The translations under genes and the position numbers were made by a program. The notes beneath the pieces are model-generated. The model was given only the letters and a program-made list of their open reading frames with translations. It did not search any database and was not told where the DNA came from. From NCBI GenBank assembly GCA_025358705.1, contig JANYII010000073.1:1-45258 (forward strand): a stretch of 45,258 nt of DNA. Reading direction: 5' to 3'. Shown piece after piece: positions 1 through 45,258 of this stretch; the first letter of the stretch is position 1; the number at the start of each line of letters is the position of its first letter. Source of the DNA: Betaproteobacteria bacterium (lineage in GTDB: Bacteria; Pseudomonadota; Gammaproteobacteria; Burkholderiales; SG8-39).

Positions 1-763
1 CGCAGCTCGCTTGCAGGCGGCGGGATTCGAGGTGCTGGGATACGACGTCTCGCCGGAAGCCATGCGCGCGTTCGAAGGCACGGCGACGCCGGCGGCGATG
101 CAGGCAAAGCGGATCGTCCTCGCCGTCTTCGATACCGCCGACGTGGAGCGGGTCGTGAGCGAGTCGAGCGCATCGTTGTACATCGACTGCACGACGGGAG
201 ACCCGGCGCGCATCGAAGTGCTGGCGCGCGGCCTCGCGGCGAGGAACGTGGAATTTGTCGAGGCGCCGCTTGCTGGCTCGAGCGAAGCCATACGGCGTGG
301 CGAGGCGACCATGTTCGTCGGCGGAGACGGCGCGGGATGCGAGGACCTGCTGGCCGCGATCAGCGCCCGACGAATCGCGGTCGGACCTGTCGGCATGGCA
401 TCACGCGCCAAGCTCGCGATCAATCTTGTGCTGGGACTGGACCGCGCGGCGCTTGCGGAAGGCATGGCGTTTGCAGAGGCGATTGGCATCGAACGGTGGC
501 AGTTTCTCGAACTCTATCGGGCGTCCCCCGCCGCTTCCGCGGCGTCGCTCGCCAAGGGCGAAAAGATGGTGAGTGGAGACTTCGCCCCCGAATCGCGCAT
601 CCGGCAGCACTTGAAGGACGTGGAGCACATCCGGCGCTACGCGCGCGTCGCGCTTCCTTTGACGGTGGCGCATGAGAAATTGCTCGCTGATTCGGTCAAC
701 GCCGGCGATGGAGAACAGGACAACGCGGCGATCATTCTTCAATACATGAGGAATCGAAAATAA
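1..763 (+). CDS. NAD-binding 3-hydroxyisobutyrate / 6-phosphogluconate dehydrogenase-family oxidoreductase; 5' end cut by the window edge
   Basis: The frame is open from nt 2. The Rossmann GxGxxG N-terminus is missing, so the start lies upstream. The C-terminal helical domain (SRAKLAINLVLG, RQHLKDVEH) is typical of the HIBADH family. Stop is TAA at 761-763. Confidence 0.65.
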   Translation, partial: AARLQAAGFEVLGYDVSPEAMRAFEGTATPAAMQAKRIVLAVFDTADVERVVSESSASLYIDCTTGDPARIEVLARGLAARNVEFVEAPLAGSSEAIRRGEATMFVGGDGAGCEDLLAAISARRIAVGPVGMASRAKLAINLVLGLDRAALAEGMAFAEAIGIERWQFLELYRASPAASAASLAKGEKMVSGDFAPESRIRQHLKDVEHIRRYARVALPLTVAHEKLLADSVNAGDGEQDNAAIILQYMRNRK

Positions 764-768
764 AAATC

Positions 769-1725
769 ATGCCCTTGCTGCGATTGTCGATTTCTGCCGT
801 GCTGATCGGCCTCAGCGCCGGCGCGATGGCGCAGGCCTATCCCGGTAAACCGGTCAGCGTGATCATTCCATTTCCGCCAGGCGGAACCCTGGATTTTGTC
901 GGTCGCCTGCTAGCGCAGAAGCTCTCGGAGCAGATGGGGCAGAATTTCGTCGTCGAGAACCGTCCCGGCGGCAATGGAACCATCGGCGGCAGTGCGGTGG
1001 CAAAGGCGCAGCCCAACGGCTACACGCTGCTCTTCAACGCCTCGACGTTCACCACCGCGCCGATGACGATGAGCGCGCCACCTTACGACGTGGTCAGGGA
1101 CTTCGAGCAGGTCGCGCTGGTTGCACTCGCGCCGCTGGCCGTCGCAATCAGGAAGGACCTTGCGGCCACGGATGTAAGGAGTTTGATCGCCTATGGCAAA
1201 GCCAATCCCGGCAAGCTGACTTTTGCCATCGGATCCACAGGTTCGGCGGGCCACCTGGCCACGGAGCTTCTCAGGCGCGCGAGCGGCATCGAGTACCTGA
1301 TCGTGCCCTACAAGGGGACTGCGCCCGCTTTCCAGGACCTGGTCGGCGGAAGAATCGACGGCTTCATCGACCCGATCCTCGGGTCCGCCTCGTTTGCCAA
1401 GGCAGGACAGCTTAAGGTCATCGCGGTGACTTCCAAGGTCCGGGTGCAGGCCCTGCCGGATGTTCCCACCGTCGGCGAATCCATCCCGGGCTACGAGGCC
1501 TATAGCTGGTATGGCTTGTGGGGTCCGGCGAAGCTGCCCGGCGATATCGCGCAGCGCCTGAACGCGGAGGTCAACAAGGCATTGGCGACCGACATGCGCG
1601 ACAAGCTCATTCCGCAGGGCCTGCTGCTTACGCCGGGTTCCATCGAGGACTTTGCGCGCTTCCAGAAGGAAGACATGGCGCGCTCGGCGAAAATCATCGC
1701 CGATGGAAAGATCCGTGCCGAATGA
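769..1725 (+). CDS. Bug/TctC-family periplasmic solute-binding protein (tripartite tricarboxylate transporter receptor family)
   Basis: 318 aa. Signal peptide ends AMA-QAYPGKPV. Carries the hallmark N-terminal motif IIPFPPGGTLD. Length and the C-terminal lysine/acidic tail are typical of Bug proteins. Confidence 0.9.
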   Translation: MPLLRLSISAVLIGLSAGAMAQAYPGKPVSVIIPFPPGGTLDFVGRLLAQKLSEQMGQNFVVENRPGGNGTIGGSAVAKAQPNGYTLLFNASTFTTAPMTMSAPPYDVVRDFEQVALVALAPLAVAIRKDLAATDVRSLIAYGKANPGKLTFAIGSTGSAGHLATELLRRASGIEYLIVPYKGTAPAFQDLVGGRIDGFIDPILGSASFAKAGQLKVIAVTSKVRVQALPDVPTVGESIPGYEAYSWYGLWGPAKLPGDIAQRLNAEVNKALATDMRDKLIPQGLLLTPGSIEDFARFQKEDMARSAKIIADGKIRAE

Positions 1726-2410
1726 TCGTCGAGCAGTAGTTACGGGCACCAGCGCCGGCATCGGCCAGGCCGTTGCCCGGGTGCTGCTGGATCAGGGCTG
1801 GCAGGTTACGGGATTCGACGCCGCCGCCGCGAGCATTGTTCACCCCGGATTTGACGCGGTATGCGTGGACCTTTGCGATGGTGCTGCGACAGAGGTAGCG
1901 GCGGCCCGGGCGACCGGCGCGCAGGCATTGATCCATGCGGCCGGCGTATTGCGCGTCGGAAAGCTCGGCAGCCAGAGCGCGGCGGAAGGCGAAAAGATGT
2001 GGCGCGTTCACGTCGATTCGGTGGCGCGCATCGGCAACATCCTGATCCCGGCGATGGCGGCTCGCGGCGCGGGCCGCGTGGTGTTGATCGGCAGCCGCGT
2101 CGCGCGCGGCAAGGCCGGGCGCAGCCAGTACGCCGCCACCAAAGCCGCGCTGATCGCGATGGCGCGAAGCTGGGCGGCGGAGGTCGTGGCTGCCGGCGTG
2201 ACCATCAACGTGGTTTCGCCAGCGGCGACGCAAACCGCCATGCTGGAGGATCCCGCGCGCGGGTCGGAATCGCCGCGCATTCCTCCGATCGGTCGGTACA
2301 TCCGGCCCGACGAGATCGCGGCCCTTGTCAGTTACCTGCTTTCCCCCGCGGCTGCCGCGATTACGGGGCAGGATATTCAGATTTGCGGCGGAGCTTCCCT
2401 GCCGCGCTAG
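1703..2410 (+). CDS. Short-chain dehydrogenase/reductase (SDR) family oxidoreductase
   Basis: TGTSAGIG cofactor motif near the N-terminus and a YAATKAAL (YxxxK) catalytic motif. The track start at 1652 overlaps the Bug gene by 74 nt; the in-frame ATG at 1703 gives a normal SDR N-terminus. Confidence 0.85.
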   Translation: MERSVPNDRRAVVTGTSAGIGQAVARVLLDQGWQVTGFDAAAASIVHPGFDAVCVDLCDGAATEVAAARATGAQALIHAAGVLRVGKLGSQSAAEGEKMWRVHVDSVARIGNILIPAMAARGAGRVVLIGSRVARGKAGRSQYAATKAALIAMARSWAAEVVAAGVTINVVSPAATQTAMLEDPARGSESPRIPPIGRYIRPDEIAALVSYLLSPAAAAITGQDIQICGGASLPR

Positions 2411-2440
2411 GCAGTGGCCACAAAAAGGATACGGGACAAT

Positions 2441-3604
2441 ATGAAACGCGACGCTGTACTGACGATTGACTTGCCTGCGGAAAACGGCAAGCGGGAGATC
2501 TACCAGGTCAGGGCACCAAAGGAATTCAAGAAGCCCTCGCGCCCGTTCACGCGTATCGCCTACGCCGCCGCGCATGTCGTTGCGGACCCGCTGTCCGCGA
2601 AGGATCCATGGCTGGAGGCGGCGATTGATTGGGACGCGACGATCGCCTACCGCAGGCACCTCTCGTCCTGGGGTTTTGGCATCGCCGAAGCGATGGACAC
2701 GGCGCAGCGCGGCATGGGGCTGGATTGGACGAATTCTCTCGAACTGATTCGCCGGACCCTCGAGTCAGTGCCTGAGGCAGTCGTAGCCTCCGGGGCGGGC
2801 ACTGATCATCTGTCCCATGGGGAAAAGCATTCGATAGAAAAAATACAACAAGCGTACGAAGAGCAGTGCGCGGCGATCGAAAAACTCGGCGGCCGCATCA
2901 TCCTGATGGCCAGCCGCGCGCTGGCCGCGAGCGCGAAATCGCCGGAAGATTACGCGAAGGTCTACCACCGCATTCTCGGGCAGGTGAAGCAGCCGGTGAT
3001 CATTCACTGGCTGGGCGAGATGTTCGACCCGGCGCTGGCGGGCTATTGGGGAAAGAAGGATCACTACGGAGCGATGGATGTTTGTTTGGACGTTCTCTCC
3101 CGAAATTCCTCGAAGGTTGATGGCATAAAGATCTCCCTGCTCGACAAGGACAAGGAAATCGCCATGCGCCGCATGCTGCCGAAAGGCGTGCGCATGTACA
3201 CCGGCGACGATTTCAATTTTGCCGAATTGATCGAGGGCGATGCTCAGGGCTACTCGGACGCGTTACTCGGCATCTTCGACTCGATCGCGCCCGCGGCGTC
3301 ACAGGCCTTGACTTATCTTTCGGAGAAAAATCCCCAGGGCTATCACGAGGTCCTGTCTCCTACCGTTCCCCTGTCGCGCCATATCTTCCGGTCACCCACG
3401 CGGTTCTACAAGACCGGCGTCGTGTTCATGGCCTGGCTGAACGGCCACCAGGACCATTTCGTCATGGTGGGTGGGCAGCAGAGCGCGCGCAATGCGCTGC
3501 ACTTCGCCGAACTCTTCCGCCTCGCGGACGCCGCCGGCCTGCTGCAGGATCCCGAACTCGCCTGTCGACGGATGAAGCATCTGCTCTCGGTGCATGGAAT
3601 TTAG
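2441..3604 (+). CDS. DUF993-family protein (DapA-like TIM-barrel fold, function unknown)
   Basis: Coding quality is clear (GC3-rich, no internal stops). The family call comes from recalled similarity to DUF993 proteins that co-occur with xylose-isomerase-like TIM-barrel genes. ATG 2441 is preceded by AAGGA; GTG 2414 is an alternative start. Confidence 0.55.
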   Translation: MKRDAVLTIDLPAENGKREIYQVRAPKEFKKPSRPFTRIAYAAAHVVADPLSAKDPWLEAAIDWDATIAYRRHLSSWGFGIAEAMDTAQRGMGLDWTNSLELIRRTLESVPEAVVASGAGTDHLSHGEKHSIEKIQQAYEEQCAAIEKLGGRIILMASRALAASAKSPEDYAKVYHRILGQVKQPVIIHWLGEMFDPALAGYWGKKDHYGAMDVCLDVLSRNSSKVDGIKISLLDKDKEIAMRRMLPKGVRMYTGDDFNFAELIEGDAQGYSDALLGIFDSIAPAASQALTYLSEKNPQGYHEVLSPTVPLSRHIFRSPTRFYKTGVVFMAWLNGHQDHFVMVGGQQSARNALHFAELFRLADAAGLLQDPELACRRMKHLLSVHGI

Positions 3605-4433
3605 AAAGCTGAGCGAAGGATTCGGCGCCGAGGTGCACGGCGTGGATTTGCGCGACGGAAAAATATTCGAGAAGCTGAAAAAGGCTTTTTTTCAGCATCA
3701 GGTCCTGATGCTGCGCGGCCAGAAGCTGACGGCATCAGAGTACCTGCAGTTCGCGCGCCGCCTCGGCCCGCCCGAGCCGCACGTCATCGACCAGTTCCAC
3801 CATCCCGAGCACGCCGACATCCTGATCCTGTCGAACGTGACGAAGAACGGCCAGCCGACCGGGCTCGCGGACGCCGGCACCTACTTCCACACCGACTATT
3901 CGTATCTCGAGGTGCCTGCGCGCGCGACCATGCTCTATTCGATCCAAGTGCCGAAAAAGGGCGGCGATACGTTGTTTGCGAATCAATATGCCGCGTATGA
4001 GGATTTATCGAGAGAAGTAAAAGCAAAAATACAAAACCTTGTCGCACTGCATCATTACGGCAACCGCGACGACCAGGACAAAGGCTCGCGCACGGTTGCC
4101 TCGGTGCTTTCCGAGGACCAGGAAAGGAAGGTGACCTGGGTAAAGCACCGGGTCGCGCGCCCGCACCCCGTGACCGGCCGGACCGCGCTTTACTCGGTGT
4201 CGGGAAGTTCCTTCGGCATCGAGGGCATGCCCCAGGACGAGTCGGTCGCGCTGCTCGACGAGCTGAAGCGGCATTCGACGCAGGATAAGTACCAACTGCG
4301 CCTGAAATATGGCGTTGGCGATGTCGTAATCTGGGACAATGCTTCGCTGCTGCATTCGGCGACGCTGACTGATCCGGAGGATCCGCGCACGCTGTGGCGC
4401 ATAACCGTCAAAGAGGAGGGGAGACCATCATGA
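3594..4433 (+). CDS. TauD/TfdA-family Fe(II)/2-oxoglutarate-dependent dioxygenase
   Basis: HTDYSY (HxD iron ligands), the distal His in VIWDNASLLHSAT, and Arg in RTLWRITV. 279 aa. Overlaps the upstream gene by 11 nt. Confidence 0.85.
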   Translation: MEFRKLSEGFGAEVHGVDLRDGKIFEKLKKAFFQHQVLMLRGQKLTASEYLQFARRLGPPEPHVIDQFHHPEHADILILSNVTKNGQPTGLADAGTYFHTDYSYLEVPARATMLYSIQVPKKGGDTLFANQYAAYEDLSREVKAKIQNLVALHHYGNRDDQDKGSRTVASVLSEDQERKVTWVKHRVARPHPVTGRTALYSVSGSSFGIEGMPQDESVALLDELKRHSTQDKYQLRLKYGVGDVVIWDNASLLHSATLTDPEDPRTLWRITVKEEGRPS

Positions 4434-5404
4434 AGAAATACCTTGGTATCGCGCTTGGAATATTTTTTTCATTGAATTTGAATGCGCAAACAATAACGCT
4501 GCACGGCGCGGTGCAATTCGCCGACGACCACGCCTTCAACAAGGCGCTGCTCAAGTTCGAGGAGTTGGTGAAGAAGTACTACGGCAAGCCGATCAATTTC
4601 GTGCTCCACCGCAACAGCGAGCTCGGCCTGGAGAAGGACTACTTCGCGTACATGAACCAGGGCAAGGCCGTGGACTACGGCATCGTTTCCCCGGCGCACA
4701 TGTCGACTTTCGCCAAGGCGGCGCCGTTCATCGACGCGCCGTTCATCTTCCGCGACATCGCGCACTGGAACAAGGTGCTGGACGCCGACCTGCTCAAGCC
4801 CGTCGCGGATGAAGTCGCGGCCAAGGCCGAAGTGATGCTGATCGGCTACGCCGGCGGCGGCACGCGCAACATCTTCGTCAACAAGCCGGTACGTAATCTC
4901 GCCGAGATGAAGGGCCTCAAGGTCCGCGTGCAGGGCGCGCCGATCTGGAGCCGGAGCTTCGCCGCGATCGGCATGGCGCCGACCGTGATCGCCTACAACG
5001 AGATCTACAACGCGATCCAGAACGGCGTCATCTCCGCGGGCGAGAACGAAGCGGCGGGCGTCGAGGCAATGAAGTTCTACGAGGTCGGCCAGTACCTGTC
5101 GATCACCGAGCACGCCATCACCATCCGGCCGATCTGCTTCTCGGGCAAGACCTTCAAGAACCTGCCTGCCGACTTGCAGGCGGCGATCCTGAAGGCCGGC
5201 AAAGAGGCGGGCGCCTACGGCCGCCAGATCGAGTCCTCCGAGGATGCGCAGAAGCTGGACGCCCTGGAGAAGGCCGGCAAGCTCAAGCGCGTGCCGTTCA
5301 CGGATCGCGCGCAGATGAAGAGACTGGCCGACCCGGTGATGATCGAGTACGCCAAGGAAATCGGCGCCGACCAGATCTTCGCGAAGATCAACGCCATAAA
5401 GTAA
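4430..5404 (+). CDS. TRAP transporter substrate-binding protein (DctP type)
   Basis: ATGA overlap with the dioxygenase stop. GGAGGGGAG Shine-Dalgarno lies upstream. Signal peptide MKKYLGIALGIFFSLNLNAQ. DctP-like length and the downstream DctQ/DctM genes support the call. Confidence 0.9.
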   Translation: MKKYLGIALGIFFSLNLNAQTITLHGAVQFADDHAFNKALLKFEELVKKYYGKPINFVLHRNSELGLEKDYFAYMNQGKAVDYGIVSPAHMSTFAKAAPFIDAPFIFRDIAHWNKVLDADLLKPVADEVAAKAEVMLIGYAGGGTRNIFVNKPVRNLAEMKGLKVRVQGAPIWSRSFAAIGMAPTVIAYNEIYNAIQNGVISAGENEAAGVEAMKFYEVGQYLSITEHAITIRPICFSGKTFKNLPADLQAAILKAGKEAGAYGRQIESSEDAQKLDALEKAGKLKRVPFTDRAQMKRLADPVMIEYAKEIGADQIFAKINAIK

Positions 5405-5412
5405 CCGTCCAC

Positions 5413-5895
5413 GTGAAGCGTATTATCGGGTTCTACCATCAGCTGCTGACGTGGCTGATGGTGGGGACGGTCGCGGTCCTGATCGTCCCCGTCACGCTGC
5501 AGATCATCTCGCGCTACACCGCCCTCATCCCGTCCTGGATCTGGACCGAGGAGCTGTCCAGGTTCCTCTTCATCTGGATGGTGATGCTGGGCGCCATGAT
5601 CGGCGTGCGCGAGAGCACGCACTTCGAGGTCGACGTCTGGCCTGACCTGAAGCCGAAGGCCACGGCGCTGCTGCGCATCGTTTCCAACGTCTTCGTGCTG
5701 GTGTTCGCGCTGGTGTTCGTCTGGTGGGGTTTCGAGTTCCTGCGTTTCGGCTGGAACCAGAATTCCGAGCTGGCCGAGCTGCCGATGGGGTTCATCTTCG
5801 CGGCCTGGCCGGTCGCGGGCCTCACCTGGCTCCTGTTCCTCGGCGAATCGTTGCTCGACAATTTCCGCATCCTGACTTCGAAGTCTGCGGCGTGA
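5413..5895 (+). CDS. TRAP transporter small permease (DctQ type)
   Basis: 160 aa with four hydrophobic helices. Sits between the DctP and DctM genes. GTG start. Confidence 0.85.
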   Translation: MKRIIGFYHQLLTWLMVGTVAVLIVPVTLQIISRYTALIPSWIWTEELSRFLFIWMVMLGAMIGVRESTHFEVDVWPDLKPKATALLRIVSNVFVLVFALVFVWWGFEFLRFGWNQNSELAELPMGFIFAAWPVAGLTWLLFLGESLLDNFRILTSKSAA

Positions 5896-7211
5896 CCGCC
5901 GTCGCCCTTACGCCCGGCATGGCGGCGCTCGCGCTGTTCGGCGCCTTCTTTGTGCTGCTGGTGGCGCGCGTGCCGGTCGCCTTCGCGCTCGGCCTCGCCT
6001 GCCTGCCGATCCTGTTGATCGAGCCACGCCTGTCGCCGATGATGCTGTTCAACGAGACCTTCAAGGCCTACAACTCCTTCATCCTGCTGGCGGTGCCGTT
6101 TTTCCTTCTGACCGCCAACCTCATGAACATCGGCGGCATCACCGAACGCATGGTGCGCCTGTCGCGCACCATGGTGGGCAATTTTCCCGGCGCGCTGGCG
6201 CAGATAAACGTGTTGTTGTCTGTTTTTTTTGCCGGCATCTCGGGTTCCTCCACTGCGGACGCGGCCAGCCAGTCGAAGATCTTCATCGAGGCGCAGGTGA
6301 AGGAGGGCTATGGCCTGTCGTTCTCGATCGCGATTACTGCCGTGTCGGCGGTGCTCGCTGTCATCATCCCGCCCTCGATCCTGATGATCGTCTGGGGCGG
6401 CGTGATCTCGACTTCGATCGGCGCCATGTACCTTGCCGGCATCATTCCCGGCCTGCTGATCGCGCTGGCGCAGATGGCCACGGTGCACGTCTACGCGAAA
6501 ATCTACAATTACCCGGTCTATCCGCGCGCGACGCTCAGGGAATTTTTCCAGTCCGCATGGGATTCTCTGCCGGCGCTGTTCACGCCCTTCATCATCGTCG
6601 GCGGCATCCTGCTCGGCTGGTTTACCGCCACCGAGTCGGCCGCGATCGCCGTTCTCTATGCGGCCGGGCTGTCGATCTTCGTCTATCGAGAGATGGACAT
6701 GAAGCAGCTCTACAACGCGCTTTCCGAGACCGGGAAGCTATCGGCGGTGGCGCTGTTCTGCGTCGGCACCGCATCGGCCTTCGGCTGGCTGCTCGCCTAC
6801 TACCAGATCCCGAAGGCGTTGCTGGCGAATGTCAGCACCTGGGGCATGGGCATCACCGGCGTCGGCTTCTTCATCGCCTTCTGCTTCCTGGTTGTCGGCT
6901 GCTTCCTCGATGCGATTCCCGCGATCATCATCGTCGGCACCATCCTGCAGCCGCTTGCGGCATCGGTGAACATGCACCCGATCCATTTCGCCATCATCGG
7001 TATTGTCTCGCTCGCCTTCGGCCTGGTGACGCCGCCCTACGGCCTGTGCCTGATGATTTCCTGCGCGGTGGCCAAGGTGCCGCTCAAGTTCGCGCTGAAG
7101 GACACGCTGATCATGCTGGTGCCGATGCTGCTGATGCTGGCGGCGATCATCATCTTTCCCGAGATCCCGCTGATCCTGCCCAAGCTGGTGGCGCCAGAGC
7201 TCCTGAAGTGA
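5892..7211 (+). CDS. TRAP transporter large permease (DctM type)
   Basis: GTGA overlap with the dctQ stop. About 439 aa polytopic membrane protein with a DctM-like N-terminus (ALFGAFFVLLVARVPVAFALGLA). The upstream part of the 5724 ORF overlaps dctQ out of frame and was discarded. Confidence 0.9.
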   Translation: MTAVALTPGMAALALFGAFFVLLVARVPVAFALGLACLPILLIEPRLSPMMLFNETFKAYNSFILLAVPFFLLTANLMNIGGITERMVRLSRTMVGNFPGALAQINVLLSVFFAGISGSSTADAASQSKIFIEAQVKEGYGLSFSIAITAVSAVLAVIIPPSILMIVWGGVISTSIGAMYLAGIIPGLLIALAQMATVHVYAKIYNYPVYPRATLREFFQSAWDSLPALFTPFIIVGGILLGWFTATESAAIAVLYAAGLSIFVYREMDMKQLYNALSETGKLSAVALFCVGTASAFGWLLAYYQIPKALLANVSTWGMGITGVGFFIAFCFLVVGCFLDAIPAIIIVGTILQPLAASVNMHPIHFAIIGIVSLAFGLVTPPYGLCLMISCAVAKVPLKFALKDTLIMLVPMLLMLAAIIIFPEIPLILPKLVAPELLK

Positions 7212-8020
7212 AGCCGCCCGATCCATCGCTGCTGTCGCTAAATACCGCGACGGTCAAGGCGCGCTGGAACCTGGCGCAGGCCATAGAAGGCTGCGCGCGC
7301 CACGGCATCCGCGGCATCGCGCCCTGGCGCGACAAGCTTGCGGAGCTCGGGCTCAAGAAGGCGGTTTCCCTGATACGGAGCCATGACCTGTCCGTGACGG
7401 GGCTCTGCCGCGGCGGCTTCTTTACCGCGAAGGATTGGCTGGACGACAACCGGCGCGCCATTGAGGAAGCGCACGCGCTGGAAGCCGATTGCCTGGTACT
7501 GGTTGTGGGTGGTCTGCCTGAAGGTTCCAAAGATTTGATTAAAGCCAGAGAAAGAATCAAAGAATCTATTTCAATGATTCTTCCTGAGGCGCGCGCCGCC
7601 GGCGTGCCGCTCGCCATCGAGCCGCTGCACCCGATGCAGGCGGCGGACCGCGCCTGCATCAACACACTGGAGCAGGCGCTGGACGTCTGCGATGCGCTAG
7701 GAGAAGGCGTCGGCGTCGCGGTCGACGTCTATCACGTCTGGTGGGACCCGAAGCTCGAGGAGCAGATCAGGCGCGCGGGCAGGAAGCGCATCCTCGGTTA
7801 TCACATCTGCGACTGGCTGGTGCCGACGCGCGACCTGGCGTTTGATCGCGGCATGATGGGCGATGGGGTCATTGAATTGAAAAAAGTCAGAAGCTGGATT
7901 GAAGCCGCCGGATACCCGGGCTTCCATGAAGTCGAGATCTTTTCCGAGCGCGACTGGTGGCAGCGCGACCCGGACGAGGTCATGCGCACGATGAAGGAGC
8001 GCCACCTGAGCGCGAGCTAG
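7208..8020 (+). CDS. Sugar phosphate isomerase/epimerase (xylose-isomerase-like TIM barrel) family protein
   Basis: GTGA overlap with the dctM stop. 270 aa. Family-typical segments LSLNTATV, LVLVVGG, LAIEPLHP and VDVYHVWWD. The N-terminal 217 codons of the 6557 ORF are an out-of-frame shadow of dctM. Confidence 0.85.
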   Translation: MKPPDPSLLSLNTATVKARWNLAQAIEGCARHGIRGIAPWRDKLAELGLKKAVSLIRSHDLSVTGLCRGGFFTAKDWLDDNRRAIEEAHALEADCLVLVVGGLPEGSKDLIKARERIKESISMILPEARAAGVPLAIEPLHPMQAADRACINTLEQALDVCDALGEGVGVAVDVYHVWWDPKLEEQIRRAGRKRILGYHICDWLVPTRDLAFDRGMMGDGVIELKKVRSWIEAAGYPGFHEVEIFSERDWWQRDPDEVMRTMKERHLSAS

Positions 8021-8024
8021 CCGT

Positions 8025-9545
8025 TCAGCGCTTGACGCGGATCAGCAGCACCAGCGGCAGCACGACGAGCGAAGTCGCGATGAAGAACACGAACGCGTCC
8101 AGGTAGCCGATCATCGCCGCCTGGCGCGCCATCTCGCGTGAGAACCCGGCCAGGCCGCGCAAATCCTCAAGGTTCCATGCACCGCCTATCCACGGCATCG
8201 AAGCCGATGCGCTGTAAGGCGTGACGCGCTCGGCCAGCTCGGCGTAGCCGGTGCGCGCCATGTGCACCGCGAGGGCGATGCTGAGCGAGATGTGCACGCT
8301 CGAGCCGAAGTTGCGCACCATGTGGAACACCGCCGATCCCTCGGAGACAAGCTCGGGGACGAGCGTGGAGAAGCTCACCATGGTGATCGGCACCCACAGC
8401 ACGCCGACACCCAGGCCCTGCAGCGCCATCGGCCAGAACACGTCCGCGGTGCTCGGGTTCATGTCCAGCTGCGTGAACTGCCAGCCGGCGATCGCCTGCA
8501 GCAGGAAGCCGAGCACGATCATGGCGCGCGGATCCAGGCGGCTGGCGAAGACCATGAGGAAGAACCCGGTCATGGTGCCCAGGCCGCGCGCGCCCAGCAC
8601 GAAGCCGATCACGGAGTCCGGGTAGCCGCTCACGCTCTGCAGCAACGGCGGCATTATCGTCATCGGCGTGATGTTGAGCATGCCGAAGACGAAGACCAGC
8701 ACGACGCCGATGCTGAAATTGCGGTCGGCAATCAGGCGCGGGTCGAGAAAAGGTCGCCGGGCGGTCGCGCTGTGCGCGATGAAGGCGTAAAGGGCGACGC
8801 CGGCGAGCGCGGCCCAGGTGACGATCTCGGCGGAGTCGAACCAGTCGGCCCGCTCGCCGCGGTCCAGCATCAACTGCGTGCTGGCGAGCGCCGCCGACAG
8901 CAACAGGAAGCCGAGCCAGTCGAGCCGCAGCTTGCTGCCCGCCTCGCGATCGTGGATGAAGGCGAGCGAGCCGATGAGCGAGAGCACGGCGAACGGCACG
9001 ATCATGTAGAACACCCAGCGCCAGTTGTAGGTCTCGGCCAGCCAGCCGCCGAGCACCGGGCCGACCACCGGCCCCAGCACCGAGCCCACGCCGAACAGCG
9101 CGATCGCCGCGCCGTGGTGGCGCTTGGCATAGGTGTCGAGCACGATGGCCTGCGACAACGGCACCAGGGGCGCGCCGATCGCGCCCTGCAGCGCGCGGAA
9201 CAGCACCAGCTCGGTGAGCGAATCGGACAGCCCGCAGCCGAGCGAGGCGATGCCGAAGCCGAGCACGCAGGCGTTGCACAGCCGCCGGCGCCCGAAGCGC
9301 GAGGTGAGCCATCCGGTGAGCGGCGTCGTCACCGCGGTCGCCACGATGTTCGCGGTCACCACCCAGGCGATCTGGTCAGGAGACGCCGACAGCGCGCCCT
9401 GCATCTGCGGCAGCGAGACGTTGGCGATGGTGACTGTCATCGCGTAGAGAAAGGTCACCACGGTGCAGGTGGTCAGGATCAGCGCGCGCTCAAGCGCCGG
9501 GCCGGCCCCCTCGGCTTCGGAAAGCGGGATCGCCTGCGCGCTCAC
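8025..9545 (-). CDS. emrB: MFS drug:H+ antiporter, DHA2 (EmrB/QacA, 14-TMS) family
   Basis: 506 aa with about 14 hydrophobic segments. MFS motif region GWLTSRFGRRR. Lies directly downstream of an EmrA-like HlyD gene. Confidence 0.85.
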   Translation of the reverse strand: MSAQAIPLSEAEGAGPALERALILTTCTVVTFLYAMTVTIANVSLPQMQGALSASPDQIAWVVTANIVATAVTTPLTGWLTSRFGRRRLCNACVLGFGIASLGCGLSDSLTELVLFRALQGAIGAPLVPLSQAIVLDTYAKRHHGAAIALFGVGSVLGPVVGPVLGGWLAETYNWRWVFYMIVPFAVLSLIGSLAFIHDREAGSKLRLDWLGFLLLSAALASTQLMLDRGERADWFDSAEIVTWAALAGVALYAFIAHSATARRPFLDPRLIADRNFSIGVVLVFVFGMLNITPMTIMPPLLQSVSGYPDSVIGFVLGARGLGTMTGFFLMVFASRLDPRAMIVLGFLLQAIAGWQFTQLDMNPSTADVFWPMALQGLGVGVLWVPITMVSFSTLVPELVSEGSAVFHMVRNFGSSVHISLSIALAVHMARTGYAELAERVTPYSASASMPWIGGAWNLEDLRGLAGFSREMARQAAMIGYLDAFVFFIATSLVVLPLVLLIRVKR

Positions 9546-9560
9546 GCCGCCCCGGCCTCT

Positions 9561-10613
9561 TCAGCGGCCGAACGCGCTGCCCGGACCGGGCAGGCCGCGG
9601 CTGCGGCCGGTGTCGATGCTGACGCTGACGGTCATGCCTGCGCGCAATGCTGGGCGCTCAGCGGCGGCTCCCCCGGCTGGCTCGATCGCGAACAGTACCG
9701 GCACGCGTTGCACCACCTTGATCCAGTTTCCGGTGGCGTTCTGCGGCGGCAGCAGCGCGAATTCGGCGCCGGTAGCGGGGGCGATGGCGCTGACCCGCGC
9801 GCGCCACTCGACGCCCGGATAGGCATCGGCCGAGACGCGTGCGACCTGCCCGACGCGCATGCCGGCGAGTTGCGTCTCCTTGAAATTCGCCTCGATCCAG
9901 GGCTCGCCCGCCTGGACCAGGCTGAAGGCGGCGATGCCGCGCGCGACATTCATGCCGGGTTGCAGCTTCAGGTTGCTCACCGTTCCCGCGGTCGGCGCGT
10001 TGACGCGCGTGCGCGCGAGTTCCAGCGCGGCGGCATCGAGCGCCGCCTGTGCTTCCATCACGCGGGGATGGCGCTCGGCCGGCAGCTTCGCGTCCCCGCC
10101 CAGGCCGGCGAGCGCGCGCGCCGCGCGCTCCTGCAATGCGACGAGGTGTGCGCGTGCCGTTTCCAGATTATGGCGCGCCTCGTCGTAGGCCTCCTCGCGC
10201 ACCATGCCCTGTTCCTTCAGGCGCCGCTGGCGCTCCAGCTGCACGGCGAGGAAGCGGATGCGCTCCTGGGCCTCGGCCGCGTCCGCCTGCGCCACGCGAT
10301 ACTCGGCGCGCAGCGTCTCCACTTCGGTGCGCGCGGTGGCCAGCTGCGCGCCGGCGCGGGCGAGCGCCATCTCGAAGGGCACCGCGTCGATGCGGAACAG
10401 CAGTTGTCCTTGAGTCACCGCCTGGTTGTCGCTCACCGCTACCTCCGCCACGCGCCCGGCGATTTCGGCGCTCACCGCGACGATATGTGCCTTGACATAG
10501 GCGTTTTCGGTTTCCAGGTACCGCCCGCCCTGGGCATAGAAATACAGGGCGCCTGCCGCGACCAGCAGCGGCACGCCGAGCAGCAGCAGCCCGCGCGTCA
10601 GTTTGCCGCTCAT
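9561..10613 (-). CDS. emrA: HlyD-family membrane fusion protein (EmrA-like)
   Basis: Start MSGKLTRGLLLLGVPLLVAAGALYFY (single N-terminal TM), then YVKAHIVAVSAEIAGRV, a long coiled coil and a beta-barrel C-terminus. ATGA overlap with the MarR gene stop. The upstream 104 codons of the track ORF were rejected. Confidence 0.85.
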   Translation of the reverse strand: MSGKLTRGLLLLGVPLLVAAGALYFYAQGGRYLETENAYVKAHIVAVSAEIAGRVAEVAVSDNQAVTQGQLLFRIDAVPFEMALARAGAQLATARTEVETLRAEYRVAQADAAEAQERIRFLAVQLERQRRLKEQGMVREEAYDEARHNLETARAHLVALQERAARALAGLGGDAKLPAERHPRVMEAQAALDAAALELARTRVNAPTAGTVSNLKLQPGMNVARGIAAFSLVQAGEPWIEANFKETQLAGMRVGQVARVSADAYPGVEWRARVSAIAPATGAEFALLPPQNATGNWIKVVQRVPVLFAIEPAGGAAAERPALRAGMTVSVSIDTGRSRGLPGPGSAFGR

Positions 10614-11038
10614 CTGAGATTTTCCTTGATCGCCAGCAGGGTATCGACGAAGCGCTCGCGCTCGGCGGCGCTGATCCCGGTGAGCGCGTCGCGCCGCAAC
10701 TCCTTGGCGATGGTGCGCATGGTGCGCAAGGCCGGTTCGACTTCGTCGGTGAGATGCACCCGCCACACGCGGCGGTCCGACGCATCGTGCTCGCGCCGCA
10801 CCCAGCCTTTCGCTTCCAGCCGGTCGAGCAGCCGGCCGAGCGTCGGCTTTTCGATTTCCAGGGTTTCGGCCAGCTCGGTCTGGGAGACGCCATTGCTGCG
10901 GTAGAGGTGCGTCAGCACCCACCACTGCGCGCGCGTCAGGCCGAGCTTGCGGATGCGCCGGTCGTAGGCGGTGCGCATCAGGCGCGCCACGTCGTTCAGC
11001 AGGAAGCCGAAATTGCGCGAAAGGTCCTCGCGGAGCAT
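10610..11038 (-). CDS. MarR-family transcriptional regulator (EmrR-like position)
   Basis: 142 aa with a winged-HTH core (LTRAQWWVLTHLYRSNGVSQTELAETLEIEKPTLGRLLDRLEAKGWV...DRRV). ATG 11038 is chosen. ATG 11068 is an alternative. No clear SD, so the transcript may be leaderless. Confidence 0.85.
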   Translation of the reverse strand: MLREDLSRNFGFLLNDVARLMRTAYDRRIRKLGLTRAQWWVLTHLYRSNGVSQTELAETLEIEKPTLGRLLDRLEAKGWVRREHDASDRRVWRVHLTDEVEPALRTMRTIAKELRRDALTGISAAERERFVDTLLAIKENLR

Positions 11039-11052
11039 GCCCGGGATGATAG

Positions 11053-11079
11053 TTGCCTGGCTTACCATAAGCAAGGCAA
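11053..11079. promoter_or_regulatory. Imperfect palindrome, candidate MarR operator in the marR/adh divergent intergenic region
   Basis: TTGCCTGGCTTA-cca-TAAGCAAGGCAA. Arms are 12 nt and match at 11 of 12 positions. It lies 15 nt upstream of the marR start and overlaps the TTGCTT-N16-TATCAT promoter-like elements on the minus strand. Confidence 0.45.
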
Positions 11080-11141
11080 GGGAATCGCCGGCGGCAGCGC
11101 CTGCCGGTATGATGGCGCCGTTATCCTCAGGGAGGTCTGGC

Positions 11142-12191
11142 ATGCGCGGCGCAGTGTTCCTCGGCAACAAGCAGATCGAAATCCGCAGCTTTCCCGATCC
11201 CACGCCGGAGCCGGGCGAAGTCGTGATCCAGATGAAGGCCTCGGGCATGTGCGGCAGCGACCTGAAGTTCTACCGCCCGCCGCCGGGCGAAGCGCAAAAG
11301 GCGCTCGGCCTGGGCAGCAACGTCGAATCCTTCATCGGCGGGCACGAGCCCTGCGGCGTGATCGCCGCGCGCGGCGCGGGCGTCTCCGAGCGCGAGGCGC
11401 CGATCGGCCAGCGCGTCATGAACCATCATTACGCCGGTTGCGGCGTCTGCGGCCATTGCCGCGTGGGCTGGTCGCAGCTGTGCCGTGCGGGCATCACGGT
11501 CTACGGCGTTACCGGAAACGGCGGGCATGCCGAATACCTGAAGGCGCCGGCGCGCACCATGGTGCCGCTTCCCGACGAACTGTCCTTCTCGGAAGGCGCC
11601 GCCGTTTCCTGCGGCACCGGTACCGCGTTTGGCGCGCTGCGCCGCATGCACACGCAGGGCGGGCAGACGCTCGCCGTGTTCGGCCAGGGTCCGGTGGGGC
11701 TTTCCGCCACGCTCATTGGCGCGAAGATGGGAGCGCGCGTCATTGCCGTGGAAACCAACAAGGAACGCCTCGCGCTGGCAAAGCAGTTCGGCGCGAGCGA
11801 TCTCGTCGATGCGTCGAAGGAGGACGTGGTGAAGGCGCTGAAGGACCTCACGCGCGGCGAAGGTGTGGACCTCACCCTGGAGTGCAGCAGCGCGCCGGCG
11901 GCGCGCCAGGCGGCCGTGCGCGCGGTCAGGACCTGGGGCACGGCCTGCTTCGTGGGCGAGGGCGGCGATGTGACGCTGGATGTGTCGCCCGATCTGCTGC
12001 GCCGGCAGGTGACGCTGATCGGCTCCTGGACCTTCAGTGCCATGGGGATGGGCGAGTGCGCGCGCTTTATCGCCGACAGCGGCGTCAAACTCGACCGCAT
12101 CTTCACCCACCGCTGGAAGCTGGACCAGGCGAACGAGGCCTACAAGGTGTTCGACGCCCAGTCGTCCGGCAAGGGCGTGATCGAGTTCTGA
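11142..12191 (+). CDS. Zinc-dependent medium-chain alcohol/polyol dehydrogenase
   Basis: GGAGG lies 6 nt upstream of ATG 11142. Catalytic Zn motifs GMCGSD and GHEPCG, structural Zn motif CGVCGHCRVGWSQLC, and a GQGPVG Rossmann motif. 349 aa. Confidence 0.9.
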   Translation: MRGAVFLGNKQIEIRSFPDPTPEPGEVVIQMKASGMCGSDLKFYRPPPGEAQKALGLGSNVESFIGGHEPCGVIAARGAGVSEREAPIGQRVMNHHYAGCGVCGHCRVGWSQLCRAGITVYGVTGNGGHAEYLKAPARTMVPLPDELSFSEGAAVSCGTGTAFGALRRMHTQGGQTLAVFGQGPVGLSATLIGAKMGARVIAVETNKERLALAKQFGASDLVDASKEDVVKALKDLTRGEGVDLTLECSSAPAARQAAVRAVRTWGTACFVGEGGDVTLDVSPDLLRRQVTLIGSWTFSAMGMGECARFIADSGVKLDRIFTHRWKLDQANEAYKVFDAQSSGKGVIEF

Positions 12192-12192
12192 C

Positions 12193-13137
12193 CTAGTACG
12201 GAACGCCCTGCGTGTTGACGTAGAGCGAGTACAGCGACGTGCTCGCCGCCATGAACAGGCGGTTGCGGTGCAGGCCGCCGAAGCACAGGTTGGCGCAGCG
12301 CTCGGGCAAGTCGATGCGGCCGATCAGCTTTCCGGCCGGACTGAAGACATGCACGCCGTCCAGGCCTGCTTCGCCCATGCCCCAGCCGCACCAGAGGTTG
12401 CCGTCCATGTCCACGCGGAAGCCGTCCGGCGTGCCCTTGGGGCCGCCGTCGATCAACAGGCGCGAATTTTTCAGCGTGTTTTCCTTCGTCACGTCCAGGG
12501 CGAGGATGTTCCTCGGCACCGAGCGCGATTGCACGATGTAGAGAATCTTCTCGTCGGGCGAGAAGGCCAGGCCGTTCGGCTGGTTGATGCCCTCGGCGAC
12601 CACCGTCACCTTGCCTGACGGATCCCAGCGGTAGACGTTCATCGGCAGCTCGGGTTCGGCCTTGCCTCCCTCGTACCAGCCGAGGATGCCGAAGGTCGGG
12701 TCGGTGAACCAGACCGAGCCGTCGGATTTGCAGACGATGTCGTTGGGCGAGTTTAGTTTTTTGTCCTGATAAGTACTTACCAAAGCAACAACCCTTCCGT
12801 CAGGTTCTGTGCGCGAGACGCGTCGCCCGCCGTGCTCGCAGGTCAGCAGGCGGCCCTGGCGATCGCGTGTGTTGCCGTTGGCGTAGCCGGAAGGTTTGCG
12901 GAATTCGCTCACCGCGCCGCTGGCCTCGTCCCAGCGCAGCATGCGGTTATTCGGGATGTCGCTCCACACCAGCGAGCGCGAATCGCCCAGCCACGCGGGG
13001 CCTTCGGCCCAGCGGCAGCCCGTGTAGAGGCGCTCGATTTTGGCGAGCGGCAGGCGGTACTTGTTGAAGGATTCGTCCACCACCACGATTGCGGCGTCGG
13101 GGTAGCGTTGGCTCGGTGTCCAGTCGGACGAACTCAT
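12193..13137 (-). CDS. SMP-30/gluconolactonase/LRE-family lactonase
   Basis: 314 aa six-bladed propeller signature (AEGPAW, NGNTRDRQGRLLTCEH, LNSPNDIVCKSDGSVWFTDP, QPNGLAFSPDE, PDGFRVDMDGNLW). Only the 3' half of the 640-aa track ORF is used; the rest is an out-of-frame shadow of dctM. Confidence 0.9.
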   Translation of the reverse strand: MSSSDWTPSQRYPDAAIVVVDESFNKYRLPLAKIERLYTGCRWAEGPAWLGDSRSLVWSDIPNNRMLRWDEASGAVSEFRKPSGYANGNTRDRQGRLLTCEHGGRRVSRTEPDGRVVALVSTYQDKKLNSPNDIVCKSDGSVWFTDPTFGILGWYEGGKAEPELPMNVYRWDPSGKVTVVAEGINQPNGLAFSPDEKILYIVQSRSVPRNILALDVTKENTLKNSRLLIDGGPKGTPDGFRVDMDGNLWCGWGMGEAGLDGVHVFSPAGKLIGRIDLPERCANLCFGGLHRNRLFMAASTSLYSLYVNTQGVPY

Positions 13138-13142
13138 GCTTC

Positions 13143-14426
13143 CTAGTATCCCAGAGTCCGCGGCAGCCAGAGGGAAAGCGACGGCACGTAAGTCACGATG
13201 AGGAGCGCGACGCACATCGCGCCATAGAACGGCCAAAGCTCGCGCGATACCTCTTCCATCGTCACCTTGCCAATGGCGCAGCCGACGAACAGCGTCGGCC
13301 CCACCGGCGGCGTGATCAGGCCGATACCGAGGTTCAGCAGCATGATCATGCCGAAATGCACCGGGTCCACGCCCATCGCTTTGACGATCGGCAGCATGAT
13401 AGGCGTGCAGATCAGGATCATCGGCGCCATGTCCATGAAGGTGCCGAGCAGCAGCAGCAGGATGTTGATGAGCATCAGCATCACGTATTTGTTGTCGGTC
13501 ATCGACAGGAAGAGCGCGGTGGCCTTGGCCGGCAGCTGCATGATCGCCATCAGGTAGCCGAAGCCGGCGGCGAAGCCGATCACCATCATCACCATCGCGA
13601 CCGTCTTGGTGACGCGGTGCACGAGCTTCGGCATGTCGCGCCACTTGTATTCCTTGTAGATCACCACAGTGCAGAAAAGCGCATACACACAAGCCACTGC
13701 GCCGGACTCGACGGCAGTGAAGGCGCCCGACAGGATGCCGCCGAGGATGATCACGATCGTGATCAATCCCCACACCGCGTCGAGCGCGATCTTCAGCGCT
13801 TCGCGTAGTGGCACCACGCGCCCGGCCGGGAAGCCCTTCTTGCGCGCCGTGTAAAGAACCAGGCCGATCAGGCAGGCGCCGAAGAGCAGCCCGGGGAATA
13901 CCCCGGCCATGAAGAGCGCCGCGATCGAGACGGTGCCGCCGGTGGCGATCGAGTAGATGATCGAGTTGTGCGAGGGCGGCACGAGAATCGCCTGCACCGA
14001 GCCGCAGATCGTCACATTGGTGGCGAACACTTTCGAGTAGCCGTTCCTCACCATCTCCGGAATCATCACCGAGCCGATCGAGGCGGTGTCGGCGACCGAC
14101 GAACCCGACAGGCAACCGAAGAGGGTCGAGGCGAGCACGTTGACCAGCGCAAGCCCGCCGCGGATGAAGCCGACGAAGACCTTGGCAAGGTCGACGAGCC
14201 GCCGCGCCACGCCGCCCTCCGACATGATGGCGCCGGCCAGCACAAAGAACGGGATGGTCAGGAGCGCGAAGTCGTCCATGCCGTCGGAGATCTTCAGCAT
14301 GATGGCTTCAAGCGGAAGGTCGATCCACAGCGCGGTGACGATCGTCGCCAGCCCCATCGCATAGGCAACGGGGATCCCGAGGAACATGAAGATCAGGAAG
14401 CTGAACAGGAGAAGCAGGGCGTCCAT
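13143..14426 (-). CDS. TRAP transporter large permease (DctM type)
   Basis: Start MDALLLLFSFLIFMFLGIPVAYAMGLA. 427 aa polytopic protein, downstream of the DctQ and DctP genes on the same strand. Confidence 0.9.
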   Translation of the reverse strand: MDALLLLFSFLIFMFLGIPVAYAMGLATIVTALWIDLPLEAIMLKISDGMDDFALLTIPFFVLAGAIMSEGGVARRLVDLAKVFVGFIRGGLALVNVLASTLFGCLSGSSVADTASIGSVMIPEMVRNGYSKVFATNVTICGSVQAILVPPSHNSIIYSIATGGTVSIAALFMAGVFPGLLFGACLIGLVLYTARKKGFPAGRVVPLREALKIALDAVWGLITIVIILGGILSGAFTAVESGAVACVYALFCTVVIYKEYKWRDMPKLVHRVTKTVAMVMMVIGFAAGFGYLMAIMQLPAKATALFLSMTDNKYVMLMLINILLLLLGTFMDMAPMILICTPIMLPIVKAMGVDPVHFGMIMLLNLGIGLITPPVGPTLFVGCAIGKVTMEEVSRELWPFYGAMCVALLIVTYVPSLSLWLPRTLGY

Positions 14427-14440
14427 GGTCAGTCGCGCAT

Positions 14441-14962
14441 TTAATCGATCTGCGGCTGGTCGCGGAACGTGAACGACGTCGCAGGCGGATCGCCGAGCCA
14501 CAGGCGTTCGATGCAGAAGAGCAGTGTCACCACGCCGGCCACCGGGATCGGAATATAGGTAACGCCGGCGGAGAGGTCCGGAAACTCGGCGATGGTGTTG
14601 AGCCAGACCGCATCCACGAGCTGTATGCCCCACTTGATCATGAACACGGCGATGATCCCCATGCCGACATCTGCGCCGCGCTCGAGACGGACGCGATTGG
14701 CGTCATTCACCATGTTCAGCAGCGTGGCCACGGCGATGTGCGACTTGGCGCGATACGCCGCGGCGCCGCCGATGAACGAAAACAGTACCATCAGCAGGAT
14801 GCCAGCGGGCTCCGGCCAGCTGGCCGGCGAGTTCATCACGTAGCGCATGAACACGCCATAAGGAATGATGATGGTCATGATCAGCATGACCGCCCCGGCA
14901 AGGCTGATGCAGGCGATGTACAACCACTCCATCGCCGTCCGGTAGATTTCTCTCATCATCAT
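14441..14962 (-). CDS. TRAP transporter small permease (DctQ type)
   Basis: 173 aa with four hydrophobic helices, located between dctP and dctM. The start codon immediately follows a hairpin plus U-tract. Confidence 0.85.
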   Translation of the reverse strand: MMMREIYRTAMEWLYIACISLAGAVMLIMTIIIPYGVFMRYVMNSPASWPEPAGILLMVLFSFIGGAAAYRAKSHIAVATLLNMVNDANRVRLERGADVGMGIIAVFMIKWGIQLVDAVWLNTIAEFPDLSAGVTYIPIPVAGVVTLLFCIERLWLGDPPATSFTFRDQPQID

Positions 14963-14995
14963 AAAAAACGGGCCGCCATTTCGGGGCGGCCCGTT
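14963..14995 (-). terminator. Intra-operon stem-loop plus U-tract between dctP and dctQ (intrinsic terminator/attenuator-like)
   Basis: The minus strand reads AACGGGCCGCC-ccgaaat-GGCGGCCCGTT followed by TTTTAT. The stem is a perfect 11 bp (14967-14977 pairs with 14985-14995) with a 7-nt loop. The T-run abuts the dctQ ATG. Confidence 0.6.
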
Positions 14996-15011
14996 CTCCT
15001 GGTCGGGGCGG

Positions 15012-15989
15012 CTACTTGGTGTCCTGGATGCGCTTGAGGAGCGCGCTGTACTTGGACCCGTACTTGTCGCGGATCGGCTGCGTAACTTTATAGAAGGCCT
15101 CCTTGTCGGCCGCGACGAACTGCACGCCCTTGGTCTTCAGCTCGTCAGTCGCCTTCGAGGTTTTGTCGTCCCACAGCGTGCGCTGCTCGATCTGCGCCTC
15201 GCGTGAGAGTTTCTTCAGCAGGGCCTGATCTTCCCTGGACAGTTTCTCCCAGCTCACCTTGGAGAAAACGAAGATCTCGGGAATGATCAGGTGGCCGGTC
15301 AGGCTGTATACCTTGGCGACCTGGTAGTGGTTTTGCGCGAGCACGGTCGGCTCGTTGTTCTCCGCGCCGTCCACCACGCCGGTCTGCATCGCCGAATAAA
15401 GTTCGTTGAAACCCATCGCCACGCCGTTGCCGCCCATCGCGTTCATGGTTTCCACGAACAGCGGGTTGCCCATCATGCGGATCTTCATGCCCTTCAGGTC
15501 CGCGGGCTTGGTCACCGGCTTGTTCGAGTAGACGTTGCGCGTGCCCGCGTCCATCCAGCCTAGCGCGATCAGTCGCGACGCGCCGGCCGACATGCGCTCG
15601 AGCAACTCGGTGCCGATCGGGCCATCGATGACGTGGCGCATGTGGGTTTCGTCACGGAAGACGAAGGGCAGATTGAAGACATTTACCTCGTCCACTACCG
15701 GACCCATGGCGCCGACCGAGATGCGCGCGATCTGCAGCGCGCCGACCTGGGCCTGCTCGATCATCTCCTTCTCGCCGCCGAGCTGCATGGACGGATACAT
15801 CTGGATCGAGATGCTGCCATTGGTGGCCTTCTCGAGCTTCGCGCCCATGCGCACGATCGCCTCGACGGTCGGGTAGCCAAGCGGATGAACGTCGGTCGCC
15901 TTCCAGATTTGTTTCTGCTGGGCGCCGGCCGGCATGGCAAAGGCAGCCGCGAGCGCGGCGGCGGACAGCAACAGGTTTCTGCGAATCAT
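15012..15989 (-). CDS. TRAP transporter substrate-binding protein (DctP type)
   Basis: GGAGGAG Shine-Dalgarno before ATG 15989. Signal peptide MIRRNLLLSAAALAAAFAMPAGA-QQ. 325 aa with DctP-like composition. Confidence 0.9.
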   Translation of the reverse strand: MIRRNLLLSAAALAAAFAMPAGAQQKQIWKATDVHPLGYPTVEAIVRMGAKLEKATNGSISIQMYPSMQLGGEKEMIEQAQVGALQIARISVGAMGPVVDEVNVFNLPFVFRDETHMRHVIDGPIGTELLERMSAGASRLIALGWMDAGTRNVYSNKPVTKPADLKGMKIRMMGNPLFVETMNAMGGNGVAMGFNELYSAMQTGVVDGAENNEPTVLAQNHYQVAKVYSLTGHLIIPEIFVFSKVSWEKLSREDQALLKKLSREAQIEQRTLWDDKTSKATDELKTKGVQFVAADKEAFYKVTQPIRDKYGSKYSALLKRIQDTK

Positions 15990-16000
15990 CGTGGTCTCCT

Positions 16001-16019
16001 CCACTTGTTAACCAAGTGG
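16001..16019. promoter_or_regulatory. Near-palindrome in the dctP / 2-hydroxyacid-dehydrogenase divergent region; candidate operator
   Basis: CCACTT-GTTAAC-c-AAGTGG. The arms are perfectly complementary and the centre is itself palindromic apart from a 1-nt bulge. It overlaps a possible -35 (TTGTTA), which lies 15 nt upstream of TATACT (16026-16031). Confidence 0.35.
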
Positions 16020-16044
16020 GTAATTTATACTGTGCGGCTGTCCC

Positions 16045-17025
16045 ATGTCCAGAATTCTGCTCACGCACTCTCCGGAAACGCTGCGCAACTACTACGGCGC
16101 GCGCGCGCTGGCGGGCCTGCGTGCGCTGGGCGAGGTGAGGCTCCACGAGGGCGGGGAACCGCTCGCCGGCAAGGCGCTGGTCGCTGCGGCGGCGGACTGC
16201 GACCTGGTCGTCTCCTACCGGCAGTCTCCGGGCGAAGCTGTCATTTTCGAAAGCCTGCCGCGGCTGGTCGCGTTCCTGCGCTGCGCGATCGACATCCGCA
16301 ACGTCGATGTGCCGGCGGCGAGCAGGGCCGGCGTGCTGGTGACGCAGGCGAGCGCGGGATTCGTCACTTCGGTGACCGAGCTGGTGATCGGCTTCATGAT
16401 CGATCTTTCGCGTCGCGTCACGTCGCATGCCGTTTCCTATCATGCGGGAGAGGTTCCCCAGGCCGTGATGGGCAGGGAACTGCGCGGCAGCACGCTCGGC
16501 GTGATCGGCTACGGCGCGATTGGCAGGGAACTGGCGCGGGTCGCGCAAGCGATGGGAATGCGGGTGTTGATCTGCGATCCGTATGTTTCCGGCATCAAGA
16601 GCGTTGCCCTGGATGAACTCCTGTCGCAGGCCGATTTCGTCGTTCCGCTCGCCGTGGCCAACGCCGAGACCGAGAACCTCATGGAGGAAAGGCAATTCGG
16701 GCAAATGAAGCAGGGCGCGTTTTTCATCAATGTCTCTCGCGGCAACCTGGTGGACGAGGCGGCGCTGGTGCGCGCTCTCGATTCGGGCCGCATCGCCGGC
16801 TGCGCTCTGGATGTCGGCCGCGCCCCGGACCAGATGCCGACGCCGGCCCTGGCCGCGCGCGCGGATGTGATCGCGACGCCGCACGCCGCAGGGCTCACCC
16901 TACCGGCGATCGAGCACCAGTCCATGGAGACCGTGGCGCAGGCGGCGAAGATCCTCAAGGGCCGCGCGCCCAAAGGCGCGGTGAATGCGGAACATTGGAC
17001 ACGAAAGGCGTTGCTCAAAAAATGA
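16045..17025 (+). CDS. D-isomer-specific 2-hydroxyacid dehydrogenase family, NAD-binding
   Basis: GVIGYGAIGRELA (GxGxxG), NVSRGNLVDEAAL, GCALDV and TPHAAG catalytic His region. 326 aa. Confidence 0.85.
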   Translation: MSRILLTHSPETLRNYYGARALAGLRALGEVRLHEGGEPLAGKALVAAAADCDLVVSYRQSPGEAVIFESLPRLVAFLRCAIDIRNVDVPAASRAGVLVTQASAGFVTSVTELVIGFMIDLSRRVTSHAVSYHAGEVPQAVMGRELRGSTLGVIGYGAIGRELARVAQAMGMRVLICDPYVSGIKSVALDELLSQADFVVPLAVANAETENLMEERQFGQMKQGAFFINVSRGNLVDEAALVRALDSGRIAGCALDVGRAPDQMPTPALAARADVIATPHAAGLTLPAIEHQSMETVAQAAKILKGRAPKGAVNAEHWTRKALLKK

Positions 17026-17834
17026 AACGATCGGGATTTCTCAAGCGGCCGGACTGCGGCATCTATTACGAAGTCATGGGCGAGGGGCCGGCGATCGTCT
17101 TCGCCCACGGCCTGGGCGGCAACCAGCTGTCCTGGTGGCAGCAACTGGCGTTCTTCTCGGACCGCCACACCTGCGTCGCCTTTGCCCACCGCGGCTTCAC
17201 GCCCTCGAGCGCAGTGCCTGGCATCAAGGCGCCCGATGCCTACGCGGACGATCTCGCTGCGTTGATCGACGAACTCAAGCTGCGCGACGTGCGGGTAGTG
17301 GCGCAATCCATGGGCGGCTGGACCAGCATGGAATACGCACTGCGCAATCCAGGCACGCTGCGTTCGCTGGTGATGGCTTCCACCTCCGGCAAGCTCGACT
17401 TCCGCCAGTTGCAGGGTCCGGCCAAATCCGAAATCGACGCGTGGATGGTGCGGGCACCCAAGACCAACGCGGACCTGGACGCGCGCGACATCCTGCCGGC
17501 GTACGGAGAACGCATGGAGCATGAACAGCCGGCGGCGGCGATCCTCTATCGCCAGATTTCGCAGCTCACGCCCGCGGAATTCAAGGCCGGCGTGCGCCAG
17601 AGGATCTTCGACACGCGCATCCAGCCGCCATCGCTGCTGGCGGGGTTGCGGATTCCGACGCTGTTCGTGACCGGCGACGAGGACTGCGTGTTCCCGTCGG
17701 CCGCGGGCCCGGCCCTCGCGGCACTGGCGCCCAACGGCCGCGCGGTTCGCGTGCCGAAGGCGGGCCACTCGGTCTATTTCGAGCGCCCGGCCGAATTCAA
17801 CCGCATCGTCGAAGAATTTCACTCAGCGACTTGA
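17022..17834 (+). CDS. Alpha/beta-fold hydrolase
   Basis: ATGA overlap with the upstream stop. Oxyanion HG region FAHGLGGN, nucleophile elbow AQSMGGW, and the C-terminal His in KAGHSVYFERP. 270 aa. Confidence 0.8.
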   Translation: MKRSGFLKRPDCGIYYEVMGEGPAIVFAHGLGGNQLSWWQQLAFFSDRHTCVAFAHRGFTPSSAVPGIKAPDAYADDLAALIDELKLRDVRVVAQSMGGWTSMEYALRNPGTLRSLVMASTSGKLDFRQLQGPAKSEIDAWMVRAPKTNADLDARDILPAYGERMEHEQPAAAILYRQISQLTPAEFKAGVRQRIFDTRIQPPSLLAGLRIPTLFVTGDEDCVFPSAAGPALAALAPNGRAVRVPKAGHSVYFERPAEFNRIVEEFHSAT

Positions 17835-17841
17835 AAGGCAT

Positions 17842-18666
17842 TTGATGAAGACCATCCTGATTACCGGCGCCTCGGGCGATGTCGGCACGCACCTGCGGCG
17901 CGAGCTGGCGGGAAAATATGCCTTGCGGGTTTCTGATCTTCGTCCGTTGAAGAAAATAAACAAGGAAGAAAAATTCGTCCGGGCAGACATCTCGAAATAT
18001 CCCGATGCGCTGCGCATCACCAAAGGCGTCGACGCCATCGTGCACCTGGGTGGCTACTCGGTGGAGGGGCCCTGGGAAGGCATCCTGAACGCCAACATCG
18101 TCGGCTGTTACAACGTGTTCGAGGCTGCGCGCCGGAACGGCGTCAAGCGGATCCTCTTCCCGACCTCCAACCACGCCACCGGCTTCTACCGCCGCGACCA
18201 CACCATCGACCACCGCGTCTACCCGAAGCCCGACAGCCGCTACGGTGTATCCAAGGTGTTCGGCGAGGCGCTCGCCAGCCTCTACGCCGACAAATACGGC
18301 ATGCAGATGTTCTGCATGCGCATCGGCAACGTCAGTCCCATGCCGATCGACAAGCGGCGGCTGTCGATCCTGTTCACGCCGCGCGACCTGGCGCAGCTCG
18401 TGACCATCGGCATCGAGCACCCGGACATCCGCTTCGAGATCGTCTACGGCGTGTCGAAGAACAAGCGTAGCTGGTACGACAACTCGAACGCCTACCGCCT
18501 GGGCTACAAGCCGCAGGACGATAGCGAAAAATGGGCGGCGGAAACCATCGCGCGCGAGAAGCCGGGCGGCGATCCGGTGGCGGAGGCGCACCAGGGCGGC
18601 GTCTTTTGCAGCGCTGAAGAGATATCGAACCCCGCACCGCTGCCGAAAAAGAAGCGCAGGAAGTGA
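17842..18666 (+). CDS. udh: NAD-dependent epimerase/dehydratase-fold oxidoreductase, uronate dehydrogenase (Udh)-like
   Basis: ITGASGDVG Rossmann motif. The block LGGYSVEGPWEGILNANIVGCYNVFEAARRNGVKRILFPTSNHATGFY...YGVSKVFGEALASLYADKYGMQMFCMRIGN closely resembles my recollection of Agrobacterium Udh (SSNHxxGxY, YGVSKxFGE, RIG). Confidence 0.65.
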   Translation: MMKTILITGASGDVGTHLRRELAGKYALRVSDLRPLKKINKEEKFVRADISKYPDALRITKGVDAIVHLGGYSVEGPWEGILNANIVGCYNVFEAARRNGVKRILFPTSNHATGFYRRDHTIDHRVYPKPDSRYGVSKVFGEALASLYADKYGMQMFCMRIGNVSPMPIDKRRLSILFTPRDLAQLVTIGIEHPDIRFEIVYGVSKNKRSWYDNSNAYRLGYKPQDDSEKWAAETIAREKPGGDPVAEAHQGGVFCSAEEISNPAPLPKKKRRK

Positions 18667-19502
18667 CCCTGCACAAGCCGAAGCTGGTCGTGCCGGCGGG
18701 TGCGACCGACACGCACATCCATATCTATTTGCAGGACGCGCCCGCCGTACCGGGTGGCCCGCCAATCCCGGGGCATTTCCCTGCCGAGAAGTACCGCGAG
18801 ATGCAGAAGCGCCTCGGCCTCGAGCGCGTGATCGTGGTGCAGCCGAACGCCTACCAGGACGACAACCGTGTCACGGTGGAAGCGATCAAGGGCTTCGGTC
18901 CGGGCGCGAAAGGCGTCGGCGTCGTGAAGCTGGGTGTATCGGATGCGGAGATCGAACGATTGACCAAGGCCGGCATCGTCGGCCAGCGCATCTTCCAGAT
19001 GCAGTGGGGCGCGGTCGGCTTCGACCGCATGCATGAAGTCATGGCGCGCGTGCATCCCTTCGGCTGGTTCGCCAATGTCCAGCTCGACGGCCGCGAGCTG
19101 CCGCAATGGGAAGAAACCATCAAGCGCCTGCCCGGAAAATTCGTCATTGACCACATCGGCAAATTCCTCGAGCCGGTCACGGTCGATTCGGAACCCTTCA
19201 AGGCGCTGCTGCGCCTGCTGGACACCGGCCGCTGCTACCTCAAGCTTGCCGCCGCCTATGAAACGTCGAGGACGGGCGCACCGGCCTACGAAGACGTCAG
19301 CCGTCTCGCGCGTGTCCTGGTGAAGCACGCCCCCGAGCGCATGATCTGGGCCAGCAACTGGCCGCATCCCTCGGCGCCGAAAGACAGGGTGCCGGATGAC
19401 GCGGACCTGCTGGACCTGCTGCTGGATTGGGCGCCGGACGAAGCCGCGAGAAAGAAAATCCTGGTCGACAATCCTGCACAACTCTACGGATTTCCGAAAT
19501 GA
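18663..19502 (+). CDS. Amidohydrolase-2 family protein (LigI / COG3618-like lactonase-type hydrolase)
   Basis: GTGA overlap with the udh-like stop. N-terminal metal motif DTHIHIY, then WASNWPHP and a distal Asp region. 279 aa. Confidence 0.75.
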   Translation: MTLHKPKLVVPAGATDTHIHIYLQDAPAVPGGPPIPGHFPAEKYREMQKRLGLERVIVVQPNAYQDDNRVTVEAIKGFGPGAKGVGVVKLGVSDAEIERLTKAGIVGQRIFQMQWGAVGFDRMHEVMARVHPFGWFANVQLDGRELPQWEETIKRLPGKFVIDHIGKFLEPVTVDSEPFKALLRLLDTGRCYLKLAAAYETSRTGAPAYEDVSRLARVLVKHAPERMIWASNWPHPSAPKDRVPDDADLLDLLLDWAPDEAARKKILVDNPAQLYGFPK

Positions 19503-20050
19503 CCAAAATCCTTGGCATCTCAGGCAGCCTGCGTCAGGGCTCCTACAATTTCGCGCTGCTCAAGGCCGCTGTCCAGCTGGCGCCGGAGGGAACGCAGATC
19601 GAGATTGGATCGATCAAAGGCATTCCTCTCTATGATGGCGACGCCGAGGCCGCGTCCGGGATTCCGGAGCCGGTGAAATTGTTGAAGACGCAAATCCTGG
19701 CGTCGCAGGGACTGCTGCTGGTCACGCCCGAATACAACAACGGCATGCCGGGCGTATTCAAGAACGCCATCGACTGGCTCTCACGCCCGGCATCGGATAT
19801 CCCGCAGCTCTTCGGCGGCCGGCCGGTGGCGGTGATCGGCGCCTCGCCCGGCGGCTTCGGCACCATTCTCGCGCAGGACGCCTGGCTGCCCGTGCTGCGC
19901 ACGCTCGGCACGCGCCCCTGGTTCGGCGGCCGGTTGATGGTGTCCCGCGCGCATCAGGTCTTCAACGCGGCGGGAGAACTGACGGACGAAAAGCTGCGCG
20001 TGCAGCTGCGCGATTTCCTGCGCGGCTTCGCCGAATTTTCGGCGCGCTAG
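19499..20050 (+). CDS. NADPH-dependent FMN reductase family protein
   Basis: ATGA overlap with the upstream stop. MTKILGISGSLRQGSYN and LLLVTPEYNNGMPGVFKNAIDWLSRP are classic for the family. 183 aa. Confidence 0.85.
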   Translation: MTKILGISGSLRQGSYNFALLKAAVQLAPEGTQIEIGSIKGIPLYDGDAEAASGIPEPVKLLKTQILASQGLLLVTPEYNNGMPGVFKNAIDWLSRPASDIPQLFGGRPVAVIGASPGGFGTILAQDAWLPVLRTLGTRPWFGGRLMVSRAHQVFNAAGELTDEKLRVQLRDFLRGFAEFSAR

Positions 20051-20069
20051 TTCGCCGTGCCGCGCTGCG

Positions 20070-20795
20070 TTATTCGTTGATCAGCGCCGACAGCAATTCA
20101 TTTACCTGCTCGGGCGCTTCCAGTTGCGGGAAGTGGCCGGCGCCGGAAATGAGTTCGATCTGCGCCTGCGGCGCCTGGCGGCGCACCATGTCCAGCCAGG
20201 GGCTGGTTTCTCCGTCCTTGATCGCGACGCGCTTGCGCTCGGCGTTCAGGTAGGTGCTCTGGATCACCAGCAGCGGGACTTTCACCGCGGCGAGCGCCCG
20301 CTCCATGTTTTCGGCATCCCAGCGCGCCATGCGCGGAAACAGCGCCGCGCCAACCGATGCCGGCAGCCGCGTCGCTCGTTCAATGATTGCCTTGCCCAGT
20401 TCGCTCGGTGCGAGGAACATTCCCTCGAACAGGTTGCGCGCGAATGCCGGATAGTCGTCGACGGCCACCGGCGGGCGGGCGCCCTGGAAGCTGCCGTCGA
20501 TCAAGACCAGCGCCGCGACGCGCTCCGGCGCGTTCAGGCAGGCCTGCAGCACCACGCGGCAGCCCATGCTGTGCCCGACCAGCACCGCGCCCTTGAGGTC
20601 CTTGCCTTCCAGCAGCGCGGCGACATCCGCGCCGTAGGTCTCGATCGAGCAGTCCTCGGGCCGTGCATGGGTGCGGCCGTGGCCGCGCAGGTCGGGCGCG
20701 AAGATGTCGTGCTCTTCGCCAAAATGCGCCAGCTGCAGGCGCCAGTCTGCGTGCGTGCAGGCGAAGCCGTGCACGAAGACGATTGGTTTCGCCAA
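20070..20795 (-). CDS. Alpha/beta-fold hydrolase
   Basis: FVHGF oxyanion region, GHSMG nucleophile elbow, and GAGHFPQLE C-terminal His. 241 aa. The start lies 5 nt downstream of the DUF4340 gene stop. Confidence 0.8.
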   Translation of the reverse strand: MAKPIVFVHGFACTHADWRLQLAHFGEEHDIFAPDLRGHGRTHARPEDCSIETYGADVAALLEGKDLKGAVLVGHSMGCRVVLQACLNAPERVAALVLIDGSFQGARPPVAVDDYPAFARNLFEGMFLAPSELGKAIIERATRLPASVGAALFPRMARWDAENMERALAAVKVPLLVIQSTYLNAERKRVAIKDGETSPWLDMVRRQAPQAQIELISGAGHFPQLEAPEQVNELLSALINE

Positions 20796-20800
20796 GGGGT

Positions 20801-21871
20801 CTATTTTTTCTTCTCTTCTTTCTTGGCCAGCAGGTCGGCGCGTTTCCTGACGACGTCATCCAGCTTGGATTTTGGAATCAGGAGCGTGAATGCGGCCAGC
20901 GCCTTCTCGCGCGGCAGTCGCTCGTTGATTTTCTTCAGTCGTTCCTCCGCGTCCTTGCCCTCGGGTTTCGGCTCCCCCGCGATGGCGACGGTGGCGAAAT
21001 AGTTCTGGCCCTCCAGCCTGCCTATCTTGAGTGTGTAAGTGAGCCCGTCCAGGGTCGCCGCGGTGACGACCATCGGCTTGTCCAGCCCGGTGGCCTCAGG
21101 CTTCGCGTCCGCGGGCGCGACATCGGCAAGTTCGATCAGCGAGAGCGAATAGGAGGCCGCGTTCGCCCTGCTGCTGTCGAGTTTTTCGTCGCCGCGCGCG
21201 CCGGCCAGCTTCCAGTCGGCGTTGTCGCCCGGGCGCTCGATTTTCCAACTGGCGCCGTCGGCGGCCCGCACTTCCATGGTTTTCACCTTCTCGGCCGCGA
21301 AACCCGCCTTGCTGATCCAGTCGGCACTGCGGGTGGAGGCCTGCGTGAGTGGATCCGAAATGACGATCACCCGCTTTTCGTCGCCCGGCAGCGCCACGTA
21401 GCGCCCGTCGCCGTTGGCTTTTTCCGCGTTCTCGGGTTCGGCCTTGAAATATTTCCTGCCGGCCGCCAGCCGCGCGAGAGGCTTGCCGTCGGCGCCGAGG
21501 AATTCAATCCCGGTGCCGCCCGCGTCCAGCAGCAGCCGGGCGCGGTCCTTCTCGCCGATGGGCTCGGACTGGCCGATCTTCAGGGCGATCGCCTTGACGA
21601 CGAATTCGCGCACCTTGTCGATGTCGGCCGGAAAGCCGCCGCGCTCGGCGATCGTCCAGCGCTCGTCCTTTCTTGCGATCGTGATCGCATCCTTGGGCTG
21701 GCGGATTACGATTGAGGCGACCTGCGAGGCCTGCAGGCCCTTCAGCAGCGGCTGCCCGAGCGTTCCGCCATCGGCGGAATCACGTGCTCCCTGCTGCTGG
21801 AACACCAGCAGTGCGCCGCCCCCCAGCGCGATCAGCAAGACGACCAATACGCCCGCAATGCGTGCGTTCAT
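20801..21871 (-). CDS. DUF4340-domain protein, N-terminally membrane-anchored, partner of GldG-like ABC auxiliary proteins
   Basis: Start MNARIAGVLVVLLIALGGGALLVF (one TM), then a repetitive beta-rich periplasmic body and a Lys/Glu tail. ATGA overlap with the gldG-like stop. Only the 3' 356 codons of the 990-aa track ORF are used. Confidence 0.65.
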   Translation of the reverse strand: MNARIAGVLVVLLIALGGGALLVFQQQGARDSADGGTLGQPLLKGLQASQVASIVIRQPKDAITIARKDERWTIAERGGFPADIDKVREFVVKAIALKIGQSEPIGEKDRARLLLDAGGTGIEFLGADGKPLARLAAGRKYFKAEPENAEKANGDGRYVALPGDEKRVIVISDPLTQASTRSADWISKAGFAAEKVKTMEVRAADGASWKIERPGDNADWKLAGARGDEKLDSSRANAASYSLSLIELADVAPADAKPEATGLDKPMVVTAATLDGLTYTLKIGRLEGQNYFATVAIAGEPKPEGKDAEERLKKINERLPREKALAAFTLLIPKSKLDDVVRKRADLLAKKEEKKK

Positions 21872-23745
21872 GCAACTTGCTGCTTGCGGCGTTTCAGGAA
21901 GAACATCGCCAGGCCTAGCACTATTACCAGCAGCGGGATCAAGGCGATGTTCACCACCTTGGTCCAGAAGACCAGCGCTTCGGCATCCTGCCGCAGGTTC
22001 TTGCGCAGTTCCTTCAGTTCCTTGCGCGTCTCGGTGACGCGCTTGCGGAAGTTCTCTATTTCGAGTTGCTGCTCCGGGGTCATGAGCTGCGCCGATTTCG
22101 CCCCCGCGCCGCGCGCTTTTTGCAGCGCCTGCAGCTTCTCCGTGGTCTTCTGCAGCTCGTCCTCGAGGCCTTTCAGGCGGCCGAAGTACTGTGCCTGGGC
22201 CTCCGCTTCCATCTGGCGCACCACCGTGAGCGGGCGGAACGACGTGGCGCGGCTGCGCAGCGACGTGAGCGCGTCGCCCGAGGAGAACTGCTCCACCATG
22301 GCCTGAGCGAACGCGAGGTTGCCGTTGGAGGGCACCACGATGCGCCGGCCGAACACTTCCTGGATGTCCACGGCGGCGCCGTCGTTCAGCATGTCGACGT
22401 CGGCGACCAGGATCACCGAGTTCTCGGCCGCGGATTCCTTGAGCACGGATTCCTCTTTTGCATCCGGCTTTGCGTCTTTCTTCGCGTCGGATTTCGGTTT
22501 TCCGTCCTTGAACGCCGTCTTGAACTTGCCGGTGAGCCGCAGCGCGAGCGGCCGTTCCTTGTTGTCGGGCTGGAAGCCCTTCATCGACGCCTCGCCCGAG
22601 ACGGTCGAGACGATGTTGTCGACCAGCATCGAATTGGGCGAACTTTTCACGAGTTCCGTGACCTTCAATCCCTCGACCGGCTTGACGTCGAACGCGCCGC
22701 CGAACGCGTAGAGCAGCGTCTCGACCTGGCTCGTGACCACGTCGTCGCGGCTGAAGGCGGTGCGGTTGAGCGTCAGCACGGTCGGCGTGAGGCGCTGCCC
22801 CGCGCCCGAGGCGTACACCACGTCGGCCAGGACCTTGCCGGGATTCATTTCCAGGCCCCAGGCCTTGAACAGCGTGGGCAGGCTGGAACTGGTGCCGCCG
22901 CCGCCGATGCCCGGCATCGGGCTCGGCTGCTGGTCGAAGTAGGCATAGGGATCGACAAACGCGATCAGTTTGCCGCCGCGCATCACGAATTGATCCAGCG
23001 CGAATTCGGTCGCCTCCGGCAGGTCGCGCGGGTGGATCACGAGCAGGGTCTTGATCTCCGGGTCGATGGTTTCGGCGGTGAGCGGAACCAGCTTGACGGT
23101 GAAGTCGCGCTTGAGTTCGTTGGCGAGCACCCAGGGTTCGGAGCTCTGCCGCGTCATCGGGTTGAAGCGCTCGCCCATGATCGGCAGCGCGCTCATGAGG
23201 CCGAGCACCGGCCGCTCGGTCGAGGCGACGCGCGCGATGGCGCGCGCGAGGTCGGACTCGAGCAGGCGCTCGCGCTGCGCCGATACCGCCGGGATCGCCT
23301 GCTTGCGATCGAGCTGGCTCACGGCCAGGCCGAGGTAGAACTGCTCGCCCGAAAACAACTGCTGCGGCTCGACGCCGTCCAGCTGCGCCGCGTCCTCGTC
23401 CTCGCTGTCGGGCTTCGGGTTGTAGAGCTCGACCACCAGGTTGCCGCCGGCGACCGACTTGAATTCCCGGACCAGGTCCTCGACGCGCTGCGCGAAGCTG
23501 CGCAGTTGCACCGGCATCGCCCGCTCGCCGCGTGAAATGTAGAGCTTCACCTTGACCGGCGACTCCAGGCCGCGCAGCAGCTTCTTCGTGCCCTCGGAGA
23601 GCGTCTGGACCTTGCCGTCCGTCAGGTCGATCTTGACCGGCTGGAACGACACCAGGTAATTGGCGGCGACGAGGATCAGGAACAACGCAACCAGGCCGAT
23701 CGCGGAATAGGCCAGCGTCTCGTATTTCCTCATGAGCGCTTTCAT
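21868..23745 (-). CDS. GldG-like ABC-transporter auxiliary component (ABC_transp_aux family)
   Basis: 625 aa with an N-terminal TM (AIGLVALFLILVAANYLV), a large extracytoplasmic domain, a coiled coil (LKGLEDELQKTTEKLQALQ...ELKELRKNL) and a C-terminal TM. ATGA overlap with the ABC-2 permease stop. Confidence 0.7.
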   Translation of the reverse strand: MKALMRKYETLAYSAIGLVALFLILVAANYLVSFQPVKIDLTDGKVQTLSEGTKKLLRGLESPVKVKLYISRGERAMPVQLRSFAQRVEDLVREFKSVAGGNLVVELYNPKPDSEDEDAAQLDGVEPQQLFSGEQFYLGLAVSQLDRKQAIPAVSAQRERLLESDLARAIARVASTERPVLGLMSALPIMGERFNPMTRQSSEPWVLANELKRDFTVKLVPLTAETIDPEIKTLLVIHPRDLPEATEFALDQFVMRGGKLIAFVDPYAYFDQQPSPMPGIGGGGTSSSLPTLFKAWGLEMNPGKVLADVVYASGAGQRLTPTVLTLNRTAFSRDDVVTSQVETLLYAFGGAFDVKPVEGLKVTELVKSSPNSMLVDNIVSTVSGEASMKGFQPDNKERPLALRLTGKFKTAFKDGKPKSDAKKDAKPDAKEESVLKESAAENSVILVADVDMLNDGAAVDIQEVFGRRIVVPSNGNLAFAQAMVEQFSSGDALTSLRSRATSFRPLTVVRQMEAEAQAQYFGRLKGLEDELQKTTEKLQALQKARGAGAKSAQLMTPEQQLEIENFRKRVTETRKELKELRKNLRQDAEALVFWTKVVNIALIPLLVIVLGLAMFFLKRRKQQVA

Positions 23746-24467
23746 CGGTTGCGCAGCGCCATGCTGGTGGCAAACAGCGAAAAACCGATCACCGACAGGA
23801 AGTAGGCGAGATCCCGGCTGTCGATCACGCCCTTCTGGAAGCCGTCGAAATGGGTGACCACTGAAAACGCCGCCACCGTGTCGATGAACGCGGGGCTTGC
23901 CCAGCGCACCATCAGGTCGGTGACCGGATTGAAGCCCGCGAGGATCAGGAACAGGCAGGCGACCACCGACAGGATGAACGCGACCACCTGGTTGCGCGTC
24001 ATCGCGGAGGTCATGCAGGTGACCGAGAGGTAGGCGCCGGCGAGGAACAGGCTGCCGAGATACCCGGCGAAGATCATGCCGTTGTCGGGGCTGCCCAGGA
24101 CGTTGGCCGTCACCACCACCGGGAAAGTCAGCGCGAGCGCGATGCCGATGAAAAGCCAGGAGGCGAGGAATTTGCCGAAAATCGCCTGCCACGGCGTGAT
24201 CGGCATCGTCATCAGCAGTTCGAGCGTCCCGGCGCGGCGCTCTTCGGCCCACAGGCGCATGCCGACCGCCGGCACCAGCACCAGGTACAGCCACGGATGC
24301 CAGCCGAAGAAGGCGCCCAGGCTGGCCTCGCCGCGCTCGAAGAACTGCCCGGCGGTGAAGGTGAAAAAGCCGGTGAGCAGCAGGAAGATGACCAGGAACA
24401 CATAGGCCACCGGCGAGCCGAAGTAGCTGCCGAGTTCGCGCTTGGCGATGACGAAGGTATTTCTCAT
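23742..24467 (-). CDS. ABC-2 type transporter permease (GldF-like)
   Basis: 241 aa with six hydrophobic helices. N-terminus MRNTFVIAKRELGSYFGSPVAY is typical of ABC-2 permeases. ATGA overlap with the ATPase stop. Confidence 0.85.
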   Translation of the reverse strand: MRNTFVIAKRELGSYFGSPVAYVFLVIFLLLTGFFTFTAGQFFERGEASLGAFFGWHPWLYLVLVPAVGMRLWAEERRAGTLELLMTMPITPWQAIFGKFLASWLFIGIALALTFPVVVTANVLGSPDNGMIFAGYLGSLFLAGAYLSVTCMTSAMTRNQVVAFILSVVACLFLILAGFNPVTDLMVRWASPAFIDTVAAFSVVTHFDGFQKGVIDSRDLAYFLSVIGFSLFATSMALRNR

Positions 24468-25177
24468 GCCTTCACCGTGTCGGGGATCGTTAGCCGGCGG
24501 AACACCTCGTCCAGCGGCCGGCCCAGTTCATCGGGCGTGCCCTGGGCGACGATCCGGCCCCGGTCGATGATGATCGCGCGCGTGCAGGCGGCGTCCACTT
24601 CCTCCAGTATGTGGGTGGAAAACACCACCGCCTTGGTGCGCCCCAGCTCCTTGATCAGGTTGCGCACTTCGTGCTTCTGGTTCGGATCGAGGCCGTCGGT
24701 GGGCTCATCGAGGATCAGCACTTCGGGATCGTGGATCAGCGCCTGCGCGAGGCAGGTGCGGTGCTTGTAGCCCTTGGACAAGGTGTCGATGGACTGGTGC
24801 AGGACCGAGGACAGGAAGCACAGTTCCACCGATCGCGCGACGGCCTTGCGTTTCGCGGCGCCCGAGAGGCCGCGCAGCTCGGCGGCAAACTCGAGGAAAC
24901 CGCGCACCGTCATGTCGGTGTAGGCGGCGGCGTTCTCCGGCAGGTAGCCGATGAGGCGCTTGGCCTCCAGCGGCGATTCGGTCACGTCGTGGCCGCCGAC
25001 GCGCACGCGGCCGCCGGTGGGCGCGTAGTAGCCGGTAATCATGCGCATGGTGGTGGATTTGCCCGAACCGTTCGGTCCGAGAAAGCCGACCACTTCGCCG
25101 CGCTCGACCTTGAACGAGATGCCGTCCACGGCGCGTTTCGCGCCAAAAGCCTTGACGAGATTGTCTATTTGAATCAT
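24464..25177 (-). CDS. ABC transporter ATP-binding protein (GldA/CcmA-like)
   Basis: Walker A GPNGSGKST, signature LSKGYKHR, Walker B LILDEPTDGLD, H-loop STHIL. The start at MIQIDNL (codon 103 of the track ORF) gives a normal 237 aa. Confidence 0.9.
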   Translation of the reverse strand: MIQIDNLVKAFGAKRAVDGISFKVERGEVVGFLGPNGSGKSTTMRMITGYYAPTGGRVRVGGHDVTESPLEAKRLIGYLPENAAAYTDMTVRGFLEFAAELRGLSGAAKRKAVARSVELCFLSSVLHQSIDTLSKGYKHRTCLAQALIHDPEVLILDEPTDGLDPNQKHEVRNLIKELGRTKAVVFSTHILEEVDAACTRAIIIDRGRIVAQGTPDELGRPLDEVFRRLTIPDTVKA

Positions 25178-25247
25178 GGGGGGGTGCGCATTATCGCCGA
25201 AAACGTACCGCGGTTTAGAATGTAGTTTCCTGAGGAGGTTCCCTGCC

Positions 25248-26207
25248 ATGAAAAGACTTTCCGCACTGTTGTGCGCCCTGCTTGCATCGTTTGCCCTGCC
25301 CGGACAGGCGCAGCAATACCCGTCCAAGCCGGTGCGCATCGTCGTGCCCTTCGCTCCGGGCGGCGGCTCGGATTTCATCGCCCGTTTCATGGCGCAGCGG
25401 CTCACCGAGACGCTCGGCTCGCAGGTGATCGTCGAGAACAAGCCCGGCGCGGGCGGCGTGCTCGGCATCGAGCAGGGCGTCAAATCCCCCGCCGACGGCT
25501 ACACGCTCACGTTGATCGCCTCGAGCTATACGGTCAATCCGAGCATCTACAAGCTCAACTTCGATCCGGTGAACGACATCACGCCGATCATCCAGATGTC
25601 GCAGGGGCCGCTGATCGTCGTCGTCAACCCCTCGCTTCCAGTGAAGAACATCAAGGAATTCATCGCCCTCGCCAAATCGAAGCCGGGCGAAGTCACCTTT
25701 GCCTCCTCCGGGCAGGGCAGCGTGATCCATCTCGCGACCGAGCTGTTCGGCACCATGGCCAAGGTGAAAATGAACCACATCCCCTACAAGGGGACCGGTC
25801 CCGCGCTTACGGACACCCTTGCGGGACAGACGAACGTCTTCTTCAGCAGCGCGGCGAACGCGATGCCGCACATCAAGGGCGGCAAGCTGCGCGCCATCGC
25901 AGTGACGACCACCAAGCGCATCCCCGCGCTGCCCGAGGTGCCCACGATCGCCGAGTCGGGCGTGCCGGGATACGACGTGATCCTCTGGCACGGCCTGATC
26001 GGGCCGAAGGGACTGCCGCGCGCGGTGGTGGACCGCATCAACAGCGAAGTCACGAAATCGCTCAAGCTGAAGGAGACCGCCGAGCAACTGCAGAACGATG
26101 GCGTCGCACCCGCGGGCGGCCCGCCCGAGCAGTTCGCCGCACAGATCAAGAAGGAAATCGGCGTCTGGAAGAAGGTCGCGGCTGACGCCGGTGTCAAGCA
26201 GGAGTAA
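25248..26207 (+). CDS. Bug/TctC-family periplasmic solute-binding protein
   Basis: GAGGAGG Shine-Dalgarno. Signal peptide MKRLSALLCALLASFALPGQA-QQYPSKPV and the VVPFAPGGGSD motif. 319 aa. Coordinates follow the ORF-track frame. Confidence 0.9.
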   Translation: MKRLSALLCALLASFALPGQAQQYPSKPVRIVVPFAPGGGSDFIARFMAQRLTETLGSQVIVENKPGAGGVLGIEQGVKSPADGYTLTLIASSYTVNPSIYKLNFDPVNDITPIIQMSQGPLIVVVNPSLPVKNIKEFIALAKSKPGEVTFASSGQGSVIHLATELFGTMAKVKMNHIPYKGTGPALTDTLAGQTNVFFSSAANAMPHIKGGKLRAIAVTTTKRIPALPEVPTIAESGVPGYDVILWHGLIGPKGLPRAVVDRINSEVTKSLKLKETAEQLQNDGVAPAGGPPEQFAAQIKKEIGVWKKVAADAGVKQE

Positions 26208-27153
26208 CTGGCTGCTGGTGCTTGGCCTTGCCTGCGGCCCGGCGCTGGCGCAGAGCGGCTATCCTTCCCGCCCGGTTCAGTTCATCGTCACCTCGCCGCC
26301 GGGCGGGTCGAACGACATCTTCGCGCGCGCCGTCGCCAAGTGGCTGTCGGACGCGTTCGGCAAGCCCGTGGTGGTGGAAAACCGGGCTGGCGCTACCGGC
26401 TCGATTGGCGCCGCCTTCGTCGCCAAGGCGCCGGCCGACGGCCACAGCCTGCTGATGATTTCCTCGTCGTTCACGACCAGCGCGGCGATTCAGCCGAACG
26501 CGCCTTTCGACGCGGTGAAAAGCTTCGCCGCGGTGGCGATGATCGGCAAGGGCCCGCTGATCCTCGCGATATCGCCGAAGCTGCCGGCGAAGACGGCGGA
26601 GGAATTCTTCGCACTGGCGAAGGCGAAGCCGGGCGCGCTTAATTTCGCCTCCTCGGGGTCCGGCAGCATCAACCATTTCGCCACCGAGCTGCTGATCGAC
26701 GCGGCTGGGATCAAGATGACGCACGTTCCCTACAAGGGCATGGGTCCTGCGGTGACCGACCTCATCGCGGGCCACGTCGATGTCTTGATCGCGAGCGCTC
26801 CGTCCATGCTGCAGCAGGTCAAGAGCGGCAAGGTGCGGGGCCTGGGCGTGACGACCCTCAAGGCATCGCCGATCGCCCCGAACCTGCCGCCGCTTGCGGG
26901 CGCGGGCGCGCGCGGCTACGAGACCGAACTTTGGTGGGGCGTGCTGACCACCGCCGGTACGCCGAAGGATGTCGTCGCGAAACTGAATGCGGAGATCAAC
27001 AAGGCGCTCGTCACCGACGAAATGAAGGGATTCCTGCTGAACGAGGGCGCGGAACCGTCCCCCGTATCGCCGGAAGCGTTCGGCAGCCTTATCCGGAGCG
27101 ACATCGAGCGCTGGAAGAAGGTCGCGAAAGACGCCGGCATCCAGGCGGAATAG
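26191..27153 (+). CDS. Bug/TctC-family periplasmic solute-binding protein (tandem paralogue)
   Basis: The mature domain begins SGYPSRPVQFIVTSPPGGSND. The only plausible signal peptide, (M)SSRSNWLLVLGLACGPALA-Q, begins at in-frame GTG 26191, overlapping the upstream gene by 17 nt. ATG 26098 would add an Arg/Ser-rich extension inside the upstream gene. Confidence 0.8.
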   Translation: MSSRSNWLLVLGLACGPALAQSGYPSRPVQFIVTSPPGGSNDIFARAVAKWLSDAFGKPVVVENRAGATGSIGAAFVAKAPADGHSLLMISSSFTTSAAIQPNAPFDAVKSFAAVAMIGKGPLILAISPKLPAKTAEEFFALAKAKPGALNFASSGSGSINHFATELLIDAAGIKMTHVPYKGMGPAVTDLIAGHVDVLIASAPSMLQQVKSGKVRGLGVTTLKASPIAPNLPPLAGAGARGYETELWWGVLTTAGTPKDVVAKLNAEINKALVTDEMKGFLLNEGAEPSPVSPEAFGSLIRSDIERWKKVAKDAGIQAE

Positions 27154-27156
27154 TCG

Positions 27157-28377
27157 ATGCTGAAGAAGCGGGACTACACACCACAGGCGCGCGGTTCGCT
27201 GGCCGGGGTGCGCGTGCTTGATCTTTCGCGCCTGGTGGCCGGCAACACGCTGACGCAGCTGCTGGGCGATTTCGGCGCCGAAGTGGTGAAGGTCGAGCCG
27301 CCCGCGGGCGACACGCTGCGCGCCTGGCAGACGAAGGGCGTCGCGACCGATTGGAAACTGTACGCGCGCAACAAGAAGAGCCTGTGCATGGACCTGCGCA
27401 AGCCCGAGGCGCGCGAGCTGCTCCTGAAACTGGTGCCCTCCGCCGCGATCTTCGTCGAGAGTTTTCGTCCCGGGACGCTGGAGGCGATGGAACTCGATCC
27501 GGCCAGGCTCCTGCGGACCAATCCGAAGCTCGTCGTCGTCCGCGTATCGGGTTGGGGCCAGGACGGCCCCTACCGGCGGCGTCCCGGTTTCGGCACGCTG
27601 ATCGAAGGCATGTCCGGCTTCGCGTCGATGAACGGCTTCGGCGACCGCGAGCCGGTGCTGCCGCCGATGTACCTGGCCGATACGATCGCGGGCCTGAACG
27701 GCGCCGCCGCGACGCTGATCGCGTTGCGCGAGGCCGAGCGCGGCGGCAAGGGGCAGGTGATCGACCTGCCGCTGCTCGATCCGCTGTTCGCGACGCTTGG
27801 GCCGCAGGCGGCGAACTACCGCCTGTCGGGCAAGGTCAAGCAGCGTACCGGCAGCCGCTCGACCAACTCCGGGCCGCGCAACGCCTACCGCTGCAAGGAC
27901 GGCCGCTATGTCGGGCTCTCGGCCTCGACGCAGAAGATGGCGGAGCGCGTGCTCCGCTCGATCGGGCGGCCCGAGCTGGTTGACGATCCCCGCTACCGCA
28001 CCAATGCCGGGAGGGTGAAGCACGCCGAGGAACTGGACGCCATCATCGGCACCTTCATCGCCGCGCGCACCCAGGCCGAGAACGTGGCCTTCTTCGAGAA
28101 GGCCGAAGTCACCATCGGCCCGATCTACGACATCACGCAAATCCTCGAGGACCCGCACGTGATCGAGCGCGAGCTGCTGGCGGACTATCCGGACGCGGAC
28201 ATGGAGTCCTTCCCGATGCATCATGTGGTGCCGCGGCTGTCGGAGACGCCGGGTTCCATCCGCACGCCGGCCCCGAAACTGGGCCAGCATAACGAGGAGA
28301 TCCTGAAATCCCTTGGATTGAATGTTTCGGAAATAAAAAACCTGAAAGAAAAAGGCATCGTCGCCGGTGAAACCTGA
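27157..28377 (+). CDS. Family III acyl-CoA transferase (CaiB/BaiF/Frc family)
   Basis: GVRVLDLSRLVAGNTLTQLLGDFGAEVVKVEPP N-terminal signature and the YLADTIAG catalytic Asp region. 406 aa. Confidence 0.9.
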   Translation: MLKKRDYTPQARGSLAGVRVLDLSRLVAGNTLTQLLGDFGAEVVKVEPPAGDTLRAWQTKGVATDWKLYARNKKSLCMDLRKPEARELLLKLVPSAAIFVESFRPGTLEAMELDPARLLRTNPKLVVVRVSGWGQDGPYRRRPGFGTLIEGMSGFASMNGFGDREPVLPPMYLADTIAGLNGAAATLIALREAERGGKGQVIDLPLLDPLFATLGPQAANYRLSGKVKQRTGSRSTNSGPRNAYRCKDGRYVGLSASTQKMAERVLRSIGRPELVDDPRYRTNAGRVKHAEELDAIIGTFIAARTQAENVAFFEKAEVTIGPIYDITQILEDPHVIERELLADYPDADMESFPMHHVVPRLSETPGSIRTPAPKLGQHNEEILKSLGLNVSEIKNLKEKGIVAGET

Positions 28378-29275
28378 TCTCCCTGTCTGGCGCTCGCTGA
28401 TGTACGTGCCAGTGAACGTCGAGAAGTATGTCGACAAGGCGCATGCGCGCGGCGCCGACTGTATCCAGCTCGACCTCGAGGACAGCGTTCCGGCCTCGCA
28501 GAAGGACGCGGCGCGCAAGCTCGTGCCGGCGGCGGCCCAGCGCGTGCGGCGCGGTGGCGGCGACGTCGTGGTGCGCATCAACAGTCCCTACGAGGTCACG
28601 GTGAAGGACCTCGATGCGTCGATCTGCGGGGAAGTCGACGGCATCGCGATCACCAAGGCGCAAGGCGCCGAGCATGTGAAGCGGATCGACGACCTGATTT
28701 CGGAGCTTGAATTGAAGCGCGGGCTACGGCCCGGGCACACCCGGCTCATCGCGATGGTCGAGACGCCGGCGGCTTTCTTCCAGATGCCCGCGATTGCGCA
28801 ATCGAGCGCGCGGCTCGTGGCGATGAACATCGGCGGCGAGGATTTCGCGCTGGAAAACGGCATGGAGCCGACCGAAGAGACACTGCTCATGCCCAAGCAG
28901 CAGATGATATTCGCCGCGCGCTCGGGCGGCCTGATGCCGCTAGGCTTCATCGCCAGCGTGGCCGCCTTTGGCGACTGGGACGCCTTCGGCAGCATGGTGC
29001 GGCGCTCGCGCCAGTTCGGCTTCATGGGCGCGGGCTGCATCCACCCGGGCCAGGTGCCGATCGTGAACCGCGAGTACTCCCCTTCGGCTGAAGAAGCCGC
29101 CTTTGCGCGCCGCGTCATCGAGGAGAACGACAAGGCCGAAGCGGGCGGGCGCGCCTCGTTCGCCATCGACGGCAAGATGATCGACGTGCCGGTAGTCGAA
29201 CGCGCGCGCCGGCTGCTCGCGCGGCTCGCGGCGATCGAGGCGCGGGAAGCGAAAAAACGCGCCGTCTCAGTGTAA
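28367..29275 (+). CDS. HpcH/HpaI aldolase / citrate-lyase beta (CitE)-like acyl-CoA lyase
   Basis: RSLMYVPV, CIQLDLEDSV and AMVETP motifs. 302 aa. Overlaps the CoA-transferase gene by 11 nt. Confidence 0.85.
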   Translation: MKPDLPVWRSLMYVPVNVEKYVDKAHARGADCIQLDLEDSVPASQKDAARKLVPAAAQRVRRGGGDVVVRINSPYEVTVKDLDASICGEVDGIAITKAQGAEHVKRIDDLISELELKRGLRPGHTRLIAMVETPAAFFQMPAIAQSSARLVAMNIGGEDFALENGMEPTEETLLMPKQQMIFAARSGGLMPLGFIASVAAFGDWDAFGSMVRRSRQFGFMGAGCIHPGQVPIVNREYSPSAEEAAFARRVIEENDKAEAGGRASFAIDGKMIDVPVVERARRLLARLAAIEAREAKKRAVSV

Positions 29276-29288
29276 AATTTTTATTCCT

Positions 29289-30311
29289 ATGGACAAAACA
29301 CTACTCGCAAAAACCGCGGCCGCCATGGTCGCCAGGGGCAAGGGCGTTCTCGCCGCCGACGAATCCGCTGGCACCTGCGAAACGCGCTTCAAGACGATCA
29401 ACACCGCGTGTACCGAGGAGAGCCGCCGCGCTTACCGCGGGCTGCTTTTCACCACGCCCGGCGCCGAGCAGTTCATCTCCGGCGTGATCCTGTACGACGA
29501 AACCATCCGCCAGAAGACCGACGGCGGCGTGCTGTTTCCGGACTACATGGCGAAGAAAGGCATCCTCCCGGGCATCAAGGTGGATACCGGCGCGAAGAAT
29601 CTCGCGCTGTGCCCCGGTGAGAAGGTCACCGAGGGGCTGGACGGCTTGCGCGAGCGCCTTGCGGCGTACTTCAAGCTTGGTGCGCGCTTTGCCAAGTGGC
29701 GCGCGGTGATCACCATCGGCGATGGCATCCCCAGCCACGCCTGCCTCTATGCGAACGCGCATGCGCTCGCGCGCTACGCGGCGTTGTGCCAGGAAGCCTC
29801 CATCGTGCCGATGATCGAGCCCGAGGTGCTGCTGGACGGCGGCCATACCATCGAGCGCTGCGAGGAAGTGAGCGAGGCGGCCTTGCGCGCGACCTACGCC
29901 GCGCTCTCCGCGCACAACGTTTCCGTCGAGCACCTTATCCTCAAGGCGAGCATGGTGGTGTCGGGCAAGACCTGCGCGCGCCAGGCGGGCGTGGACGAAG
30001 TGGCCGAGCGCACTCTGCGGGTATTGAAGCGCACCGTACCGGCTTCGCAGCCGGGCGTGGTGTTCCTTTCCGGCGGCCAGTCGGACGTCTCGGCGACCGC
30101 GCACCTGAACGCCATGGCGTCGATGAAGGGCCTGCCCTGGCCGCTGACGTTCTCGTATTCGCGCGCGCTGCAGAATCCGGCGCTGAACGCCTGGAAGGGC
30201 CAGGGTGCCAATGCCGTCGCGGCGCAGCGCGCGTTCCACCACCGCGCGCAGATGAACGGCCTCGCGGCGCAGGGCAAATGGAAGCCCGAACTCGAAAAGC
30301 AGGCGGCCTGA
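29289..30311 (+). CDS. fba: Fructose-bisphosphate aldolase, class I
   Basis: [50 protein letters not shown] and FLSGGQS are class I FBA hallmarks. 340 aa. Confidence 0.9.
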
Positions 30312-31198
30312 TGGCGCTCTACGAATCGAATCTCAAGAGCCTCAAGCGTATCGGCAAGGGCAAGGTGCGCGACATCTACGCCGTCGGCGACGACAAGATG
30401 ATGATCGTCGTGTCGGACCGCCTGTCGGCCTTCGACGTGGTGCTGTCCGATCCCATCCCGGACAAGGGCCAGGTGCTCACCGAGCTCGCGAACTTCTGGT
30501 TCGGCAAGCTCGGCCACGTGGTGCCCAACCACCTCACCGGGATCGATCCGGAAACCGTGGTGAAGGGCGAGGATGAGAAGGCGCAGGTGCGCGGCCGCGC
30601 CATCGTGGTGAAGAAGCTGAAGCCGCTGCCGGTGGAAGCCGTGGTGCGCGGTTACATCATCGGCTCGGGCTGGAAGGACTACCAGGCGAGCGGCGCCATC
30701 TGCGGCATCAAGCTCGCGCCCGGCCTCAAGCAGGCGCAGAAGCTGCCGGAGCCGATCTTCACGCCGGCGACCAAGGCGGAAAGCGGCCACGACGAAAACA
30801 TCTCCTTCGAGCGCATGTGCGAGATCGTCGGCAAGGACGTTGGCGACAAAGTGAAGGCGATCAGCATCCGGCTCTACAAGGAAGCCTCGGACTTCGCGGC
30901 GACCAAGGGCATCATCATCGCGGACACCAAATTCGAGTTCGGCCTGGACGGCAAGGGCAACGTGGTCCTGATCGACGAGGTGCTGACCGCTGATTCGTCG
31001 CGCTTCTGGCCGGCGGACCAGTACCAGGTCGGCATTTCGCCGCCGTCCTACGACAAGCAGTTCGTGCGCGACTACCTGGAGACGCTCGACTGGGACAAGA
31101 CGCCGCCGGCGCCGAAACTTCCTGCCGATGTCATTGCCCGCACCTCCGCGAAGTATCGCGAAGCCCTTGAAAAAATCGCCGGAAAGAAAATCGCATGA
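30311..31198 (+). CDS. purC: Phosphoribosylaminoimidazole-succinocarboxamide (SAICAR) synthase
   Basis: [18 protein letters not shown] and [10 protein letters not shown] motifs. 295 aa long form. The ATG shares one nt with the fba stop (TGATG). Confidence 0.9.
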
Positions 31199-31683
31199 AA
31201 CCAGTGGTTGGAATCGTGATGGGATCGGCCTCCGACTGGGAGACCATGAAGCCCGCGGCCAAGATCCTCGAAGAGTTCGGCATCGCCTATGAAGCCAAGG
31301 CGATGTCGGCGCACCGCACGCCGGCGGCCGTCATGGCGTGGACCGGCGCGGCGAAGTCGAACGGCATGAAGGTCATCATCGCCGCGGCTGGCGGTGCCGC
31401 GCACCTCGCAGGCGTAGTCGCGGCGCACACCACCATCCCGGTGCTGGGCGTACCGATGCCATCCAAGCATCTCGGCGGCCTGGACTCGCTGCTCTCAACG
31501 GTGCAGATGCCCAAGGGCATTCCGGTGGCGACGCTCGCGATCGGCGAAGCGGGTTCGGCCAACGCTGCGTTGTTTGCTGTCGCGATTCTTGCTTTGTCTG
31601 ACGCCTCGATAGATAAAAAACTTCAGGAGTTCAGGGCAATGCAAACGGACGCGGTACTCAAAGCGCCGCCGCTGAAGCTGTGA
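31195..31683 (+). CDS. purE: 5-(carboxyamino)imidazole ribonucleotide mutase (class I PurE)
   Basis: [17 protein letters not shown] and [14 protein letters not shown] motifs. 162 aa. ATGA overlap with purC. Confidence 0.9.
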
Positions 31684-32606
31684 ATTCGGAGGTCCGCCAC
31701 GCGGCGCAGGTCCTGCGCGCGGGCGGACTGGTCGCTTTTCCCACTGAAACCGTTTATGGCCTGGGCGCGAACGCGTCCAGCGCCGAAGCCGTCGCGCGAC
31801 TGTACGCGGCCAAGGGCCGTCCGGCAGACCATCCAGTTATCGTCCATTTCGCGAGTGCACAGGGCGCGTTCGAATTCGCCAGGGAGATCCCGGCCGAGGC
31901 GCGCAAGCTCGCCGAACGGTTCTGGCCGGGACCGTTGACGATGGTGCTGAAGCGTTCGCCGAAGGCGAAGGATTTCGTCACCGGCGGCCAGGACAGCGTC
32001 GGCCTCCGAGTGCCTTCGCATCCAGTGGCGCAGGCGCTGCTGCGCGAATTCGACGGCGGCGTGGCGGCGCCTTCCGCGAACCGCTTCGGCAATGTCAGCG
32101 CCACGACCGCCGCGCACGTCGTCGAAGAACTGGACGTGGAGTTCGTGCTGGATGGCGGCCCATCCGAAGTCGGCATCGAATCGACGATTGTCGACCTGAC
32201 TTCCGGCGTTGCCCTGCTTCGTCCCGGAAGAATTTCCCGCGAGGAGATCGAAAAGTTCCTTCAAGTCAAAGTCAAAAGCCCAGATTCCTCGTCTCCCCGC
32301 CATTCGGGCGGCCTCGAGCGCCACTACGCGCCGAAAACGCCCGCGCTGCTGCTGCCGCCGCACGAACTGGATGCCGAAGTCGCAAAACGCGGCGACACGG
32401 TGGCGGTCCTCGCTTTCTCCAAGCCGGACGAGCGCGTCGACAACTGGATCCGCATGCCGCGGGAGCCGCATGGCTATGCGCAGCGGCTGTACGCGGCCCT
32501 GCGCGAGTTGGACGGCGCAGGATGCGAGACAATACTCATCGAGTCACCACCGGACACGACGGAATGGACCGCGGTAAAAGATCGATTGACGCGCGCGGCC
32601 GGCTAG
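31680..32606 (+). CDS. tsaC: L-threonylcarbamoyladenylate synthase, long Sua5/YwlC type (YrdC plus Sua5 domains)
   Basis: FPTETVYGLGANA, KGRPADHPVIVH, GVAAPSANRFG and a roughly 100-aa C-terminal Sua5 domain. GTGA overlap with purE. Confidence 0.85.
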   Translation: MNSEVRHAAQVLRAGGLVAFPTETVYGLGANASSAEAVARLYAAKGRPADHPVIVHFASAQGAFEFAREIPAEARKLAERFWPGPLTMVLKRSPKAKDFVTGGQDSVGLRVPSHPVAQALLREFDGGVAAPSANRFGNVSATTAAHVVEELDVEFVLDGGPSEVGIESTIVDLTSGVALLRPGRISREEIEKFLQVKVKSPDSSSPRHSGGLERHYAPKTPALLLPPHELDAEVAKRGDTVAVLAFSKPDERVDNWIRMPREPHGYAQRLYAALRELDGAGCETILIESPPDTTEWTAVKDRLTRAAG

Positions 32607-32911
32607 CGGCGTTCCTTCTGATGCCGCTGCTTGTCGCGGGCTGCGGCGGAAATTCCAATATCCAGTTTTCCTCCGGCGGCCCGCCGCAGTCCGCCGTGGC
32701 CGGCGGCAGCACGGTAAGCGTGCAAGGCGGCACGACCGTTGGCGCTCTCATCGCCGCCGGCATCCTGGCGGGAGCTTCCTTCCGGCGCGAACGCGAGCGC
32801 GACCTGCCCCTGTTCATGCGCGTGCCGGACCCCGATCCTTCGCGCCGCGTCGTCGAGCAGGATTGCACCAAGCCGATCGAAGACACATCGGCCAACCTGA
32901 AGTGCCGTTGA
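32564..32911 (+). CDS. Hypothetical small lipoprotein with a glycine-zipper segment
   Basis: MDRGKRSIDARGRLAAFLLMPLLVAG-C is a signal peptide with lipobox LVAGC. A Gly/Ala zipper follows (GGTTVGALIAAGILAGA). The start is uncertain; this choice overlaps the tsaC 3' end by 43 nt. Confidence 0.5.
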   Translation: MDRGKRSIDARGRLAAFLLMPLLVAGCGGNSNIQFSSGGPPQSAVAGGSTVSVQGGTTVGALIAAGILAGASFRRERERDLPLFMRVPDPDPSRRVVEQDCTKPIEDTSANLKCR

Positions 32912-32934
32912 CCTAGACTTTCGGCAGGAACACG

Positions 32935-34464
32935 CTAAGCGTGTTGGGGCCCTGGTTTTCCGTCTTCGACGACGAAACGCGCGAGCACTTCGACGTTCGA
33001 TTCCGGCTTCTTCACGGTTTCCACGCCCATCATCTCCGCGGTGAGGCGCTTGCCAGAGATGCTTGCCCGCACGTAACCGCGGCGGTCGCCATTGGCGTAT
33101 TTCAGGTGCGGATTCTCGGCCAGCACCGCAGGCAGGTTCTTCACCCAGCCGCCGGGCGGCGAAGTGATGGCGGTGCCGACGAACTCACTCGCCACTACGG
33201 TGGATGCCGGATCGTCGAAGTCGAGCTTCAGGTCGGCGGCGAAATGCATGTGCACGTCGCCGCTGATGACCACGGGATTCGCGGGCCGGCGCGTGGCGAC
33301 GGACTCGAGGAAGCGGCGGCGCGCGGCGGGATATCCGTCCCAGCTGTCGGTCCAGACCGTCTTCGCTCCTTCCGGTCCCGATTTGCGCTGCGCCATCAGC
33401 ACAGGCTGCGCGATGATGTTCCAGGCAGTACGCGAGCCGGCGAGCTGGCGGTCGATCCAGGTTTCCTGCGTTTCGCCCAACATCGTGCGCGAAGGAACCT
33501 GCAGTTCGGCGCACTGGCGCGGATCGACTTCATTCCCGCCGCCCGCCTTGCGCGGGCAGGCGTGCGGCGAACGGTACTGGCGGCCGTCCAGCAGGTGGAT
33601 GCTGGCCAGGCTGCCCCAGGCCCAGCTGCCATAGATCTGCATCGCCGGACCGTTGGGCCGCATGCGCGCGGGGAGCGGCATGTGCTCGTAGTACGCGCGG
33701 TAGGCCGCAGCGCGGCGCAGCAGGAATTCCTCCGGCGGCGCGCCGTCTTCCTGCCGGTCGTTGGCGTAGTCGTTGTCGACCTCGTGGTCGTCCCAGGTCG
33801 CGAGCCAGGGACAGGCGTGGTGCGCCGACTGCAGGTCCTTGTCCGCCTTGTACAGCGCATAGCGCGCGCGGTATTCCTCGACGGTGACGGGTTCCTCGGC
33901 GCGCTCGTGCAGGCGCACCTGGTTGCGGCGCAAATTGGATTCGTAGATGTAGTCGCCGAGGAAGAGGATGAGGTCCGGGTCGTCGGCGACCATGTGCCGG
34001 TAGGACGTGTAGTAGCCCTGCTCGTAGTGCTGGCAGGAGGCGAACGCAAAGCGCAGGCGCGGCGCGACTGCCTGGGCTGCCGGCGCGGTGCGAGTGCGGC
34101 CGATCGGGCTGACGGCGTTGCCGGCGCGAAACCGGTACCAGTACCATCGGTCTGGGCGCAGGCCGCGCGGCTCGACGTGCACGGAATGCGCCCAGTCGGG
34201 ACGCGCCAGATCCTCCCCCTTCGCGACGATCCTGCGCATAGCTTCATCGGCAGCGACTTCCCAGCGCACCGGGATTTCGACCGGACCGAAATCACCTGCG
34301 AGTCGCGTCCAAAGCACCATGCCGCCGGGCTGCGGGTAGCCCGATGCGACGCCGAGGCTGAAGGGGTCGTGCTCAAAGCGTGGACGCGGCTGCGCGTGAA
34401 CCCGCATCGAATGCGAAACACCGAGCGCGGCAAGGGCCTGCAGGAAGCGGCGGCGGTCGAACAT
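32935..34464 (-). CDS. phoD: Alkaline phosphatase D (PhoD) family, Tat-exported
   Basis: Start MFDRRRFLQALAALGV carries a twin-arginine motif. PhoD core motifs FASCQHYEQGYY, FLGDYIYE and WDDHEVDNDY. 509 aa. The upstream 67 codons of the track ORF were rejected. Confidence 0.9.
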   Translation of the reverse strand: MFDRRRFLQALAALGVSHSMRVHAQPRPRFEHDPFSLGVASGYPQPGGMVLWTRLAGDFGPVEIPVRWEVAADEAMRRIVAKGEDLARPDWAHSVHVEPRGLRPDRWYWYRFRAGNAVSPIGRTRTAPAAQAVAPRLRFAFASCQHYEQGYYTSYRHMVADDPDLILFLGDYIYESNLRRNQVRLHERAEEPVTVEEYRARYALYKADKDLQSAHHACPWLATWDDHEVDNDYANDRQEDGAPPEEFLLRRAAAYRAYYEHMPLPARMRPNGPAMQIYGSWAWGSLASIHLLDGRQYRSPHACPRKAGGGNEVDPRQCAELQVPSRTMLGETQETWIDRQLAGSRTAWNIIAQPVLMAQRKSGPEGAKTVWTDSWDGYPAARRRFLESVATRRPANPVVISGDVHMHFAADLKLDFDDPASTVVASEFVGTAITSPPGGWVKNLPAVLAENPHLKYANGDRRGYVRASISGKRLTAEMMGVETVKKPESNVEVLARFVVEDGKPGPQHA

Positions 34465-34501
34465 GCGAATAGAATAACGGGTTCTTGTGACGGAGATTTG
34501 A

Positions 34502-34783
34502 ATGATCCATTTCGTCGTGCATGAAGAAGGCGATGGCGTCGGCGTCGTCGTGGTCGAGGGCGTAAAGGCGGGCCAGGACCTGGTCGGCTGGATCATGGAG
34601 GACGACAAGGAGATCAAGATGACCGCGAAGAGCGACATCCCGATCGGCCACAAGCTGGCACTCAAGGACTACAAGCCGGGCGACACGGTGATCAAGTACG
34701 GCGTCGACATCGGCAAGGTGGTGGCGCCGATCGCGCGCGGCGAGCACACGCACGTGCAGAACCTCAAAACCAAGCGCTGGTAA
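34502..34783 (+). CDS. UxaA-family dehydratase small subunit (SAF domain; SuyA-like)
   Basis: GGAG lies 6 nt upstream. 93 aa. GDGVGVV...[42 protein letters not shown] matches the N-terminal SAF domain of altronate/galactarate dehydratases. Confidence 0.8.
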
Positions 34784-34806
34784 CGGAAGACGGAAGAAAA
34801 ACGCAC

Positions 34807-35976
34807 ATGGATCTGAAGAATTCGACGTTCTGGGGTTACAAGCGCGAGAACGGCCGCATCGGCGTGCGCAACCACGTTATCGTCCTGCCGGTAGACGACT
34901 TGTCCAACGCGGCCGCCGAGGCGGTGGCCCACAACATCAAGGGCACGCTCGCCATCCCGCACCCGTACGGCCGGCTGCAGTTCGGCGCCGACCTGGACTT
35001 GCACTTCAGCACGCTGATCGGCACCGGCTGCAACCCGAACGTGGCGGCGGTGGTGGTGATCTGCATCGAGGACGGCTGGGCGAAGAAGGTGGCCGACGCC
35101 ATCGCCGCCACCGGCAAGCCGGTCGCCTATTTCGGCATCGAGCAGCACGGCGACCACGACACCATCATGCGCGCCTCGAAGAAGGCCAAGGAATTCGTGC
35201 AGTGGGCCTCCGAGCTGCGCCGCGAGGAGCGGCCCCTGAAGGACCTGTGGGTATCGACCAAGTGCGGCGAATCGGATACGACCTCCGGCTGCGGCGCGAA
35301 CCCGACCGTGGGCAACGCGTTCGACAAGCTCTACCCGCACAAGGTGACGCTCGCTTTCGGCGAGACCACCGAGCTCACCGGTGGCGAGCACCTGGTGGCG
35401 GCGCGCTGCGCCAACGACGAGGTGCGGAAAAAGTTCCAGTTCATGTTCGACCGCTACCAGGCGATCATCGAGAAGCACAAGACCAGCGACCTCTCGGATT
35501 CGCAGCCGACCAAGGGCAACATCGCCGGCGGCCTGACGACCATCGAGGAGAAAGCGCTCGGCAACATCCAGAAAATCGGCCGCAAGTGCAAGGTCGACGG
35601 CGTGCTCGACAAGCATGAGCGGCCCACGGGTCCCGGCCTGTGGTTCATCGACTCGTCCTCCGCGGCGGCGGAAATGGTCACGCTGTGCGCGGCGGCCGGC
35701 TATACGGTGCACTTCTTCCCGACGGGGCAGGGCAACGTCATCGGCAACCCGATCCTGCCGAACATCAAGATCTGCGCGAATCCGCGTACCGTGCGGACCA
35801 TGTCCGAGCATGTCGACGTGGACGTCTCGGGCCTGCTGCGCAAGGAAATGAACCCCGACCAGGCGGGCGACGCACTGCTGGAATGCATGTTCCGCACCGC
35901 CAACGGCAGGCTCACTGCAGCGGAAGCGCTTGGGCATCGGGAATTCGTGCTTACCAGGTTGTACGAGTCGGCTTGA
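34807..35976 (+). CDS. UxaA-family dehydratase large subunit (SuyB-like catalytic domain)
   Basis: 389 aa. [19 protein letters not shown] and [15 protein letters not shown] are typical of the UxaA/GarD C-terminal domain. Follows the SAF subunit after 23 nt. Confidence 0.85.
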
Positions 35977-36668
35977 AGGTTTTAGTAAAAAGAAATTCAG
36001 CTTTTCAGGAATTCGAGGTCCCGCGCTATCCCAGCCAGACCGTGCTGGATGTCGTTACCTACATCCAGCGCGTCCTCGATCCGACGCTCGCCTACCGCTT
36101 CGCCTGCCGCGTCGGCATGTGCGGTTCCTGTGCGATGACGGTGAACGGCGTCGCGCGCTGGACCTGCCGTACGCACGTCGACAAGGTCGTCAAGAGCGAC
36201 CAGATGGAGATCGCGCCGTTGCGCAATCTGCCGGTGATCCGGGATCTCGTCACGGACATGCGCGAGTTCTTTGACAAGTGGGCTAAGGCGAAGGGGCAGT
36301 TCTCCGGTTCGCTTACGAAGAAGGAAGACTTTCAGAAAGTGAAACCGGATTCACCCAAGCGCGTCGCGGTGGATGCGGGCATCGAGTGCATCGGCTGCGC
36401 GGTCTGCTACAGTTCCTGCGACGTGGTCGCGCAGAATCCGGAGTATCTCGGGCCGGCGGCGCTGAATCGCGCCTGGACTTTGGTGAAAGATGAAAGAGAT
36501 TCGATAACCATCGAAAGACTGCGCGCGGTGGCCGGCGACGCGGGCTGCCACTCCTGCCATACGCATATGAGCTGCACCGAACATTGCCCGAAGCAGATTT
36601 CCCCGACCGCCGCCATTGCCGGATTGAAGAGGGAAGTGTCTATGGCTTTGTTCAGAAAAATCTTGTGA
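35973..36668 (+). CDS. Succinate dehydrogenase/fumarate reductase iron-sulfur subunit-like (SdhB-like paralogue)
   Basis: TTG start in a TTGA overlap with the upstream stop. Three cluster motifs: [15 protein letters not shown]...C (2Fe-2S), [11 protein letters not shown] (4Fe-4S) and [15 protein letters not shown] (3Fe-4S type). 231 aa. Confidence 0.85.
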
Positions 36669-37003
36669 ATGTAAGGGCGCAGGCCATCCTCTGGACTGCC
36701 CAGCGCGCGAGTGCCGCGGTGCTCGGGCTTTGCGTGCTTGTGCACCTCGCGACCATGATCTATGCGGTGCGCGGCGGCTTGACGGCGGCGGAGATTCTGA
36801 CCCGCACTCACGGTAGCGTTGCCTGGTTCGCGTTCTATTCGGTATTCGTGCTGGCCATCGTGGTGCACGTGCCGATCGGCCTGCGTTCGGTGCTCGGCGA
36901 GTGGCTTGCATGGCGTAGTCCGTCGCGGGACTGGGCGCTGGCGGTATTGGCCGGATTCCTGTGGACGATGGGCATGCGCGCCGTCCTGGCGGTGTTTGGA
37001 TGA
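36665..37003 (+). CDS. SdhD-like hydrophobic membrane anchor subunit
   Basis: GTGA overlap. 112 aa with three helices. QRASAAVL and VVHVPIGLRSVLGEW align with E. coli SdhD LVRATAIVL and LIHAWIGMWQVLTDY (heme-ligand His). Confidence 0.75.
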   Translation: MNVRAQAILWTAQRASAAVLGLCVLVHLATMIYAVRGGLTAAEILTRTHGSVAWFAFYSVFVLAIVVHVPIGLRSVLGEWLAWRSPSRDWALAVLAGFLWTMGMRAVLAVFG

Positions 37004-38232
37004 ATTTTCCCTCACGGAACTTTGCGCTGGTTCACCGGCTCTCAGGTATTGCGCTGGCGCTGTTCCTGCCGCTGCATTTCTGGGCGCTGGGGCAGGCGCT
37101 GCAGGGAGATGCGAAGCTAGAATCCTTCCTGCGCTGGACCGACCAGCCGCTCGTCAAGGCAAGCGAGTGGGCCATCGTGCTGCTGCTGGCGATTCACCTT
37201 ACTGGAGGCGTAAGAATCCTCATGATCGAATTCCTGCCCTGGCGTGAATGGCAGAAAACCCTCGCTGCTGTCGCGGCAGCGACGGCGTTGGCGATCGGCC
37301 TCCTGTTTGCGCTTTCGTCCACCGCGCATGCGCAGAACTGGCCCCAAAAATCCGTGCGCTTCATCGTGCCGTTCCCGCCCGGCGGCGCGACCGACATTTC
37401 GGCGCGCATGGTCGGCCAGAAACTGGCCGAGATCTGGGGACAGACCGTGGTCATCGAGAATCGCGGCGGCGCGGGCGGCGGCGTCGGCGCGGCGGAGGCG
37501 GCGCGCGCCGCGCCCGATGGCTACACCTTCTTCTTTCCCTCGGGTTCGGTGATGACGGCCAACCAGCACATCTACGCCAAGATGGCCTACAACCCGGAGA
37601 AGGATTTCGTGCCGGTCACCAACGTGGTGTCGGGCCCGCAGGTGCTGGTGGTGGCCGCGAACTCGCCCTACAAGAGCGTCAAGGAACTGATTGATGCCGC
37701 CAGGGCGCAGCCGGGCAAGCTGACCTTCGGCCATGCCGGGATCGGCTCGCAGACGCATCTCGCCGCGGAAAACTTCGTCAATGCAGCCGGGATCAATGCG
37801 GTGCAGGTGCCCTACAAGGGCGAAGGCCCGTCGCTGGTGGGCCTGGTCGGCGGCGACACCACTTTCGCCGTCACCAACGTCGCGGCTGCGATCGGCCACA
37901 TCGGTTCGGGGCGCCTGCGCGCGCTCGGCGTGACGAGCAAGGTGGAGTTCGCGCAACTGCCAGGCGTGCCGCCGATCGCGAAGACCCTGCCGGGCTTCGA
38001 GAACACCGGCTGGTTCGGCATCGTCGCGCCCACCGGCACTTCCAGGGACATCATCCAGAAGGTGTACCAGGACACGAAGAAGGCGCTCGAATCCACCGAG
38101 ATGCGGGCGCGCCTCTATGTGCAGGGGCTCGCGCCCGTCGGCAATACGCCCGAGGAGATGGGCCACGCCATGAAGGAAGAAACCGCGTTGTGGGCGCGTG
38201 TGGTGCGGGAACGGAACATCAAAGTAGAGTGA
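37000..38232 (+). CDS. In-frame fusion of an SdhC-like cytochrome b556 anchor (N-terminal ~105 aa) and a Bug/TctC solute-binding domain (C-terminal ~300 aa)
   Basis: ATGA overlap with the sdhD-like stop. LVHRLSGIALALF and AIHLTGGVRILMIEF align with E. coli SdhC ILHRVSGVITFVA and AYHVVVGIRHLMMDF. There is no stop after the third helix. The ORF continues as AHA-QNWPQKSVRFIVPFPPGGATD, a complete Bug domain. Confidence 0.8.
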   Translation: MNFPSRNFALVHRLSGIALALFLPLHFWALGQALQGDAKLESFLRWTDQPLVKASEWAIVLLLAIHLTGGVRILMIEFLPWREWQKTLAAVAAATALAIGLLFALSSTAHAQNWPQKSVRFIVPFPPGGATDISARMVGQKLAEIWGQTVVIENRGGAGGGVGAAEAARAAPDGYTFFFPSGSVMTANQHIYAKMAYNPEKDFVPVTNVVSGPQVLVVAANSPYKSVKELIDAARAQPGKLTFGHAGIGSQTHLAAENFVNAAGINAVQVPYKGEGPSLVGLVGGDTTFAVTNVAAAIGHIGSGRLRALGVTSKVEFAQLPGVPPIAKTLPGFENTGWFGIVAPTGTSRDIIQKVYQDTKKALESTEMRARLYVQGLAPVGNTPEEMGHAMKEETALWARVVRERNIKVE

Positions 38233-39104
38233 GAGTCGATCTGCAGCAGGTCGAGGAGGCCGCCAAGGAACTCTACATCCGGGCGCTTAAGCTGCTGCCG
38301 CCCGACATCAAGCAGGGCTTCGACCGGCTCGTGGCGGACGAGTCGAACGCCGGCGCGCAGCGCGTGCTGGGCACCATGTTGAAGAACATCACGGTTGCCG
38401 AAGATACGCAGACGCTCCTGTGCCAGGACACCGGCATCCCGATCTACAACGTGCGCATCGGCCGCGGCGTCGAGGTGGACGGTTTCGGGCTGCAGGAGGC
38501 GATCCGGCGCGGCTGCGCGCGTTCGACGCGCGAATATTCGTTCCGCTCCTCGATCGTGCATCCGACCACGCGCGTCAACGACCAGACCTCCACCGGGCGG
38601 GGCGTGCCGATCATCCACGTTGAATTCGCGGACCGGGAAAACATCCTGGAGATCGAGATGATCCCCAAGGGCTCCGGCTCGGAAAACAATTCCTGGCTGA
38701 AGATGGCGATTCCCGCCGAGGGTATCGACGCGATCAAGACCTTCGTCATCGACTGCGTGCTCGATGCGGGCGGCAAGACCTGCCCGCCGACCATCGTCGG
38801 CGTGGGCGTCGGCGGCACCTCGGACCTGTGCGTGCACCTGGCCAAGCAGGCGGCGACGCGCGCGCTGGGCTCGCGCTGCGAGGATCCCGAGGGTGCAAAG
38901 CTCGAGGAAGCGCTGACGCGCGCGGTCAACATGCTGGGTGTCGGGCCGCAGGGCCTGGGCGGCGATTCGACCGCCTTCGCGGTGCATGTCGAAACCGCCG
39001 CGACGCATATCACCATGAACCCGGTGGCGGTGAACATGCAGTGCCACTCTGCGAGGCGCGCGCGCGTCACGTTCCGGCCGGGAGGCATGGAATATGGTTT
39101 TTAG
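38229..39104 (+). CDS. Fe-S hydro-lyase alpha subunit, tartrate/fumarate (class I fumarase/TtdA) family
   Basis: GTGA overlap. 291 aa. LCQDTGIPIY, IPKGSGSENNS and GGKTCPPTIVGVGVGGTSD (Cys ligands) are typical of the N-terminal catalytic domain of class I hydro-lyases. Confidence 0.85.
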   Translation: MRVDLQQVEEAAKELYIRALKLLPPDIKQGFDRLVADESNAGAQRVLGTMLKNITVAEDTQTLLCQDTGIPIYNVRIGRGVEVDGFGLQEAIRRGCARSTREYSFRSSIVHPTTRVNDQTSTGRGVPIIHVEFADRENILEIEMIPKGSGSENNSWLKMAIPAEGIDAIKTFVIDCVLDAGGKTCPPTIVGVGVGGTSDLCVHLAKQAATRALGSRCEDPEGAKLEEALTRAVNMLGVGPQGLGGDSTAFAVHVETAATHITMNPVAVNMQCHSARRARVTFRPGGMEYGF

Positions 39105-39660
39105 GGTCCTGCTGCTGTTCTTCATCGCGTTGCCGTCCTTCGGCGCGGAAGTCGCCGGCGTAACGATTCCCGACACGGACCAGCAGCTGGTGCTGAACGG
39201 CGCAGGACTGCGCAAGCGCGCGTTCTTCCAGGTCTACGCCATCGGGCTTTACCTTTCCCAGAAGAAAACATCTGCCGTCGATGCGATCAATGCGGCGGGA
39301 CCGAAGCGCGTCGCGCTGCACATGCTGCGCGACGTGGATGCCGACCAGCTGTCCGGCGCGCTCGCCGACAGCATCAGGGACAACCTGAGCGAGTCCGAGG
39401 TAAAGGCGCTCGAGCCGCGCGTGAAGCAGCTCGTGGCGATCATGGCCGACATGAGGGAAGCGAGGAAGGGCATGCGCATCACGCTTGACTGGCTGCCGGC
39501 CGCGGGGACCCAGGTGACAGTGGAGGGCAAGCCGGCAGGCGCGCCGATTCCCGGCGACGATTTCTATCGCGCCCTGCTGAAGATCTGGCTGGGCGACAAG
39601 CCGGTGCAGGACGACCTGAAGAGGGCGCTGCTAGGTGAAATGCGCGGAGAGAAGCAGTAA
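39094..39660 (+). CDS. Secreted chalcone-isomerase-like (Chalcone_3 type) protein
   Basis: Signal peptide MVFRVLLLFFIALPSFGA-EVAG. LNGAGLRKRAFFQVYAIGLYL and FYRALLKIWLGDKPVQDDLKRALLG are hallmark CHI-like segments. Overlaps the alpha-subunit gene by 11 nt. Confidence 0.7.
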   Translation: MVFRVLLLFFIALPSFGAEVAGVTIPDTDQQLVLNGAGLRKRAFFQVYAIGLYLSQKKTSAVDAINAAGPKRVALHMLRDVDADQLSGALADSIRDNLSESEVKALEPRVKQLVAIMADMREARKGMRITLDWLPAAGTQVTVEGKPAGAPIPGDDFYRALLKIWLGDKPVQDDLKRALLGEMRGEKQ

Positions 39661-39662
39661 CC

Positions 39663-40271
39663 ATGGCGCACCATGAACTCAGTCCGGCACTGACCGAGAC
39701 GCAGGCGCGCGCGCTGCGCGTCAACGATACGGTGACGCTGAACGGCACGCTGTTCGGCATCCGCGACGCGACGCAGATCCACATGTTCGACCGCGGCCGC
39801 AAGACGCGCTTCGATCTCTCGGGCCACGCGGTCATCCACACCGCGCCCAACGTGAAGAAAGTCGAAAAGAGCGCCGCCTTTCCGGCCGGATATCAGCCTT
39901 CATGCATCGGCACCACCACCAGCGACCGCATGGAGCGCTTCACGCGGCCGCTCCTAGCGGAATATGGGGTAAGGCTGGTGATCGGCAAGGGCGGCCTGCG
40001 CGACGATTCAATGAAGGCTTTTGGTGAAATGGGTGGCGCCTACCTCGCGATCGTCGGCGGCGCGGCCGCGCTGGAGACGACCTGGGTGGAAGCGATCGAG
40101 GACGTGGACCTGGACGACTTGCATCCGGAATCGCTGTGGAAATTCCGCGTGCGCGGTTTCGGGCCGCTGGTGGTCGCCATGGACAGCCACGGCGGCAGCC
40201 TCTACTCGATGGTGAACCAGGCCGCGCGCGAGCAGCGCGCGGCGGCATTGCGCGCATTGGGCGTGCGGTAA
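39663..40271 (+). CDS. Fe-S hydro-lyase beta subunit, tartrate/fumarate (class I fumarase C-terminal/TtdB) family
   Basis: 202 aa. GTLFGIRDATQIHM, IGTTTSDRME and VIGKGGL motifs of the swivel-domain beta subunit. Starts 2 nt after the CHI-like stop. Confidence 0.85.
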   Translation: MAHHELSPALTETQARALRVNDTVTLNGTLFGIRDATQIHMFDRGRKTRFDLSGHAVIHTAPNVKKVEKSAAFPAGYQPSCIGTTTSDRMERFTRPLLAEYGVRLVIGKGGLRDDSMKAFGEMGGAYLAIVGGAAALETTWVEAIEDVDLDDLHPESLWKFRVRGFGPLVVAMDSHGGSLYSMVNQAAREQRAAALRALGVR

Positions 40272-40295
40272 AATCAAAAAACGATTGGAGAAAAA

Positions 40296-41258
40296 ATGAG
40301 AAGAATTCTGAGCGTCCTGGCGGCTGCCGCCGTGGTGGTTTCCGGAGCGGCCGTTGCGCAGCCCAAGGTGAACCTTTCGATCGCCACCGGCCCCACTGGC
40401 GGCGTGTACTACCCGCTCGGCGGCGGTCTTGCCAACGTGTTGTCCAAGTACGTTCCAGGCTATGCCGCCAACTCCGAAGCGACGGCGGGATCGGTCGCCA
40501 ACATCCAGCTCATGGACCAGAAGAAGTCGGATGTCGCATTCACGATGGCGGATGCGGCCTGGGATGGCTACAAGGCGCAGGGCAAGTTCGCGGCCGGCGC
40601 GGTGCCGCTGCGCACGCTGATGGTCGCCTACCCGAACCGCATGCACGTCGTCACGATCGAGGGCCGCGGCATCGAGAAGCTCGCCGACCTCAAGGGCAAG
40701 CGCGTATCGACGGGCGCGCCGAACAGCGCCACGGAACTCATGACGCAGCGCCTGCTGGAGGCGGTCGGCATGGACATGACCAAGGATTTCCGCCGCGAGC
40801 GCCTGACGCCGGAGAAATCAGTGGATGCGATCAAGGACGGCAAGCTGGACGCGGTTTTCTTTGTTGCCGGCATCCCGGTGTCCTCGTTCACCGACCTGGG
40901 CGCGACGCCCGGCACCAAGATCAAGCTGATCGACCATGCCGAGGCGGTGGCGCCGATGAACGCGAAATACGGCCCGCTCTACATCACCGACGTGATTCCG
41001 GCGAAGTCCTATCCCGGCCAGGAGAAGGTGAACAATGTAGCGACGGTCCAGAACCTGATCATCGCGCGCGAGGACATGCCCGTTGACGTCGCCTACAACA
41101 TCGTCAAGGTGATCTTCGAGAGGAAGGACGACTTGGTCGCGGTGCACAAGGAAGCGCTTAGCTTCGACCTGAAGAACCAGACCAAGACGGGCTCGCCGAT
41201 CCCGTACCATCCGGGCGCGATCAAGTATTTCGCCGAGAAGGGCATCAAAGTCAACTGA
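40296..41258 (+). CDS. TAXI-family TRAP transporter solute-binding protein
   Basis: Signal peptide MRRILSVLAAAAVVVSGAAVA-Q. IATGPTGGVYYPLGGGLA and TAGSVANIQLM are TAXI hallmarks. 320 aa. Confidence 0.9.
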   Translation: MRRILSVLAAAAVVVSGAAVAQPKVNLSIATGPTGGVYYPLGGGLANVLSKYVPGYAANSEATAGSVANIQLMDQKKSDVAFTMADAAWDGYKAQGKFAAGAVPLRTLMVAYPNRMHVVTIEGRGIEKLADLKGKRVSTGAPNSATELMTQRLLEAVGMDMTKDFRRERLTPEKSVDAIKDGKLDAVFFVAGIPVSSFTDLGATPGTKIKLIDHAEAVAPMNAKYGPLYITDVIPAKSYPGQEKVNNVATVQNLIIAREDMPVDVAYNIVKVIFERKDDLVAVHKEALSFDLKNQTKTGSPIPYHPGAIKYFAEKGIKVN

Positions 41259-43241
41259 GTGGCTGAAATCGATGCCGGCGCTCTCAAAAAGGCCGAAGAG
41301 TTCGTAGAGCAGGAAGAAGGGGCGACCCACCGGTTCGCCGGCTGGTGGGGGACGGCGCTATTCGCAGTCGCCGTCGCGATGTCGGTGTTCCACCTGTATG
41401 CGGCGTACGGCAACATCACCACTACCACGCTGCGCTACGCGCACGTGGCCTTCATCCTGTTCCTGTCGTTCACCCTGTTTCCGTGGCGCCCGCGGGCGCG
41501 GCACCACTTCTCCTGGGGAGATCTCGTGCTTGCGCTGCTAAGCGTGGCCTGCATGGTCTACGCCGTGTGGGGCGGCGATGACTTCCTGGACCGAAGCACG
41601 CTGCCGAACACCTGGGACAACATCATGGGTGTCGCGCTCGTGGTGCTGGTGCTGGAAGCGGCGCGGCGCACCACCGGCTGGATCATGCCGCTGGTGGTGG
41701 TGGCATTCCTCGCCTACTCGATGGTGGGGCCATGGCTGCCCGCGCCGTGGACGCACCGCGGTTACGACATCGGCAGGCTGGTCGGCACGATGTACATGAC
41801 GCTGGAGGGCATTTTCGGCACCGCGGTGGACGTGTCCTCGACGCTGATCATCCTGTTCACGATTTACGGCGCGATCCTGCAATTCTCGGGCGCTGGCAAG
41901 TTCTACCTTGATTTTTCCTTCGCCGCGCTGGGGCGCAAGCCCACCGGCGCCGGCCGCACCATCGTGCTTGCTTCTTTCCTGCTGGGCGGCCCCTCGGGTT
42001 CCGGGGTCGCGACCACGGTCACGCTCGGCACGGTGGCCTACCCGATGCTCGCGAAGGCAGGGTACGAGAAGAACGCCGCGGGTGGCCTGCTGGCCGCGGG
42101 CGGCCTGGGCGCGATCCTGTCGCCGCCGGTGCTCGGGGCCGCCGCGTTCCTGATCGCCGAGTTCCTCAAGATCAGCTACCTGGACGTCATCAAGATGGCG
42201 GCGATCCCCACCTGCCTGTACTACCTGTCGCTGCTGCTCATGGTCGAGATCGACGCGCGCAAGTACGGCATGAAGATGGTCGACGTGAAGGGCGCGCAAA
42301 GCGTCTGGCAGCTGACGAAGACGCGGGGCTTTCACTTCACCTCGCTGATCGCGATCGTGGTGTTCATGCTGATCGGCTTTTCGCCGATCGGCTCGGTGTT
42401 CTGGGCCACGGTGGTGGCGTTCTTCGCCAGTTTCATCCACCGCGACTGCGCGCTGATCGATTTCGGGATGCTGGTGCGGCGGCCAAAGGGCTGGGTGGGC
42501 TCGCTGCTCACCGAATCGAAGATCATGAAGGCGCTGGAGGCGGGCTCGGTGGGCATGATCAACATCGGCGCGACCTGCGCGGCGGCGGGCCTGATCGTCG
42601 GCGTGGTGACGCTGACCGGCCTCGGCCTGCGCTTCTCGGAAATCGTCATCGGCTACGCCGGCGGCAACCTGGCGCTGACGGCGATCTTCACCGCGCTCAT
42701 CGTTTGGGTGATCGGCCTCGCGGTGCCGGTGACGGCGAGCTACATCATCTGCGCGGTGATCGCCGCGCCCGCGCTGATCAAGCTGGGCGTGCCGGACTAC
42801 GCGGCGCACATGTTCATTTTCTACTACGCAGTCCTGTCGGAAGTCTCGCCGCCGACTGCTTTGTCGCCTTTCGCGGCAGCGGCGATCACCGGCGGCGATC
42901 CCTACAAGACGACGCTGCAGTCCTGGAAGTACACGCTGCCGGCGTTCATCGTGCCGTTCATGTTCGTGCTCGACCCGATCGGCGTCGGCCTCCTGCTCTA
43001 CATCCCCAAGGGCGGCAGCTGGATGAGCGTGGTCGAGATCACGGTGCTCGCGGTGATCGCGCTGGTGGCGCTCGCCGCGGCGGCCGAGGGCTGGCTGTTC
43101 ACGAAAACCACGCTGCTCGAGCGCCTGGCGCTGATTGCCGCCGGCATCCTCGTGCTCACGCCCGTGGCACTGAACGACGCGATCGGCGTCGCGCTGCTCG
43201 GCGCAGTGATGGCGATCCAGTTCTTCAGATCCCGTGCGTGA
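41259..43241 (+). CDS. TRAP transporter fused permease (TAXI-associated DctQ-DctM fusion)
   Basis: GTG immediately follows the TAXI gene stop. 660 aa polytopic protein with an N-terminal acidic cytoplasmic segment, then more than 14 helices, as in TAXI-type fused permeases. Confidence 0.9.
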   Translation: MAEIDAGALKKAEEFVEQEEGATHRFAGWWGTALFAVAVAMSVFHLYAAYGNITTTTLRYAHVAFILFLSFTLFPWRPRARHHFSWGDLVLALLSVACMVYAVWGGDDFLDRSTLPNTWDNIMGVALVVLVLEAARRTTGWIMPLVVVAFLAYSMVGPWLPAPWTHRGYDIGRLVGTMYMTLEGIFGTAVDVSSTLIILFTIYGAILQFSGAGKFYLDFSFAALGRKPTGAGRTIVLASFLLGGPSGSGVATTVTLGTVAYPMLAKAGYEKNAAGGLLAAGGLGAILSPPVLGAAAFLIAEFLKISYLDVIKMAAIPTCLYYLSLLLMVEIDARKYGMKMVDVKGAQSVWQLTKTRGFHFTSLIAIVVFMLIGFSPIGSVFWATVVAFFASFIHRDCALIDFGMLVRRPKGWVGSLLTESKIMKALEAGSVGMINIGATCAAAGLIVGVVTLTGLGLRFSEIVIGYAGGNLALTAIFTALIVWVIGLAVPVTASYIICAVIAAPALIKLGVPDYAAHMFIFYYAVLSEVSPPTALSPFAAAAITGGDPYKTTLQSWKYTLPAFIVPFMFVLDPIGVGLLLYIPKGGSWMSVVEITVLAVIALVALAAAAEGWLFTKTTLLERLALIAAGILVLTPVALNDAIGVALLGAVMAIQFFRSRA

Positions 43242-44961
43242 AGTTTCCACCGACATCCTGATCCTCGGTTCGGGCGGGGCGGGGCTATTCGCCGCGCTGC
43301 ACGCGCATAAGGCACAACTGCGGACGGACCCGTCGCTCTCGATCACCGTCGCGGTGAAGGGCCTGCTCGGCAAATGCGGCTGCACGCGCATGGTGCAGGG
43401 CGGCTACAACGTCGCGCTGGCGCAGGAGGATTCGATCGAGCGCCACTTCATGGACACCATCGAGGGCGGCAAGTGGCTGCCCGACCAGGAGCTGGCCTGG
43501 AAACTGGTCGTGCTTTCCATCGAAAGAATCAGAGAACTGGAAAACGAGCTGGGGTGCTTCTTCGACCGCAATCCGGATGGCACGGTGCACCAGAAGGCTT
43601 TCGCCGGGCAGACGTTCGACCGCACGGTGCACAAGGGCGACCTCACCGGCATCGAGATCATCAATCGGCTCGCCGAGCAGGTGTGGGCTCGCAAGATCAA
43701 CAGGCTGGAAGAACACCGTGCCGTTGAACTTATCAAGGACAAAAGCGGTTCGGCGATCGCGGGCGTGCTCTTCATCGACATGCGCACGGGCGAATATGTC
43801 TTCGTCCGCGCGAAGGCGGTGCTGCTCGCGACCGGCGGCGGTCCGACCATGTACAAGTACCACACGCCCTCGGGCGACAAGTCCTGCGATGGCCTGGCAA
43901 TGGCGCTGCGCGCCGGGCTGCCGCTGCGCGACATGGAGATGGTGCAGTTCCATCCGACCGGCCTCTACGCCGGCACGCACACGCGCATGACCGGAACGGT
44001 GCTGGAAGAAGGCCTGCGCGGTTCGGGCGGCTACCTGCTGAACGGCGCCATGGAGCGCTTCATGCCGAAGTACGACCCCAAGGCCGAGCGCGCCACGCGC
44101 GATTTCGTCTCGCGCGCCATGTTCACGGAGATGAGGGCAGGGAATACCAGTCCTAATGGGGGGCTCTTTATTTCCATGAAGCATCTGAATCAAGATATGG
44201 TTAAAAAACAATTCCGCGGGATGGTCGAACGCTGCGCGGATTGCGGCTTCGACCTCGCCGGCGGCCTGGTTGAAGTGGTGCCGACCGCGCACTACATGAT
44301 GGGTGGCGTCGAGTTCGCGCCCGATTGCAGCACCCAGCTCAAGGGACTCTATGTCGCGGGCGAGGATGCGGGCGGCGTGCACGGCGCCAACCGCCTGGGC
44401 GGCAACGGCGTGGCCAATTCCACGGTGTTCGGCGCCGTCGCAGGTGACGTGATGGCCGAATGGGTCAGGAAGGAAGATTTCAGGGAAGTCGATTTGGTTT
44501 CCGTCGAAAAGGCAGTTCAGTCCTGTGAACCCCGGATCTCCAAAACCCACGGCTCTCTCGAACCGCTGCGCGAACGGCTCTACGAAGTGATGTGGAACAA
44601 GGTCGGCATCATCCGCGACGCCGCCGGCCTGCGCGCCGGGCTCTCGGAGCTCGCGGCGATCGAAAGCGAGCTGGAAAGCACGGGCATCGCGGACGCCAAC
44701 CGCGCCTTCAACCTGACCTGGCACGACTGGCTGAACCTGAAGAGCCTGGCGCAGACCAGCCGCGCGATCGCCGAAGCCGCGCTCGCGCGCACCGATTCGC
44801 GCGGCGCCCACTACCGGGAAGACTTTCCGGATGCCGGGCCGCTGGAAAGCTCGTGCTACACGAGCCTGAAAATCCGGGGTTCGGGATTGGAAATCGCGAT
44901 GAAGCCCGTGGCATTCACGCGTGTCCGGCCGGGCGAATCCCTACTGGTCAGCCACCTTTAG
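43234..44961 (+). CDS. Succinate dehydrogenase/fumarate reductase flavoprotein-like subunit (SdhA/FrdA/NadB family paralogue)
   Basis: ILILGSGGAGL FAD motif. Catalytic set QFHPTG, LRGSGGYLLN..ERFM, PTAHYMMGG and GVHGANRLGGNG. 575 aa. Overlaps the permease gene by 8 nt. Confidence 0.85.
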   Translation: MREVSTDILILGSGGAGLFAALHAHKAQLRTDPSLSITVAVKGLLGKCGCTRMVQGGYNVALAQEDSIERHFMDTIEGGKWLPDQELAWKLVVLSIERIRELENELGCFFDRNPDGTVHQKAFAGQTFDRTVHKGDLTGIEIINRLAEQVWARKINRLEEHRAVELIKDKSGSAIAGVLFIDMRTGEYVFVRAKAVLLATGGGPTMYKYHTPSGDKSCDGLAMALRAGLPLRDMEMVQFHPTGLYAGTHTRMTGTVLEEGLRGSGGYLLNGAMERFMPKYDPKAERATRDFVSRAMFTEMRAGNTSPNGGLFISMKHLNQDMVKKQFRGMVERCADCGFDLAGGLVEVVPTAHYMMGGVEFAPDCSTQLKGLYVAGEDAGGVHGANRLGGNGVANSTVFGAVAGDVMAEWVRKEDFREVDLVSVEKAVQSCEPRISKTHGSLEPLRERLYEVMWNKVGIIRDAAGLRAGLSELAAIESELESTGIADANRAFNLTWHDWLNLKSLAQTSRAIAEAALARTDSRGAHYREDFPDAGPLESSCYTSLKIRGSGLEIAMKPVAFTRVRPGESLLVSHL

Positions 44962-45258
44962 CACCAGCTTGCCGAAATTCCCGCCGCTGAACAGCTTGTT
45001 CAGCGCGTCGGGAAAGTTCTCGATGCCCTCGACCACGTCTTCGCGCGAGATGAATTTTCCTTCCTGCATCCACTGGGCAATGTCCTTCACCGCAACGCCA
45101 AAGCGATCGGCGTAGTCGAATACCACCATGCCCTGCATGCGGGCGCGGTTGACCAGCAGCGACAGGTAGTTGGCCGGGCCCTTCACGGGAGTGGTGTTGT
45201 TGTACTGGGAAATCGCACCGCAGATGATGATGCGCGCGTTGCGGTTGATGCGCGTGAG
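44941..45258 (-). CDS. NADP-dependent medium-chain oxidoreductase (YncB/CurA-like alkenal reductase family); only the C-terminal part is in the window
   Basis: The frame is open to the window end. The C-terminal sequence ...RIIICGAISQYNN...GMVVFDY...FISREDVVEGIENFPDALNKLFSGGNFGKLVLKV is typical of this family. The stop at 44941-44943 overlaps the sdhA-like 3' end. Confidence 0.7.
   Translation of the reverse strand, partial: LTRINRNARIIICGAISQYNNTTPVKGPANYLSLLVNRARMQGMVVFDYADRFGVAVKDIAQWMQEGKFISREDVVEGIENFPDALNKLFSGGNFGKLVLKVADQ

Follow-up and report, generated by a model that had tools for sequence, protein, structure and literature searches.

A lineage-specific in-frame fusion of an SdhC-like respiratory anchor and a Bug/TctC solute-binding protein, with candidate signals for continued production of free Bug protein

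Results and Discussion

Within the window (by which we mean the whole 45,258-nt stretch of DNA that was analyzed), a single open reading frame joins an SdhC-like respiratory membrane anchor to a complete Bug/TctC solute-binding domain. Comparison with related loci shows this ORF to be a true, lineage-specific in-frame fusion of two ancestrally adjacent genes. The explanation that we consider probable, at roughly 0.65, is that the fusion arose by deletion and that free Bug protein would still be made, both by cleavage of the long product and by initiation at an internal start that evolved after the fusion. The partners would be the SdhC-like heme-b/quinone anchor of an accessory SDH/FRD-like complex and an orphan Bug/TctC protein. 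The deletion that joined sdhC to bug would have brought helix 3 of the anchor against the surviving c-region of the Bug signal peptide, SSTAHA/Q, and afterwards an internal start would have formed in the helix-2 codons, consisting of a GGAGG that includes a rare GGA codon, a codon 75 changed from Ala to Met, and AT-rich, weakly structured mRNA.

Two products are predicted. The first would be full-length SdhC-Bug, inserted N-in/C-out and cut by signal peptidase I after Ala111, giving a three-helix anchor with a 6-residue tail and free Bug. The second would be a 336-aa pre-Bug starting at Met75, whose signal peptide would consist of loop 2 and helix 3; after export it would be cleaved where the first product is, so that both routes would lead to the same soluble periplasmic Bug protein. 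The free protein would act as in unfused relatives, probably binding a carboxylate substrate of the cluster and handing it to a transporter encoded elsewhere. Helix 3 would then be a case of dual-use coding, being at once a structural helix of the anchor and a signal peptide's hydrophobic core.

The fused protein

The fused gene and its parts are as follows.

37000..38232, + strand, fused ORF, SdhC-like anchor and Bug/TctC in frame, 410 codons plus stop
37000..37317, + strand, SdhC-like domain, residues 1-106, from family and homologue matches
37255..37314, + strand, helix 3 (K86-L105), homologous to the final helix of free-standing family members
37315..37335, + strand, junction S106-S-T-A-H-A111 / Q112, leftover c-region and predicted signal peptidase I site
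37333..38229, + strand, mature Bug/TctC domain (Q112-E410), from PF03401 and PDB matches

The frame begins at an ATG (37000) that overlaps the TGA of the upstream sdhD-like ORF, forming an ATGA, and ends at a TGA (38230-38232); coordinates and sequence agree with the single 410-codon ORF that had been described. Pfam matches were found to Sdh_cyt (PF01127; residues 11-101, 36.7 bits, cut-off 25.8) and to TctC (PF03401; residues 135-406, 227.6 bits, profile positions 2-273 of 274). The co-occurrence of both families on one polypeptide, which the original prediction had proposed as a check, is therefore found here, and the same fused architecture recurs, at 79-96% identity, in over 120 protein clusters drawn from independent assemblies. 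A search of the literature for fusions of TctC with SDH, for both Pfam accessions together, or for FbcH returned nothing on an SdhC-Bug architecture. An AlphaFold2 model built from a 19-sequence alignment was of low confidence (pLDDT 57.9, pTM 0.46) and placed helices at residues 4-34, 50-76 and 83-110. The current database names for such proteins are 'succinate dehydrogenase cytochrome b556 subunit' or 'tripartite tricarboxylate transporter substrate-binding protein', and neither fits the probable products of the locus.

The SdhC-like domain has three transmembrane helices (about 14-32, 55-78 and 86-105), with hydropathy peaks of the fused protein near residues 67 and 97, and carries the HRLSG motif at residues 12-16. 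A phmmer search matched it to E. coli SdhC (1nek_C, E = 4.9e-5), and the ungapped alignment sets 'laihltggvrilmief' opposite 'layhvvvgirhmmmdf'. His66 falls on chain residue 84 of 1nek_C; this is the position of His84, which we take to be the heme ligand of E. coli SdhC, and it is a Met in 2wu2_C, a sequence that differs at the residue and presumably represents the engineered His84Met mutant. On the basis of this alignment His66 is the candidate heme-ligand equivalent. H12, R13, S15, G16, H26 and H66 are invariant in the homologue alignment. The Sdh_cyt match, the HRLSG motif and the aligned helix-2 His bear out the proposed SdhC-like N-terminus as a three-helix anchor.

Free-standing homologues (112-122 aa, identity up to 65%) align through helix 3 and end 2-5 residues later, which identifies helix 3 as the SdhC family's own helix. 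Within the fused clade, dN/dS was 0.10 (dS about 0.8) over codons 12-65, a stretch translated only as part of the full-length product, and His12, His26 and His66 are retained, indicating that the anchor is still needed. The match to the canonical SdhC equivalog TIGR02970 (47.3 bits) lies below its cut-off of 52.3. As the flavoprotein of the cluster likewise lies below equivalog cut-offs, we file the complex as SDH/FRD-like and accessory, not as the housekeeping SDH.

On the C-terminal side, the near full-length PF03401 match is accompanied by PDB matches over residues 111-409 to BugE (2dvz, 4e-65), the terephthalate-binding protein (8hka/8hk9/8hkb), Bug27 (2qpq) and BugD (2f5x), with E values from 4e-65 to 1.5e-48 across 2DVZ, 2QPQ, 2F5X and 8HKA; the Bug domain is complete, as had been claimed. 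No TctA or TctB domains were found among the window ORFs scanned. Orphan Bug proteins without nearby tctA/tctB are common in Burkholderiales, and the only fusions reported in a review of TTT systems are between TctA and TctB, with none of the binding protein (PMC5812351). The window also contains three free-standing Bug genes (769..1725, within 25176..26207, and within 26098..27153), which are present with the mature N-termini previously quoted.

Gene neighborhood

The fused gene is part of a tightly packed cluster, the other members of which are listed here.

34502..35976, + strand, UxaA/GarD-type dehydratase, two genes, GD_AH_second and GD_AH_C, head of the cluster
35973..36668, + strand, sdhB-like iron-sulfur protein, Fer2_3 and Fer4_8, TIGR00384 (dhsB) 196.7 bits (cut-off 88)
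36665..37003, + strand, sdhD-like second anchor, 112 aa, PF01127 28.1 bits, TIGR02968 weak
38229..43241, + strand, downstream genes, from Pfam and NCBIfam matches
43234..44961, + strand, sdhA/FrdA-like flavoprotein, FAD_binding_2 and Succ_DH_flav_C, far end of the cluster

The dehydratase consists of a 93-aa small protein (34502..34783) and a 389-aa large subunit (34807..35976), both of which match the galactarate dehydratase model TIGR03248 far below cut-off. Read from the sequence, the sdhB-like gene probably starts with a TTG, in overlap with the UxaA-like stop codon. The sdhD-like ORF starts with a GTG in a GTGA overlap with sdhB, and is found upstream of the fusion at the loci L001, L002 and L083. 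Downstream, a class I fumarase-type alpha subunit (probable GTG at 38229, in a GTGA overlap with the fused ORF) is followed by a chalcone-isomerase-like protein, the fumarase-type beta subunit, a TAXI solute-binding protein and a fused TRAP permease. All NCBIfam equivalogs matched the sdhA-like protein under cut-off, the best being TfrA (508 bits vs 718). L001 and L002 have the same UxaA pair, downstream gene order and sdhA-like position, and with them the same set of SdhD-, SdhB- and SdhA-type partners. Succinate, methylsuccinate/mesaconate, tartrate and sulfolactate-type compounds were considered as candidate substrates of the cluster, and none was singled out.

Origin of the fusion

Related loci were called fused or separate by tblastn with explicit stop counting, which gave 16 fused and 66 separate loci in addition to the window; the comparison of orthologous loci suggested by the original prediction thus found separate adjacent genes in 66 and the fusion in 16 plus the window. 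At 41 of the 66 unfused loci the tblastn match runs across a stop codon, and at the remaining 25 the two genes are in different frames. Fourteen of the 80 related species-representative genomes listed carry the fusion, and these are uncultured Burkholderiales. The same junction occurs in ENA, JGI, NCBI and Logan assemblies, and the presence of the same fusion in independent assemblies counters the concern that a stop or indel had been missed.

In unfused loci, sdhC ends in '...FALAL*' and is followed by a short SD spacer and then by a bug ATG that opens a protein of the form 'MKxxK...AQAQ|SWPQKPV'. The junction DNA measures 136 nt in fused loci and 211-224 nt, most often 214, in unfused loci. 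The ~78 nt that are missing correspond to the sdhC stop, to the spacer with the RBS and the ATG of bug, and to the n- and h-regions of its signal peptide. Judging from these sequences, sdhC and bug were ancestrally separate neighbors, bug carrying its own signal peptide, and this is still the commoner arrangement; the majority state of the relatives suggests that the fusion arose by deletion.

Fused alleles were monophyletic (support 94) in the tree of the SdhC domain, and clean monophyly was obtained only in this tree, that is, for the segment bearing the event. Fused loci were scattered in a neighbor-joining tree of the Bug domain. A tree of the flanking genes (SdhB, SdhD and FumA) placed most of them together, with the unfused L013 nested beside the window. 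We read this conflict as probably reflecting recombination or limited signal, and not several origins. The L001-type junction (FALALTATSAHAQ) has 3 additional codons and could reflect a second event or an insertion acquired later. An exhaustive search of representative sequences yielded no match of ~410 aa; the 50% cluster of the fused family is possibly represented by another protein, and this search is unusable for counting independent SdhC-Bug fusions elsewhere.

The junction as a predicted cleavage site

The transition from helix 3 through an AHA-type junction into Bug is as described in the original prediction, SSTAHA / QNWPQKSVRFIVPFPPGGATD. Only this c-region is left of Bug's own Sec signal peptide; the n- and h-regions, present in the 66 unfused orthologues, are gone. 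The motif reads AHA in 92 of 120 homologues, AHG in 9, AQA in 7, ALA in 2, VHA in 2 and ARA in 1, and all 120 have A or V at -3 and A or G at -1, while positions -2 and -4 vary. A Q at +1 is conserved, and it is followed by a linker of variable length (1-15 aa). The motif agrees with the cleavage sites of the unfused orthologues and of the three free-standing Bug genes of the window. The N-in/C-out topology of the anchor would place the Bug domain in the periplasm, as had been argued, and the combination of an N-in/C-out segment with a small-x-small motif is what would be expected of a polyprotein processed by signal peptidase.

A putative start site within sdhC codons

The elements of the putative internal start lie within the codons for helix 2 and the loop that follows.

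37195..37245, + strand, AT-rich codon patch, codons 66-82, with rare CTT, ACT, GGA, GTA and AGA
37204..37208, + strand, GGAGG, Shine-Dalgarno-like, codons Gly69-Gly70 (GGA GGC)
37222..37224, + strand, internal in-frame ATG (Met75), proposed start of a 336-aa pre-Bug

The putative signal peptide of a pre-Bug starting at Met75 would be made up of MIEFLPWREWQK, helix 3 and SSTAHA. Codon 75 is ATG in 17/17 fused loci and an Ala or Leu codon in 66/66 unfused loci, although this association counts as one co-occurrence and not as 17 independent ones because the fused alleles descend from one event. It is the sole alignment column that separates fused from unfused alleles. Among 120 fused proteins Met75 was present in 118, and the two exceptions are identical to each other over this stretch. 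At L083, the locus of the protein P0038, codon 75 is ATA, and a GTG occurs at codon 73, 5 nt after a GGAGGAG. The GGA at codon 69 was found in 15 of the 16 fused loci listed vs 3 of the ~59 unfused loci listed, and GGA makes up 5.7% of Gly codons elsewhere in these ORFs.

The patch as a whole differs from its surroundings and from its unfused counterparts. Its GC3 is 0.59, whereas the remainder of the fused genes has 0.80-0.88 and the equivalent patch of unfused orthologues 0.90. The predicted energy of the anti-SD duplex is -9.6 kcal/mol in fused vs -6.4 kcal/mol in unfused loci, and the 61-nt folding energy is -11.8 vs -25.9 kcal/mol, with control windows at about -19.5. Because dS within the fused clade is about 0.8-1.1, the nucleotides of the patch are not conserved simply for lack of time. 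An SD-like element, a start codon and weak predicted mRNA structure coincide at this site and are conserved beyond neutral expectation. The proposal that GGAGG and the ATG at 37222 yield a second product was the best-supported part of the original prediction, since these signals are specific to the fused lineage and conserved in it.

Some features count against our explanation. The spacer between GGAGG and ATG75 is 13 nt, compared with 5-10 nt at unfused bug starts; a weaker purine-rich AGRA element lies 5 nt from ATG75. The n-region of the putative Met75 signal peptide is without net positive charge, and the roughly 19 hydrophobic residues of helix 3 are many for a signal peptide that is to be cleaved. 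Signal peptidase can fail to cut after long h-regions.

Free or tethered Bug protein

The length of helix 3 also bears on whether the Bug domain is cleaved off at all. If it were not, Bug would stay on the dehydrogenase-like anchor as a membrane-tethered binding protein, and periplasmic capture or sensing of a ligand would be coupled to the complex, or to a transporter close by, with the Met75 product, if made, as an extra free pool. The retention of the fusion in at least 14 species-level genomes and more than 120 protein clusters speaks for such a permanent tether, as does helix 3 itself, which is full-length and whose ~19 hydrophobic residues favor a signal-anchor over a cleaved signal; the Pro/Ala/Gln-rich linkers of 8-15 aa that follow the junction in some fused alleles could act as flexible tethers. 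We nevertheless consider permanent tethering unlikely, and do not favor it or any coupling based on it. Ancestrally, and still in the majority of relatives, Bug is free and exported; the AxA/Q motif, for which a tether has no use, is kept in 120/120 homologues while its neighbors vary; and a putative internal start that would give an untethered copy evolved with the fusion. In the commonest linker, ~8 residues separate the proposed cut from the first beta-strand (as placed with the low-confidence AlphaFold2 model), leaving little freedom to open, close and dock. In SDH-type enzymes the catalytic site is on the cytoplasmic side, which precludes direct channelling.

A weaker version, in which a fraction of the full-length protein escapes signal peptidase and leaves Bug tethered to a quinone-linked dehydrogenase anchor, seems to us equally doubtful. 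If it were true, a membrane-bound binding protein would link periplasmic carboxylate capture or sensing, a respiratory-type complex and the neighboring transporter; the Met75 product would be the diffusible pool, and one frame would give two isoforms. The original prediction had proposed that the fusion serves to couple periplasmic ligand capture or sensing with the dehydrogenase, and this part of it is not borne out as the leading interpretation, given the two-gene ancestry, the kept AxA motif and the putative internal start. The retained signal peptidase motif, the separate Bug start and the two-gene ancestry point instead to continued production of free Bug and not to an obligatory tether.

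The codon patch might also be read as a programmed translational pause that aids co-translational insertion of helices 2 and 3 ahead of the large periplasmic domain, with Met75 incidental and free Bug made by signal peptidase only. The patch lies about 10-35 codons ahead of the exported domain, its GGAGG is 13 nt from the ATG and so sub-optimal for initiation, and E. coli SdhC has a Met at the aligned position, so that Met75 needs no special cause. A pause is quite improbable, however, given that Met75 is the one residue separating all fused from all unfused alleles, that the weak mRNA structure is centered on ATG75, the usual mark of initiation sites, and that L083, which is without ATG75, has its codon-73 GTG 5 nt after GGAGGAG. 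An assembly artefact (a missed stop or indel) was plausible beforehand for a single assembly, as separate adjacent sdhC and bug are commoner in relatives; alternatively, decay would have left the SdhC remnant as a mere long export signal for Bug. Either is extremely improbable in view of the same junction in the independent ENA, JGI, NCBI and Logan assemblies, the dN/dS of 0.10 at a dS of about 0.8 over codons 12-65 of the fused clade, the retained His, Arg and Ser of the SdhC motifs, and the tight ATGA/GTGA coupling kept with sdhD and the fumarase-type gene.

If the model of deletion followed by continued release of free Bug holds, this locus is a natural, datable case of a bacterium coping with a gene-welding deletion: a transmembrane helix of a respiratory anchor took on a second role at the hydrophobic center of a signal peptide, and rare codons together with one Ala-to-Met change turned upstream coding sequence into a new RBS and start. 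As naturally matched counterparts, the fused and unfused alleles could be used to learn under which conditions a transmembrane helix is processed like a signal peptide, and they are also informative on the origin of internal starts and the limits on overlapping codes. A new coupling of solute binding to respiration is not revealed on present evidence.

Comparison with known systems

The anchor resembles E. coli SdhC (1NEK chain C) in its three helices, the HR(V/L)SG that opens helix 1, the aligned helix-2 His, and its encoding near SdhD-, SdhB- and SdhA-like genes. It differs in being a divergent paralogue under the NCBIfam equivalog cut-off, in belonging to an accessory cluster that also encodes UxaA-type and fumarase-type hydro-lyases as well as a TAXI-TRAP transporter, and in the 300-residue periplasmic domain that follows helix 3. 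The Bug part matches BugE, Bug27, BugD and the terephthalate-binding protein over its full length, shares the AxA/Q-x-[WY]P-x-[KR]-x-V mature N-terminus, and is an orphan as family members often are; in contrast to them it is without its own n- and h-regions, and its export would have to use SdhC helix 3.

GlnPQ- and OpuA-type ABC importers of Gram-positive bacteria have solute-binding domains fused to transporter components. They are similar in that a short linker joins a binding domain covalently to a membrane protein, but their domain is fused to its own translocator and remains attached, whereas the partner here is a respiratory anchor and the release signals are conserved.

Another parallel in architecture is FbcH of Bradyrhizobium, a cytochrome b-c1 precursor reportedly found by Thony-Meyer and co-workers, in about 1989-1991, to be split at an internal signal sequence. 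In both, one ORF encodes a polytopic respiratory membrane subunit and then a periplasmic protein, and an internal N-in/C-out hydrophobic segment with a signal peptidase site is proposed to separate the parts. FbcH, however, joins two subunits of one complex, whereas SdhC and Bug are without known physical relation; its processing is said to have been shown experimentally, whereas cleavage of SdhC-Bug is predicted; and SdhC-Bug additionally has the putative internal start.

In-frame internal initiation sites have been mapped in bacterial genes by retapamulin ribosome profiling (Meydan et al., bioRxiv 10.1101/520783). As in those genes, an SD element and a start codon lie within a coding sequence and would give a shorter second product in the same frame. 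The present case would differ from them in that the shorter product would be a secreted pre-protein, that its signal peptide would share codons with a transmembrane helix of the longer product, and that the putative start arose alongside a dated fusion.

The fusion and its gene cluster

A single 410-codon open reading frame on the forward strand (ATG 37000 to TGA 38230-38232) joins an SdhC-like membrane anchor to a Bug/TctC solute-binding domain, as the original prediction had claimed. Pfam places Sdh_cyt (PF01127) on residues 11-101 (36.7 bits, cut-off 25.8) and TctC (PF03401) on residues 135-406 of the same polypeptide (227.6 bits). Residues 8-83 align gap-free to E. coli SdhC (1nek_C), with His66 opposite chain residue 84, which we take to be the haem-ligand His84; 2wu2_C has Met there. 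Residues 111-409 match the solved structures of BugE (2dvz, 4e-65), terephthalate-binding proteins and Bug27, and the three free-standing Bug genes reported for the window, with their quoted N-termini, were all found. The N-terminal part falls within the Sdh_cyt family but is no equivalog of housekeeping SdhC, and the C-terminal part is of the Bug/TctC type and no longer has its own signal peptide. The fusion sits inside a tightly coupled gene cluster, in which its ATG shares bases with the TGA of the upstream 112-codon ORF.

Gene order in the cluster
34502..35976, UxaA/GarD-type dehydratase, two genes
35973..36668, SdhB-like Fe-S subunit, TTG start
36665..37003, SdhD-like anchor (the 112-codon ORF)
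37000..38232, forward strand, the fusion
from a probable GTG at 38229 (GTGA overlap), class I fumarase-type alpha subunit
then, in order, chalcone-isomerase-like protein, fumarase-type beta subunit, TAXI binding protein, fused TRAP permease
43234..44961, SdhA/FrdA-like flavoprotein

None of the cluster's SDH-like subunits reaches the NCBIfam equivalog cut-off for housekeeping SDH, and they are therefore treated here as an accessory SDH/FRD-like complex within a carboxylate-catabolic cluster. Neither tctA nor tctB was found among the window ORFs scanned, which makes the Bug domain an "orphan", a status common in Burkholderiales (PMC5812351).

The SDH-like genes are split (35973-37003 and 43234-44961), with B-D-C followed by five other genes and then flavoprotein A at the far end, an arrangement unusual for SDH/FRD operons; the best NCBIfam match of the flavoprotein is the thiol:fumarate reductase TfrA, below cut-off. 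The chalcone-isomerase-like gene (PF16036; 39094-39660), whose product has an apparent signal peptide, lies between the fumarase-type alpha and beta subunit genes and was found in the related loci L002 and L083, and is missing from L001. The dehydratase comprises a 93-aa small and a 389-aa large protein, the same layout as in the two-subunit sulfolactate sulfo-lyase SuyAB. TTT systems have been tied to sulfolactate metabolism (PMC5812351).

Solute-binding-protein-dependent carboxylate transporters are very abundant in the window. Two tandem Bug genes are followed by genes for a CoA-transferase of family III and a lyase of the HpcH/HpaI type (25176-29275), and the set looks like an itaconate/citramalate-type module; a lyase of this type also lies upstream of the operon in L001. 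Genes for DUF993 and a TauD-family dioxygenase adjoin a DctP/Q/M TRAP transporter (2414-7211), and a second TRAP set is found at 13143-16004 on the minus strand.

Conservation and origin of the fusion

A protein search found more than 120 clusters of 400-426 aa that are 79-96% identical to the fusion; both Pfam domains occur in almost all of them. These came from ENA, JGI, NCBI and Logan assemblies, and three contigs with fused homologues keep the same neighbour genes as the window, so an artefactual fusion was rejected. Database names for the fused proteins refer to one domain or the other, and no description of an SdhC-TctC fusion was found in the searchable literature.

A genome scan using one genome per species yielded 199 relatives, of which the best 80 loci were analysed, every one from uncultured Burkholderiales or Betaproteobacteria MAGs. 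Stop codons and frames were counted over 82 loci, these 80 plus L001 and L002. True in-frame fusions accounted for 16/82 (14 from the scan plus L001 and L002); at 41/82 the tblastn match runs across a stop codon, and at 25/82 sdhC and bug are in different frames. In the 41 stop-crossing loci, sdhC terminates after ...FALAL; 3-25 codons of spacer, including a clear SD, separate it from bug, which has an ATG and a signal peptide of its own (MKxxK-hydrophobic-AQAQ↓SWPQKPV, the arrow marking predicted cleavage). Separate genes at 66 loci, against 16 fused, argue that the sdhC-bug adjacency is old and general and the fusion derived. The junction measures 136 nt where the genes are fused and about 214 nt where they are not. 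The difference, about 78 nt, was lost in frame and took in the stop, the spacer, the SD and ATG of bug, and both the n-region and the h-region of the Bug signal peptide; the c-region alone remains, attached to the last transmembrane helix of the anchor (FAL-SSTAHA↓Q). Both flanks of the lost stretch are GC-rich Ala/Leu codons (GCGCTx), making a slip between short repeats plausible. In 41 of the 66 unfused loci (among L013-L082), bug lies in the sdhC frame with 1-3 stop codons between, more than the one-third that chance would give.

This last helix (helix 3, K86-L105) might have been a Bug signal peptide substituted for an anchor helix. Residues 1-112, searched exhaustively with phmmer, returned 436 representatives, the closest being free-standing proteins with lengths of 112-122 aa and identities of up to 65%. 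Because these homologues align across helix 3 and stop 2-5 residues after it (e.g., at ...AAGLVFALNLF), substitution was rejected, and helix 3 is, judging from these alignments, the anchor family's own third helix.

A neighbour-joining (NJ) tree built from the SdhC domain recovers a single clade of fused alleles (support 94) that excludes every unfused one, which indicates that the fusion arose once; residue 75 is the only alignment column that divides fused (Met) from unfused (Ala or Leu). The Bug-domain and flanking-gene trees are less clean, and in the latter the unfused locus L013 adjoins the window. At L013 (4363-4576; MAG Baikal-deep-G90), sdhC and bug are separate, codon 75 is of the unfused type (GCG), and GC3 in the surrounding patch is 0.94; its SdhB/SdhD/FumA genes and Bug domain nonetheless group beside the window, inside the fused clade. 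This placement suggests either a chimeric MAG or recombination across the junction, and we attribute the tree conflict to one of these.

Selection on the anchor and conservation of the predicted cleavage site

Codons 12-65 are translated from the ATG 37000 product only. Their dN/dS of 0.10 within the fused clade, together with retention of the His, Arg and Ser residues that are invariant in the anchor family, argues that the full-length protein is made and matters, and that the anchor is still functional.

The junction retains the pattern of a predicted signal peptidase I site. Positions -3/-1 are A(V)/A(G) in 120/120 fused homologues (AHA 92, AHG 9, AQA 7, ALA 2, ARA 1, VHA 2), positions -2, -4 and +2 vary, and an invariant Gln follows the motif, then a linker of 1-15 residues. 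Unfused orthologues and the Bug genes of the window itself show the same pattern. In one fused homologue, P0096, the motif appears twice (SSTAHAQSSGTARAQWPHK), so that two AxA↓Q sites in tandem are candidates for cleavage.

A proposed internal start at codon 75

A second product had been proposed from an internal GGAGG (37204-37208) and ATG (37222); these coordinates are exact in the window sequence, and codon, SD and folding patterns specific to fused loci strongly support the proposal.

Features around codon 75 in fused and unfused loci
Codon 75: fused, ATG 17/17; unfused, Ala 65, Leu 1 (ATG 0/66)
Codon 69 GGA, among the loci listed: fused, 15/16; unfused, 3 of about 59
GC3, codons 66-82: fused, 0.59; unfused, 0.90
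Anti-SD pairing upstream of codon 75: fused, -9.6 kcal/mol; unfused, -6.4 kcal/mol
Folding energy, 61 nt centred on codon 75: fused, -11.8 kcal/mol; unfused, -25.9 kcal/mol

Control windows fold at about -19.5 kcal/mol in fused and unfused loci alike. Around codon 75, unfused alleles are predicted to fold more strongly (-25.9 kcal/mol) than their own-locus controls (-19.3), so the fused lineage, at -11.8, has shifted this region from unusually structured to unusually open.

The Gly69-Gly70 pair is invariant and is written GGA GGN in fused loci, creating GGAGG; elsewhere in the same ORFs GGA makes up 5.7% of Gly codons. Arg72 is mostly AGA or AGG in fused loci (AGA elsewhere, 1.8% of Arg codons), and GC3 outside the patch in the same genes is 0.80-0.88. 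Synonymous divergence inside the fused clade is high (dS about 0.8-1.1), which argues that the rare codons are under maintenance and not merely inherited. Met75 is present in 118/120 fused proteins; the other two (P0036 and P0038), identical in sequence over this stretch, have Ile75 and retain GGAGGAG and AGA. At the locus of P0038 (L083, 1681-1740), ATA stands in for ATG at codon 75, and codon 73 is a GTG that lies 5 nt past GGAGGAG and may be a shifted internal start. The predicted Met75 product would consist of MIEFLPWREWQK (n-region), helix 3 (h-region), SSTAHA↓Q (c-region) and Bug. These comparisons show SD, ATG and open mRNA to be a lineage-specific combination that is, on codon evidence, maintained. 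Weak points of the model are the 13-nt GGAGG-ATG spacing, the uncharged n-region, an h-region long for a signal peptide, and the single evolutionary origin of the fused alleles.

Proposed mechanism and comparison with known systems

E. coli SdhC has an N-in/C-out topology. The full-length fusion would insert in the same way and be cut after Ala111, yielding a normal anchor and a released Bug protein, and ribosomes would also start at Met75 to make a conventional pre-Bug with helix 3 as signal peptide. The role of free Bug would then be that of Bug in the 66 unfused relatives. The original prediction suggested that the tethered Bug domain couples periplasmic ligand capture or sensing to the dehydrogenase; the fusion itself stands, and coupling of function through a tether, though possible, is not the favoured reading.

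With cleavage and an internal start, the fusion would neatly illustrate both dual-use coding and compensatory evolution following gene fusion. It would work, like FbcH, as a membrane polyprotein split by signal peptidase. It would also carry an internal start, like the in-frame nested genes known in bacteria (10.1101/520783).
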